Below are positions 1 to 64,000 of a stretch of 64,000 nt of DNA, one piece after another; within the stretch, counting starts at the first letter, position 1; each line of letters starts with the position of its first letter. The translations under genes and the position numbers were made by a program. The notes beneath the pieces were generated by a model. That model was not told where the DNA came from, searched no databases, and saw only the letters and a list, made by a program, of their open reading frames with translations. Source of the stretch: Spizellomyces punctatus DAOM BR117 (taxonomy: Eukaryota); the NCBI GenBank assembly GCA_000182565.2, contig KQ257452.1, one strand, 5' to 3'.

Positions 1-1130
1 AATAAACCTCGTTTCAAAGCTTTTTTGATCGGATAATGTGATAGATACTAGTAAAGCAGTCGATAATGAGCTTTATGAAAACCGCATGGAATCACAGGAG
101 CACAGTAGAAGGAGTAGTAGTCTGGGCGATTGCTTGTTATTTGTCGGGAGTTACAGGTCCATCAGTATCCAGATCATTCTCATCGAAAATTGTTTTTGAT
201 GAGTTGGCCAAATTGCTTGAGAGTCAGAACAAGAGAAGGGGAATGTGATGCGAAATCAACTCATCAGATGGCAAGAGACAGTCACTTTATCGCATGCATG
301 TAAATGGACCCATTTTCATATGGCCTTAGGGTAACTGACCTTGGGATATTCCCATACACGACACCATACTCTACTATAATCTACATATCCATAACAAGAG
401 ATGCCCAAAAACTTGGGACCGGCGATCATCACAGTCTACATCGCCTTTTTTTGAAGCTTTACAAGAGTCCAATCCTAATGCTGCTTTCCCATCTCACCTC
501 CTGTCCCTACTGCTTGCCATTCACAGTCTTTTACAAAGCATAACCATATTCATACCCATCCACCTCCTCAACACCCTCTCATATTCTAAAAGTTTGGTTT
601 TTGGAAAAAAATAAAAATACAGTGTGTGTGTCAAACAGGTTCGTTTTGTCTAGCATTCCGACCATGGAAAAGTTTGTAATCACTTTTGAAAACTATACCG
701 GTTTTTGATATCGGTTGATTTATGAAATTGTACTGTTGGAGTGAGTAGAAACGTGTACTAGTGCAAATGGCAGATACGAAGTAAAGAAGGAATCACACTT
801 TTATTCTGTCGCATTTTGTTTGAATATGGTGAATGGAATGCAAGGCATTGTTTTGAAAAGAGGTAATGATATCCATCTTGTCATTTTGCACATTTGTATC
901 GTCAGACCGGAAAAGGTCGTCCTGGGGAGCTTTCGCTACATAATCCAAATGAAGAAACTTTTCTTCCTACTTTTCTACAAGACGACCTACAAGAAAACAA
1001 TCCCAATCTCTCCGAAACCATCTCGAGAAAAAAAAAAAATGAGGCCCATTATAATTGGAAAACGTTGAACGAAGAAGGCTATCCCGTTGACGGTTTTTGG
1101 CAGGTGTGCGTGGAGGACAATCTGTTTTGA
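1..1130 (+). CDS. Probable 3' part of an uncharacterised intron-containing gene
   Basis: Open segments separated by GT..AG introns (e.g. IRSKEGITLLFCRILFEYGEWNARHCFEKR, intron, TGKGRPGELSLHNPNEE...VCVEDNLF*). No family recognised; exon structure unresolved. Confidence 0.3.
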
Positions 1131-1354
1131 CCCTTATGTCTATTCTTGCATAGTAATAGTATGTCATATTGGATCTACATCCTTTTTTTTTTGCTATTAC
1201 TTGTATCGCTCCACTCAGATGTAAACACTCGCAAAACCTCGTAACTACTCGCCTACCATCCCAGACTCACCTCATCATCATAGCAACATGGGCAAAACCC
1301 CCTCATTAGCAACAACCACACCACTGACCATTCACAACAGACTTACCTACCAGC

Positions 1355-2534
1355 ATGTCCTCTCCACCTCATGTACCAACATTTACACTCTCCAATGGTG
1401 TCCAACTCCCCTCACTAGGCCGTACGTACACTGACCCACACTCTCACACACTAAAAAACTAACATGCGTGGCGTTAGTGGGAACTTATCGACTCAAGGGA
1501 ACAGAATGCCGCGAGGTGGTCAAGAATGCACTTAAAGTTGGGTATAGGTTAATCGATACTGCTGCCGTCTACAAGGTAAACCAAAAAACGAAATCCTCTA
1601 TGTCTATGGAAAAAATGGGCTGACAAAAAGTAAAAAGAATGAAAGTGATGTGGGAGCGGCTGTACAAGAATTGGTAAATACTGGGGAAATTACCCGGGAA
1701 CAAGTATTCATTACGACCAAGATATGTGAGTTTTTAGAGTTTGTTTGATTATTGAGTTTGAGAGGGGCTAAGATTGCTTTTTGGATTTTAGCGCCCAAGG
1801 ATCAAGGATTTGATAAAGCGTATGCAGCGGGATTAACATGTCTTTCCAACCTCGGTCTATCTTGTACGTTTTACCTACCTCCCAAAACACCACACTACAA
1901 CCACATCACTGACATACACAAAACCATTTTCAGACATTGACCTCCTCTTAATCCACTGGCCAGGCACACAAGGCCGCAAACCCACCGACCCCCGCAACAC
2001 AACCAACCGTCAAGAATCCTGGCGAGCCCTCGAAAAACTCTACAAAGAAGGCCGAGTCCGCGCAATTGGTGTGAGTAATTTCACAGTGGAACATTTAAAA
2101 GGATTAATTAAAGTTGCCGAAATCGTACCCCATGTCAACCAAGTAAGTTCGTTCCCCCTCTCTATATCATTCCCACTATTTTTCTCGTATTCCGACATAC
2201 CCTACAGTTTGAATTCCACCCTTGTCTATACAAAACACAACACCCCCTCGTCACCTACTGCAAATCCACTCAAATCCAACCACAAGCCTACTCTAGTTTC
2301 GGTGAAGGCCACCTCCTCCACTCTTGTCTCAATTTAAACACCAAGTGCACACGAGCGCAAATCTTGTTGGTATGGGCGTTACGTCAATCCGTGGGAGTGA
2401 TTCCTAAAGCTAGTTCTTTGGAACGGTTGATTGAGAATTTGGGTGCTGTTGAATTGGATGAGGATGTGGAGGGCTTAGAGGTTTTGGATGGCGGGGAAAA
2501 GAGGTTTTGTTGGGATCCTACAAGTGTTATTTGA
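1355..2534 (+). CDS. Aldo/keto reductase (multi-exon)
   Basis: Spliced translation MSSPPHVPTFTLSNGVQLPSLG..GTYRL..GYRLIDTAAVYK..NE..VFITTK..DLLLIHWPG..GRVRAIGVSNF..VNQ..QAYSSFG..VIPKASS..ENL..RFCWDP; canonical AKR motifs. Confidence 0.93.
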
Positions 2535-3223
2535 TTTGTTTTGTTTTATGGGTGTGGTATGGGTCTCTAGATTTCTTGTGTTGAATTTCCTTGATGTTGC
2601 TTTGATGGTTTGGATAAATAAGATTAGAACACCGACCGCTTATCGATGTTTGTATATCCCATGTCATTACTTTTCTGCTATTTAACTGTTTGGAACAGAG
2701 GGGTTTTCCCAAGGGATGTTTCAAAGATACCGACTATGGTTCCACACCCAAGACTCAACGATACTGAAAGCAGCTATGAATTGTTTTTTGTTACTTATGG
2801 GTTACCGCATGTGTTGAGTCTATCATAAGAATCCCTCAAGATCTCTTGTGTTAAATCTCCTTCGAGCGTAATGTCACAAACATGATCACCGTTTAGTAAC
2901 ACCATCCCATTACGTTTTCGTAATTACCGTGTGTTTGTCACAGCGTGTAACAGCCAACGTCTCCCCAATGATGTTTATAGTTCAAAGATACTGAACCATG
3001 GTTCCATACCTTGATGAGGCAAGTAAACTGAGGGGGGTATTGAATTGGTTTTTTTTTTTTGTTTTTTTGTCGTTTAGGACATGGTCATTCAGTTACAAAA
3101 AAGAGGCTACATCCATCCCGTACACATTTGCATTTGAAAACGTGCTAAAATGTCTGATGCCATGTGCCCCATGAGTCCAATTTACACCTTTGAACTTTTA
3201 AAAAAAAAAAGACTACCAGGTTT

Positions 3224-5288
3224 TTATCTAGCCACCGTATCCTCACCCCAGTACTTTGCTCGATAATCATCACTACACAAACAAGAACAAAAAAAAATCA
3301 AAACTAAAGACCAAAAAACCAATGCAAAAGAACCAAAACTTTTTTTACCTGCAACTAACAAATCCATTCTCATTTGGACTCGCCACAATACATCGGATAG
3401 GCGCCATATGAGCTACCAGTTAAAATCAAATAAACAAAAACAATGCAACGGTATGCCCACAATCGTAGAAAAAAACGTACCGGGTATTCTTTTAAGCAAT
3501 GCGCCTAATCAAGGGTTGGAAACATATCCATTTCAGAAACAGCGTTTTATGAAAAAGACTGTACAACTCACCAGTTCTTGAATCCCATATAACAATAGCC
3601 CAATCATTCTCATCCGTACCCAACACAAAATCCTCATTATAATTAAACGTATTCGTAGTATAAACGTCCTAACCCGCCATGAACAACGATACTCACATCT
3701 CACTCAAATCAGTAAAAACATTACCTTTTGTACAGCCCCCGCAAACTCTTGCACAACATTCCCAGTATGCATATCCCATAACCTTCCAACAGAATCTAAT
3801 CCACAAGATAAAATGTATCGCCCACTTTTTGAGAATCGGACACTTGTCACTGGTTTGCCGGAATGGGCTGTTGTCATGGTTTTGATGCAGTCTCCGCTGA
3901 TTGTGTCCCAGATTTTAATGGTACCGTCTTCCCCCGCGGTGGCTACCAAAAAAATGCATCAGAATGTAAAGATATAATAAGAATACATTCTAATGTTCTT
4001 ACCAAATACTTTGCCAGATGGGGCATATCGCACCTACATTTCACATTGCATTACATTACAGATTCTCAGTACTAGTATTGTGCAATACGTACCTTATTGA
4101 TGGGCCCACTGTGTTTATCATTTGGATTGGGAGATGTAAAGCACTTTAATGTGTGAACATCAAAAATTCGGACAGCTTCATGGTCGGTTCCTATCACAAA
4201 AAACACTCGTTCATAAACACATTATCAGGATTATTATTTCATGGTTCATACCTGCTGCAAGGTAATCTCCAGATGGATGAAAATGAATCGATCGAACAAT
4301 GCTCGCATCCTATATAGAGCGTCAGACCGCCTTTCATGAAAACGCAAAAAAACCGATAAACGAACCTGCAAATATCGAAAACTCCGCTTAACATTCGGTT
4401 TCTGTATATCAAACAATTTGATACTCTGATCATGTGAACAGGAAGCCACCACCGTTCCATTCGGATGAAAATGCACATCATTCACAGGAGCTACGTGGTC
4501 ATATAGTGTGCGTATGACTGGTTTTTCTGGTGCACCGTCCCGATAGGCTGCTTTGATGCGGCTCACGTCGAGGACTTTTAGTGAGGAATCTTCTGATCCC
4601 GTTGCAACGTACTTGCCGTCCGCGCTAAATGCTAGCATGACCAGTGAGTTTGTTCATCATAGTTTGAGTAATTGATATCAGTCGTACCTGCCGCTCGACA
4701 TGATTCGCGATGTTGGGTACTGAACCAGGGAGTTAGGTTTGGAACGGGTTTAGGAGCTACATGACAAAAAAGTGCACCGTTAGCACAGTAAAAACAAAAT
4801 GCCTTGACCCGTCCAAATCATACCAAATCGCACCCCGCCATCCAAATCTGCAAGTGGTTCCTCATCTTCCTCGTCTTCAGATATATCCTCGGTAATATCT
4901 GCCGGTATAATATCCTCGCTATCATCTATTCAAAATCCGTTCTAGGTCAGACTCCGATTGCAATGTTACAACAAAAAGTGATCTACAGATCCACAACCAT
5001 TTTCACGAGCTATTCGACCGTGATAACAAAGTTCTGCGAGTCGGGGGGATGGGTCAAAGGATAAAGGCGTTTCGCTGGCTTCAGCGACAACTTGTGCAAT
5101 GGAATTCAAGCCATAATGTTGGAGCTGGCTGGAAAAGTAAAAAGAACGGAATGGATATGCGGCACTTTGAAATGAGATGTGCACATTACAAATTTGGCAT
5201 ACCTTATAATTAGAGGTAACACTTCCTCTCTTGGCATTTGATTGTCGAGGTCATCACCCGTATTTGAGTTGGTGTCCTCCATGGTCAT
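3224..5288 (-). CDS. CSTF1: Cleavage stimulation factor 50 kDa subunit (CstF-50), WD40 protein
   Basis: N-terminal 'LII SQLQHYG' dimerisation segment; WD repeats 'AFSADGKYVATGSEDSSLKVLD', 'KPVIRTLYDHVAPVNDVHFHP', 'AHSGKPVTSVRFSKSGRYILSCG'; ends 'DDYRAKYW'. Multi-exon. Confidence 0.88.
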
Positions 5289-5437
5289 GTTTTGAAAATC
5301 CCAACCCAATCCTTGCATTTCACTCCGTCCACAATTCCTATCCAACTTCTAAATATGACTCACGTGATCCAAGCCTCGATCGCGTCGCGTCTTGGCCAGC
5401 GTCTTGGAGCATTTATTTCATTCCTTGACCAACCAGC

Positions 5438-6568
5438 ATGCCTTTCCCATCTCTACGCCATACCACAAAGGCAGCATCCAATAACATCTCTCTTTTGCGA
5501 CGGTACATCTCAACTCACGAGCTCAGTCATAACTGGTACAAGCCAAAAACACAAACACATGTTGCCCCGATAGTCATTTTACATGGCTTGTTTGGGTCTA
5601 AGCAAAACTGGAGATCACTCTCAAAGTCCCTGTCAAATCGACTCGGAACGGATGTCATACCTGTTGACTTGCGGAATCATGGCGAGTCGTTTCATCATCC
5701 TGTCCATGATTATCCGGCCATGGCTGCGGATTTGAACGAGTTTCTTCGATCCCACCAACTGGATAACGTGAACTTGATTGGTCATTCCATGTGAGTGTTC
5801 AAACTGGTTTTCATATGAGCCTTGTGCTTTGACTGATGTGAATTCTATTTTTAGGGGGGGAAAAGGTTAGTCTATCCCCATATATAGCATAACATTCCTT
5901 AACTAATCGGTTGATCAAAAACCAGTTGCGATGCATTACGCACTATCTCATCCCGAACGTCTGGACCACCTCATCGTGGTGGACATGTCCCCAACAAATA
6001 GAAACTTGACTAGCGAGTTTGGATCTTACATTAAGGCAATGCATCAAGTTGAGAAAGCTAATGTGAAGAATCAGTCGGAGGCGGATAAGATCCTTGCTGA
6101 ATCGATCAATGTGAGTCTATTTAAACTACTTTTGGGTATTCTGCGTCATGTTAACCTGCCAACAACTAGTCTTTACCAATCCGCCAGTTCATTCTTACAA
6201 ATCTTAAAAAAGCGCCGGGCGAAAGTATCATGAAGTTCCGTATCAACCTCCAGGCCCTTGAACAGTCTTTGGAAAAGTTGTGGGAGTTCCCTTATGAAGG
6301 CACCGGCAAAACCTACGATGGTCCGGCGCTTTTTATTGCTGGAGCTAGAGCGGGTTATATAACGCAGTCAACACACCCTGTCATTAAAACTTACTTTCCT
6401 AATGCGGAAATAACGTCGTTAGATACTGGTCATTGGTAATTGCGTTGTTTGTTTGAGATTGATATCGAGGTGCTTATGAAATCTTTCATTACCATTAGGG
6501 TACATTCGGAAAAGCCGGATGACTTTGTTTCTCTAGTAACTTCATTTTTAACCACTGGGCAACATTGA
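5438..6568 (+). CDS. ABHD11: Alpha/beta hydrolase, ABHD11/IMO32/YbfF-like (probably mitochondrial)
   Basis: 'LHGLFGSKQNWRSL', 'DLRNHGES', 'GHSM|GGK|VAM', 'LIVVDMSP', 'IRQFILTNL', 'GHW|VHSEKP'. Confidence 0.92.
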
Positions 6569-6888
6569 TTTATAGACTTTGATTGGCATTTTTTTGACAA
6601 GGATTTTTGCATGTAGCTTGCTTGTCTTGCATTGGTTAGGACATTTATTTTTATTATATTGCGGTAGTTTTTTGGTGTCAGCAATACTAGTGCTGAACAC
6701 CAAGATGGGGAGACTCAGTGTCTGTGATTTCAATACGACCAGATTAGCTGGGAGTATCCAGAAATTTGATCTCATGTGTATCTTCGATGGGCAATTCCGA
6801 TCAACGTTTTGTATCAACCACATATTTACTGGAAATAAAAGTATGTACAGGTGAAAGGGCCTTGCGACTCCAAAAGTTTTCCGCCATC

Positions 6889-7509
6889 TTATAGAAAAAC
6901 ACCTGTGTTATCCTCGACTATCCCTCCTTGACCACCTCCTGATTCCCGAGTACTTTCAGCATGATTCGAACCCACTGTTTCCCTAACTGCATTTCCAACC
7001 ACTTCGTCTTGCGATGGACTCTCTACTTCATTCGAAACTTGCACCCAGGTCCCATCCACGAGTTCTCTGTCGCACCCTCTTCCACCTGCTGACCCATTCG
7101 GCGGCGCTGCATCGCCGAGTAACTGTTTTATACGCTCTTCATATTTTCTGATAACTTGTATTTGTCGTTCAATCACTGCAACGTTCTCGTCGATTGCCTA
7201 TATTTCAGAATTTCAATACACGCAAAACATGTAACGAGAAATGCACGGGAATGACGGCACCTGGACAAAATCTGGGTCCCCCGGGTCAGAATCTCGCATT
7301 TCTTGATTTGAACGTAGTAATAGTTCGACAGAACGTCGTAGGCGGGCTGTTTCTTGTTGGAGCCACTCGGCATTGTCTTGGATTGTTCCACCCGCATCTT
7401 GTTGTGCACCTGCTGGGTTTGGTGGCTTTGGGTGCGAACCCCTTTGGGTTAGGTATATCCCTGGAGCTATTTCTACTTCTTCTGGGTATGCTCCGCGGTC
7501 ACCATTCAT
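6889..7509 (-). CDS. Hypothetical coiled-coil protein (2 exons)
   Basis: ORFs 7213-7509 and 6889-7176 join through a GT..AG intron: 'ETARLRRSVELLLRSNQEM...DPDFVQ|AIDENVAVIERQ...GVFL*'. Confidence 0.7.
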
Positions 7510-7678
7510 TGCGTATCTTTGGGGCCGTGAACGTTACGATAAATAATGTGGAATGATCTCACCAGACTTGGACTCTCACAGACTCGTCTTGTCATCGCAT
7601 TGTCAGGTGATCATGCTTGGGAACAGAATCAAGCGTTGTGCGCAGTAACCTATTCCCAAAAAGCAAATCTACCGCATA

Positions 7679-9440
7679 ATGACCCCTCCTCCACCTGCTC
7701 CTGCTGCTAAACACGGAAGAGCACCCTCACATACAGTTCAACAACAACAACAACAACAACAAGGTCACTCACAACATCAGCAAATGCAACAACAAGGACA
7801 ACAACAGCAATCGCCACCGAATGTTACTGAAGTGGTCTTGGCGACGGCTGGGTATGACCATACCATACGGTTTTGGGAGGCTTTAAGCGGGATTTGTTTG
7901 AGGACTATACAGCATCCTGACTCGGTAGGTACGGGATTTGACGCGTTGATGATGGGTTTGGTGGGTTTGTCTTTTGGGATGGTGTCAGGAGGTAAATACG
8001 GTACATGGTCTCACCGGGCGATATGGACGAATTTAATCTGACGATGATGCATGATGACGATATCCTGCATACATGATGCTAAATCATCGTCATTCCCCTG
8101 TAGCAAGTGAACCGATTGGCAATATCTCCCGACAAGCGATATCTTGCGGCCGCAGGTAACGTACTTCAGTGCAGCGGATATCAGATGCGCATGGTAATAA
8201 GATTCTTTATGAAACGCATTAGGAAATCCACATGTGCGAATGTATGAAGTACAAACCAGCAACCCCAATCCCGTACGTTTTGCGGCCCACATCATTATAC
8301 AACGTTTGATGCGGATCTGATATCCAGCGATGATTACTTTTTTAAGATTACATCATTCGACGGACATACAGGCAATGTCACTTCTATAGGCTTTCAATCC
8401 GCAGGGCGCTGGATCGTAACCGGGAGTGAGGATGGAACTATAAAGATTTGGGATGTTAGGTTGGTACCCACAAACAAATCGTGGGATACGGTAAAAAAGG
8501 TTTTGATCAAACATATTCATAGAGCTCCCGGTATACAACGAGATTATGAGCTCAAATCCCCAGTAAACGATGTGATCATTCATCCCAACCAAGGAGAACT
8601 GATTTCCTGTGACCAAAATGGATCAGTGAAAGTATGGGATCTTGGCGAGAACGCTTGCACTCACGAGTTGGTAAGTAAAAATGTAGGGGATTGGGGGGGG
8701 GGGGTGCGAACTTTGTGTACCCGTAGCATGATAGGACGTCACCTGTGTTACGCCCTAAATTCTTATAATTAGTTTCCTGCATCATAATAGCTACCAGAGG
8801 AAGATACGCCGGCTCGATCGGTAACAATGGCTGCGGATGGTTCCATTCTTGTAGCGGCTAATAATAAGGTAGAGAACTACCTTGTCTCGTCCGCTTCCAT
8901 GTTTTTCGAATTTTGAAGTCTGACCCGACGTTAGGGCAACTACTACGTATGGAAAACCAAAACAACGGGTGACTTGACGCAACTGGAAGCATTGACAAAG
9001 GTTGCGGCTCATAGCAAGTATATTTCAAAATGCATGCTAAGTCCAGATACAAAGTAATCCCATGGCGTTTGTGAAAGTTTAGCGTAACGTAATTAACGCG
9101 TTCATTTGTAGGCTTCTCGCCACCTGCTCTGCGGATCACACTGTAAAGATTTGGAATACCGTAGATCACAAATTTGGATTAGAAAAAACATTGGCGGGTC
9201 ATCAACGATGGGTGTGGGACTGTGCCTTTTCAGCCGATTCCGCATATCTTGTGACGGGTAAATACGACTCTGATGGGAAGCATTCCTTCACGCAAGACAC
9301 TAAACCTTGTATCCTGCATTGTAGGATCCTCTGACCACTCTGCGCGATTATGGGATTTGGCGACTGGGGAGACTATCCGACATTATAATGGACACCAGAA
9401 AGCAGTAGTTTGCGTGGCGCTGCATGATGTCAGCATGTAA
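7679..9440 (+). CDS. LST8: Target of rapamycin complex subunit LST8
   Basis: '[48 protein letters not shown]', '[22 protein letters not shown]', '[20 protein letters not shown]', '[13 protein letters not shown]'. Confidence 0.97.
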
Positions 9441-9497
9441 ATATTAAAGTCAAGACAATTGGATATGTCCACTCGAGCGCTATATACCATCTTTTTT

Positions 9498-11743
9498 TCA
9501 ATTTGATGCTACCTTATGTCCCCCCAAATACCCCCTCCCTCTCATCCAAACCCCCCAAAGTCTCCACAATCCTCATTTGCCAAAGATCATTGCTACTGGC
9601 CAATTGCGTACTTAATCGCCATATTCTAACCTCACCAGATCCATCCCCCGTCGCAAGATACTCTGGTCTTTTGGCATTGAAAGCCAGGCTGGTGCAAGAT
9701 ACCGATGCCTTTCCGGATCCTTCGAGTGTCGTGTGGGGAAGCGTCGGATTATGCTATTGTCAGGTGGTGGGATTAGTGAGACATTTTTTATTCGAGAGTA
9801 CTTTGCTTTAAACTTACGGCTAGATCATAAATGTAGACAAGTCCATCTGAAGACGTGCATGCAAAGACAGTAGCCCGCACAGGTGACCAATCGGCGCAGT
9901 ATATGGAACTTTGTGATGGTTCCAACGTACAAAGTTGTTTTGTCTGCAATGGATAAATAAGCTCCTTTGGATCCAACACGACAAATAATCCACAAAGGGC
10001 ACCGCATACCTCCAATACATTATATATTCTAACCAACCCATCACTCCCACAACTCAAAAACAAATTCCGGTGAAACGGCGAGCAAGCCATTGCTGTTACG
10101 GGACCGGTATGTGGTGTATAAGCAAACTGTATCGGGTTCGCCAAACGCGGGAGGGACACGGCGTTTGGCGGGATGGTCGTACTGACTGAGCGACTGCATT
10201 TGGCAATGTATCCAGCTTCTGTTCCGGTTAGGTAGATGGTAGGGTTTTCCGGTGGAAAGGAAATGGTTGTGCCTGACAGATATATTGAACGATTTTAGTG
10301 ATGATTTAGAGTGCTTATTGGTCGTTGAGTGACGTACCGCCAAGGATTGCGTCGGGTTTTGTGGGCCCGCCGGTGCGAAGGTGTCGGGGTATACTTCCAA
10401 TTTGCAATTGTGATCTATGGAAATGAGGTATTTACAAGACGCAAATGTAGATCTTCACAGTTTTGAAATAGGACGACATACCCGGATATCGGTGCTGCCA
10501 GCTTGTTTGCAAGGTCCCAGATTAGGACTTTACCATCGTTTCCTATGCTGACAATCTCCAAGGAGCAGGTGTCAGTTTAGCGGTCACATTGAGATGACGA
10601 ACGTTGGGTGAGTATCTTCCATGTCCTACCTGATACTGATCTACTTTTGGTCCCGGTATCCAAGCAATCTACAATGTTTTTCTAGATCTGTACACTTTGA
10701 GAATTATGAACAGGATTTCCTTACCTTTGCAACGGGTTCCTGATGTGTTAGATCGCTCATCTTGGACGCCGCTATGATCGGGTCATCTTCTGTATCGTTG
10801 GTTCGACAGACAAACACTTGACCTTGAGAAAGGCGATGATGATGTCAATCCAACTATGAGGCGAGTTCAAAGTAGCAGATAGGTACCATTGAATGTACCA
10901 CCAACAATGAGTGATGGATCCATTGGATGGAAAGATATGCACATCAAGCAGCTCTGTCCAATTTGAGATAAAAGTTAGACGCATCATGTACCTCCTTGCA
11001 CGCATCACATACCACCCCTACCAACCTCAACCTCCAATTCGAAAGCCGGCTCATCCGCCCCACTCTTGGTCGCCAAACTCCAGGTACATAACATCCCTTT
11101 ATGACTGCACCAGCTCTCATGGCCCCATTTTCCAAATGCAACTGCAATGGTAATCCCGTTCTTATTCCAAGAGAGATCACTGCAGAGCATGGATGGGTCG
11201 CGACGAGAATGTGAAAGGGTATGTTGGAGAGTTGTTGTGTTGATAGAGTCTTCCCAGTGGGCTGACCATCCTACAGTGCATACGACATGCAAGGTCAGCG
11301 AGGAAATGGAGAATACTTGCTTTACAGAACAATACCATCAAATGCGGTACTCTTGATGTTTTGGAGCAGTTGGGCCGAAACTGTTGATTCAACCTTTGCT
11401 AGAAAATCTACCATGGACCCACGATCGTAGTTGGTCAGCAGCTTAAACGATCTGTGGGGTTCAGGATCCGTTTGGACCTATTGCCAATCAATGTCAATTC
11501 ACAGAACAAGAAATAACGCAGTTTGCTAATGAACTGAATCTACGATAATGGTGATCCCCTGGTACTCTCACATACATCAACATCCAACTTTCGTAGCACC
11601 TGACAGGCAGCTTCTGCTGTCGTAACGGGTTCCGTTTGGGACGTTCCCTCCGTCATATGTTTCACTTTTTGCCATGTAGATGGAAGGTCGATGCATGTGC
11701 TTGGTATGGCTGGATGATCGGTAAATAGAGGTGAGGGTCCCAT
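9498..11743 (-). CDS. WDR34: Dynein-2 intermediate chain WDR34
   Basis: N-terminal 'FTD....STW..QT' repeats, 'HESWCSHKG.LCTW', 'HTGPVTAMACSPFHRNLFLSCGSDG', 'DWSPVRATVFA', 'LATGDGSGEVRIWRL'. Multi-exon. Confidence 0.9.
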
Positions 11744-13223
11744 CTGGTTTTGGGTCGCTGGCAATGGTGCGCAGCGACGATCGGACAACGCGCTAGGCTT
11801 ATTACGTGAGGTATCACGTGATTGCGCTGATTGCGTTCCTCCATGTCCTTTACTGTCTCTGCCTTTACCTCTTCGAGCTCGCCTCCTAGAGATTGCATAG
11901 ATAAAAGATCAAATTGATTTTCTCTAGAAGATGAGGGGCTCAACATGTACCAGACAGCTGCTGTTTGTATCCTGTATGAATTTGAGAATCCAAACACCGA
12001 GCATAGATGAACTGCTTGTTATTGATAGTTACCGTTAGTGCCATTTCCTCGTACAGGTGCATATTATGCTCTCTCACACTCCCTATCTCGAATAGAAGGT
12101 GTAAGGACCAGTGAGGAAGACATAAGAGAACAGGATTTTTAAATATGGATCTTCATGAAGCAAATGTACACATCGTGCAGAGTGTCATAGGCAAATCTCG
12201 ACATTTTTGCATAGCAGTCCTGTCATCGTGGTCCACCAATCCATATTCCTTTGGTCACTCTCAATGATTATTATCAGGATACCTCGGGAGTTTGCAACAA
12301 ACTGGAAACTGGTTTTTGCGATAAAGTATTAACACTGGGTTGAGAACTAAAGATTTGACCAACCAACGATAGCTTGGGGGCGACGTTTATTGCAGAACAA
12401 GCTTGTCGCTCCGATACATTAATGTCGAGATTCATAATACCCATTTCCAGCCTGAATAAAGTTTAAGGAAAGGTCGAGGGATGAATGCAAGAACGTGAGT
12501 CCTGGTCAACGTGACACTCTGTGCGCTGACGTTTAACGCGCGTCGGTTACGATATCCAGATCCTAAAAAACCATTCACCATCTGTTGCACCCGATTCAAA
12601 CTGTCCTCTGGCGGGTCTTTAAGAGCAAGACACCAATGTGGACAGGAGAATGATCTCATTATGGGGGGTTGATGACGTTTTTCAACCCCGCTAATGCTCC
12701 ATGCTAAAGTTTCCAGGTGCTATAAAAAGGTGTGAAAGGCAAATATTTTGCCTTCGATAAATTACTGAGAAAAGATCCATCGTAAAATCACTACTGCGAG
12801 CAAATATCAATCCAACGTAAATCCCATACATTATGAGCTCCAACACGGAATACCTTGACACCAGCCGCGCCGACGTACCCATTACGACCGCGGTAAGTGC
12901 AGTCTTAACATTTTAGCTCAAAGGTAACCTTGCATGATTTCTAACTTTCAAATATGTCCAATAGACGGGCGACCGCGTTTCGACGTTTGGCTCTGGATTA
13001 CAGCCCACTGCCGGTACGCAGTCTTCTGCCGAATTACAAGACTCGACAGCAACTGCCGCCGCTCTTGCTTCTGCGGGGGCTCACACAACGCACATTGACC
13101 ACGATGCCCCTCACACGGCGCAGGAGAAGCCTACTTTACCCAGGCATGGAGGATACTGAGGGATCAGAATCTTGTATAAGCTCCCAATCTCATGTATAAT
13201 GACTTTGAACATAAAATGAATTA

Positions 13224-14519
13224 TTAGGTAAAAAGTAAGGCAAATACACTGAAAATTCCCCCCAGAAAGCTTAGCGTTGTATCTACATTTATATTACTAC
13301 CTGTTGCACGAGCCGAATTCCTCGTGCATGAAGCCAGACCTATAGACCCTGTTCTCTCCGTATCATCTATACAGGTAGGATTGAACAGACTTTGTCCAGA
13401 ATAAAATCCACAATTGTTGTCAATGAGGGTCGTATTTGATGATTGCATCTCGGCAAACGTTTGCCGTGCGGTTTTGCCTCCAACAAGCACCTTATACCAC
13501 GGCACTGGGTGGGAAGTACAGGCAGGGAAAAACAGCGAATGGCTTGAACGGAACTGGGTAGTTGCGGCTTCATTGCACATTGTACGCGCAAAACTCGATA
13601 CATAGTTTTTCATGTTTGGTCTTGTTGACATCTGTGACAAGTCCACATTGTTGTCGCTGAGTTGAAAGTTGTCAAATAGATCCTGCATGATGAACAGAGG
13701 CGTTGATATATGCGGAATCAGAGCAGACGCATGGACGCAATTGAAAATAGATCCATTGACGCTGACGGCGCATTCTTGATCCACAAACATATTCCACAGC
13801 GATACGGCATCTGCCTCCGACTCTGGCCTGGAAGCAAGCAGCCCGTTAGGATCGTACCGACCGAGCACAGCAAAATGTTCGACCCGCATAAACCAGCCCG
13901 CATTTACTATAGCTCGGAACTTTGCGTTGGGAAACTTGGCAGCAAAGAAGTCGACATTTAACATCGTCCCGACAGCCCCAGCGCTGATGCCTGCCATAAC
14001 GACCTCGGCCGCATTACCGAATCCATGCTTGTCCACCAAGTCCTCAAAGATTGCATTCAAGATATTGTGCCCGGCCGCATAGTAACCAAGCTTGTTGCGC
14101 CCTTGCATCGTTCCTGACCAGAGATCTTGACTGCAGTACGGGATGGCAACGCGGTTCCAGTCCGCAAGATCGTTATTGGCAGGATCAGAGGACAACATCC
14201 CCAGGACCACTTCATCATTGAAGGCGGTGGTATCCGAGTAAGTTGCAGAAGACCCAAGAGGGGTACGGGATCGAACGTCGCATTGCACTTGAGTGAAGCA
14301 AAAAGAGCCGCCTTGCAGAAATATCACCCATTTATTTCGAGATTGGTCTGATGTAGCGCCGTCTACATAGTAAGCTGGCACGGTACCGTCCATACACAAC
14401 GCTGATCTAGACGTTGCTATAGACGCAGGCAGAGAGTTCTTGTTGGCGCACCCACTCTGAGCATAGGCGCCGCTTTGCAGAATAAGCCAACTCGCTACAT
14501 AGACTAGTAAGTAGCGCAT
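13224..14519 (-). CDS. Secreted pectin acetylesterase/Notum-family esterase, intronless, possibly GPI-anchored
   Basis: 431-aa ORF with signal-peptide-like N-terminus, 'CMDGTVPAYY', 'WVIFLQGGSFC', 'WNRVAIPYCSQDLWSG', nucleophile motif 'GISAGAVG', 'LFDNFQL' and hydrophobic C-tail. Confidence 0.9.
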   Translation of the reverse strand: MRYLLVYVASWLILQSGAYAQSGCANKNSLPASIATSRSALCMDGTVPAYYVDGATSDQSRNKWVIFLQGGSFCFTQVQCDVRSRTPLGSSATYSDTTAFNDEVVLGMLSSDPANNDLADWNRVAIPYCSQDLWSGTMQGRNKLGYYAAGHNILNAIFEDLVDKHGFGNAAEVVMAGISAGAVGTMLNVDFFAAKFPNAKFRAIVNAGWFMRVEHFAVLGRYDPNGLLASRPESEADAVSLWNMFVDQECAVSVNGSIFNCVHASALIPHISTPLFIMQDLFDNFQLSDNNVDLSQMSTRPNMKNYVSSFARTMCNEAATTQFRSSHSLFFPACTSHPVPWYKVLVGGKTARQTFAEMQSSNTTLIDNNCGFYSGQSLFNPTCIDDTERTGSIGLASCTRNSARATGSNINVDTTLSFLGGIFSVFALLFT

Positions 14520-15049
14520 TGTGTCCGTTTCGTTCGGAAGGATAGTTTGGTGTTCATGGAGTCGGGGAAGGGCAAGTAGTAGGTAAATAGGTAGCTCCGC
14601 TATACAACTTACGGTCTATATTCCTGCAACGTTGTTACAGATTTCGGACTTTCAATTTCACACCTGATAGCCATCATGTGACCATGACTAAGTGTGACTG
14701 TGGCGGTGGCCGTGGCTCCGGAGAAGCTCCGATCGACATCTATTCATTTTAAACCACTTAATTATCATACCTACTTTTGAAACTTACTATTCTAATGAAA
14801 TATCTACATGACTCAAAATTATGAATCCAAATACGAGAACTATGCTACTATCGCCCCCGAATTGTTATTTGCGACTGAAAACTGGTATACGACACACAGC
14901 CAAACGAGCAGAATGCCTGCTGGGACAGTGAACACATAGTGCCCGATCAAGTTCCACATCGGCGTTGGACGATGACCAGTGAGCTCCAAGCTTCTGTTGC
15001 AATTATAAGAAGAATCATGGTGATTAGTCGGAGCTGGACAGAATTGATT

Positions 15050-16340
15050 TCAGAAGCCATTGCGACTGTACCCATAGATCATAAAAGACACGAACGCGGC
15101 AGAGAAACACAGCTTATCAAAAATGATCAAGCGACCAAGAAATCGTATCTTCCTGGGGTATGTTTTCAGCAGCGTAAGTCTATCTCCATTGAGCGCCCTA
15201 AATGAATGCTGGGTGCCTGCAGTCGTCGGGGAAATAGAGTCGGAAGAAAATGCAGATTTGGGAGGTTCGCTCGGGCGCCGTGGACTCCCAATCGATGTTG
15301 TAAGAGTGCTTCGTAAATATCTTTTACTTATTCTCTCTGCATTTCCAATATCGCTGACTGTTTGCTCAACCTTATAAAGATACATTGAGTGGATTGTTGC
15401 AAAGAGCGTGGTATTCGCAAAGATCAGTAGATACTCACCGTAGTGGCAAGGTTTTCGGCAAATTTCCGAACGATGACTGCAAATGATAGAAACCAGGGTA
15501 TCAAGAAACAAATATGCACAAGTGTCACGATGTTGTAGGGTCTTTGGTTCTGATTGTCATGTAGAACGATTCTAACGATGAAGATTGGAATCAAAATGAT
15601 GTGCTATGCAATGCAAGGAGTTAACCATCATGCAGGAGTTACTCTGTAACCGACAAAACGTACCAGTGCAACCCTGCTTTTATATATTCCGTCTTTTAAA
15701 TTCTGGAGGAATCTGTTGAGGATTTGCTGCTCTTCGGTGCCTTCGAATAGCATGCGAACTTCCATCAGATTCAGTGATATTCTTGCCCAAAGCATGATCA
15801 CGAAGCTTTCCAGCGTAACTCCGAATATATCTGTATAAGACTGAAATGAGTATCTGAGTGCAACAACGGTGGTGGCTTCGTAAAGAGGAGCTTACATGCG
15901 CTATACCACCCAATGCTATTTAGCCATGCAATCCCAGCAATATCAGAGACACTGAGAATGAAGCTGGCTCCTGCTGTCAAAATTCCTACTGTTGGATAGT
16001 GCAAGATCGATCAGCACCTAAACTCTCCGTATATGCGAATACAATAACTTACATGAATATACTTGAACAGCATTGGACCACCCAATTCCATTTCGATAGA
16101 ATTCATGGACAATAATGCCAGCAACCGTTACTATGGTGAGACTGCATAATATGCTGTTGGCGAGTGCGAGACCGAACAGAAATTTGCTCTTGACGCAAGT
16201 ACTGGATTGCATAAACTGCACCAAAAGAATCATGTTAGGTTTAACACTATTCTTCACGACAAAACCTGACCTACCGAAAATATGAGCGAGTAGCCATTGA
16301 GGTCGCCGTCAAAGACACCGCAAGCTACGTCTGTGCTCAT
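15050..16340 (-). CDS. Multi-pass membrane protein (possibly GPCR-like), multi-exon
   Basis: MSTDVACGVFDGDLNGYSLIFS, intron, then several hydrophobic exons (FLFGLALANSILCSLTIVTVAGIIV; GILTAGASFILSVSDIAGIAWL; LIFANTTLFATIHSMYLY) and a long basic/Ser-rich loop before 'LIIFDKLCFSAAFVSFMIYG'. Exon ends approximate. Confidence 0.5.
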
Positions 16341-16649
16341 CGCATTTGTGGTTTTTTTTTGGTGTTCTCTAGTTTAGCTGGCGATTCATATAATGTTCCC
16401 TGGTGGCCAAAAGAGAATGCCACTGGTATTTGGGGTATGACCCTGGACAATCACAGGGAGATATTTTTGGCACTGGACCGGGAATGCTCCGATATCCCTG
16501 AAGATTCATACCTAGCTGTGTTTTTGTTTACGGATCAGCCGGCGCCCTCCGTTCCTCAACAATACGAATGATATGATTTATATTTCTTACCACACAACAA
16601 AGCAAAAAGAATATTGTCAGCGAACTTCAACTCCCAATGCATTGAGCTT

Positions 16650-17165
16650 GCGAGTTATATGCCTGAGATATGGTTCATCGTTCGGATAGTCAGTTAGATA
16701 TTTTGGATCTCTGGACAGTTTTGATCTCGAGCGTTTTCATAATTGTAGGTCATAGAAGAGTTACCGAGATCATGATGTGCTCATGGAACTGAGATAGTCG
16801 AAGACTGTGCGCTGATTCATATTTACAAAAAATACACTTGCAACAAAGATACATTTTCCTGGCCCCTCACACCTGTCCGCGCTATACTGGAGGGCTAACT
16901 ATCATCTCACCAGAGATTTTCGAGGTGAGTACGAACCCAAAGTGCTTTTCCAAGTTCAAAATCATTCCTTCCTCTTGGACCCCTCTGTAGAGCCGGCCGC
17001 GCGTTTCAACTGTTCCCAGTATTCATACTGTGTCTTCGTCAATTCTTAATAGCCAAAAACTTCTTTGATACGACGAGCCATATCTTCTCCGAAATATTCG
17101 CGGAAGGTGATTTCTGACAAGCGTTCATCGTTCTCGGGTAGCGGTTTTAAAGGGCTTTCCATTGG
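16650..17165 (-). pseudogene. Degraded coding-like relic
   Basis: Protein-like stretches (MESPLKPLPENDERLSEITFREYFGEDMARRIKEVFGY*ELTKTQYEYWEQLK; SRDPKYLTDYPNDEPYLRHITRKLNALG) broken by stops and frame changes. Confidence 0.3.
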
Positions 17166-17800
17166 TTTCTGAGAAGAGATAGCAGAGTTTTAGCAATTCC
17201 GAGAGTTGTTCATTTTTTAGCACATAACACTTACTGCGGTGGGGTTGAACGTCTCACCATCATCATAGTTTTGTTTTTGAAGTTCTAATAGTAATGGATT
17301 ATGAGAATAATAATGACGACTGCTAAGCATCAGCTTTACCTCCACGTTCGTTCTGTTCTGCCGGCATGTTTTCTTGTCTTCAACAGCGTATGCAAAATGT
17401 GATGGCAACGATGAGATTTCAGATTTTTGTGGTTGATCAAAGTGTAAGAAGAGGAGAAAGCTTACGGAGATATATAGGACACCGGAATGAGGCATGTTAA
17501 GTTAAGAACCCGTAAAAAGCTTGATGTTTGTCTGGTGACGACTTATGTTAAAAAGCCCGGTAAGCCCCGCGCCCTCTGAATCCTGTGTAGTAGCTTCCAC
17601 GCTGCACCAGAAGTGTCGGCCTCCATGTAGACTTATTTTCTTTAGTGCAGTAGTTTTTCAAAAACGCTGTTGATTGCATCGTATGTATTGATATTTACAA
17701 CATAAATTGTTATGAAACAGAAAATTTCCAGTTACTCAGGTTATTGAATTACTGAACGTCGAAATGGACATGCAGAAATTAACCACTGCCATATGCCGTA

Positions 17801-17905
17801 GAGCTTCCATGCCGCAAGCCTTTCAGCAGCGAGTGCATGGGATCTTGCATGGAAGCTCGTAAGCCCCATGACGTGTGTGATAACGCTGATTGCAGCGGGT
17901 TACCG
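17801..17905 (-). repeat. Inverted copy of the degenerate repeat unit at 19255-19600
   Basis: Reverse complement CGGTAAC..CTGCAA.CAGCGT..CACA..CGTCATGGGGCTTA.GAGCT.CCATGCAAGA...GAAAGGCTT aligns with 19343-19440. Confidence 0.85.
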
Positions 17906-18639
17906 ATAGTAGCAAGCATGTAGAAAGTGCCAAGCAATTCCTGGAGCTGTTTATTTGTTGCACAAGGCCAACTCATTAGCATCTGATCTTCAAGAAGTAT
18001 TCATAATAGCTGGGATAGTCGAAGACATATACATGTAATACTGACTTCCTTGAAAGAAAGGAACCATCTCCCTGCAGATGCAAGGGGATTCGTAAGTCCT
18101 ATTTCCGATGTACCAGTAAATGTGTCGATACGAGTGCTGTTTAAAACTATTTACCGGCTAGCATGGAAATGCAGACGATATTCATTGATGGCCAGTTTTC
18201 AGAGCACCTGAGGGTGAGTGGTGACCTGGAAATGTGCACCTGGTGCTGGTTTCAAAAACCCAATGGGGATATATACAGTATTGAATGTGCCGCACTCAGC
18301 TATAGAGTTGCATTAAGGAAAACGTACAAACAAGGTGACTAGACGTCGCTGATAGTGCGAGCTCATGAAAGGACACGCATGTCGAATGAAAGAAACAGCC
18401 TCGTGTTGCGGACAGCGCACGTTTTCCAACATTATTTGCAATTACACAGGAGTGTTGATATAATATACACTTTCAATTCTATGCTACCTACGAATATTGC
18501 AAACAATTGTGTTGACGCAATGTGATTCTGCCCAGTGCTCCGAATTTGAAAGTGAAGAAATTCCACCAACCGCGAGTAAACAGCGGGAATCAGTTCCAAT
18601 TGTCGTTCTTTCGCCTTCTGCGAAAGCTATCACCTTCCC

Positions 18640-18950
18640 CTCTTCCTCAACGTTCTTGTACATGATCACAGTTAATCCCGCACGACCTGCTCGGCCCACC
18701 CGGCCCACCTTATGTGCCTAATTCCTACTAAAGCAAGAGCCACTGAAAGCGATCACCTCAACCGTCCACATCAAGAAGAAGCGGTATACACGCGGAAGAC
18801 ATCAAGCGTTATGGGTTAGGAAAGTTCCGCGAAGGCGTGAAGTCTCCCCTCATAGTCACGGATGCTTACACCGATGGGGTCGACATACCAGACAGGTACG
18901 GTCATTCTGTGCAAGATGCCCACTAAAGAAAGAGTGCGAACGCTATCAAC
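18640..18950. pseudogene. SF2 helicase C-terminal relic (DEAD/RecQ-like), rearranged
   Basis: + strand ~18787-18950: IHAEDIKRYGLGKFREG..LIVTDAY..GVDIPD (motif IV/V-like, frameshifted). - strand ~18640-18720: HKVGRVGRAGRAG (motif VI-like). Confidence 0.55.
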
Positions 18951-19254
18951 CCCAATGGTTGATCCGTATTCGTTTGCTTACAAGGTCCCACAGGTGCAAG
19001 TTTTGAATATCTGAAAGGCAGTAACGTTACAATGAAGTCCTGGACACATAACGACGAATAGTACCTACATTTCTCCGGAGGTTGGAAGGCGGCTGCTTCC
19101 CATTGCTCGCCGGCACGTTGCAATGTCATATTTAGATATGTCCAACTTCACATTTTGTTGCAGCTGAAATCACTCGATAGTGGATGGGGACAAGGAGAGA
19201 AAGTGTCCTTTAAATAAACACTGTGGTGAATAACCGCGTCATTGCAGTTACGAT

Positions 19255-19600
19255 CCTCCATCCAAGACCTCTGATGCATGTGAAAGGCACGAAAGGCTTG
19301 GCACCATGGAAGCCCAGCCCTGCAGTGTGGAGGTCACTCCATGCGGTAACTCTGCAAGCAGCGTACCAACACAACGTCATGGGGCTTAGAGCTCCCATGC
19401 AAGACCTCTGTGCACTGACGGCTGGAAAGGCTTAGCAGCACTGCACTGCAAAATGGATCTCACTTCTGCATATCCATTTAATTAACCTACTGTCAATCAG
19501 CGTACCGACACACGGCGTAGGGCTTAGCGCTCCCATGCAGGACCTCAGATGCATGTGAAAGGCTTGCAGCATGGAAGCCCAGCAGTGTGGAGGTCCCCAT
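19255..19600 (+). repeat. Degenerate direct repeat array (about three partial units of ~90-110 nt)
   Basis: Recurrent blocks CCATGCA(A/G)GACCTC, GATGCATGTGAAAGGC, CATGGAAGCCCAGC, GCAGTGTGGAGGTC, CAGCGTACC.ACAC, GGGCTTAG.GCTCCCATGC. Confidence 0.85.
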
Positions 19601-20143
19601 CTGCCCAGCACACGTCACAGTACTTTGACTGATTAAGTTAAGACATAAAGGTCATTTGGGCGAGATGTGACTACAGTCAAAATCAGAGCAATGTGGGGAA
19701 ATGCCACGATGGCATGATGTCCCATATGGCTGACGACAACCGAGCATGGCTGGCTTGACGTGGGTACCTGCGTGTACTTGTACAATAATGACATGGGCGA
19801 TGTGGCAGACAATGAGCGAAGTCGAGCAAAAACATCAACAAGAGAACGTCATTTGGTCCACTGTGCTCGTTGAATTTTGATAATCCTCCCATTATATAAT
19901 TGTCATATTACAGAGCAGTTGTTATTCCCTTCTGAGCCTCTTTGATGGCAAAAGTCAAACAAACCACCGTGCTCAAAGGCTTATTGGCAGTCGACTATTT
20001 GTATCGGTCTACTCGCAAGCGAACGCTTATCTAATCATTCAAACCAGTCACTGGAATATGAGAATAAGGTTCAAATGCATTACCCTAAATCAATGAAGCC
20101 ATATGCGGAATAATTGGCTTGATGTGTAAGCTCAGTGGCACAG

Positions 20144-20150
20144 TATAAAA
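20144..20150 (+). promoter_or_regulatory. TATA box of the 20268 gene
   Basis: TATAAAA followed by a pyrimidine-rich initiator-like tract ~120 nt upstream of the ATG. Confidence 0.6.
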
Positions 20151-20267
20151 GGTGTCTCCCTCTCGCCCTCTCCACACACTTCGAACAATCTAAAACCATT
20201 TCAAATTTCAAATCTTCTCTGTTCACAACACCTATTTTTGAGATAGGTCACCCCGGCTGCATGTAGC

Positions 20268-21979
20268 ATGACTCTGGATGAGAGCACCGCGTCGTCATCT
20301 ACATCAATTCCTGTACCAAGCGGCTCTCTGAAAAGGAAAACACAGCTAGAAGAGCCAGTTAGTCCTAATGCGCAAAGGAAGCGCCTCCGTTACGATACCC
20401 AAACTCCTCAAGAGACCGAGCTAGAGGATGTTGATTGCCATCGCCACGCTGTGCAGGATATTGATCCGAACGCTGTACTTCTCGACGGCTTTGGAAATGT
20501 CATCATGAAAATAGAGGAAATATGACAACATCAGTAAGTGCAGGTTGGGGTTAGGTATTCCGCTAACAACACTCATAACGATTAATCTTTTAGATCTTTG
20601 TACTGGGGGGTTGTAGATATGAGGCCTTTAGACCCGGATGGACCGTTACGTGATAATCCGAGAGCTGATCTCTTATTGTCTTCTGAGACGCGGACAAGCC
20701 TAGAGGATCACGCCATGCAAATCTTAACAGAGGCTACGCAGCGAATGTCTTCATCAACAGCAGCACTATTTAGCGTCCTAAGGAGCGTGAATAGGAGTTG
20801 CGATCCAGCCAGTGGTATCTATCCCATAGAAATTAAAGATATTTGCAATTCACTGCGTAAGGGAGGTATACCTAATCTCATCGGGACTATCATGGAACGA
20901 TTGCAAGTATTCGAAGACAATGCCGTAGATGACTGTGATGAATTGCTGGAGCAAGTGGCAACTCTACGCAAATACCTTGAGCATGTCGACCCCGATGATG
21001 ATGAGACCAGTTGGGCACTTGACAACTTAAAAACAATGGGGCGAGTCAACGAAGGAGCAACCGAGCCATACCATATGCTCCCCTTTGCGATGATGGATGA
21101 CGTTTCCCTTATCTGTGGAGATGAGGAGTCCAAAGCCGATAGCGATGACAAAACACGAAAGGCTTCCACGTCAACTGGAAAGCCTGTTGATTTCCTGCAC
21201 ATTGTATGTTCTGTGCGCAATGATGCAATGATGTATTCCATATTGATAAGAACCTCTGATCTAGATTAATGGAAAAGAATACGGTCAAGGGATGAGTACG
21301 CGCCGTGGGTTCTTGGATCGCGATTTCTTAGCTAGCATAAAGGTATGGATATGCACCCCCATTCATTCCTGCTTGGCTGACAAGTGATTCTGAACAGGTT
21401 TCGACAGCCCAAATCAAAGCTCACAAGGATTACCTTTCAAACATCTTCCCTCCTGCTATGAGTTCAGTCCTAAACGAATTGTTGATGGACGTTGCGGTAC
21501 CTTTTTATCAAGTGTATCTGGGAACCATACGATTTTACCTTGTATTCAATGTGGGATCTGAACTGTATATTCTGCACGAGTGGGGACGCGTTTCCCTCCC
21601 CAACGGTAACGTCTCTACCTGCTTAAACATGGCAGAAATATTTCTGATTTCAAGGGTATGCATGCGTGATACACAGTTACCGTTTTAGCATGTCTTTTGA
21701 TTTTGTTATTCCCAATCTCAGCACATCATGCTCCGGTCAGCGGACGCAGTTAACAAGGCTGAAGAAAGATTGCGAAACGAACGAAACAATGTGTCCGGTC
21801 TTGAGGGGATTGAATTTTCGTTAAGAAAATATGTTTCATGGACCACGCCCACAGAAGTCGGTAGAAGCCCAATACCTCTTGAGGGGATACAGCTGACTTT
21901 AAAAGAACGTAGCTCAGCGACGAAGCCCGCAAAGACGGTACAAGCTCAATACCTCATGTGGGGATACGGTTCTCTTTAA
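20268..21979 (+). CDS. Uncharacterised multi-exon protein with a degenerate PD-(D/E)xK (restriction-endonuclease-like) signature
   Basis: Exons join in frame: '..ICGDEESKADSDDKTRK..GKPVDFLHI|INGKEYGQG..ASIK|VSTAQ..VPFYQVYLGTIRFYLV..LYILHEWGRVSLP..|HIMLRS..WTTP'. Layout resembles REase-fold domains of Crinkler-like/lineage-expanded fungal proteins (inference). Confidence 0.65.
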
Positions 21980-22276
21980 AAAGGCGTCTTTCATGGCCCA
22001 ACGGATTTGCGGGATGAAGCCGCGTTAAATGGGGTGTGGGTTTTATGAATTTGTTGCTTGATAGCGAAAAGAGGATGCTTGTATATTGTGGTCATTTTGT
22101 ATATTGTGGTTAGTACAAACAGAACGTTTCGGTGCAGTTTATATTCTGAGATGCCTTATCACCCTGGTTACCTATTCTGCAAGTACAAGTGGCTGGGATG
22201 AGCTAAACAGCCTACCAGCACTGTAGAGTACAAGTAGTAGGTATGGTAGTGCATAGGTAGACATCGCAAGGGGAAG

Positions 22277-24470
22277 CAATAAAGTCATATGCGGATCATT
22301 AGCCCATTGCTTACTTAAGACTGCACAAAGTGGCACAGTTGTGTAATAGCGCGGATATAAAGGCCCTTCCATTTTCCCACACACTTTGAACAATCAAAAT
22401 CATCAATCTTCTCTGTTCGCGACATCTACCTCCATACGTGTGACGCTCGTACCTAGATGTCAAGCCCGATGCTGCATCTGTACCTCGCGAAAAGGATTCG
22501 CGCCAGTGGTCTGCAGATGACTTTTACGCGTTGCATGGGATTAATCTTCCGCATCCCTTGATTGTGTGGACTGCGTCTCTGAGGAAACTGGCTTCCAGGA
22601 ATTGTCCAGAGGGACTGCGCGCAACAGAACTCAACGACCAATCAAAAGTAAGTCACCGTTGTATTATATTTGTACTGCAACAATGAGCAGTGTGGTAGGG
22701 AGCTGGTATTACGTTCCATTCCTTTGTTGAACCATCTGCCCGACCCCTGGGGTTGCAGTTCGTTTACTGGCGTGGAGCACACTGGATTGAAAATAATTCC
22801 CATTCAGTTCCTGTCAGTTCGTTCACTGGCTGGAACGCAATGGATGAAAAAGATTGCGACGTCGTTCAGTTCATGTCGCCCTCTCGGGTCATGCTTCTCA
22901 ACGAACTCGAATTCGTCGCAATCACCAGGCCACCCTCTACCATGATGTGCCCCACTGTCGATGAATGCGCATCGTCTGAGTATTTCCATGCTCACTTTGC
23001 ATAAGTCTTAAAGTCACGTGTCTGGGGCACGCTCAGAGTTGCAGCAGCGAACGAACCATTCACAGATTAGGACTTTGGTGCGCATCGTAAGAAATACCGC
23101 ACGCGACGGGAAGCCTACAAGTACAACGATAAGTCTGGATCCAGAAGTTGAGAGTATCGTGGCATCCTTGTATCCCAGGGAATGCTTTTAATTTTCACAG
23201 GTAGGTTTGAGGATTGGGAGGGAGCGAGCGATATGCCAAATTTAAGTACCCCGTGAAAGGTGCCAGAGGGATTTACACAGGCTGTGATGGACCTATGAGA
23301 CTCTCGTGTGAAGAGGTGGGAAGAGGTGAAAAATGGTTACCACCTCTTGACAGCAACGTTGGGCGGTTTGTATTTCTAATGCGAAAGCCTTTGACGAAAG
23401 TACTGTAAACAATGTATGATAATAAATTGAAAAATTCCTGCTGTTCATCACTGTTGTGCAGCCCTTTCCACTGTCGCCATTTTGGCATATTTATCAATGC
23501 CTCGCTCAATCTTCTTAATGGGACTATTCTACTGCCCATCCTAAATCGTACACATCTTCCATCCATGTGCAAATGTAGAACAACAACCAACCAACTATGG
23601 ACAATTGAACCGCTCTCAAAGATCTGCGTTCAAGCCTATTACAGTTATGAATAGCCATCTAATGTTGCATACTATGCATTCGTTACATTTCATTTTGAAC
23701 CGTGTCATGTAGTGCACAAGTACTCAATAACAGTGAATGATTAATTGATAATAGGAGAGGTTTGCAAGTTGGGTTGCATGGACGTCTGGAGCGATCAACG
23801 CCACTGATTTGTACCGATCTCCAATCGCTTCCGTACTTTACTTATCTAGCTGAACATATAACCATAATCCCATTCACAGGTGTGCTTCCAAATGAGATGT
23901 CCACTGAGATCCTTGAGACATGTAGCTGTATTGATTCTGAACTGGGGCTGATGCATTGTGATGCTCCAGATCTTGAGATATTTACCTGGCACTGGGATCC
24001 CACTAGGTTATTGAACTACGCTGTGTGCTCCAACGGTGTTGAGCGACCTATAACCCTCGCGCTGCTAAACAAATGGAATTATCCTACCACTTCCCTGAGT
24101 AACTGCTCAAGACAGGGTCGTTAATGTTTTCCTTTGTGTGTTCAGTCTGCGTTCCAGAATCCCTAAAAGAAGCCGACGTCCAAGGGTTGAGGACTGTGGC
24201 AAATATCAAAGCCGCATTGGAGACCACAAATGTTTGAACCCAAAACACAGATGTCGAGATTGGAGTGGATGCGTTGTGCATGTGGGAGGTATGCAGGAGG
24301 TCCCTCAATGAGGGGGGAACACAGCCGAAAACCTCGAATGGATGGCGGACATAAGGTCAAAGGGACCCTGTGTGCAATTGTAGAGTTAAACGCACCGTGC
24401 AACCTGGAAATCCGGTCTCTTCTATTTACCACTGCAAACCCTCAGCCTACCAGCCTGGTTTTAGAATAAA
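22277..24470 (+). pseudogene. Probable decayed gene behind a duplicated promoter
   Basis: 22277-22430 is a diverged copy of the 20090-20235 promoter/5'UTR. Downstream are only short protein-like fragments with intron-like GT..AG segments and no continuous frame. Confidence 0.45.
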
Positions 24471-25950
24471 GCTATAATTGGAGACAAGAAGTTTCAACCA
24501 AAGGTATGGCAGTAAATCTCTGATATTGTGGCCCTTTGCATACGGACAGGCATCAGTGTACCACATCTTTACAGCAACGCATGAGCAATCGTAAGGAACA
24601 GGTTCTTGGTTCCATATCTTGTGTTGTATGAACCAACCTACAACGGGGATTTTGGTCATATACTGGCGGGGGAGCACCAATGAAGTACGTCCTCACATGT
24701 TAGGGTTCCTAATCCGCGTAGGTCTTTTGTTCCCCAAACAGATACCGACAGAGCGACTCCCTCTACTGGCATGTGCCCCAACTAGTCAGTCATTCATACC
24801 ATGGTCCTGATAACAATGATGACGCTCAATGCTGGTGGGCGACTCGGTTCATCTGGTTAGGGTCCTCAAACATATGGCCACCCTGAACCATCTTGATCGA
24901 TCTACATCCATCTCCTGGTATCCGAGTTCATGTGCGCAAGTAAGAGACAGTATTAGGACCTGAAATGCAAGCGCAGAATGTGTAACTTGGCCTGCACCAG
25001 TGGTAAACCTCCAGTCCCAGGCCGACTGTGGGCATACAGTCTCTGTGCAACTTGTATCGAATGCGTAGATACATAGATTACTGGTACACAAGGTCTGGTA
25101 AAGGCTCCAAAATGGACCGAAGCTGCTTTAGATCCTTGCATCGCCGCTCTCAACTGCATATCCGAGCATCTCATCGTTCCAACTCGTTTGGAACTCGAGC
25201 GGAAGAAGTTGGGGGTTTGCTTGTGCAAGTTGTCACCCCCCCTCCCCAACACCAAATTAAATCGGAACACTCCAAATGGCACAGCCATGCTAAAGGTAAT
25301 TTCACGCTAGAACACCTTCACACTTCATCTGCCCCCAACACCGCATCGGAAGAAAGAGAAAAAGTGGTCCAAATATTTGTCATTGCTGACCGGTACCAGC
25401 CGCCTGGCAAGCTGTAAAAGCGCAAAATACGCCGCTTTCGAAACGCCTGTCCGCAATGAAAAACTCACGGCTCGAAACGCCTCACCGCCAGAGTTTATTT
25501 TTGGCAAGTTGGAAAATGTCGATTTTCTTTCTTGGTTAATGGAACCACTTTCATAAAACGATCGAAACACTTTGCGCTGAGGAGGAGGCGCCGGTCGTCC
25601 AAGGCCTTGTTCAATTTGTCGCCGCTTCTCTGGCAGTCAGGGGTAGAAAAGGCGTTATTAGCTTTTTTGGTTGAGTTTCTTGGCCCGTCCTCCTGGATGC
25701 TCCTGACTCGTCGTGGCCGCTTGCATTTGTCGATGCAGGCCGCCGGCCTCTTTTTGTCGGGTCAATTATGTACACTCTCAAGATTCATCGACTTTATATT
25801 ACTAGAGTTGTTTGCCATTTTTTTTCGTTTATTTCGGCCTTTCAAAGAAAATTATGAGATCTATTTATATGGTCCGCAGGGTCAAGAAAGAGGGCTCTTT
25901 TACATTTTTCATTTAAGATTCTTTGAGCAACTCGGCGAACTTTTGTTCCC

Positions 25951-26721
25951 TTGGCTTTCACCCCTTTGCATACCGGTCCTATTGCCATGCCTTGTCACCT
26001 TCCACTATCACCGTCACCATCACCTCCTCCCTCCCCATCAAGTCCTACCGCACTTCACCACTACACAACCTTCGCTCACCTTGCAACACACATTTATTTA
26101 CGACTGTTTGGCACCATCAATCCACACCGCCTTGAATCATTTGTTCATCATGTACTCTCTCACACCCGACCGACACCAACATGCCTCTTCCTGTCGCTTC
26201 AATACCTCTCTGCATTCGCATACGCACAGCCAAAACACTCTAGCAACGGGTCATCGCTGACCCCGTTGTTCCTCTTCACGTCGGCTCTATCACTTGCCGA
26301 TTCGTTCCTCAATGACTCGCCGCTAACATTGGCCCAATACGAACAAGCAAGCGGGTTGTCACGAATAAAAATTGCGAAAACCCGAACAATGATCTGCGAA
26401 ACACTGGAATGGAGGTTGGCCGTACCAGAGCAAGTCTTTGTCCGCTGGACAGCATTTTTAAAGACATTGATGAGAAGACCGCATGTGATGCATCATAACA
26501 AGGTTACAAGACGGCGAGCGTCCTCTCCCGCCGTGTTGCGACAGGATCGGCCAATGAGCGGCAGAAAGGATGTGGAGCAGTGGGCGAGAGATTTTGTATA
26601 TAAGGGAGTGATGCGTGCTGTTGGCAGCAGTGACCCTAGTGAGAACGCTAATATTATGGACAATTGTCACCAAGATGCGAATGATGTGGACACTGTTAGC
26701 AGTATAGCTGGCGTAATATAG
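25951..26721 (+). CDS. Cyclin-like protein (PHO80/PCL/Clg1-type cyclin box)
   Basis: 'LESFVHHVLSHTRPTPTCLFLSLQYL..LFLFTSALSLADSFLNDSPLT..SGL..ICETLEWRLAV'. The ORF-track start is TTG; true start is probably the ATG at 25987. Confidence 0.8.
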   Translation: MAFTPLHTGPIAMPCHLPLSPSPSPPPSPSSPTALHHYTTFAHLATHIYLRLFGTINPHRLESFVHHVLSHTRPTPTCLFLSLQYLSAFAYAQPKHSSNGSSLTPLFLFTSALSLADSFLNDSPLTLAQYEQASGLSRIKIAKTRTMICETLEWRLAVPEQVFVRWTAFLKTLMRRPHVMHHNKVTRRRASSPAVLRQDRPMSGRKDVEQWARDFVYKGVMRAVGSSDPSENANIMDNCHQDANDVDTVSSIAGVI

Positions 26722-26971
26722 TGTTTCCTAGTGTAGTAATAGTCTAGGTGGTTTGTACAAATGATGGGTACTGGGCGTTCGTAAATATCTAATATACGCC
26801 GTCGAATACATGCCTGGGTGCATGTGAAGCATCAACTTGAACAGAAAGGACCAGAGGCACATTGTCTGACAGAGTTCGCATATAATGGAATGTGTTGATT
26901 CCGCATACGTGAAGATGAATAAAGAAATTGCATTAATCTACAAATGCCAGTGAACGTGCCTATGAAAATGC

Positions 26972-28234
26972 CTATGAGAGAGTCTCGACTGCTGAAATCA
27001 GCGACTGATAATCAAATCCGGCTGGATTCTTATGGAACGTCTCCACCAAATCCTTCTTGGCTTGAGATCCCGTCACATAAAAGATTTGCATCTGGTATAC
27101 CAAGTTTTGCGCTTCCTGCAAAGTGAGGATTTTGCGATCGGGATCGCCAAGCTCACCAACCATGAGGACAATGTCTTTCTCATCTGCGAGCTCGACGTAG
27201 TGTGTCAGGACGAGATGGGGTCGAGCATTTTCTCGGTGCGTCTTGTATTCTAAAGTGTCGGTCCCTTTAGTGCCCATGCGGCTCCACAGGCCAAAACGGT
27301 AAAGCATACCTAATAGAGGTGTAAAGTAGATTTGATGACCGGAAAACTGAAGAAGAAAGAACTCGTAACCTTCGTTACGTGGAAGGGGTAAAAGGAACTG
27401 AATAGACATGGATGAGCTGCTCAATTCAAATGATCTACAAATGATAGCGCCAATCATACCATCGGGAACTTCTTGGCTTGGTCAAGCAGGCTCTGGTAGA
27501 AGCTTGACGGCATAGCACCACTCAAGCATTGTCTTGACGAGTGATACTCGTTCCAAATGTTGGCAATCTGGTCTGACGACTCTTGCTTGAGGCGCTCCAC
27601 ATCCACAATCTTTTCCAAGCTCTGACGATATGAATCCAAGTCGATCAGCTACATGCTAAGACGGTCACGTATCCAAGGCCATTATACCTTGACATGCGAG
27701 GGTAATCCATCAGCGCGAGGAGCTAGCCCCTTGACCGATTTGCCCGTCTTCGTTTCATCTGGCTTGTCATCCTTATTCTCATTGGACGGTTCTGGAGGAG
27801 GTGCAGAGCGCTTTCGCTGGATAAGTTCGTCTACCGATTTAGCCCCTTCGCTTGAGTCTCGGTCAGAAAATGTTTCAAGGTTCTGGGTAGTCAATTCAAA
27901 CCCCACACCTCTGAACCGCTTTCTTGAGCTTGTCCGCATACTTTTTGCGATACTCGTTCGCGACATCATCAGGACTCAATACAGCAGATAGTAGTCCGTC
28001 CCATATCGATCTCAGTGCAGTCGGAGGAGCTTTCGTGGCAGGAGCATTGTGAAGGAGGTGGTGAAATTCTGGGAGGTAGATCATTCTGATCAGTATACGA
28101 AAAGAGCACTATGTGATGGAATTTGTCGTACCAGGAGCGAGAGTAGCAAAAGGTCTCGCCAACGGTCGCCAAAGACCAAAGGACGAGCCCCCTGCATGTG
28201 TCGTTAACCGTAATGAATGCCTGCTGATGGACAT
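26972..28234 (-). CDS. ATP11: Mitochondrial F1 ATPase assembly factor ATP11
   Basis: Presequence-like N-terminus; 'YRKKYADKLKK', 'SLEKIVDVERL..IANIWNEYH', 'KFPM|FLLPLPRNEGYEFFLLQF', 'LTHYVELADEKDIVLMVGE', 'LVETFHKNPAGFDYQSLI'. Confidence 0.93.
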
Positions 28235-28558
28235 GTTTGAAAACTTCAAAATCCTAAAGTCAAATTCCGTCCGAAAGAACTCTAAAGTCATGTGACATGT
28301 CACCCCGCCCAAAAACCAAACCACGTTTTTCCTTTCCGTCTAGACCTTCCTTCTGCCACGGCCACTCCTTCTGTTTTTTAGACTCGATGCTTTTGGTACT
28401 CTTTCATCCCCCCACGTCTTTCTCGCCTTTTGTTTTGGGTTTATTTTCCTACCTTTGTTTATTATTCTTTGTTTTCTCGGGGAATTGGGTTTGGAGCCCA
28501 TAGTCGTGAAAGAGCAGTTTTTAACAATATATCACTGGAGACGGAGACACTGTAAAGG

Positions 28559-30049
28559 ATGCCCGCGGGACGGACACCCAGGGAGAGCATGAGTGCCACC
28601 GAGGATGAAGATGACGACCATGTCTTTGCATTTGACAAGGATGAAACATTCCGACGAAAAGGACCATGCAATGACTCGGCTTGTGAGGACTTGAGTGGAA
28701 TAGACTCTGATGGTATGTGTTCATTAGTGGGCTGTGCTGGCCAGGGCGAATTTTGGGCTGATGTATGGTCGTCTATAGCTTCTTCCAGTACGGTGCGGTG
28801 GCGACCGCCTGTCCCCAATGGTCAATCAAACCTAAACCCAGCCGTCCGCAAGAAGAGCACAACAATTGCCGAAACCCCAAGCAGTATACTACCCTCTTCG
28901 CCCTCTGAGGAAGACACCGCATCAACTTTAGAACCGCGTCTCTCCTTTGCAGAACCTGCCGATGTCTCCCAAGTCGTTGATATTCACAATTTCACAGCAA
29001 TTACGTCTGCAGATACGCCCAACTCTGTTTATCGGCGGAAAGTAGGACTTTCTGACTTTGATGTTGTCAGTGTTATTGGAAAAGGGGCGTACGGAAAGGT
29101 GTTTTTGGTTCGCAAGAAAGGTGGCTTACATGCCACGCAAGGCAAGAGCGATCTCTACGCAATGAAAGTATTGCGAAAGGCTTCGATTGTTCTCCACGGT
29201 AAAGATGCGGAGCACACTCGGAATGAGCGAAATATTTTGGAAGAAGTTCAGCACCCCTTCATTGTCACACTTCACTACGCCTTCCAAACTGAATTCAAGT
29301 TGTACCTGATTTTGAGTTATGCATCGGGAGGCGAACTCTTCACGTACTTGGCCCATGAAAAGATGTTTGCCGAAGATGTAGCGTGCTTTTACATTGCGGA
29401 GCTCTTACTTGCCATCGAGCATCTCCACGAACTCGGTATCATCTACCGAGACCTCAAACCCGAAAATGTTCTCCTCAACTCCACCGGCCACGTCCTGTTG
29501 ACTGATTTCGGGCTCTCTAAAGTTGCGTTGGATGCGCGGACCGTATGCGGCACCATTGAGTTTATGGCACCCGAAGTATTGGACGAGCACCGACAGGAGG
29601 GATACGACAAAGCCGTCGATTATTGGAGTCTGGGCGTGATGTTGTATGATATGTTGACGGGATCTGTGCCATGGAAGGGCAATCGCAAGCAAATCATGGA
29701 CGGAATCTTAAAGAAGAAAGTAACCTGCCCGAAATACATGACTGCCCATGCACGCGATCTTTGCACGAAGCTCCTGCAAAAGAACCCTGGAAAGCGACTC
29801 GGAAGCGGTCCAAAAGGCCCTGCTCAGGCCAAAGAACACCTTTTCTTTCGCCGGAATAAACTAGACTGGCAAAAATTGGCTAAATTGGAAGTTGCTCCGC
29901 CACTTGTGCCCAAAATGTTGGATCCAGAGGATACCTCAAACTTCGATGAGTGCTTTACCAAGATGCCCGTAGCGGATTCGCCTTCTGAAGCTGCGTTTGA
30001 TCATTTTGCAGGATTTAGTTATGTGGCCGAGAGTGCTTATCTCGGATAG
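28559..30049 (+). CDS. AGC Ser/Thr kinase, p70 S6K/Psk1-like
   Basis: GKGAYGKV, YAMKVLRK, IIYRDLKPEN, LTDFGLSK, CGTIEFMAPE, 'DTSNFD..FT' turn motif and hydrophobic motif 'FAGFSYVA'. Probable in-frame intron at 28713-28778; start may be 28589. Confidence 0.95.
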   Translation: MPAGRTPRESMSATEDEDDDHVFAFDKDETFRRKGPCNDSACEDLSGIDSDGMCSLVGCAGQGEFWADVWSSIASSSTVRWRPPVPNGQSNLNPAVRKKSTTIAETPSSILPSSPSEEDTASTLEPRLSFAEPADVSQVVDIHNFTAITSADTPNSVYRRKVGLSDFDVVSVIGKGAYGKVFLVRKKGGLHATQGKSDLYAMKVLRKASIVLHGKDAEHTRNERNILEEVQHPFIVTLHYAFQTEFKLYLILSYASGGELFTYLAHEKMFAEDVACFYIAELLLAIEHLHELGIIYRDLKPENVLLNSTGHVLLTDFGLSKVALDARTVCGTIEFMAPEVLDEHRQEGYDKAVDYWSLGVMLYDMLTGSVPWKGNRKQIMDGILKKKVTCPKYMTAHARDLCTKLLQKNPGKRLGSGPKGPAQAKEHLFFRRNKLDWQKLAKLEVAPPLVPKMLDPEDTSNFDECFTKMPVADSPSEAAFDHFAGFSYVAESAYLG

Positions 30050-31040
30050 TTTGTTTTTGGTGGGCATTCGTTTTTGTTCAGTTGTAAAGGACTGCGAATA
30101 CGCAGTGTACATAAGGTCGTAATCATAATATATTCTCGAATGGATCAATTTGGGACTGATTTTGAGGGGAAATTGGTGCATGGAAATACCTGGAGGTGAC
30201 CGCTCGAAAAGCTCAGCGGCCAGAATCGAAAACTCGCCATTCTTGGCATACCTTGTAAAGTTACGATTTGCCTCACCGAACTTTGTTAGGGAGGACAAAA
30301 GCCCAAAGAGTTAAAAGATCGTCACCGCCCGAATCCCTTACCAAGTTTTTAGGTTTCCCTGATACCTGGGCAATGTACTCCAAATTATGCAAGCCCTCCG
30401 AAAGCCCAGTCGCCTGTGACCTTCTTTATTAGCATCTTTTCCCTGACAAACACACAGCCTATTGTTTCAAATCCCATCGTACAGATATCAATGCTGTGCC
30501 TTTTCCCGCTTGACCAAGCATATCGACCAAGGGTTAAAATCTTTCAAGCACCTTCTTTAGAATCGGGCTCTTAACACTGCTACCAGAGTTAGGAAGCTGC
30601 TGGTTATGACTGCCATGTTTTGGATGGGTTTGCGTGAATTTGGGCTTTTCGTCTGTGTATTCCTCAGTTATGGTATTCCCCAGTTAGGTGTTTGTGAGGA
30701 TTCCATCTACCGTCATATTCGACCCGCGGCTCACCATCTCATCATCTCGTGGAACATTGCAAACAAAGAGCAAGAATATAGATGGTTTGATTATTCGTAA
30801 ACCAATGAGGGTTGGCAGCAAAGTTATATTTGATTTCCATTCAGCGGCACTATTCACATACAAAAACGTATACCAACAGTACAAACTTTGCAACATATAG
30901 TGTCCAGGAAGGTAAAACAAAACTAGCAAAAAAACATTGACACATCCCCTCGCTTTTTGGAGGGACGCAAAATGTGCTCATGCACAACGCAACCATACCA
31001 TGCACCAACCAACAAACTCGAGGGTCGCTACAATTCTTTT

Positions 31041-32953
31041 TTAATTCCCAGTACCTCCACCGTTTGCATTCCCGTTTCCATTTGCATTTCCATTTCCATT
31101 GGTATTCCCATTGCCAGCAGTCAAAACTCTCTTTACAGCCCCCTCAACAGTCTCACCCTTATCCACAAAAAATAATTTCGCTAATCCACTCCCAATTTTT
31201 GCACAACGTCCCAAATTCAGAGCTCGCAACTCCTTCCATCCCAGGCACACATTGACAACTTCCTCTGTTACCCATTCGCATCCCCGCAAATCAATACTCA
31301 CAATCCGGGGACACACTTTGACGAGACGCTCGAGTGCCGTTGTCGGTGTGATTGGAATTCGGGTTAGGTATGGTTGAGGCGTGTATTGAACGGTGGACAG
31401 GTATTCATTTGTCTCCTTTATCAGCGTGTCGGGGAGGATAGGACAGTTGGAGAGAGACACGTGAAGGAGGTTTGGACAGTTTATAGCGAGGGATATTAAG
31501 GATGACGATTGTATTTGCAGTCGGGGAGACTTTTTTATGTCTTTTGCCGGGGTGCTGGGTATTGTGTCGGTTTGGTGAACCCGTAGGTGATGGAGGATAT
31601 GGGGTGGAATTGGTGGATTATGTCCAGGTTGGAAGGCGAGGGTGGAGCCGGGATGGTGGAGATGATGTACAAGAGGGTGTTGATGCACGGCGGTAGGAGG
31701 CTGGTTTAAATAGTTCCAGACAACCGTGTGGTGAGGTGGTGCGGCCGTAGGTGGCTCTGGTGGGACCGTCGTAATTCCTTGTCCATCAGCACTCCCCCCC
31801 ACATGACTCTCCGCATACCCCCACTGGCTACCATTCACCAACATGGTAACTGGCGGTAAAATCGTCGACAGAATATCAGGTTCGTTATCTTCAGAAACAA
31901 TACTATATCCATCATCTTCTACGCCGATCTGGTTGTTGTTTCCAGCTTCCCCTGTCTGAACAATCAGCTCAATGGTGCTCGTAGCCGCCGAGGAATAAAT
32001 TGGAACGACGCGAGACGACCGCGCATTGCTGTTACTGGAATTAGATTTTGTTTCTGGTGAGGATAAATCAATCATCTGGAAAAGCAGCAAGTGTCAACAT
32101 CATATCGCGCATGAGTATACATACAACATAATTGGAAATATAGGGCACTACAGCCGATAGTTACATACCTGAACAAATGTTCCCAGCGGACGAGTATTCT
32201 GATGGCGAATCAACGTTTGAATAAATTGTGCCCAGTTGAAGGTGGACTTGAATTTGGGATATCTAATGCAGGAAGGAAACCATATTTAACACCAGGTTAA
32301 CATTCTGTTCATCTGCAAACAGGGAAAGTCCTTCCCAACTTGCCTGTATAATAAAGGCGTCGCGCAAATGTTGAATGCGCGACAAACAAGCGCAATTCGT
32401 GCCAGGGTGGACTGATCGTGAATGTCTGTGTCAAAAGTCAAAGAGCGTATGAGCCACCCTTCATAACCTACACCACCCCTTTCGCCCTCTACTTTTCTTG
32501 AACACATGCGGAAACTCACAATAAAAGACCATCGAAATCAGTTCATGTGGCAGAGCAGCCACAGGACTCTCAGCCATTCTCTTCAGCTTGGCCTGTGCAG
32601 ACTCTCTTTCTCGGTCGCAAAGCTCCTTCAATAACGGTCTCTCGACGTGCACATGGCCCGGCACGGAATCAATCACTGTCACTTTCTGCTCGCAAACTGT
32701 CAGCATTTTCTTGCTTGGCGAGCAGGGGCGGATGACCTCTTCGGAGGGACGTTTTTTGGGTGTGTGCATGTGATGTCTGAGTGGCCCAATCTCCGTCGTT
32801 GGAGGCAAGTAGAAAAGTGTTGCAAAATGGGTTTTCAAGGTGACTTGTCCTCCACCGATCGTGGAGGTTGGTGAAGTGGTCTCTGCGCACTTTCAACTTC
32901 CTTTGTAAATAGCAGCCTCTGAGCACGTGTACGGCCAAGGATGGCACAGTCAT
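31041..32953 (-). CDS. F-box/LRR-repeat protein (start uncertain)
   Basis: F-box 'LPHELISMVFY..STLARIALVCRAFNICATPLLYR|YPKF'; LRR-like 'CPNLLHVSLSNC', 'CPRIVSIDLRGCEWVT', 'LRALNLGRC'; C-terminal GN repeat. Confidence 0.8.
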
Positions 32954-33239
32954 GGATACTATTGAAGGTCTTTTCTGCTCTTCCTTTTTGTTTTTATTTT
33001 TAAAGGCCTATAACGAAAGCCTACATGCTTCCATCAGAATACCCCACAGTTCAACTCTCCACATCGTTTAATCCCAAAAGACTTGCAGTTGTAAATAATT
33101 GTATTGGACATGACTCAGGACACCAGCTCAGAGCACATCAACGCTTCTCTATCCGATATAATACTCGTTTCTCGACGACAGGACAACACACTAATATATA
33201 CAAGAAATCACCAAAAGTAAGATGTGGGGTCCGTACATT

Positions 33240-34165
33240 TTACTTCATGCAAGGAAAACGTTCAAAAAGGTCTGGAGGAACCGTCCAATCGGCGGGGTCC
33301 CACGGATTGCCGTGACAAACCGCTCGCCGCACTAATTCATCACACAAGGCAGCAAGATCAATGTGTCGACCGTATTTGAGGATTTTCTCGCGAAGAACGA
33401 AACAAGGCATAGTCTCGGCACAGTTTTCAACGGCTGCAGGTGGCTCTAAGGTGGTAGAGAAGGGGTTCTTTGCAGGAGGGCAGCAGCTTTTGATGGGAGG
33501 GCAAGGATCGGGTGTGGGGAGGTGAGATATATGGGCGGTAATGACCGAAGACTCCTCAGCATTGGGTGTTTTGGGATTATCGTCCCATTCTGATTGAATC
33601 GCCGGAAGGAATGTATCCTCGCCTCCCTCTTGAAAGCTTTCGTCCTCTGTATCATCTTCAGTCTGTGTTACGTCCATTGGAACTGGAGAGTAAGTCTTTA
33701 CATTTGCTGGCTCAGCAAATACTTTCTCTTGACGAATGACTGGGCGAGCCTGTAACTCCGCTAATGCCTTTGCCGCAATCATCACGGCGTCGTGCGAGTG
33801 AGCATCCGCCATCTCCTGCGCAACCTCAGGAAGCCACGAGCTAAAGGTAAGAGCCAGAAGCTGTTGTAGCTGCCGGTTCTCTTGACGCAATTGCGCCCGT
33901 TCCTGACCAAGAGACGAGACCTGAGAGCGGAGAGAACGTAATTCGTTCTGGAGCTCAAAGGCCTGCTGTGCGCGTCGCTCTACATGAAGGAAAGCATGAA
34001 TTTCGCGCACATGGTGGAAACCAAACCGAAAAACACGCTACCTCGCAATGCCTTTTGAGCCTGCCTGTTCTTCTCTTTCCTATGCGCAACCATGTCCGTT
34101 ATGAAGGGATTCGGCTTGGCACCTGGCTTCTTGCGCATTGGCCCAACAGAGTCCATATTGGTCAT
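33240..34165 (-). CDS. YAP/AP-1-like bZIP transcription factor with C-terminal cysteine-rich domain
   Basis: 'RKKPGAKP..HRKEKNRQAQKALR|ERRAQQAFELQNEL..' basic region plus zipper (one intron in the basic region); C-terminal 'PCFVLREKI..IDLAALCDELVRRAVCHG' resembles the Yap1/Pap1 c-CRD. Confidence 0.88.
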
Positions 34166-34297
34166 TCGCAAAGACGAAGAGGCGACTGTCCGTCGTTGGC
34201 GCAAGAAGAAAAAAAAAACAAGCTCAAAGGAAGAGCGAGAGCAAAAAGGAACGAGACACCTCTCCCAACACACGTCGCCAAATTTCTTCAAGCAAGG

Positions 34298-34733
34298 GAT
34301 TAGTGTATTGGTTAATACACCAATGTGGATTGAACCACTGGACTGGCGACAACCAGCCCGGAAAAGCTAACTAGCTAACGAACTCCTTACAAGTAACAAA
34401 CTACTACTAGGCCCAATTACACATGCAATACATTACGGTTGTTCTAACCGGGTAACTAGCGCCCACCACCACGAGAGAAATCCTACTCGCCCTTTGATTC
34501 CGAAATTCTTGGAGGATGTTTCAGATACCAAGGTAGATCAGAATTAGACTGGGAATATGCGCGTGGGAAAAATCATCAAGATATACCTGCGATCATAGCG
34601 ATATAGTAGTAGCAGCATTTGCAAGGGGTTATGTTGTATTTGTCGGGCGGACGAGGTCCTCGGCACCAGAGCAGGATTCTCATGATGGACTTGAGAGTTG
34701 AGTGCTGGCAGATGCTTGCGAGTCGAGGGTAAA
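34298..34733 (-). ncRNA. Unclassified structured RNA / micropeptide transcript, copy A
   Basis: Blockwise similarity to 51180-51762; TATA at 34763-34770; covarying hairpins and three-way junction; candidate intron 34549-34586; sORF from ATG 34683 (MRILLWCRGPRPPD...). Ends inferred. Confidence 0.7.
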
Positions 34734-34762
34734 GAAACAAGAGGGAAGAAGAAGAGGGGGGG

Positions 34763-34770
34763 TTTATATA
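34763..34770 (-). promoter_or_regulatory. TATA box of structured-RNA copy A
   Basis: Minus-strand TATATAAA, then a pyrimidine tract and the conserved TTTACCC block ~30 nt downstream, as in copy B. Confidence 0.65.
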
Positions 34771-35171
34771 GAAAAAAGAGCAGATATATTGAGTCATGCA
34801 TGTATGCAGGTGGCAACTGCAGAATATTCCTCTCATAGATGGCCGCAAAGGGATAGTAATTGCCAATCATTCATTGCAGGTATTGGACCCGTTTTTTGTT
34901 TATCTTCGTGAGGATGATGTCACAATAAATGTGGTTAATTCAACCTGGCTGCAATGCTTGCTGATGTGGGAGGGATTATGTTGCACTGAAGATGTTTGAT
35001 TGGTTGAATTTGGCAAGCATATCACGTGTATTAGGTAATCACTCGGCGACGCTCGGCCTCTGGTTGCTAGGTTACTCACGTGATACCCTGTCGTGGCTGC
35101 TGTTGAAGGTCCTTCTCCGAGGTGGAAATTGGGCAATCGTTTTCCTCATCCATCACCCACATCCGCTAGCA

Positions 35172-35619
35172 ATGTCTGACGACTGGAACCCCTCTGAAGA
35201 CCCCAAGCCCCAGATTGAAGCCGGTATGTCATTTGTGCTTGTTTTGCGCAGGTGATTAGATTGTAGCATATTCACTCAATGCTAAATCTCGTCCGTTTTG
35301 GCAGACTGTGCTGAGGGTCACCATTGCCACAGCCTAAAGGCAAAACTCGACGCGTGTACTGCACGAGTGGAAGGCGGGGATGCTGGAGAAGAGACCTGCG
35401 TTGAAGAGTTCTTTGACTTGATGGTAAGCCTCCATTTCCAGCCCCTACTACAGTGTCGTGTTTGACATGTGTTCCTTTCTCTTGTGTAGGAGTGCGTCAA
35501 CCACTGCGTAAGTCTGAAGATCATGGCAATCCCCTTCATAGTCAGATTTGACTGGTATCTAACTTGAGAAATTTGGAAACTTTTAGGCTGCGGACAAACT
35601 CTTTGCAAAGATGAAGTAG
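35172..35619 (+). CDS. QCR6: Cytochrome b-c1 complex hinge subunit
   Basis: 4 exons: MSDDWNPSEDPKPQIEA|DCAEGHHCHSLKAKLDACTARVEGGDAGEETCVEEFFDLM|ECVNHC|AADKLFAKMK*. Confidence 0.93.
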
Positions 35620-36477
35620 AGGAACAGTTGGCGAAGGGGAATGTTGCGGGTAGACTAATATATATCGATTTAATCCTGCGAATGGATCTGGTTGCGATTC
35701 TCCGTGGACTTTTGGATGATGAATTTTTGTGGGCCTTTTTTTTGCCTGTTGAGATGCCCCTCTGATGTGACATGGGTTCGGACGGCAAGATGATGCACCT
35801 CTTCCTTGAACCGGTTTCGTGAGGAAAAGTCGAAGCCGAGCACTAATGCATGAATACCACATGGCACAACTAAACAGTATGCAGCTCCATAACACGGTGA
35901 AGCAACCCCATATGCAGATTACAGGGAGCGTAAAGACATATGAAAGTGCAAAACGGGGTTTCCCTCGCCATTTGCATTCATGTAAAGGACCCATCTTCTG
36001 ATGTTCGGGTTCCATGAGCCCAAGTTCTCCTTGTGCTGGAGACATCTCACCTTTCTTTTACATTTTCATCTGCCATTTAACTTCGTGATGCTTTATAAAA
36101 TTCAATGTTCTGAATGCCTTAATGGCACCCAGGTTACTACCAGAAGTTAATGGAAACCATCTTGTGCTCACAGATTTCATAAGTTACTTTTGTGTATATC
36201 CAGTGGCTCTGCAACAGCAAAAGTAGGTCCAACTCTGGTGCTATCGCTTTACTTTTTGTCGGGCAGCTGCTCCATGCTGCGACACTCGACAGAGCCAACC
36301 TGACGTTCCTTACGCGTCACCAGGCGGAACGTCGGACCACCCAAATGGCCGACTTTGATATCCCAACCTGTTTGTCAGCGTTCGATTTTCGAAAACACTT
36401 TTGATCGACTGAATAGTTTTATTCATATAATCGACGAACAGACGAACAGATCTGTGGTCAAGCGACAAGCAAGGATT

Positions 36478-38264
36478 ATGACGGGGACTATGCGAGCAGT
36501 AGTTGTCAAAAAGCCAGGTGGGGTTCACAGTTGCTTATTTATCTGATAGTGGCATTATTGAAAACGGGCGAAACAAAAGGCAATGCATCCGGGCTGGCGA
36601 TCGATACCGTTCCCAAACCGAGTCCAAAGGACGATGAGCTACTAGTGAAGGTAACAAACCTATCCATCCATTACAAAAAGGAGGTTCTGACTAATCAAAG
36701 TGAACCCAATATGATAGATCCACTCTTTTGCTTTGAACAGAATGGACATTCTCCAGCGGGACCAGCATTACCCCGTTCCAAAGGGGGCGTCTGATATCCT
36801 CGGGGTGGAATTTGCGGGTGTTGTGGAGGAAGTTGGTCCAAAGGGTATGCCGACGATCGCTCGATTTATAGATTGTGGATCTAATCTGACTTGTTTGGTC
36901 AGTGGAGAGGTACAAGAAGGGGGATAGGGTTTTTGGACTCGTCTATGGGGGTGCCTACGCAGAGGTTGGTTGATGTCAACAAAGTTGAATAATGGTATTC
37001 AGGAAAAGTTGACGTGCGATTCAGTATGTGACAATTTCGGAACACATGGCAATGTCCATTCCGGAACAGTTTACCTTTCAACAAGCGACTGCCATTCCTG
37101 AGGTATGCAAAACACTTGTTTGTTTGTGCTCCACACATGATGCTGATCTAGTCCTTGGACAAAGGTTTGGTTCACGGCATATCAGGCTTTGTTTCTGATC
37201 AACGATCTCAAAGAAGGTACGCCTATGACAAAGGTAGATTTACGCAAACTGCCAAGACAGCTTATTTGTAAAACAGGCGAGGATGTCCTCATCCATGCTG
37301 GAGCCAGTGGTGTGGGGTTATCTGCTATTCAACTTGCCAAAAAGGCCAAGGCGTACGTCCGTTTTGTTTGTCATGAATCGTTATATACCATTCCTCATAA
37401 TTCTTTGTTTGCACCAAAAGAAAACACATCATTGTAACAGCCGGACACGAAGACAAGCTCGCATTCTGCAAATCCCTCGGAGCAACCGACGGTGTCAATT
37501 ACAAAAAAGAAGACTTTCAACAAAAGGTGCGGACTTGACAAATGACTTTTTAGACATGCTCAATGTCAACCCACTGCTGTGATAAACAAAAAGGTGCAAG
37601 AAATCACAAACGGAAAGGGTGTCAATGCCATTGTAGACTTTATCGGAGCGGGGTACTGGGATAAAAACCTGGCTTCTTTGGCAGTGGATGGGCGTATGGT
37701 CCTCTTGGCTTTCTTGCAAGGTAAAGTATTTGCTGATCAGTATTTTATAGAGCGTCAAAGCCTGAGCCATTTGACCTATATAGGCGCTGTCCTCGAAAAG
37801 TCCAATATGGCACCTATCCTTCTCAAACGACTCAAGGTATGACTCGTGTGTTTCCATTCGACCAGACTACAAACACTAAGATTGGCCCGACAGATTCAAG
37901 GATCCACGCTTCGCTCCCGTTCACTAGAATACCAAATCGCTCTGCGAAACCATATTGAAAAAGAGGTCCTACCGGGCCTTGTCGATGGAAGTTTGAAATT
38001 GATTATTGATAAGGAATTTGGATGGGAGGACATTGCTGAGGCTCATAGGTGGGTAAATAGTGGTTTTACGCAAGTGAATTGTCACCAATTTGGGGATTGA
38101 ATCGCTCTGATTGGACTTTCCTTTGTTTTTCGGGACAGGTACATGGAAAGTAATCAGAGTATGGGTACGTTATGGTCTTATTCGCATCACACAGTTTCTC
38201 TCCAGCCAAACTCACTTTCTGATCCGGCGCCTCAGGGAAAATCGTTGTAAATGTCACCAAGTGA
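36478..38264 (+). CDS. NADPH:quinone oxidoreductase, PIG3/TP53I3-like (MDR family), many exons
   Basis: 'LNRMDILQR..YPVPKGASDILGVEFAGVV', 'GGAYAE', 'AIPE|VWFTAYQAL', 'VLIHAGASGVGLSAIQLA', 'IQGSTLRSRSLEYQ', 'AH.YMESNQSM|GKIVV'. Confidence 0.95.
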
Positions 38265-38573
38265 GGGCATTTTATGCACTGATATCATAAATCTGCTAGG
38301 CAGATAGTTAGGATCTTGCAGTGTTAGGCAGCATTTACCAGCCAACAGAGTATATATACGAGGCTTGGACAAAAAAGCAGAAAACAAGAAACTAAACACA
38401 ACTTGGTAGATCAAAGAACAATATATACATCAGACCAGAATGCAATCGATACATGGCGTCCCATTCCCATTTGCATTGCACTCCAAATTATGCAAAAGAC
38501 ATCATTCGCCTTCAGATTACTTATGCAGAACCCGCTGGTATACCCAATAACATACGCCACCTGCATCTCCACC

Positions 38574-39903
38574 TCACAATATGGGAACATTGATCCGGGT
38601 AGATCCATTCGTTGACGCCGAGCGCTCAGATGCGCGCATAGGATAAGAGGGTTGTCTGTTAGAACCCATAGGTTGAGCGTATTCTCTAGACGCCTGCAGT
38701 GGATGCGGTTGCTGAGGCTGCGAAGGTACACCGCGTTCGGAAGGACTATAATGCATCGAGACACCAGAGTCTCGCGGCTGCCGGGTTCCGGCGAATGCCT
38801 CTGGCGTCGCATGGTGTAGATGTGGGTCAGATACAGGACAAGACGCGCTTCTCGGAAGATTCAAGTGTGAAGCATTGTGCGCTGTTTCCCAGAATTCATG
38901 CATCGAGGGAATGGTGCTATAGCTCCTAAACACACCGATCCTATCAAAGAAGGGGTCAGAGAAAGGATCGCGGCGAGATGGATCTTGGGAAACTGAAGGA
39001 CGCTGGCGAGTAATGCGTGCCCGTCCAGTCGGAATATCGGCAAAAGGATGACCCAAGAAACCCTGCAAAAATGGGTCCAGATGCTGAAAGCCGGGGTTAG
39101 GCCGACGTGTGCGGCTATGGGCTCGGAAATCTTCAAATGGATCATGACCTGGGGTAATGATAGCCGCGATCCATGGTCAATTCCCTGTCAAGCAGCGCAA
39201 CCAAAAGCATGGTAAACGGCACATACTGAAAAGCTGTTCCATGACGGAAAATAGCGAAGTGTTTCCAAAGAAGGCTTCAAATACATGGAAAGGATCGACC
39301 GGATGTCCTCTCGGGTGTGCTGAAAGAATATAATGAAAAATCAGTACACAGGAGTCGTTAATACAGTGAACCGCAACACCACTTCACCGGATGGGACTGA
39401 CGGATTCTCTGGGATATCCTTGGCTTGAGCACCTGAAGTAACACGCATGTGGTTAAGCACCTTTCACAAAATGGTTCTCTGAAAATGTCTAGGTCCTACC
39501 CGTGCGATCGTAGTACGCTCTCTTTTGATCTTGATTATCAAGCCAAATTAGAATCAACGATCTATCATGCTCTTCCACCGAAACTTGTTCATTCACTCCG
39601 TACCATCGCTCAACACTTCATATGCCTCAGCTACAAGCCGAAACCGCATTTGAGCTTCCTCAGCATTTTCCAAATTTTTATCGCTGAACATCAAAGGAAT
39701 CGGTATGAGGGCGCAAGTTGATATTCGCACTTCGAGTCAGACTTACGGGTGCCATTTAAGCGCTTCCTTTTTGTAACTACACATCAATACTACATTAGTA
39801 CGTCAATTCATGGCAGGAAGAACCAACCCACTTACGCTTTTTTGATATCTTCTGCGGTGCAGCACTGTTCCAGACCAAGTATATCGTAATACTCTGTTGC
39901 CAT
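38574..39903 (-). CDS. DnaJ/Hsp40 J-domain protein (DNAJB6-like)
   Basis: MATEYYDILGL..EDIKKA|YKKEALKWHP|DKNLENAEEAQMRFRLVAEAYEVLSD, followed by a G/F-like 'DPFHVFEAFFG' region. Confidence 0.92.
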
Positions 39904-40905
39904 ATTGACGCGACGGTGACCGAGATCACAGATGAATGCGTTCAGCAAATCTCTTCACCGTAAAACAAGTAGACAAGTTCGACAGGTAAAGTTGCGGCAA
40001 TCTGCAGTCGCCACAGATGGCGAATAAAACCTCCGTGGGGAAAACGAAGGAATGGCTGCGTAGGAAAGGGCGTGTTACGTGAAGTTGATGGCACAGCTGT
40101 TCATGATTATGTCAGCAGAAACTGCCAGAACTGCGCTTTCGAACATTCCTTTTTGATAACCAGTTGACATGGTCTACCATGTGCAACAAGCAGATGTCAT
40201 GACATGGTATCAGAGGCAGATACACACAAGTGGTACTCTGATACGCAGTCCGTGAGTGCTTTGAGAAGGCGACGTCTACTGAAATGGAGTAGACTGTAAC
40301 GCCTAGCTGCATGCCCACCGTTGAGGTCCAATGCATGGGCTGTTCTTTAGTGCACTACGTTTCTTTCTTGGAATTGACATGCTCATGCGTTCATGCTTTC
40401 TACTCGTTTCTGGCTCAGCGTTACGATTTAATGAACTAAAACTTTAACAATTCTCTGTAACATTGTGCGTAAATACATTGCGACCCTCTTGAAGGCTGCC
40501 ACGAATGACGATGACTCAGAGGGTTTGGGATCGCGCTTCCGTCATCCGGAATTCCCGCTGCCGACCAGCAAAACGGCATTTGTCAAGTTTCCAATTCCAC
40601 ATCTTTTAAAAAGAGCGACTTGCAAAGGTCACTTTTATAACCTCATCTCCATTCTCCACTCTCATACCATCGCAACGTTGCATCGCCACGCCCAACGCAT
40701 AGCCGCTTGGAGGCGATCCTTCGAGCACAAGCACCGAGACACTGCTTCTCAGCTCTCTGCTGCTATAGACAACTTTCGACGAGCATTACCTAAAGGTGCT
40801 GACCCTCGAATTTGCAACGCTCAGAAAGCCCGTACTCTCAGAGTCCCGTTCTTTACTCCACAACGACTTGCCTCATTACGGCGGCGCATTGTTCGACAGT
40901 CCACA

Positions 40906-42798
40906 ATGGCCGACGTTGCATTTGTGCCCCACCAACAACCCAAGGGCCGAAGTTGGTCTTTGTTCTCCTGGACACCGACATCAGTGACGCTGGCGCAGGC
41001 GGCAGAAAACAGGTTGCTCTCTAGATTTCAGTACTTTAAGCCAGCGAGTACCCTCGTGGGAGCTGCTACACCACAGGAGGCTCGTGAAGCTGTACAAGAA
41101 ACAACCGAACTGCCAACACCAACCAAAGACATCTCTCAAGATATTGCGTCGGTGCAATCCACGGAGCCGAACGAGAGTTTGATTGCCCGTGTGGGCCTTG
41201 TAGACGTTGGCGATGGGCAAATGATCAACACACTAGTTATCGATCGAACAGATGAAAAGTTGCATCATACCACGGGTGCTGGTATCCTGCGAAGAGAACT
41301 GAGTCATGGATCAGGCGGCGAAATGGTTCACTTGGAACAGGACGTGGCCCCCGTGGAAGAAGTTGGTCGAACGGGCACAAAGAAGAAGACTCTGGTTATG
41401 GCGCACGGATATGGGGCTGGGTTGGGTTTTTTTTATAGGGTACGTTTGGTGATAAGCTCTCATCCAATACGGCAACCTGCATTGTTAATTCTTTAAGGTC
41501 AACAGAACTTTGCTGGACTGAGCGACGTCTCCGGCTGGAGAATCTATGCTATCGACTGGCTTGGCATGGCAAATAGTAGTCGTCCGCCATTCCCGAAATT
41601 AAAACGTGGAGCAACGGATGATGAAATCGTGGAAGATGCGGAGACGTTTTTTGTAGAATCATTAGAAAAGTGGAGAGAGGCGAATGGTATTGATTCAATG
41701 ACATTGATGGGTACGTATATCAGACTTTCATATTCGCCATGGTTATAATCTGATGCAGTTTTTAATAATAAATAGGACATAGTCTGGGTGGTTACCTCTC
41801 TGCATGTTACGCGTTGAAACACCCTGAAAGAGTCGAGAAACTTGTGCTTGTTTCGCCAGGTACATATCGCATGTTCAAATGGTGCAGCGGCTTGGCCTCT
41901 ACTAAAATTCTCGGATATCAGCCGGTGTTGGCAAAATACCAGAAGGTCAGGAAGCGGCACTGAGACGACGTGGATTCCTACCCGCGCTCTTTACGACGTT
42001 GTGGTCATGGAATGTTACACCCATGTCTGTTATTCGTACGATGGGGCCCTGGGGTGAGTATTTTCTTATAAGATATCTTATTCGATAGTACACGTCAATT
42101 GCTAATGCGCTGATGAATAGGTCCATCACTGGTCCGCAAGTACACAAGTCGTCGGTAAGATGGACTGTTTGGACGTTGAGTGCGAGCCTGGATATTCATG
42201 ATTATCGTTCAGGTTTGCCTACCTTGACCAGAGCGACGCAGACGATCTGCACAGTTATATCTATCATATATCAGCTCAGACCGGAAGTGGAGAGTTTGCA
42301 TTAGCAAGATTACTTTTGCCGGTATATTACCTCTTCGAAGCTTGTTGTTGTTGCATCCTCTAATGAGTGCTTTGTTCCGCATAGGGAGCTTGGGCACGGA
42401 AACCCCTTCACGACCGCCTAGCCAATTTGAAGATGCCAACGACCTTCTTATGTAAGCACCAGTAAAATGTAGACCATCCGTTTCTTTACAATTCTGATAA
42501 CAAGACCATGTCACTTAGACGGAGCGCACGACTGGATGGATTACCACGCCGCCATGAGTGCCGTTAAAGGAATGAAGGTACCCACCCGAATAGCCCGCGT
42601 AGCTGATTCCGGCCATCACTTGTATCTTGGTACGTATAATTATCGTTTTGAGGACTGCCGCCATTTCTGACTCGACTGTTGTGCGTAGATAACCCAATGG
42701 GGTTTAACAATGCCATGATTGCCGAGATGGTTAATAAGGATGTTGCGCGAAAGGGGGTGGAAGATGTTGAGTATGTTCATGTAAATGACCGGCGGTGA
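40906..42798 (+). CDS. CLD1: Cardiolipin-specific deacylase / ABHD4-ABHD5-like alpha/beta hydrolase
   Basis: '[18 protein letters not shown]', '[16 protein letters not shown]', '[10 protein letters not shown]', '[26 protein letters not shown]', 'DWMDY', 'GHHLYL|DNP'. Confidence 0.9.
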
Positions 42799-43068
42799 TA
42801 TAAGGCTGGCGCTCGAAGCATAGATTTTAATTTATAGCGATTATCGTACGATTTATATGCAAGGAGGTTGAATCGCAAATACACGGCGAGTAGATCTGGT
42901 TTAGATCACGTGACAGACCTCAACTTGATGACATCACGCGAATTGTTGAGAAGTGTTCTTTCCTAGCCATTGCGTTTGATATTCCTGCCCTTGTTCTCTT
43001 GGTCGCCTTGTCTATCCTTTTGCATTTCCAAATATTCCATACTTGCATTACCGCAACAATCTTCCAAT

Positions 43069-43781
43069 ATGGCAATGAGAATCAGCAACAAAATCTTGAA
43101 CGGCCTTATTCAACAAGTATAATAGCAATTGACACTTTTCCGCAAATGCCACCTTTAATCGCTTCACATACACTCAGGCTAACCGCGAACTGTCCAATTC
43201 AAATGCCTATCTCTCCATGTCCTTGTGGTTCCAAGACCGTGAACTTCCTGGCTCGGCCCAATGGTGCAAAACCCAATCTGACGAAGAGCGCATGCACGGT
43301 CTAAAGATTTTCGATCACATTGTAAAGAGGCGGGCAAAGGGGGCTTTGGTGCACGCAATCGGGCAACAAAAGTTTTCGTATGATGACCCTTTGCAGATTT
43401 GGTTAGTAGGTCTAAATGTTTTTTGGTTTGCTTGATTGGACATACTGATATATCATTTGTATGTGTAGGGAAAAGGCTCTGGAACAAGAACAGCTCAACT
43501 CGGTTGCCATCATGGATCTCGTCCGACAGGCGCGAGAAGAGGGTGACTATACGACCGACACGTTTCTTCAGTGGTATGTCGCGGAACAGCTTAATGAAGA
43601 AACGTCTGTGAAGGATATTTTGGAAAATGTAAGTCGGTTCTCTATTGTGTGCAACTTCTGGAGTATGCCCTTGTCGCATGGTGGTGACAGTATTGCGTAT
43701 TTGATCTAGGCTAAACGGGTCGCCGCAACGACTGGGTTGTATGTTACATTTGATTCGCAAATAACGAGGAAGCCACATTGA
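43069..43781 (+). CDS. Ferritin, prokaryotic non-haem (FtnA-like) type, 4 exons
   Basis: Spliced: MAMRISNKILNGLIQQ|ANRELSNSNAYLSMSLWF..LPGSAQW..QSDEERMHGLKIFDHI..|EKALEQEQ..AREEGDYTTDTFLQWYVAEQLNEE..|AKRV..LYVTFD; ferroxidase-type residues (E, EE..H, E, Q..EE) present. Confidence 0.92.
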
Positions 43782-44172
43782 GCATGTCATGAGGAAAAGC
43801 AATTTTCGAGACGTTGTCCGCGTTATGGTCTGCTTGGTCGAATGGTTTGTGGGTGGGTAGGGAATATATTTAGGTCTGTGCATAGCATCAAAATATAATG
43901 TAACTGAACCTCTGACAGCATCAAAGAATGGAAAATCGTATTTGTTTTGTGAAATTCGAAAGTCCAAGTGCATCCCAAAAAAAGCCAAACCCGACAAAGG
44001 AGTGTCCCCACCCAAATAACAGAAACCCGAATAACAGAACTATATACATTTCGTTAAAAAGGCCTGCAAGATAGTCTGCTATACTATTCAAGAAGAGCCA
44101 ACGTAACGCCCACCACCAAAAGATATTGAAAAGATCCAAGGCGATAACCTGCTAGAGCCAAAATATGTCCAC

Positions 44173-45370
44173 TTAAGCGGCGTGAACCACTCGTACTTGC
44201 GGTTTGGCACCCAAGAAGGCTCGTTTGAAAGCTTTGGTGAGCTTCTTCACCGCCGGAGATTTCGATTTAACATCAATTTTTTGTGCTTCTTCTCCTTCTT
44301 CTTCATCTTCATCGCTGCTGGTGCTGTTCTTATTGCTTGTGGCAGTGATGATATTAGCGTCCGAGGTTTCCATTGGAGTAATGGATTGATTTGATTCATT
44401 CTCCTCTATTTCTCCACTTTCATCCCCGCTCAATTCATTATCTGCATCGCCGCCCTCATCATCTATCAATTCCTCTGGGGGTATCAGTTTCACTTCTTCA
44501 GCGAATTGAACACGACGCTTTGGTCGATCTGTACTAGGTCTTTTCCGCGTCAAAACTCCAGTTGTTGCCGTCAAAGGACGACATACCACCTCGGTTGGCT
44601 CCTCGTAAGAGTCTGATCCTCGTCTTGAGGCTTCTGCACTCGACACGTCCAAATGGGAACTCGCCGCAGCAGAATCCAGTTCCAGGCCCGCGAGGGCAGC
44701 ATCCAGTTCATCCTTGGCGAACATTCGCCCGGCACCAAATGAACCAGTGCTCATGGATGATCGCCTGGCTGTCATATCGAGATTCGACATTGTGGATGAT
44801 GTCGATGGGGTTGAGAGTTGGGTAAATGATGTCGACGCTTCGGATGGGGAGGAAGCGGCTTCAACGTCGGCGGCGAAGCTGGCGTTGGCGTCTCGTACAA
44901 GCGCTGCTCGATACCGTTTGGACCACCTTTGATATTATAAAATAATAAAAATACTTGTAAGCATTCTCCCCTCGTCAAGAACCATTAAACTCGGTAAACT
45001 CCCATCACGCCTCACCTCAACATGACATACATCCTCTCCATTCTCTCCCGTTCCTCTCTGTCCTCTTGCCCCTCAGCCGGCGCCGCCCGCTTACCCAACA
45101 TATCTCTCATAATAGCGTCATCCAATACACTCCCCCGTCGTCGGGTCGGAGGTGGAGGAACGCTGTCAAGCATGTCGTTTTCGTCCGAAGAATCGTGCTC
45201 TTTCTGCATGTCATCGAGAAGGTGCCCAGTAAGGGTTCTCGCATCGTCTTCATCCGAATGTCGGGAGAGTTTGTGGAGGTTCTCCTCCTGTGCCTCAAAA
45301 ATGTGTGGTTCGGCCGTGGTTGTGATGTGGTGGGTGGGGGAATTAGACTTTGATATGCTTGCGTTCTTTT
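44173..45370 (-). CDS. Acidic low-complexity protein with RVxF-type motif (5' end unresolved)
   Basis: Open frames 45012-45370 and 44173-44930 linked by a GT..AG intron; 'PKRRVQFAEEV' matches the PP1-docking RVxF consensus. Confidence 0.6.
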
Positions 45371-46457
45371 AAAGGACCGTGTTGCTTCGAATACATAAAC
45401 ACACACCGAGTTGCTCAACCCTTGTATGTACTTGAGAAATAGTGCACAAGATATACGCAAACTGAGAAAGTCGGTAATCTATAAAACCTAAACTGCCGTT
45501 TGCAGGAGAATTTCCACCAGGTCATTCTTTTCACATCCTTCCAGGTGTTATCGCAGTTTTTTTTTTGCTCACGGGCACACCAACACAACACATACACACA
45601 ACACAAATCCCACTCAAAATGTCTGGCTCACGTCACTATCAGCACCTTTTGCTCCCTCTTGTCCCTTCATGAACGAGATTTAATGGGGACCACCCACGAT
45701 CTCTTCATTGATGGCCTCACTGAACTGCACCGATACCCTAACCCTCGCGCGTATTCAAGTTATTATTGTTGTCCCAAGCCAAGCATCGCAAAGGAAACCC
45801 TGTTCAGCATCTATATGGTATTCCTTCTCAAAAAAGAATACGATCGATCTCACACACTCAGCTGCTCAGCAACACACATAGGAAGGAATCAATCCTTTTC
45901 TGTCCCGCCTCGCCGAAATGCATACATCCCATCGGTCGGGTCCATGGAGTGCCCAAACAGAAAAAAAATAAGCTCTGGCTTTACTTCAAATATTGTGACC
46001 AACCCATTCAAGTATCCCGGTGGTATGGCATCGAATCAGAATTTACATGCAATTGGAAACGATGCACCTTGTATTTGGTAGACCATGGAGTTCAGATCTC
46101 ATGCATGGAGCACAAAGAGTTTACAAGGTTTACAACATCACATCCCTCAGACGCTGTATGTTGGGGGATGACTCCCGATCATCAATGAGAGCCGACTAGG
46201 TCAATGATCCACAAATTGTGTTACCTCCCCTGACTCTAGAACTTCGAATACAGATATGCGCAAAGCTGAGCAGCGTCCTGCAAGTTTCTTGATGATTTAG
46301 TCAATGGTCGGGGGGAACAGCAAGAACGTTCAATGTAAGCACCGATGCGACAATGAACGTCCATTACAACGATTTCGTGGCGAGGGCAATTCAATAGTGC
46401 TCGCTTGCCATCTCAACGATTACGTAATGTCGGAATAATACCAAAGCGACATTGGTG

Positions 46458-48279
46458 TCAAGTTGCATCGTTCTTTCCCACATTGAATGAGCTCGTGGTT
46501 CCATCTCGCTTCATAATCGTCACTGATGGACCCGTGCGCTTTGGAGGCTGAGAAGCCATGGATGAAGTTGATGACGTTGAAGCTACACGATTGCGGGACA
46601 TTTTCCTGCTATCGTCTTTCTCTGGCCATGCCTCTGCAGGTTTTGAAAGATCCGTGGTTCCGGTATTGTCACGGGATCTCACTTGCCGAGGTTTACTTTT
46701 GCGAGTGTCTGTATCGCCTTCATTGATTACAGCCGTCACTCCATCAGCTGATGCATCGATGAGATCGCCTTCGAGTCGCGTTCGACGTTTCTGACGATAC
46801 CCTCTCCCTTTACTTTCCTCCCTCTCCTGTAAACCAGGTCCATTGCTAGCTCTAGCTTCTGGCGCCGTATCCCCACTAGCGGAGGCATCGTTTTGAGAGT
46901 CTTCATCCGCTTTTTGCTTTCGAGCACTCCCCCGCGGTCGCTTGGTCTCTTTGGCTCCGAGCACAGCACCCAATGAAGCCTTGAATAATCCCCCGGTGGG
47001 AGCAAGGCGACTTCGCCGTTGTTCAGCTTTAGGTGTCACGTCCGTAGCCTCCTTGGAAGAAGCGCCAGATGCAGACGGAGTAGTTGCAGACTTCTTTCCA
47101 ACGGGTGATGAAGATCGTTTGACTATTCCAGTTGGGACGACACTCTTTGTCATGCCAGAGGTACTTCCGGACTTGCCACCTTCCTTGGACTTTGAGGAGG
47201 ATTTCTTCTTTTCCGATCGTCGTGATTCTTTGCCTTTTGCATCTGTGACTGCTTTTGTTTGTTTACTTCCCTCAGCGCGTGACGCTGCCTTCTTTGCGCG
47301 AAGTGCATCGAGCAGAGGAGTCGACTTTGGTTTATCGGGTCCTGCGAGTTGGGATGAGCTTGCTGTTACTATCGAGGTGACGGTTGAGTGCGCAACGCCT
47401 TGCTCCTTCGCCACTTGATCCGCCAACAACGTTCTTTCCAATTTTTCCAGCTGTGTTTCTCCAGTGGCTACACTAGATGCTGCAGCCTTTGCTTCGTTGT
47501 CTTCTTCGAGACTTTTGAGAAATGCCAGAAAATCTGGGTCTGTGATAACCGCGTAAAGAGGATTAGTCTAGTAACAACTTGTCGCAATTAGACACGTTGT
47601 ACAAACCTTGTTCGATCGTATTCATTCTCGGGTCAGGCTTCTTCTTACTCTTTGGAATACGCTGGAAAGGGGCAAATTCAACCACAGCCCGATGCTCAAC
47701 TCCTGTCGCAAAGATGAGATAAAGGTCTCGCGCCTAACAAACAAGCAGGTCCCCATACCTTTGGAATCTACAAAGAGATGACCATTGTATGTACGACAGA
47801 AATCAAGAAGAGCATCGATGTTTTTAAAGTTGAGATATGCTCGAGAGAACACGCTGATCTTGGCTTGGCTGCAATTGAAATGAATGTAAGCTTTTACATA
47901 GGTGGTGCATCTGTTCTCCGAATGCTATATACTATACCTTGTGGCAATCTTTCCTGCAACAAAAGTCCACCAATCCGTCTCACCCAGCCATTTGTCAACG
48001 GTCGTCTTGAAGATCTCTTCGGGAAGATGAGGAGGTAATCTGCGAACGACAATCTTTGTGCGTGGCTTGTTTTCTTTTGCCTTACGACCGGGTCGCTTCC
48101 GTGTTCGGCGTGAGCGTTTCTTGTCATCTGCCTGACTGCCTTTTGAGCGTTCATCTCCAACACTCCGAGTTGAGCTGTGGGATACTTCAGCAGCCGCTGG
48201 AGTCACTGCCAGTTCAGAGATATGTTCTAATATCACAGCAGAATATTCTTTGCTGACCTGCTTCCGCTGCTGTCACCAT
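46458..48279 (-). CDS. UPF3: Nonsense-mediated decay factor UPF3 (Smg-4/UPF3 family)
   Basis: 'KIVVRRLPPHLPEEIF', 'FSRAYLNF', 'GHLFVDSKG', 'VEFAPFQRIP', 'DPDFLAFL', 'TPLLDALRAKK'. Confidence 0.92.
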
Positions 48280-49536
48280 GATGCCCCCAGGAATCCTCTT
48301 TAAGATTGTCGTTATCCCTTGTTCAAACAGCCTGTGGTCAATTCGATGCGTGGGTAAGTGGGGAACGATCGACAGTGCCACATGATAAGTGGCACAGTAA
48401 CTGATAACGCACTTGTATGCAGCGATGGAATAGTTATCTTTGGCTGTTACCACCCTGAACAGGCACGCATCTCAAGGAGATCCGCAAATGCAGATACTGG
48501 TACTCATTACATTTCTCATCGTTGTAAATGTGATGCTCAGACTCTTGTCTAGCTTACATATGGTGCCCATCCCTATATGCGCTATGGTTCATTCACCCTG
48601 GTTCCCAATGTCCTTATGTGTTGCATTCTGTCTTGGATCCAACAAAGTCAATGCTAATGTTGTTTTGCGCAAGGAAATAGTTCCCAATGTTATTCATCGC
48701 CGTCCCTCCATCTAATGCATTGGGCCTGTTTGGCAGCACATTTGTCTTGGCATTCTCATCAATAAGAGCCTTTTGATCAAAAGTTGGAGAGCGAGTTTGT
48801 TAAATGACTTCATGTCCACAACGATTGTAGGCACAGCCATGAAACTGGGTGGCAACGTGACTCCACGTCATGATAGCGAAATTGAACGAGTTTAGCGGAG
48901 TTGATCAGTTTTGGCGTCAAGCAAACAGCCAAGTGTTCTAAAGTTGCAATTTTCACAATTTTGGTTTTCCATCCTTCCGCTTCCATCTATCTCGAGTTTT
49001 GTCCATTCCTGTCTACCTCATTGCCTTTTTGCATTGAAAAAGAATATTCAAAAGCGACCTCAACTGCGACGCATACCTCGACCAGTCTGCGCATTCATCT
49101 CAGTGGACACTAGAACGTTGTGGTCAAGCTTGCCTTCTCGCCAACAATACAGTACAGGGTCTCTTGCTGACAAGCGTATGCCAACATTTGGCCGTAGCTA
49201 GACCTTCCGACGACCATAACGACCCTAAAAGCTTCAAAACCAGAGGAATAAGCTTGTGTGCAGTTAGTTGCTATTTTTAGCCTGGAAACCTCCGAGGTCG
49301 TTGGTGGTTCCCACTTTATGAATACCAAATACGAACGTTTGAATCGCATGCGGTAGCTCAAATTGTCGTCAGAAGGACTGCCACCGGGAAAGGGACATTG
49401 GGGTGTGGAGGGCTACACAGAAAAAGCGAGAAAATTACTGAAGTTTAGCAAAAACCTACTCTCTTTGCAATCATTTTCACACAACCGGCTACATTCATTT
49501 CTGGAACATCAAGTACTTCCATAGGAACAACACACT

Positions 49537-50974
49537 ATGATGACCGATGGATCGTTTTCTATGGAATCAGAACGGAGTGCTTCCCACATGCGTGCTGATA
49601 AACGCCCGGGGGTGCTTGACCCGCTCAAAATGAGATCCACAAAACATCGCACGAGTTACTCTTCTGCATCCTCATCCTCATCGACGACCTCCTCTGTCGA
49701 GCATCACCTTCACGAATCAGCGGAAACAGACGCGGGTGGAGAGTGTGACTTGTAAGTTGTAAAGCTGTTCAGCCATCAGAGTGTTGCGTCAGGTTGTTAA
49801 CTATTAACATTTACGTAGTGGTGAATCAATGTTACCGTCATGCATATCTCCTGCGCTGTATCCAGCTGAGCACTACACATCGCTAACCACATTAAATCGC
49901 TCTCTTACCCAATCCGTTCTCCGATTTGACCAACTCACAACATCATACATCAACCTTCGAAACCAGTTGCGGAACATCCTGGACAGTGTCGAAGAGCAGG
50001 AACGACAATATGAAGCTTATATTGAAGAAATAGGGCAGCTGCGCTTTGAACGCAAGTTTTTGAGGGAAGTGGTTGAGCTGTCTTCGTTCAGGGAGCGTAA
50101 GCAGTCGAATGCATCGGACAAAAGTATAAACAGCACCGGGGCAAACAAGCGATGGAGCTCACCCATGAACACAGATAATGGTGATGGCTGGGGAAAAAAC
50201 GCACGACGATGGACGGTGGGAGGCGCACATTCATTAGGAGCATGTGGTGCTTTCCACAGTTTGCCAACTAGCCCGCGTCTCTCAATAACAAGTTCAACCT
50301 TCCTCCCGCACGTTGACGACGAGAATCGCGTAACGGTAGATGACCTAGCGTCGCGGAAAATTCAACGGGAAGCCTTTGCTGCCATGCTTCAAACTATACG
50401 TGAAACGTTTCTGGTGGGCGCGGGATTCGCTTCGACCATTGGGCCATTTCAAGGCTTGGAAGTGGACTCTGATGAGACGGATCGCTCCAGCTGTCGTTCC
50501 CCTTGCTCTTCCCCCGGCACCCCCGTCACTCTCCTCAACCCTAGTGTTCCGTCGTCACCAAGCCACATCCGCCCCACCCCACTCCCTTCGTACCCTTCCA
50601 ACGAAAAACATGTAGAAACCATACACGCACGAATATCTCATCTCACAAACCTTATTGGACAGCTCGCACCTTCTGTTGAAGCCCTTCGCGAAAGTCTTGA
50701 GGACGTCATTGCAGGCCCCGCATTGGCGTATCGTGCGTGGGTCCGTGAAGCAGAGATTGAACGGGAAATGCTTCGAGTCGAATGTGAGGGTTTGCGAGAA
50801 GCTCGAGAGGGCTCTAAAAAAGTTGTGGATATGAGAGGAGTGAGTGAAGCATCAGTTGGCCTGATTTCGTCTGCGCTAGAGTCCTTGTGGGTTGAGCAAG
50901 GTGATGATGATCACGAAGAATGGGAATCAGAATCGGTGTACTGGTCGTGTGATGAGGGTGACGATGAACGGTAA
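49537..50974 (+). CDS. Hypothetical coiled-coil protein (2 exons)
   Basis: Ser-rich exon from 49537 plus 381-aa ORF 49829-50974 with two similar heptad segments ('EIGQLRFERKFLREVVE' / 'EAEIEREMLRVECEGL'). Confidence 0.7.
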
Positions 50975-51179
50975 ATCTCCCCACAAATGGGGGCCACCTC
51001 TATGTAACTTTTGTTTTTGGTATCTCTTTCATAGTCTGCATCTCCATAGGGGATGTGCGCTTTTTACTTTTATCTATGATTGTCACATTGTCTTGTCAAA
51101 ACGTGCAATTAAAATAAATAGTCCGGTGTCGAGAGGTGGCAGAACGTTCATCTCGAATGTTTTACCATAAAAATTGGTT

Positions 51180-51762
51180 CTACTTGATCATAAGTAGTGT
51201 AGAGGTGACAGAAACTGGCACTAGCTACTACACCAGGGAATAAACCAGCGACAACTGGTTCGGAAAAGCTAAGCTACTACTAGGCAATTATACACGCAAT
51301 ACGTAACGGTTGGTTTTAACCGGATAATTGCCCACCACCACACACGGTCCCTACTAGGCCTTGATCTGGAACTCTTGATGGCATTGAAGCCAGACTCTTG
51401 CATCCAGGAGCGAATCGACTGGGCAGCGTCACAAGCCAGAGGATGTTCAGTGACAAGGCTTGGAGACTACAAAAAAATGCATGTCAGCGACAGAATAATA
51501 TGAAAAGAGATGATGCCATTGGTACATACCAACCAAGCTCAACTAATGTGGCAGCATAATAGTAGGTTTTGTTATCGGATCCGATTGGTTGCCGCTGGTT
51601 CTGATCACGGTTGCTGTCGGGCGGTCGAGGTCCTCGGCACCACCACATCTGCATGCTCATGGTTGACCGAGTCGCAATGAGGTTGCAATGTGGGTCGCTA
51701 TGAGGTTGCAATGGGTCGCGATGAGCGTTGGGCAGATGGTTTGAGAGTCGAGGATGGGTAAA
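51180..51762 (-). ncRNA. Unclassified structured RNA / micropeptide transcript, copy B
   Basis: Paralog of 34298-34733; TATA at 51793-51800; canonical intron 51467-51529 (GTATGT..GCTGAC..TAG); sORF from ATG 51660 (MSMQMWWCRGPRPPD...). Ends inferred. Confidence 0.7.
51670..51725. repeat. Short tandem repeat (~22 nt x 2.5) in the leader of copy B
   Basis: GTCGC(A/T/G)ATGAG repeated three times, with GTTGCAATG(TG)G spacers. Confidence 0.8.
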
Positions 51763-51792
51763 GAGGAAAGAGGGAAGAGAGGGCAGGTCCCC

Positions 51793-51800
51793 TTTTATAG
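51793..51800 (-). promoter_or_regulatory. TATA box of structured-RNA copy B
   Basis: Minus-strand CTATAAAA, ~30 nt upstream of the conserved TTTACCC block. Confidence 0.65.
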
Positions 51801-53136
51801 ACCTTGAGTGTGGCAAAATGGGGTCCAGCTGAAAAGAAAAAAAAACATTACATTAGCATGCCACACCGCAGTTTGGAGAACATTAGCAGGACGCTTTCAG
51901 CGATGGGGGTTCTGATTATGCAATATAATTAACCGGATTGATCCGGATGATAATGGATACTAGTGCCATTTACTGTCAGCTCCACACTATTGATGCATTC
52001 ATTACATGCATATGTGGACCCAGTTTACGGTTTTCGAGACCTATTTCTGACAATTGTTGACAAAGGACATTTACAAGTCGTTCAATGTCGCCTGCGGTAT
52101 GCCATTGAATGCGAACAAAAATGCAACTGAATCATGCTGTCATTTTGTTGTTTACGCCCTGATCTCGCTCAGTAATCATGTTTTGGTTGCATGCATCGTC
52201 CTTTCCAATGTACGGAGGATCGCTCCGAATTCAGGAATTTGGGAAAAAGAGTTCCGCCCTCCAATAGTCCCAATGGTAACAAAGTGGCATCATCGTTTGA
52301 CCACGCACTGATGAAATCCCTCAACGCGCGGACAGCCCTTGCAAGGGGGTACGCGCTACAAGCATCTCCGAGTGTGCTGTGGAAATGCCCCCGCACGAAC
52401 TCAATGTTTGGACAAACCAAAACAGAATATAATCATAATCCGGGAAAATCCCAACCATCACAGCATGCAGAAACGCTGTCAATTCGGCAGTCTGTCCAAA
52501 TCACAAAAAAAAAAACCAACGAAAAGGAGAGGGAGTTGAAGGGACATCCATGGCATGGCTTTTGGGCGCAGATGCTTCCTTTCTCCTTTTTTTCCTCTTT
52601 GAGTATATATCATGTCGTATGTGGACAAATCAGTTCAACCTCCTACTTACGCAATGAACAAAACCGCTTATCTCTTTTTTTTTTTTTTGGCTGTGTTCAG
52701 TCTTTGGTTTTTGAGGAAGGCGGTCGGGAGGTTCACGCCAGCGCGTTCATTGTCCTGTTGCTTTTGACAGCACCTTTGTCTTTTGGACATTTCCGTTTTG
52801 TTCCTTTGTGTTTGAATGTAAACCATTGTATTCCTTGTTTGTCATCGTCATCGTCACATTAAAAAGGAGTTATCTGCTGTCATCTTTTGTTGTAGCGTAG
52901 ATTTGCTGCGCATGAGTCCACAGGAGCACTTTGTCTCTCCTTGCGCGTTATTTTGAATGCTTGGGGGTTGAGACAAGGGTGATAGGCTCATCGACATAAA
53001 AAAAAAAACCTACAGAAGAGCGTTTTTGGATTCATGTTACAGAAACATCTCAAACGGGGTCGACGGGCAACTGGACGCCATCCCCGGCCGACTGTCCAGG
53101 ACGTATTGGTAAACTGGGTCAACAATAAGGACAAGA

Positions 53137-53664
53137 ATGGCAAGGCTGCTGAAGCTGCCGAAGGTAAAACAGAATGTTAAAACATGGACAGTATTTGTCT
53201 TCATACTGATGGGAATATATTATTTCACGTCACCGATGACAGGTTTACCAGGTTTACCAGATACGACGACATCCTCTCCACCACAGTCGTTCTTGGGTAT
53301 ACCCGAGCTGGATATGACGTCCCCCTTTTTGACATTTTCGCCGGCTTCTTTGGCGAAAACCCTTGCGAAGAATGATGACCAAGCCTTGCTAGAAACCAAA
53401 GAGGAGTGGGACACAAATATAGACGACAAAATCCAGACAAACACAAAAACTATAACCCAAAACCCGACCATTCCCATATCATCCGACCAAGACCCCATCC
53501 CAACCCGATCCCTCACCTGTGCCTGCCAAACCCACCCCGGACGATGCGTACTTGATGCCGTTTACCGGATTGGAGCCAACGAGGCGGCGGGTGCAATATT
53601 TGGTGAAGGAGGGTCAGAGGTCATCGAAAGCGTTTGTGAGCGGAGGGGATGTACCGGTTCGTAA
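53137..53664 (+). CDS. Small single-pass membrane/secreted protein with Cys-rich C-terminus
   Basis: 175-aa ORF with N-terminal hydrophobic segment and 'CACQTHPGRC...CERRGC'. Confidence 0.6.
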   Translation: MARLLKLPKVKQNVKTWTVFVFILMGIYYFTSPMTGLPGLPDTTTSSPPQSFLGIPELDMTSPFLTFSPASLAKTLAKNDDQALLETKEEWDTNIDDKIQTNTKTITQNPTIPISSDQDPIPTRSLTCACQTHPGRCVLDAVYRIGANEAAGAIFGEGGSEVIESVCERRGCTGS

Positions 53665-54271
53665 ATGTGGTATATAAACGTGTCCATCATGCATGCACTA
53701 AAACCTATTTTTTTGACTTGTTACTTTTAGATCTCAAAATTGAGAAATGGGGGCAGGATCGACATGGGCGATGGGTACGTAGGAGGGTTACGTATAAAAT
53801 CCATGTGAAAGCTCCCATGTGTATGTATGCACATCCTAGGATAACATTCCAAGAAGCGAGTTTTCTAAAGTTTTTGTGTTTTCAGATGGAAATATGTTGA
53901 CGGTGGCCATTGAAGATCAACATGTCGTCCAACACGAATACAGGTAATGGTGCTTTTTACCCGGTAGGGCAGACCAGCTGTAATCTCAATGACTCGCCAA
54001 AACAGCGTCCTCGTTGTAGATGTGACGACCCTCACACCTTCCCTGCCTTATGGAACAGTCTTTTCAACGGTGCAACGATACTGCATTACCCCAGCTGGTG
54101 TTGGTGGACAGCGAGGTGTGAGAGTGCGTGTTCATGCCTGGGTGGAGTTTTCCAAAAAGGTCATGTTGCAAGGTATGCATTTACATTTTTAAAACTCTGT
54201 TTGCAAACGTTATAGTTTGTTGATATTGGGAACGTCGGTTAGATGCGGTTACCAAAACAGCTTTGGAAAGC

Positions 54272-55798
54272 ATGGCGCTTTCTACCCGATACCTTGATGA
54301 AGCGCTCCTTCATCTCGCAGCGGGAGGAACAGGTCGACTACCTTACCACTACGAACGCCCATCCCGACAAACCGATATCCTTCCCGAAGACGTTCTGACT
54401 CACCGTGGATTAGAAACACCACCAGACTCTGGACGGACCTCTCCCACATCGTCTTCATCGACCTCTTCCCGTGCGTCCAGCTCGTCAAGCAGCAGTACCG
54501 ATACATCCACACCATCCACGACATCCTCTACTGATTCGGCGAGACGAAGGCTATACGGTCCACGACCCATTCTGGGATCTGAGACGCCGTCTACACCCGC
54601 TTCGACCATTCACACGACCGTTGGGTCTACACCGGCTGGTATCACACCAACGGGTATCACACCCGGTGGTAGAGAAGCGGCACGGGAAGGATACTTTACA
54701 GGCGTCCCCGTGCCCAAACTCGATCGAAAACCAGTTGGACCAAGACCTTTTGGTGGGTGGCCACAATCCACACCAACAACACCAAAACTCGAGACCGAAC
54801 AAGCGGAAAAGCAAAACCGACATCCACCCATGGCAGTGGTATGGGAAGGCGGAAAATGGGTGGAAGCCCATCCGGCCATCGCTAAAAAGCTCGTCGCAGA
54901 AAAACGAGAAGGGCGCAAGAGGGTGCTGAAGAGGGAAGGTGGAGCTGTCGCTGTTTGGGCTGAAGGACGGTACATTGTCGCAGGGGAACGAGAAACCAAC
55001 CAAGATACGATAAAAGTACAAGCAACCCCCGACACAGCTCTGTCATCACCTATTACATCCACCCATCCACTCGTTACTTTATCTGAACCTACCGCAACAA
55101 AAGACCCACCCTCGAAACCACTTAATGCATCCTACACCCGCCCACCAACTCCACCCTCAGCAGCACTCGTACCCAAAACCCCAGCTGAAGCAGCCGAATG
55201 GCGAGAAGCAGCAGCCAAAAGACTTGAAAAACATTTATCGAAAAAGAAAAGTATGGAGAACGCAAGTGGTGCATTGGTTGGAAGTGGGGAAGGTTTGGAA
55301 TCATTGTCGGGAGTACCGTCACCCCAACTCGTATCTACCATTCCGCAAAGTCCGACTCCATCCGCCGTACAAGTAACACCACCAACAACCCAACCAACTG
55401 AACCGACAACATCAACATCAACAACGGTTATCCCTTACACCCCACCACCCCAATCATCCACACCACGCCCCGTAACCCTCCTCATAACCTTCCATATCTG
55501 CGGTATACTCCTCCTCCTATCCCAACTCGGTTTTTTCGGCATCCTACGATGGATCTACGTCCTCGTATCTTGGACACTCCGTACGCTCTTGTGGAGTATC
55601 ACGCTCTTGTTTTTCCGTCGTACGCGTCCGTCTCCGCAGATTGTACATCATCAGGAACCCATCCCGGATTCGGCGTGCCGTGTACCAAACAAAGAGGATG
55701 ATGGAGTGGTTGTAAAGTGGGGTGAACTTTGTTTTTGGTGGGGTGTTGTTGTGATTGTGGTTTTGGGTGGTGTGAGGGGGTTGGTGAGGAGGGTTTGA
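54272..55798 (+). CDS. Pro/Ser/Thr-rich hypothetical protein with C-terminal transmembrane segments
   Basis: Long intronless ORF (ATG 54272) with hydrophobic stretches near the C-terminus. Confidence 0.7.
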   Translation: MALSTRYLDEALLHLAAGGTGRLPYHYERPSRQTDILPEDVLTHRGLETPPDSGRTSPTSSSSTSSRASSSSSSSTDTSTPSTTSSTDSARRRLYGPRPILGSETPSTPASTIHTTVGSTPAGITPTGITPGGREAAREGYFTGVPVPKLDRKPVGPRPFGGWPQSTPTTPKLETEQAEKQNRHPPMAVVWEGGKWVEAHPAIAKKLVAEKREGRKRVLKREGGAVAVWAEGRYIVAGERETNQDTIKVQATPDTALSSPITSTHPLVTLSEPTATKDPPSKPLNASYTRPPTPPSAALVPKTPAEAAEWREAAAKRLEKHLSKKKSMENASGALVGSGEGLESLSGVPSPQLVSTIPQSPTPSAVQVTPPTTQPTEPTTSTSTTVIPYTPPPQSSTPRPVTLLITFHICGILLLLSQLGFFGILRWIYVLVSWTLRTLLWSITLLFFRRTRPSPQIVHHQEPIPDSACRVPNKEDDGVVVKWGELCFWWGVVVIVVLGGVRGLVRRV

Positions 55799-56137
55799 TG
55801 GTATTTTGTGGGTTGCACGTCCGTCGTGGGTGTATGTCCATACAGTCTTGTAGCGCTGTAACTAGTGAGTGCTCTTTTTTGCTGTATGTATGTAGTGGCA
55901 GGTTCGTTTGATGGAATGTCAAGGCGGTGTGAACAAGAAACGTAGGAAATGTATTTGTACATCTGAATACACACACTCTAATGTTTAAAAACATAAAATA
56001 GGCGATGAAAAAAACGGGTTTCCGCATTTCAAACGAATAGAATCAGTTCAAGTGGATCGTACTACGACAGGATACTCCAAAAAAAAAAAATTAAGGTTTA
56101 AAACGACATCCAACCAACATACGAGAACTCATCCCGT

Positions 56138-58426
56138 TCAAACGACGGGAGGGACCACAATAGGACCAAAAGGAACACACACCCCCGTCTGCGTTCCTTC
56201 CACTCTAATCACCACATGCAACTCATCACCAACCACACATCCCACCCCCCAATTCCTTCGTCCAATCAATTTCTGATCCTTTAACGTTTTCCCATCCACG
56301 TCCTTGGGAAACATATCCAGCATCTCCTCCTTGACCCCATTGCCAAAGTCCAATTGTTTTGCGCTTGAATGTAGCATTTTGAGGACGCCTTTCGGTGGAG
56401 GGATGTTAACGATGGCGGAGGCGATGAATTGGTACATGAGGGTTGGATCTGTTGGGTTGGTTGGAGTAAAGAAGCGACCAACACCGGCGCAGTGGACGTC
56501 GCCGGATATGAAGGAGATGCGGGTACGTGTTTGGGAGGCGTGGGCTTGGAGGCGGGTTATGAGGGCCGTACGTTCGGGGGTGTGGTTGGGGTGGGTCCAA
56601 TGATCGATCAGGTCGTCTGTAGGGAATGAGAACTCCAGCGTCAGTAGCAATTTAAACGAATAAAGAACTCTAAGCGACATACCAAGCAGATCCACCTCCC
56701 CAAACTGACTAATCACACCACTCATCAACCCACTCTTGCCCAAACCCTTTTTAACATTTCCAAGCACATCATCAATCGTGCCCTTTGTCTCAGCCTCCCA
56801 TTGTTGCGCGTCGACTTTGAGACCCACTTTTCCCAATAATCGCCCAGCACTTCCAGCCACACTTCCCAGGCCCTTTCCAATCTCATTTACAGCATTATTA
56901 GCTGATCGTTTTGTTTTGCCAAAGTGGGTTAATAAAGTTTCGGGTGCTTTGAGACGCGGGTAGACGATGGGAACTGCGAGCATGGCAATGACGTGCTTGA
57001 TGGTGGGCGGAAGGGTTCTGAGGGTTTGGAAAAGAAGGTTGTAAGATTGGGGTGAGAGGATTTGCATTGGGGTTCGTTCGCTGCGGGTGTCGGGACCGAA
57101 GAGAGCAACACTGGGTCCGAGGAGCTTGACGAAATGGAAAGTTTGACCATTAGGGGAAATGAATTCTCGTGCATGGGGTCCACCAAGCGCAGCAAGACGC
57201 ATGGTAGTGTGTTGTTGGAAAAGTAAATAAAATCTCCAAGCGATACGTCCAATGTTTTGAAAGTACTGAGAGTGCTGAAGGTACTCTGGGTACGACCCAT
57301 ATCCGTCGAAAATGTCGTGATCATCAATTTGAAAAATGGAGGGAATGGAGGCCAGGGCTTCTCTAAGGTGCGGGGTCGCAAAATGGCTAGTGTACATGTT
57401 AAAGTAAAAGGAAGAGACTGCGAATTCGAGTTCTGGAGTCCATGGAGCGTTTCGACGGTTTTCTTTGCCCTTGATTTGAAGCCATGCTTTGAGGCCGTCA
57501 AGCTCCTTCCAGATGGGATCTCCATATATCCTACAAAACACCGAAACAAAAAACGATAATCAACAAACTCGTTCATAAATACCAAGAACATTACCGCTCA
57601 CATATATACTCACTGATCACCACCTCCCAACATGACATGAAACTCTTTGCCATTTTCACGATGAAGACTCAAAACATCCTTCCAAAGCGCACCCACACCA
57701 CCCAATCGCTCCCTCTCTTCCTTGGACACGCTATTACTAAACCCACTACAAGAATAGAACGCAAACCGCCAGTTGCGATCATGCACAGAAGCTACGTGAA
57801 AATTAAAAGTTTGCTCTGACAATGCGTCTATGGAATATGTCCACATGGCAGGATAGTCCCCCATTGGGAGGGTGAGGTCGATACGGTGAAAAGTGTATTG
57901 GAGGTGGGTGTCAATCACGTTGGAGGGAACGTAGAGGGGGGAGGTACCGGGGAGGTTGGAATAGACCGTGGCCGTGACGGGGGAAGGTGAGCTGGTAAGA
58001 ACAAGGATGGAACCTATTGCAAAAAAATATAGTAAAGATCCCATTCTCACTGATGATCCGCAACAAAAAAATATACATACCAAACCACATCCGGTTCCCC
58101 ACATCCATATTTACATATCTCAAATACGGTCCAAATACTTGTCCGCTCTGACCCTTTTTCGATGGCATACTCTGCCCTGTAGCGGCTTCCGCGGCCGTTG
58201 GGTAGGGTGTCACTGGATACGGGGCACCACCATATGGTGCACCGCCATAGGACACGGGCGGGTACGCACCACTGGCAGTCGTTGGCGGATACCCACTATT
58301 CACAAAAGGTGGCGGATACGATTGAACCGGATACGCAGGGTAAACGTCAGTGTGTGCAGCAGAGGGTTGCGCCGAGTAAGCTGGTGGCGGGCCGGATGGG
58401 TACGGATTAGGTTTCTCTGGGTTCAT
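56138..58426 (-). CDS. PhoD-like metallophosphatase-domain protein
   Basis: Pro/Tyr-rich N-terminus; 'FYSCSGFS', 'HVMLGGGDQ|IYGD', 'DDHDIFDGYGSY', 'DTRSERT', 'VPIVYPR', 'DDLIDHW', 'ISGDVH', 'ASAIVN.PPP', 'RRNW'. Confidence 0.88.
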
Positions 58427-58784
58427 CGTGACCAGTTCAAAGAATCGTCAAGCACAAGCTCGTCGTTCGTCGTCGTCGTTCGTTTTGTTGAAAGCGCTAT
58501 TCGGCAAAAAGCCAAGCTTTTAACGCAAAGGGGAAAAGAACAGAATGCCCGATCTACTGTGCCACAACGCGCAGGTGGCGCAGCACTTAAGCCATTCCGC
58601 TTTGTTTATAATTCCCTTTCTTTTGTATTGCGAATGATTATTCATGCAAGAGGTTAGAATGCTTTTGTTACTCAAAATATCGAATTACATTAACAAGATC
58701 TTGTCCCATAACTGACATGTTGGTTGCCATGTTGAACCACAGCTGCTCAAGCCCAACCAACACCATCAGCAAACAAACGTTATT

Positions 58785-59771
58785 TTACATCCTTTGTTCC
58801 CCAACATCAAAATTGCCAGTCACTTTCCCCAACAAATGCTCACCATACACGACATCAGGCAACCTCTCGACCCCACTCTCTTGAACACATTTATCAATCG
58901 GCCGAACACGCGCATCAAAAGCCGGCTCATAAAAAAACGGTACCGAGATCCGGTAGACATTCGTTGAAGAATGTATCACGCGATGGAGGGTTGATTTGTA
59001 GATCCCGTTTGTCCATACCTGGATCATATCGCCTATATTGATAATAAAGGCATTTGGGAGCGGGGTAGGTGAAATCCATTTTCCATTGGAAAGAACTTGG
59101 AGTGCGTTGGGTGTAGAGTCTGCATTGAGGAGGGTGAGACAACCATAGTCGGTGTGTTCGCCGCAACTGAGGCCAGTTGAGGAGGAAGGGAGAGGAGGGT
59201 ACCCAATCATGCGCATCACCCAAAAACCTTCTTGCATGTAGGGTTCGAAAAAGGTTTCACCGACACCCAACCCAAGTCCAATGGCTCGCATCATGGCAGC
59301 GCCAAGGCGGGTCATGGTCTGAACATAACTGTTGACGACGGTAGAGAATCGTTCAGGGTGCCGTGGAATAGGATTACTTCCACAAAGCGTTTTAATTCCC
59401 TTTTGCAAAAGGGATTTAGGAGCAGGCGCATACAAGTCAATCGCTTCATGCCAATCTTGAGCCTCCTGCGTGATATTCTGACCTAACCGTTGATATCCCC
59501 TCGCAAAATCGTTTTTTGTAATATGAATCTCCTCCTTTTCTTCTGGAGTCTGCTTGAAGAATTCGTGCGCTACCGTTCGAATCTCTGTCATCTCCTCTTG
59601 GGTGAGACCATGGCCCACAAGGTAAAAGAAGCCCACCTCTCGACAGGCCTTGTCGACAAGTTCGGCAGTGGCTTGACGGGCGAGTTGCACATCGGGTGCA
59701 TCGTCTGGAGCGAGAAATGGGGATATGTCGATAAGAGGGAGGGAGAGCGTCTGCTCGGTGGTTACCAGCAT
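58785..59771 (-). CDS. 2-oxoglutarate/Fe(II)-dependent dioxygenase (DIOX_N/IPNS-like), intronless
   Basis: 'LPLIDISP', 'ACREVGFFYLVGHG', 'RGYQRLG', 'HTDYGCLTLL' (HxD), 'HRV', 'RISVPFF' (RxS). Alternative ATG at 59804. Confidence 0.93.
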   Translation of the reverse strand: MLVTTEQTLSLPLIDISPFLAPDDAPDVQLARQATAELVDKACREVGFFYLVGHGLTQEEMTEIRTVAHEFFKQTPEEKEEIHITKNDFARGYQRLGQNITQEAQDWHEAIDLYAPAPKSLLQKGIKTLCGSNPIPRHPERFSTVVNSYVQTMTRLGAAMMRAIGLGLGVGETFFEPYMQEGFWVMRMIGYPPLPSSSTGLSCGEHTDYGCLTLLNADSTPNALQVLSNGKWISPTPLPNAFIINIGDMIQVWTNGIYKSTLHRVIHSSTNVYRISVPFFYEPAFDARVRPIDKCVQESGVERLPDVVYGEHLLGKVTGNFDVGEQRM

Positions 59772-60412
59772 GCTTGTTTTTTTGTTCCGTCGAGATGCCC
59801 CCATAATAAGTCTGCGCGTCACGCGATCGTCATCACGTGAAAATAAGGTAAGATTCGTTATCAACATGCGATTTGCACATTGATTGCACGCACTAGGGGA
59901 TATCCCATGTAGCCCCTCACACGTCCAACGGAAGACGCACAACGTACAAGAAACTCGCAAGAACGAAAAGGATGCAAGAAGCCCCGTCTTTTCAACGCAC
60001 AGACAACAAACGCTGTTCAGAAAACTACAATGGCCGCTGCAGTGATCACAGCGGGCCTATCAATTCACGAACCAATAAAAAGGGAACAGGAATTTGACGA
60101 GAAATGATATGTATAAATATACAGATATTGCAAAAAAAAAGAAGAAAGAAAATGTCCCAACAAAATATAGATATGATATAAACCACCTCAACCCGCAAAA
60201 AAAAACGGAACCCAAATCTATGCATGGTCCCTGCTTCCTCCGTGCGTCCATCATTACCAGATTCCTGTTTTCATACGGAACGGACCGTGGATGGCAGGTA
60301 AATAAAGGAAACAGGTAACCTTCAAAGCCATCTACAAGAAATCACGTTCGTTTTCAAAAGGCCCAAAAAAAGTGTTATCCCTTTAAAAGATGGTATAATG
60401 GGTCGTATGATC

Positions 60413-61817
60413 TTAGCAGGCTCCGAGTAATGAAATATGCGCGTGCTCAATGTGATACTAAAATGGGGCAATGAGTCAAATGCGCATGAAAATAACGTGC
60501 ATGAAAGATCTTTACCTTGAGACCATTAAGATTTTTGTACCGTTTTCCACAATCAGGAACAGTGCATTGGTATGGTTTGTGAATGATATTGTTCATTTCT
60601 GGGTCCCCAGTGTCCTCACAGTGTCCGTGCTGCATGTGGTATTTGAGACCACCGGGATTCTTGTACGCCTTGGTGCAGCCCATCACCTTGCACTTGTATG
60701 GGCGATCGTCCTTTTGGGAATCGTCTGTCACCATGGCCATTGCATCGTAAGACATCGGTGTTTGTCCAGCTGCTGCAGGGGCGATAACGGGAGTATCAAA
60801 GTTGGGGAGAGCAAGCGAGGCGGCGGTGGGTAGATGGAGGGGTTGGAGGTTAAGTGCAGCAGGAAGGGAGGGAGGACAGAGGGATTGTGGCATCGAGACG
60901 GGCGCTGGAGATGGGGAAGGAGCGGCAGCAGGAGCTGGTGTCGGAGCTGGGGAAGGTGTTTGCACGACCGATGGCGACGGCGCAACTGGTGGCTCGTCAA
61001 TGTCCATATCGCTAACCATCTGAGTCGGTCCGTCTACGCTAAACGGCAGCGTGGGTTGTTGCTCTGGCTGCTGTGCAGGTTTGACTTTTTTGACCCGGGT
61101 AGAGGTGGGGCCAGAGGTGACGCGTTTACGTATCACTGATGTGTCAAAGGCAGATGCAGTCGAACCGGATCGATTGCTAATTCGGTAATCTTCGGAAAAG
61201 ATGTCAGACAAGGCGACTGCTTGTGTTGGGTTGGTTTGGGATTGCAAGAGCTGGGATTTGAGGTAAATGTCGGAAAAGGTGGTGGGATGTGAGGAAACGC
61301 TGTCGCCGTCGCTCATGTCCGTGTCCATCTCGTCCATACTCTCAAACTCAAAAGGGAGATCCTCGTCCTCGTCGACATCGGATTCGACGCGGACATGGCA
61401 CTCTTCAAAATGTTGTAGCAGATCATGCAGGTTTCCTAGGTTCATGCCACAGCAGAAAAAGTCTTTGCAGAACCGGTCTTCAAGTCCGGCAAAGTGCGCC
61501 AGCTCGTGTGCTGGCGATGCAGCAACCACGGGAGACCGTGCGCCAAATTGAAAGTTGTAAACACTGGGAACCGGGTGAGCTTTCGGGAAACGATGCACAA
61601 AGCAAGCACACTACACGCATACATACTCTAAAAATCCTTCTCTTGTATAACTGTTGCGACCAAAGCTCCCTGTAAAAGAGCGGCCAAGACTGGTGCCGAG
61701 AGATTTTCCCAAGCTCCCAATAATGGAGAAACGTCTTCTGTACGCAGCTGTGTCACCGCCGGGTGTTGCTGGTGAGCACGCCATTGCTATAGGCATGGAA
61801 ACGTCGATCGCTGGCAT
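60413..61817 (-). CDS. SFP1: Split zinc-finger transcription factor Sfp1
   Basis: 'FCKDFFCCG..LHDLLQHFEECH' and C-terminal fingers 'RPYKC..GC.KAYKNPGGLKYH..HGH', 'KPYQC...CGKRYKNLNGLK|YHIEHAH'. Confidence 0.92.
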
Positions 61818-63557
61818 GGCGAACGGGTTACGATTGTTAAGCGTAAGCTGAAGCTAAATACGCTGAAAAGGGGGGCGGGGGGAGGAGGGATTTCGGTCTT
61901 TATATAAAAGCGCGTCTTTGACAAGTCACGCTATGCACAGGGTGTCCCAAAGGGGTGGAGGAAAAAGGATTGGGCCAAAAGGTGCGGGGAAGAGACAAAA
62001 GGTGAAGCGCAGCTCCAATTGCTCGTAGTCGTTTGCAGTTGTGTGTGCGTGTATGTGTGTAATTAAGAGTATTGCAATGCTTCCGATAGTTTCGTATTGC
62101 GTAGATTCTATAGGTAAAACATGTAAAGAAAGGTGAGCCGGAACTGATGCGACGCGTAGGGATTTTTGACAGCCGACACCATTCTTATAATCATGAAACG
62201 GGTCCATAGCCTAATCTCATCATCCAATAACAAATCCCCCAAAATAGCGAGAGAGAAAGAATAGTAGGAGCTATTTCTTGTCTCCCTTCCAAGTTGCATA
62301 GCTATTGCGCTCCATTTCCTGACGAGGCCCTCAAAGGGCGTGGCGTCCCTACGCCAAAATGCGGGCGTATCACAAAAACAGCTCCTACTCCACCCCTGCT
62401 CCCCCCAACTGTCCAATATCTCTTTATCGTTTTGCATATCTAGGTATCAGGTATAGCATATACCTGGTTACCGCAGTTTATCCGGTCGTGTTGCGCAGTT
62501 GAGGAACAAGCACAGAGAGAGACACGGAAAGAGTGTGCGGGCTCGAGACAGGCAATGCGAGAAACTGCGAGAGCAATATACACACCGAGCATGCCCGATT
62601 CTTGTGCAAAACGCTACGAGTTGCCCTTTTTTATCCCTTCCAATTCCTCCATCCCGGCTTTTTGTAGTTGCCCAACAGATTACAGTACCGATAACCCAAA
62701 CACTTTAGGCCCTTTTTTTGCGAATATCACACGAGCGACATTTGCATCACATATCACTCTCGTACGTCATACACAATGTACAAAAGGAGCGGAACTCCCC
62801 TGGACGGTCCCTTTATTCCCCCCTCACCGGAGCGTGGCCACCGTGATTGCACACGACCAGCCGCACCAACCATTGCCAACAAAACCTACCTTTTACTCTT
62901 GTTGTCCTCGTCCTCGTCGTCGTCGTGGTCGTCGTGATCGTTTCGTACGGAAGGCGCGTGTGGGGAAAAAAGTGTGAAATTCCTATTTAAACTGTTTCGC
63001 CCTCGTCAAGCGACGGGAAGCCAAACACGCGGATAAAATTACAAGCTTTTTGCTTTTGGGATGCAAATTGCATTTGAACCACTTTCACATATACAGATAT
63101 GGAGGGCATGGATTCAATTGGAATGTGGATTGTGAAATTTATGTTGCTTTTTTTATTTTTACTATTGCAATTTTTATTTTAGATACAACCTCGGTCAGGG
63201 ACTTGGGGGATGGTGTGACGCTGTCACCATGCTTGCCCTATTCACATGCTTATGTCCCCAACCGATTGTATTTTTACCCGTTGTGTTCCATCTTGATGGA
63301 CCCTTTTGCATTCGAGTGTGGCGATCGTGTTGGCGACGTACCAAGGGGTGTTGGCACCCGTGGCAAAGGGTGGAAGCCAATCAGATGCCTGGAGGGTGTG
63401 TGGGATGGATACTGATGTGGTGCATTCGAATGCAAAGAAGGAGGGGTCTACCATGGACTGCAGGGGTTTTGTGTGTTGCAGACTTGACACGGTGTCTCTC
63501 TAAAACCTCCGAATTTCCAATTGTTTGGCTACACGGACATGTGACAGAGCGTGTCCA

Positions 63558-63657
63558 NNNNNNNNNNNNNNNNNNNNNNNNNNNNNNNNNNNNNNNNNNN
63601 NNNNNNNNNNNNNNNNNNNNNNNNNNNNNNNNNNNNNNNNNNNNNNNNNNNNNNNNN
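63558..63657. other. Assembly gap (100 N)
   Basis: Run of N. Confidence 1.
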
Positions 63658-64000
63658 CATCATGTACTCTCTCACACCCGACCGACACCAACATGCCTCT
63701 TCCTGTCGCTTCAATACCTCTCTGCATTCGCATACGCACAGCCAAAACACTCTAGCAACGGGTCATCGCTGACCCCGTTGTTCCTCTTCACGTCGGCTCT
63801 ATCACTTGCCGATTCGTTCCTCAATGACTCGCCGCTAACATTGGCCCAATACGAACAAGCAAGCGGGTTGTCACGAATAAAAATTGCGAAAACCCGAACA
63901 ATGATCTGCGAAACACTGGAATGGAGGTTGGCCGTACCAGAGCAAGTCTTTGTCCGCTGGACAGCATTTTTAAAGACATTGATGAGAAGACCGCATGTGA
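63658..64000 (+). repeat. Exact duplicate of 26146-26488 (internal part of the cyclin gene)
   Basis: 343 nt, identical by eye, starting immediately after the gap. Confidence 0.95.

Follow-up and report, generated by a model that had tools for sequence, protein, structure and literature searches.

Two related loci, A and B, lie on the minus strand of the window, the 64,000-nt stretch of Spizellomyces punctatus DAOM BR117 DNA analyzed here (A, 34770–34286; B, 51989–51180; Table 1). The first-pass annotation had described two minus-strand loci sharing the same ordered blocks, and all of these blocks were indeed located in both. In order, the loci share a TATA box, a leader, an ATG, a 28-nt block, a TAC/TAT triplet block and an intron, followed by GTGGTGGTGGGC, a set of hairpins, CCTAGTAGTAG, TTAGCTTTTCCG and a hairpin whose loop is TTGTCG. 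The 28-nt block has no third site in the window and no match in 100 shuffles. Local homology spans 34772–34337 in A and 51801–51214 in B and stops short of the flanks. The CCTTG..CTGAA..CATCCTC block, which had been placed after the intron, lies there in B, where it belongs to exon 2, but is intronic in A. Copy B had been given as 51180–51800; the blocks do lie there, but the element extends farther upstream: a terminal inverted repeat at 51989–51960 marks its end, some 190 nt beyond the TATA box. The B leader further contains a near-tandem duplication (51680–51735; ..CCCATTGCAACCTCATAGCGAC / CCACATTGCAACCTCATTGCGAC..) which is missing from A and explains part of the length difference between the two loci. 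By eye, neither Helitron ends (TC...CTRR) nor a solo-LTR pattern was seen, and the A/B homology begins at the TATA box.

Table 1. Features of loci A and B, with positions as numbered in the window.
Feature	Position	Strand	Basis
A TATA box (TATATAAA)	34763..34770	-	sequence; RNA depth step downstream
A exon-1 ORF, ATG at 34683 (MRILLWCRGPRPPDKYNITPCKCCYYYIAMIA)	34587..34683	-	exon end set by RNA-seq joint 34507/34587
A 28-nt block	34641..34668	-	27/28 identical to B
A intron, 79 nt, GT..AG	34508..34586	-	18 skipping reads, 9 start places
A three-way junction (outer stem, CGGTT/AACCG hairpin, second small hairpin)	34410..34464	-	fold and A/B comparison
A CCTAGTAGTAG block	34401..34411	-	spliced A ORF stops at TAG 34409-34407
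A omegaRNA-like scaffold, 66 nt	34301..34366	-	fold and named-nucleotide scoring
A UCC and stem-loop 1, UUGUCG loop	stem-loop 34359-34340	-	three doubly changed pairs relative to B
A extra hairpin at linker position	34338-34325	-	fold
A short stem 2	34323-34301	-	fold
A flank at the putative 15-nt guide position (ATCCCTTGCTTGAAG)	34286..34300	-	position by analogy with the main text of PMC10432273
B left-end 30-nt inverted repeat, CATCAA before it	51960..51989	-	pairs with 51195-51224
B TATA box (TATAAAAG)	51792..51799	-	sequence; RNA depth step downstream
B exon-1 ORF (MSMQMWWCRGPRPPDSNRDQNQRQPIGSDNKTYYYAATLVELG), holding the 28-nt block (51615-51642)	51530..51660	-	91% identical to SPPG_09412 and SPPG_08830
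B intron, 63 nt, GT..AG	51467..51529	-	932 skipping reads (927 + 5), 21 start places
B three-way junction (GGCAATTAT/ATAATTGCC outer stem, CGGTT/AACCG, TACGT/GCGTG)	51283..51332	-	60-nt fold, z -2.18
B omegaRNA scaffold, 74 nt	51195..51268	-	fold z -3.36; 15/18 named nucleotides
B stem-loop 1	51261-51242	-	fold
B 6-nt linker AUUCCC, then stem 2 with 3-nt bulge	linker 51241-51236	-	fold
B right-end inverted repeat, the last 30 nt of the scaffold	51224-51195	-	pairs with left repeat
B flank at the putative guide position (CTTATGATCAAGTAG)	51180..51194	-	position as expected from the main text of PMC10432273

Around the two loci, a bZIP-like transcription factor gene was recognized by eye at 33240–34160 on the minus strand (MDSVGPMRKKPGAKPN...KEKNRQAQKALRE...). 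Its start lies some 130 nt beyond the would-be guide of A, downstream and in the same orientation, and read-through from A could enter it. Elsewhere, a kinase ORF is 96% identical to an S. punctatus protein, the next named species being Powellomyces at 65%, and a 524-aa ORF (54224–55798) has no relative in the PDB and no Pfam family. A run of 100 Ns at 63558–63657 marks an assembly gap.

Transcription was followed in one S. punctatus RNA-seq run (X8; about 6% of the run, with reads no longer than 60 nt) mapped to 33800–52300. Strands were calibrated on neighboring genes, whose GT..AG introns lie on the plus strand and whose reads are first-mate-plus; reads at A and B are first-mate-minus. Mean depth reaches 7,543 over 34417–35033 and 11,118 over 51076–51692, as opposed to at most 459 in any other bin. 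At A, minus-strand depth rises from 0–1 at 34750–34782 to about 5,100 at 34703–34705, which places the start site between 34750 and 34706; at B, it rises from 3 at 51780–51782 to 151 at 51739. Transcripts thus start some tens of nucleotides past each TATA box, which supports TATA-proximal transcription from the minus strand, and the candidate introns of both loci are confirmed by spliced reads with GT..AG borders (Table 1). The B scaffold is covered by long-RNA reads, with a minus-strand depth of 302 at 51194, 225 of these carrying another letter. With reads of no more than 60 nt, mostly from paralogs, a ~90-nt omegaRNA from A or B themselves is a prediction.

Several further features of the transcripts were observed. 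Just upstream of the A start, plus-strand reads cover 34750–34782 at a depth of 176–307; since most carry alternative letters, they stem from paralogs, and A-type elements may be transcribed divergently. At the joint 34379/34466, 51 reads skip 86 nt spanning the three-way junction, a segment also absent from the annotated protein gene SPPG_09019, so that some family members do without the junction. A root metatranscriptome run (X1) yielded only short pieces of the junction region. The A intron contains a TGATGA and two CTGA motifs in C/D-box snoRNA-like spacing; a snoRNA was rejected here, as the B intron is devoid of such motifs and Rfam gave no match.

The family extends well beyond the two loci. 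In a DNA run (X2), summed contig depth is 41 and 126.7 over the two loci against roughly 1–4 in other bins, or about 10–40 times the single-copy level. Of 314,709 mapped RNA reads, 299,670 fit only partially, many positions show an alternative letter in at least half of the reads, and some reads join A-like and B-like segments. Taken together, partial fits, alternative letters and DNA depth indicate a family of tens of copies from whose other members most RNA reads derive. Four annotated relatives (SPPG_09412, SPPG_08830, SPPG_09019 and SPPG_09407) are spread over three other contigs. The first-pass annotation had described two copies and favored selection on an RNA over a recent repeat, and had itself named many dispersed copies as evidence to the contrary; depth and relatives point to such copies.

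Compared with shuffled sequence, the 3′ domain of B is much more stably folded (z −4.08). Its first element is the three-way junction, in which a 9-bp outer stem is joined by two hairpins, CGGUU/AACCG and UACGU/GCGUG; a stop-codon block, the UUGUCG-loop hairpin, a 6-nt linker and a long second stem follow. Across 33 pairs of the A/B alignment (62 cells), 96.8% are standard pairs compared to 34–41% with slid partners. Five pairs are doubly changed between A and B (0–2 in the slid controls): one in the outer stem, one in the second small hairpin of the junction and three in the UUGUCG hairpin, with one more seen by eye in the proximal part of the last stem. Compensatory changes thereby occur in four of five helices, as would be expected under the proposed selection on RNA structure, and, coming from two sequences, this covariation is suggestive rather than statistical proof. 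The suspected lack of a known RNA-family signature also held: Rfam 15 gave no match at the gathering score in the whole window, and in E-value mode the two loci returned only noise (E 5.9 and E 10; 16 bits). Upstream of the scaffold, all three reading frames are closed within 60 nt in both A and B, which has a chance of about one in four.

The identity of the family emerges from published work on the RNA-guided nuclease Fanzor. In S. punctatus, Saito et al. (2023; PMC10432273) counted 134 "ghost Spu-1" loci next to 42 loci of Fanzor (SpuFz1). According to the main text of that study, ghost loci contain no Fanzor ORF and exhibit 30-nt inverted repeats, a CA upstream of the 5′ repeat and a conserved region of ~550 nt; their last 75 nt, including the 3′ repeat, constitute the omegaRNA scaffold, which carries a 3-nt bulge in stem 2 and has no pseudoknot (PMC10432273). 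Native transcripts extend 14–15 nt past the scaffold and provide the guide, the TAM is CATA, and no transposase is known for Spu-1 (PMC10432273). In the structure, C32, C34 and U35 contact Fanzor, while the distal stem 2 (C40–G70) is dispensable (PMC10432273). A 2026 paper describes 126 unique ghost scaffolds, all of 74–76 nt (PMC13434818), and four ghost scaffolds support editing in human cells (PMC10432273; PMC13434818).

Copy B was compared with this description. Its terminal repeats (51989–51960 and 51224–51195) are complementary at 26 of 30 positions, with no match in 100 shuffles, and it comprises a 74-nt scaffold at the right repeat and no Fanzor ORF. As the full scaffold sequence is not printed in the main text of either paper (PMC10432273; PMC13434818), the link between B and SpuFz1 rests on named positions, architecture and inverted repeats. 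For the comparison, the 18 omegaRNA nucleotides named in the cryo-EM text were used, with a single 1-nt gap permitted in stem 1. Of these, 15 are present in B (U5 C6 C7, U16 G17 U18 C19 G20, A29 C32 C34, U35 G37, A72 A75), which misses G22 as well as C40/G70, which are U/A in B, all of these being stem positions. Among 127,850 starts on both strands scored with the same gap freedom, only B reaches 15, and the next best reaches 13. Repeats, two-stem fold and nucleotide matches together identify B as a ghost Spu-1 element, that is, a Fanzor omegaRNA locus without a Fanzor gene; the TTGTCG-loop hairpin is stem-loop 1 of a Fanzor omegaRNA. The family had been considered unrecognized, and instead matches the ghost Spu-1 elements already described from the same organism (PMC10432273; PMC13434818), with which it has in common the multiple copies, the absence of a Fanzor ORF, B's 30-nt repeats and a 3′ scaffold of 74–75 nt with two stems, a 6-nt linker and a putative guide in the flank. 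A difference to the main-text description (PMC10432273) is the length: B measures 795 nt from repeat to repeat compared to the ~550-nt conserved region. The left boundary of B reads CATCAA followed by TAGTGT..., with CA one base removed from the repeat (CAA). No further copy of the B repeat was found elsewhere in the window, and hence no other Spu-1 element with such repeats. Searching the window for trans targets, defined as CATA followed by the guide, returned one other match per guide, with 3 mismatches, and counts within chance.

Within B, a 13-nt stretch of exon 1 (51588–51600; AACCAGCGGCAAC) is 92% complementary on the minus strand to 51243–51255, the loop and 3′ strand of stem-loop 1. 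The CGACA closing the 28-nt block is likewise complementary to the UGUCG loop in A and B alike. These complementarities could represent an alternative pairing that masks the scaffold.

Copy A retains the promoter, the leader, the start of the short ORF, splice sites and intron, the three-way junction, the UCC lead-in and stem-loop 1, whose loop is identical and whose stem is compensated. In the place of the AUUCCC linker of B, it contains an A, a 14-nt hairpin and AUU, and its stem 2 is a short hairpin of 9–10 bp. At 66 nt, with an extra hairpin instead of the linker, the A scaffold falls outside the published range of 74–76 nt (PMC13434818). It matches 11 of the 18 named SpuFz1 nucleotides, a score that is not distinctive given that 313 of the 127,850 starts reach it, and linker positions C32 and C34 as well as U35 are missing or substituted. 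A left inverted repeat was not found within 630 nt upstream, where scores stay below those of shuffles. By the published description of ghost loci (PMC10432273), A thus departs in end repeats, scaffold length and linker. It is best read as a diverged, worn and atypical family member that is probably immobile, may be impaired as a source of omegaRNA and likely lies outside the published ghost set.

Traces of former boundaries may persist around A. The sequence TAATCCCT occurs in only two copies in the window, both on the minus strand and flanking A: one (34295–34302) straddles the end of the scaffold and the would-be guide, the other (34971–34978), roughly 200 nt before the TATA box, reads CATAATCCCT with the CA that precedes it. 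The pair could be a target-site duplication or the remnant of a TAM-plus-target site of A, two matches per window being within chance. In addition, a 21-nt segment of the A scaffold (34318–34338) is 71% complementary to 34931–34951, which is set about as far inside the putative left boundary, and this statistically weak match could be a worn A-type inverted repeat.

Alternatively, A might be a functional minimal variant representing a subfamily whose trimmed stem 2 and different linker are used by a Fanzor paralog. DNA depth of 42–81 over A exon 1, compared to ~3 elsewhere, suggests about 10 or more A-like copies, and A-like RNA reads are abundant (depths of ~4,700–8,300). Moreover, the 66-nt stretch folds well (z −4.72), and loss of the distal stem 2 would accord with its published dispensability (PMC10432273). 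Against this stand the absence or replacement of the linker nucleotides C32 and C34 and of U35, which contact Fanzor in the structure (PMC10432273), the missing inverted repeats, the uniform 74–76 nt of all 126 published ghost scaffolds (PMC13434818) and the fact that the reference letter of A at position 34595 is found in only ~52 of 4,721 reads. A functional A-type subfamily is accordingly regarded as unlikely, if the most plausible of the alternatives.

A second alternative, judged less likely still, holds that the loci are small protein-coding genes for a WCRGPRPPD..YYY micropeptide or a C-terminally prenylated peptide, in which the conserved blocks would be coding sequence or UTR. The ATG and its context are indeed conserved, the A ORF opening with MRILLWCRGPRPPD..YYY.. 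and the B ORF, which encodes 93 aa once spliced, with MSMQMWWCRGPRPPD..YYY.., and four relatives are annotated as hypothetical proteins. The sole difference within the 28-nt block is a synonymous CGT/CGA exchange, to which reads add CGC, likewise synonymous, as a third variant of this codon, and the triplet block (TAC TAC TAT or TAC TAT TAT) changes synonymously as well. However, near-identical B-type copies terminate exon 2 in four different frames (..GGGQLSG*, ..QEFQIKA*, ..NCLVVA* and ..RIACIIA*), so that exon 2 encodes no conserved protein, the reading frame of SPPG_09019 shifts before YYY, and one conserved block that is exonic in B falls within the intron of A. Five of the six four-fold sites of the 28-nt block are unchanged, in contrast to the unalignable spacers; this comparison suggests that the block is conserved beyond coding needs and constrained at the nucleotide level. 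CAAX-like endings are present in two of six ORFs, in different frames (CIIA in SPPG_08830, CNWA in the spliced A ORF), while the other four end elsewhere; a pheromone or prenylated peptide precursor was rejected because no single frame is conserved across the six. The earlier suggestion of a micropeptide is consequently left with a conserved ORF start and downstream frames that differ among six copies, and appears weak.

The near absence of relatives outside S. punctatus also speaks against a protein-coding family. Among proteins of 23–76 aa, the B exon-1 ORF has no relative, and among longer ones it has two, SPPG_09412 and SPPG_08830 of S. punctatus DAOM BR117; neither has a Pfam domain listed, and no literature naming either was found. 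Searching SPPG_08830 with phmmer against 1.84 billion representatives (E ≤0.001) gave five matches. Besides the query, these were two relatives from S. punctatus and two weak translations of tandem repeats (E 3.3e-6 and 2.5e-4), the latter being the only matches outside S. punctatus. SPPG_09019 and SPPG_09407 were added by this exhaustive search and a cluster look-up. The two weak matches, P0008 and P0010, are translations of a 64-residue tandem repeat on ENA metagenome contigs and resemble the SPPG_08830 exon-2 frame (E 3.3e-6; motif ..E.PPAC[DE]AA..I..). A metagenome scan with the degenerate pattern WCRGPRPPD produced 11 loci on contigs of 54–72% G+C, all of them rejected as pattern-only chance matches. 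Descent of the ghost ORF from Fanzor was also rejected, as phmmer found no Fanzor match among all PDB chains at E up to 10.

Least probable of all is an independent family of cellular Pol II structured non-coding RNA genes unrelated to transposons and Fanzor, the ordinary RNA gene family of the first-pass annotation: TATA boxes, spliced transcripts, conserved islands with covarying helices, the blank Rfam search and the repeat-less A would suit it, but the 30-nt terminal inverted repeats of B, tens of dispersed copies, the 15/18 match of B's 3′ 74 nt to the SpuFz1 omegaRNA in the same two-stem architecture (PMC10432273) and the stem-loop 1 with preceding UCC common to A and B argue against it. 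With good confidence, both A and B are thus assigned to the Spu-1 ghost family, non-autonomous transposon-like elements without a SpuFz1 gene and with an omegaRNA at the right end, B being intact and A diverged.

The organization of B suggests how such an element may operate. From left to right, it comprises the left repeat, a ~160-nt spacer, the TATA box, the leader, a short ORF with a 63-nt intron, the three-way junction, the stop-codon block, the 74-nt scaffold ending in the right repeat, and the flank that would serve as guide. Minus-strand RNA starts shortly after the TATA box, is spliced and runs through the scaffold. This long spliced RNA would be the precursor of a ~90-nt omegaRNA. Based on published Fanzor work (PMC10432273), a Fanzor encoded elsewhere in the genome would bind the 3′ scaffold, the RNA would be trimmed to ~90 nt including 14–15 nt of flank as guide, and the complex would cut DNA bearing a CATA motif and a match to the guide. 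The junction, the 28-nt block and the stop codons near the scaffold might serve expression, processing or ribosome clearance. More speculatively, ghost Spu-1 elements could be self-contained guide-RNA genes instead of mere deletion remnants, each with its own TATA promoter and a spliced mRNA-like precursor whose 28-nt block, junction and stop block would be selected for expression, ribosome protection or omegaRNA 5′ processing and loading, with A-type copies as a miniaturized scaffold class; this extended proposal is tentative and considered less likely than not.

Bacterial TnpB omegaRNA loci and IS200/IS605 derivatives likewise make a right-end guide RNA that reads into the flank, and their nuclease-less copies are served in trans. 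The ghost elements resemble them in both respects, the guide at the right end and the dependence in trans, but differ in that the Fanzor scaffold is without a pseudoknot (PMC10432273). Here, furthermore, a eukaryotic Pol II transcript with a TATA promoter and an intron would carry the RNA as its 3′ part. MITEs, in turn, are short, multi-copy and dispersed elements with terminal inverted repeats and no transposase gene. The A/B family is likewise short, multi-copy, dispersed, bounded by end repeats in B and without a transposase gene, but would stand apart through its own promoter, its spliced transcript and a presumably functional RNA scaffold. Finally, snoRNA host genes and pri-miRNAs are Pol II transcripts processed into small RNAs. 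As in these, an mRNA-like spliced precursor would give rise to a small structured RNA, but the putative product is a 3′-end nuclease guide and neither intronic nor hairpin-derived.

S. punctatus is a model host for Fanzor, in which the native making of guide RNAs has been little described. To our knowledge, no eukaryotic RNA-guided nuclease had been shown to be programmable before Fanzor. The loci described here belong to a known Fanzor-associated mobile-element family and not to a new class of RNA genes, and the RNA-level view of the first reading was largely right. No mention of the TATA promoter, the spliced precursor with its intron, the mini-ORF, the three-way junction or the 28-nt block was found in the main text of either paper (PMC10432273; PMC13434818), and the new content is modest: the architecture of a Pol II unit with an intron, the junction with its covariation and the atypical repeat-less member A. 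Judging from these loci, ghost copies lacking Fanzor are Pol II units that bear a TATA box and an intron, and in which a further conserved part, the covarying three-way junction, immediately precedes the guide scaffold. If these parts control the production or loading of guides, they would be relevant to guide design and to what the ghost repertoire does naturally.

What the first reader, a model, noticed from the sequence alone, without database searches (positions are those of the whole stretch)
51180..51800. Second copy (B) of the structured RNA gene stands alone, convergent with its neighbour
Seen: the same block order as copy A, with TATA at 51793-51800 and a textbook 63-nt intron (51467-51529). 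Its 3' end faces the stop codon of the + strand gene ending at 50974, so no same-strand CDS follows. A ~60-nt B-specific insertion after CATCCTC is closed by its own TGGC..GCCA stem, i.e. inserted as a self-contained domain. Inference: the element is an independent transcription unit, not merely a 5'UTR motif.
Basis: partly seen in the sequence, partly recalled or inferred. Interest (0 to 1): 0.88.

Follow-up and report, generated by a model that had tools for sequence, protein, structure and literature searches.

The report
Fanzor "ghost" transposon with guide RNA
The supposed new structured RNA gene is most likely one copy of an already described repeated mobile element of the chytrid fungus Spizellomyces punctatus that carries the guide-RNA scaffold of the Fanzor nuclease, though its own promoter, short reading frame and intron appear not to have been described.

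Summary
The window is Spizellomyces punctatus DAOM BR117. The sequence features hold. The TATA box is at 51793-51799 and the 63-nt intron at 51467-51529 is spliced (927 minus-sense junction reads). The RNA is minus-strand, not the 3'UTR of the + gene.

Copy B is not a lone cellular RNA gene. It lies between two 30-nt inverted repeats (51195-51224 and 51960-51989). Its last 74 nt (51268-51195) fold into stem-loop, 6-nt linker and long stem. They match 15 of 18 nucleotides that Saito et al. 2023 name in the SpuFz1 omega-RNA scaffold, the single best site in the window. That paper describes 134 "ghost Spu-1" elements in this genome: repeat-bounded, no Fanzor gene, omega-RNA at the right end. B fits this apart from the CA motif and its length.

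Reads and contigs show many paralogs. Four are annotated as hypothetical proteins whose frames disagree after a shared N-terminus, M-x4-W(W)CRGPRPPD.

Copy A shares the transcribed part but has no repeats.

The element class is known. The internal promoter, short ORF, intron and a conserved three-way RNA domain were not found in the texts I could read.

The parts
51960..51989 (-). Left-end 30-nt inverted repeat of element B (element orientation = minus strand)
   Evidence: pairs with 51195-51224. The longer 36-nt arms are 83% complementary. It is the only pair in the window, and 0 of 100 shuffles gave 2 matches.
51793..51799 (-). TATA box of the internal promoter
   Evidence: sequence; minus-sense depth is 3 at 51780 and 151 at 51739.
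51671..51730 (-). B-specific tandem repeat in the 5' leader (23-nt unit, 2.7 copies)
   Evidence: The leader read through in SPPG_09407 is too short to hold it.
51616..51660 (-). Start of the short ORF: ATG plus 14 codons ending in WWCRGPRPPD, the only part conserved in all copies
   Evidence: M1, W7 and C8-D15 are invariant in 6 of 6 copies; the one A/B difference in the 28-nt block is the third base of an Arg codon (CGA in B, CGT in A, CGC in reads).
51467..51529 (-). 63-nt spliceosomal intron
   Evidence: GTATGT, CTGAC, TAG; 927 minus-sense junction reads. Intron depth is 68, and 59 of those reads carry a changed 3' splice-site base, so they come from another copy.
51379..51438 (-). 60 nt absent from copy A but present in B-like paralogs
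51274..51341 (-). Conserved three-way RNA domain: a long stem capped by two hairpins
   Evidence: same fold in A and B separately; 26 pairs, of which 21 unchanged, 2 changed on both sides, 1 on one side, 2 added by a paired insertion, and none broken.
51195..51268 (-). Omega-RNA-type scaffold, 74 nt: stem-loop 1, 6-nt linker AUUCCC, long stem 2 with a 3-nt bulge. Its last 30 nt are the right-end inverted repeat (51195-51224).
   Evidence: z -2.77, 0 of 200 shuffles fold as well. (15 of 18 nucleotides named in PMC10432273 section 10; unique top of 127,830 placements). (stem-loop 1 covaries).
51180..51194 (-). Flank that would serve as the 15-nt guide (inferred)
   Evidence: contig X2 follows B down to 51195 and then differs. 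Reads cross into the flank (302 at 51194, 77 of them with B's letter). Contig X1 reaches 51182.
34301..34770 (-). Copy A, a related transcription unit without inverted repeats. TATA 34770-34764; ORF start 34683-34642; 79-nt intron 34586-34508; three-way domain 34472-34401; omega-RNA-like module 34366-34301 with a 17-nt linker and a short stem 2.
   Evidence: 18 junction reads; no left-end repeat and no upstream similarity to B.

Best explanation
Copy B is a non-autonomous 'ghost' Spu-1 element of Spizellomyces punctatus. This is a short transposon-like unit bounded by 30-nt inverted repeats. It has no Fanzor (SpuFz1) gene but keeps the Fanzor guide-RNA (omega-RNA) scaffold at its right end.

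On the minus strand it reads, in order:
- left repeat
- about 160 nt of upstream sequence
- TATA box
- leader
- a short ORF whose first 15 codons are conserved
- a 63-nt intron
- a conserved three-way RNA domain
- the 74-nt scaffold, whose last 30 nt are the right repeat
- host DNA

Shown:
- the repeats and the fold
- the match to the published scaffold
- minus-strand transcription starting just after the TATA box
- splicing
- reads that run across the right end into the flank
- many paralogs

Inferred: RNA polymerase II makes a capped, spliced transcript that runs through the scaffold into the flank. The 3' part is then cut out as a roughly 90-nt omega-RNA whose last 15 nt (51194-51180) are the guide, and it is loaded onto SpuFz1 made from other loci.

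Copy A is a diverged relative of the same transcribed unit that has lost, or never had, the repeats.
For: Organism: the neighbouring + gene is 100% identical to SPPG_02175 of S. punctatus DAOM BR117.

Published description (PMC10432273, sections 7, 10 and 11 read):
- 42 Fanzor loci and 134 ghost loci in this genome.
- Ghost loci have 30-nt inverted repeats and no Fanzor ORF.
- A 75-nt scaffold takes in the 3' repeat, and RNAs extend 14-15 nt beyond it.
- The scaffold is two stems joined by a 6-nt linker running from A29 to C34.
- PMC13434818 (section 8 read) reports 126 unique ghost scaffolds of 74-76 nt.

Found here:
- A 30-nt inverted repeat pair, unique in the window.
- No ORF over 58 aa between the repeats.
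- A fold of stem-loop, 6-nt linker AUUCCC and a long stem with a 3-nt bulge, ending exactly at the outer end of the repeat (0 of 200 shuffles fold as well).
- 15 of the 18 named nucleotides match. This is the only placement with that score among 127,830; 8 placements score 14 and 62 score 13. It lies exactly where the ghost architecture puts the scaffold.
- Stem-loop 1 keeps 8 of 8 pairs between A and B, with 3 changes on both sides.

Multi-copy:
- In X15, which covers the neighbours at 2-3.3 with eight pieces of 737-2551 nt and no differences, up to 16 different contigs lie on one site of B.
- RNA reads mostly carry non-B letters.
- A/B hybrid joints occur.

Transcription:
- Family-summed minus-sense depth is 10,069 and 1,351 in the two B bins. 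The best other bin outside A and B has 499.
- Intron junction: 927 reads.
- Plus-strand introns are read by first mates on +, so the first mate gives the RNA's sense.

Contig X2 follows B down to 51195 and then diverges, which places the element's end there.
Against: - The published repeat and scaffold sequences are in figures and supplements that I could not see. Identity rests on 18 nucleotides named in the text.
- Three of the 18 (G22, C40, G70) do not match, and one 1-nt shift is needed.
- With 25 offset combinations allowed, a score of 14 occurs 8 times by chance. The score alone is only marginally above noise, and its weight comes from its position against the repeat.
- The conserved CA directly upstream of the 5' repeat is AA in B (51991-51990); a CA lies 4 nt further out.
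- The repeats enclose 735 nt, not the published 'around 550'.
- Copy A has no repeats at all.
- Rfam has no matching family.
- A mature RNA of about 90 nt was not shown here. X23 is a long-RNA cDNA library. The 88-nt X1 contig at 51182-51269 may end where assembly paths branch rather than at RNA ends.
- Most reads come from paralogs, so B's own activity is not separated from the family's.
Confidence: 0.8

Rival explanations
1. A family of small protein-coding genes. The product is a peptide or small protein beginning M-x4-W(W)CRGPRPPD, and the conserved RNA downstream is only its 3'UTR.
For: - Four paralogs are annotated as hypothetical proteins: SPPG_09412, 09407, 08830 and 09019.
- The start codon and WCRGPRPPD are invariant in 6 of 6 copies.
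- The only variable base inside that block is a synonymous Arg third position with three states.
- The ORF is the first ATG after the start of transcription.
Against: - After about 15 codons (A against B), or after exon 1 (among B-like copies), the copies differ by frameshifts and end in different frames.
- Exon 1 is 97 nt in A and 131 nt in B, so the splice phase differs.
- No Pfam family passes threshold.
- In 1.84 billion representatives, the convincing relatives I found are all from S. punctatus; two other hits are dismissed under Tried and rejected.
- This reading does not explain the inverted repeats or the scaffold match.
- It is compatible with the best explanation if the peptide is a short regulatory ORF.
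Confidence: 0.1
2. An independent cellular structured non-coding RNA gene. It would be duplicated in the genome and unrelated to mobile elements or Fanzor.
For: - It has its own TATA box and intron and is abundant as RNA.
- Its helices covary.
- No Rfam family matches.
- Copy A has no inverted repeats.
Against: - B is bracketed by 30-nt inverted repeats.
- Homology between copies stops at the repeat's outer end (X2).
- There are many sequence variants, with up to 16 contigs at one site.
- The 3' module matches the published SpuFz1 scaffold in architecture and in 15 of 18 named nucleotides.
Confidence: 0.05
3. Some other repeated element whose likeness to the Fanzor scaffold is accidental.
For: - The nucleotide score is only one step above the chance tail.
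- The CA motif is missing and the length is 735 nt rather than 550.
- I could not see the published sequences.
Against: - The organism, the repeat length of exactly 30 nt, the scaffold length of 74 nt, the 6-nt linker beginning with A and ending with C, a stem 2 that closes at the element's end, and the absence of a protein gene all agree with the published description at once (PMC10432273 sections 7 and 10).
Confidence: 0.07

Closest known systems
Ghost Spu-1 elements and the SpuFz1 omega-RNA of Spizellomyces punctatus (Saito et al. 2023, PMC10432273; SPu-1 of Bao and Jurka 2013, PMC3627910)
   Same: - Same genome.
- 30-nt inverted repeats.
- No Fanzor ORF.
- A scaffold of 74-76 nt that takes in the right repeat: two stems and a 6-nt linker.
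- Flank available as guide.
- Many copies.
   Different: - B has AA, not CA, directly upstream of its left repeat.
- It has 735 nt rather than about 550 nt between the repeats.
- The TATA box, short conserved ORF, spliced intron and three-way RNA domain are not mentioned in the passages and sections I read. The word 'intron' occurs 0 times in that paper. Figures and supplements were not seen.
TnpB omega-RNAs of bacterial IS200/IS605 elements and their gene-less derivatives (recalled, plus the discussion in PMC10432273 section 11)
   Same: The guide RNA scaffold is encoded at the transposon's right end, with the guide read from the flanking DNA. Gene-less copies depend on a nuclease supplied in trans.
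   Different: Here the RNA appears to come from a eukaryotic TATA promoter as part of a spliced transcript with a short ORF. The SpuFz1 scaffold has no pseudoknot (PMC10432273 section 11).
Miniature inverted-repeat transposable elements (MITEs) (recalled)
   Same: Short, multi-copy, bounded by inverted repeats, with no transposase gene.
   Different: B carries a strongly transcribed, spliced unit with conserved RNA structure. No clear target-site duplication is present: TA lies inside both ends, but the flanks are otherwise unlike.

Membership tests
Ghost Spu-1 element (Saito et al. 2023) | Lies in the genome of S. punctatus DAOM BR117 | tested here: met
   the neighbouring gene is 100% identical over 100% of the query to SPPG_02175.
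Ghost Spu-1 element (Saito et al. 2023) | Two 30-nt inverted repeats homologous to those of Fanzor loci | tested here: inconclusive
   A 30-nt inverted pair is present and unique in the window. Its likeness to the published logo could not be checked, because the logo is in a figure and the supplements are closed.
Ghost Spu-1 element (Saito et al. 2023) | No Fanzor ORF between the repeats | tested here: met
   the longest ORF between 51225 and 51959 is 58 aa; the paralog's product has no match to any Fanzor chain in the PDB at E up to 10; the longest stop-to-stop frame in the whole window is 524 aa, short of the 638 aa of SpuFz1.
Ghost Spu-1 element (Saito et al. 2023) | Conserved CA directly upstream of the 5' repeat | tested here: not met
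   the minus strand reads CATCAA and then the repeat. The two bases next to the repeat are AA, and CA lies 4 nt further out.
Ghost Spu-1 element (Saito et al. 2023) | Conserved region of about 550 nt between the repeats | tested here: inconclusive
   B has 735 nt between the repeats. That includes a 60-nt leader repeat peculiar to B.
SpuFz1-type omega-RNA scaffold | About 75 nt, ending at the outer end of the 3' repeat; stem-loop 1, 6-nt linker from A to C, stem 2 | tested here: met
   8-bp stem-loop, 6 unpaired nucleotides AUUCCC, and a 16-bp stem 2 closing at 51195. The scaffold is 74 nt counted from 51268. Ghost scaffolds are 74-76 nt (PMC13434818 section 8).
SpuFz1-type omega-RNA scaffold | Nucleotides named in the cryo-EM description (U5 C6 C7, U16-G20, G22, A29, C32, C34, U35, G37, C40, G70, A72, A75) | tested here: inconclusive
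   15 of 18 match with one 1-nt shift; G22, C40 and G70 miss. It is the unique top score in the window, but 8 chance placements reach 14.
SpuFz1-type omega-RNA scaffold | An RNA of 88-90 nt that runs 14-15 nt into the flank and binds SpuFz1 | not testable with these tools
   One search shows reads and contigs crossing 51195 into the flank, but it cannot show RNA ends or binding.
Rfam families | Match to any curated covariance model | tested here: not met
   0 matches at gathering score over the window, and 0 at E up to 10 in 50900-52000.

The most novel reading that the evidence does not exclude
Ghost Spu-1 elements are not inert relics. They would be self-contained polymerase II cassettes for guide RNA. 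A TATA promoter drives a capped transcript that carries a conserved 15-codon ORF ending in the stall-prone RPPD, one intron, and a conserved three-way RNA domain. The omega-RNA is cut from the 3' end of this transcript.

Under this reading the ORF, the intron or the three-way domain controls how much guide RNA is released, and ghost loci supply most of the cell's Fanzor guides. Copy A, which has no repeats but sits about 145 nt upstream of a bZIP gene, would then be a domesticated or immobilised version.
Probability: 0.3. Interest if true: 0.7.

Novelty: already known. Interest (0 to 1): 0.42.

Why it matters
How Fanzor guide RNAs are made in their native eukaryotic host, and what Fanzor does there, is stated as unknown in the founding paper (PMC10432273, section 11). 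If ghost elements carry their own TATA promoter, a conserved short ORF, an intron and a second structured domain, that gives a concrete and testable route for guide-RNA biogenesis in a eukaryote. The same would follow if family-summed RNA from these elements outweighs every neighbouring gene, as it does here. It would also explain why four 'hypothetical protein' gene models of this genome are really transposon transcripts.

For the scan itself the lesson is plainer: the 'new structured RNA gene' is a known repeat family.

Tried and rejected
- **Rfam:** nothing found over the whole window at gathering score, or at E up to 10 in 50900-52000.
- **Own genome:** not held.
- **Metagenome contigs, exact block:** the exact 26-nt ORF block gave 0 hits.
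- **Metagenome contigs, degenerate pattern:** a codon-degenerate WCRGPRPPD pattern gave 27 loci. All 27 match only at the pattern itself (19-37 nt by blastn), and most have 55-72% G+C. I judged them chance hits.
- **Longer relatives of SPPG_09412:** none among 43 candidates.
- **Pfam on the ORF products:** the only hit is a sub-threshold NinE match, E 0.011, 16 bits against a cut-off of 25. Rejected.
- **Representative library:** 5 proteins at E up to 0.001.
  - One is the query itself.
  - Two are S. punctatus paralogs.
  - Two are long proteins of 923 and 2559 aa made of immunoglobulin-like repeats, matched in 6 stretches each. I set these aside by eye as summed repeat noise and did not test them further.
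- **Likeness of the ORF to SpuFz1's N-terminus:** no PDB hit.
- **A left-end repeat or upstream similarity for copy A:** local alignments are no better than shuffles (213, 298 and 137 of 300 shuffles score as well). The terminal motif is absent upstream of A.
- **Guides of A and B as trans targets in the window:** only the sites themselves match, plus one 3-mismatch hit at chance level.
- **Early ideas dropped:**
  - U3 or other snRNA with an intron (no Rfam hit).
  - Box C/D snoRNA in A's intron (boxes absent in B).
  - Solo LTR (no similarity upstream of the TATA box).
  - Lipopeptide pheromone precursor (no CaaX end in a shared frame).
- **Bacterial promoter and terminator scan:** not relevant to a fungus.

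Full report
**What is at the coordinates**

On the minus strand, one search shows the following:
- TATAAAA at 51799-51793.
- A pyrimidine-rich leader that holds a 23-nt tandem repeat (51671-51730).
- An ATG at 51660.
- A textbook fungal intron at 51529-51467 (GTATGT, CTGAC, TAG; 63 nt).
- About 270 nt that share blocks with a second copy, A, at 34770-34301, also on the minus strand.

The + gene ending at 50974 is convergent. Rfam has nothing here.

**Organism**

The + gene is 100% identical to SPPG_02175 of Spizellomyces punctatus DAOM BR117, a chytrid fungus. No whole genome was available to me.

**RNA evidence (window 33900-52000, four runs)**

The raw-read RNA run X23 gave these results:
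- Introns of + strand genes are read by first mates on + (for example 155 against 0 at 35222-35304). The first mate therefore gives the RNA's sense.
- A and B are read on the minus strand. Depth is 7,352 and 2,645 in A's two bins and 10,069 and 1,351 in B's. The highest other bin reaches 499.
- B's intron junction has 927 minus-sense reads (5 plus-sense) and one contig in the root metatranscriptome X2.
- A's 79-nt intron (34586-34508) has 18 junction reads.
- Minus-sense depth at B is 3 at 51780 and 151 at 51739, so transcription starts just after the TATA box.
- The + gene next to B has 0.2-1.5 in its bins, so B is not its 3'UTR.

One important limit applies. At most variable sites the majority of reads carry a letter other than the window's:
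- 1767 of 1851 at 51655
- 4669 of 4721 at 34595
- 21,142 of 38,618 at 51252

In addition, 299,669 of the 314,707 laid reads fit only partly, and there are A/B hybrid joints (for example 208 reads from 51298 to 34435). The signal is therefore that of a family. Reads with B's own letters amount to roughly 40-85 in the leader and exon 1, and 77 of 302 at 51194.

Of the 68 reads inside B's intron at 51468, 59 carry a changed 3' splice-site base. They come from a copy that cannot splice.

**A multi-copy family**

- Run X15 covers the whole 18 kb at 2-3.3, with eight pieces of 737-2551 nt and no differences. It behaves like low-coverage DNA of the same strain.
- On B's conserved blocks in X15, the summed depth is 95-163, and up to 16 different contigs lie on one site. 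The tool warns that this is not a copy number. It does show many sequence variants.
- Protein databases hold four more copies annotated as hypothetical proteins of this strain: SPPG_09412, 09407, 08830 and 09019.
- In an alignment of six copies, only M1, W7 and C8-D15 (WCRGPRPPD) are invariant (plus one later column). After that the products run in different frames.
- Exon 1 is 97 nt in A and 131 nt in B.
- The single A/B difference in the 28-nt block that encodes the motif is the third base of an Arg codon. Reads show a third synonymous state there.

**The link to Fanzor**

A literature search on the organism led to Saito et al. 2023 (PMC10432273). I read sections 7, 10 and 11 and several passages. 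The paper reports the following:
- 42 Fanzor (SpuFz1) loci and 134 'ghost Spu-1' loci in this very genome.
- Ghost loci have a conserved region of about 550 nt between 30-nt inverted repeats, a CA upstream of the 5' repeat, and no Fanzor ORF.
- A 75-nt omega-RNA scaffold takes in the 3' repeat.
- The RNAs are 88-90 nt and extend 14-15 nt into the flank.
- Section 10 describes the scaffold as two stems joined by a 6-nt linker (A29 to C34) and names 18 nucleotides.

Bao and Jurka 2013 (PMC3627910, passages) give 33-bp terminal repeats and putative TA duplications for the 2.1-kb SPu-1. PMC13434818 (section 8) counts 126 unique ghost scaffolds of 74-76 nt.

**Test of that lead**

- B is bracketed by an inverted pair, 51195-51224 and 51960-51989. 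The core is exactly 30 nt, and it is the only pair in the window (0 of 100 shuffles gave 2 matches).
- The 75 nt inside the right end fold into an 8-bp stem-loop, six unpaired nucleotides AUUCCC, and a 16-bp stem with a 3-nt bulge that closes at 51195 (z -2.77, 0 of 200 shuffles fold as well).
- I scanned both strands of the window with the 18 named nucleotides, allowing small shifts between three segments. That gave one placement with 15 matches, 8 with 14 and 62 with 13, out of 127,830.
- The single best placement starts at 51268 on the minus strand. The scaffold then ends at the outer end of the repeat, as the published architecture requires.
- The score alone is barely above the chance tail. 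Its position is what carries the weight.
- Contig X2 follows B from 51436 down to 51195 and then differs, which puts the end of the repeated unit at the same base.
- Stem-loop 1 keeps all 8 pairs between A and B, with 3 changes on both sides and 2 on one side.

Points that do not fit:
- The bases next to the left repeat are AA, not CA.
- The repeats enclose 735 nt, not about 550.
- G22, C40 and G70 do not match.
- I could not see the published sequences themselves.

**Other conserved parts**

Upstream of the scaffold, 51341-51274 (A: 34472-34401) folds in each copy into a long stem capped by two hairpins. On a coordinate-based alignment there are 26 pairs: 21 unchanged, 2 changed on both sides, 1 on one side, 2 added in A by insertions on both strands, and none broken. 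One annotated paralog (SPPG_09019) seems to lack this domain, judging from its read-through translation.

**Copy A**

- A shares the TATA box, leader, ORF start, intron position, three-way domain and an omega-RNA-like module (34366-34301). That module has a covarying stem-loop 1, a 17-nt linker and a short 9-bp stem 2.
- A has no left repeat and no upstream similarity to B.
- A lies about 145 nt upstream of a bZIP-like ORF (ATG at 34156).
- No junction of that gene's intron appears among the 15 joints shown, the weakest of which has 15 reads; 43 further joints were not shown. I therefore cannot say whether A's transcript runs into that gene.

**Reading**

B is best explained as a ghost Spu-1 element. 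That class is already in print, and B, having both repeats, is probably among the 134 catalogued loci. I could not check this, because the supplements are closed.

The internal anatomy appears to go beyond the texts I could read: a TATA promoter, a conserved 15-codon ORF, a spliced intron and a second structured domain. The word 'intron' occurs 0 times in Saito et al.. Only two papers in the library hold 'Fanzor' together with 'ghost loci', and both are those cited above.

The step from this anatomy to 'the omega-RNA is processed from the 3' end of a spliced polymerase II transcript' is inference.

**Limits**

- There are two sequences for covariation.
- There is one RNA run with raw reads.
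- No genome-wide census was possible.
- Figures and supplements of the papers were not seen.

Noticed in passing
P0001 (SPPG_09412) residues 33-78; in B, exon 1 end and 51466-51379: The product of one paralog shows a weak likeness (E 0.05) to adiponectin receptor 2 across the PAQR signature (P.RF.PG..W...HQ.F) and spans the intron. The element's interior may be a captured fragment of a host PAQR gene. However, Pfam gives nothing and no longer relative was found.
   Followed up: partly
window 51189-51194 and 51990-51995: The six bases outside each 30-nt repeat are also partly symmetric (CATAAG and CATCAA when each is read outward-in). The presumed empty site would therefore be a near-palindrome. 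This may reflect a target preference. CATA, the published SpuFz1 TAM, stands at 51189-51192 on the + strand.
   Followed up: partly
window 34750-34782: Just upstream of A's TATA box there are plus-sense reads (176-307 deep), most with non-window letters. A-like copies therefore seem to share a divergent plus-strand transcript or the start of a neighbouring gene.
   Followed up: no
window 34891-34944: In the DNA-like run X15, A's upstream region is covered at 18-38 by 1-3 variant contigs, against a baseline of 2-3. A-like copies therefore share sequence well upstream of the TATA box, although no inverted repeat was found.
   Followed up: partly
window 33240-34165, minus strand: A bZIP-like gene with one intron lies directly downstream of copy A. 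Its basic region spans the intron, and only coiled-coil families hit below threshold in Pfam.
   Followed up: no
window 34508-34549: In copy A, the position where related transcripts splice reads TTGG instead of an AG acceptor. A instead uses an AAG 15 nt downstream, at a low level (18 reads). The X2 and X1 homologues join exon 1 to TATCTGAACATCC.
   Followed up: partly
window 54224-55798, + strand: The longest stop-to-stop frame in the window (524 aa) has no Pfam family and no PDB relative.
   Followed up: partly
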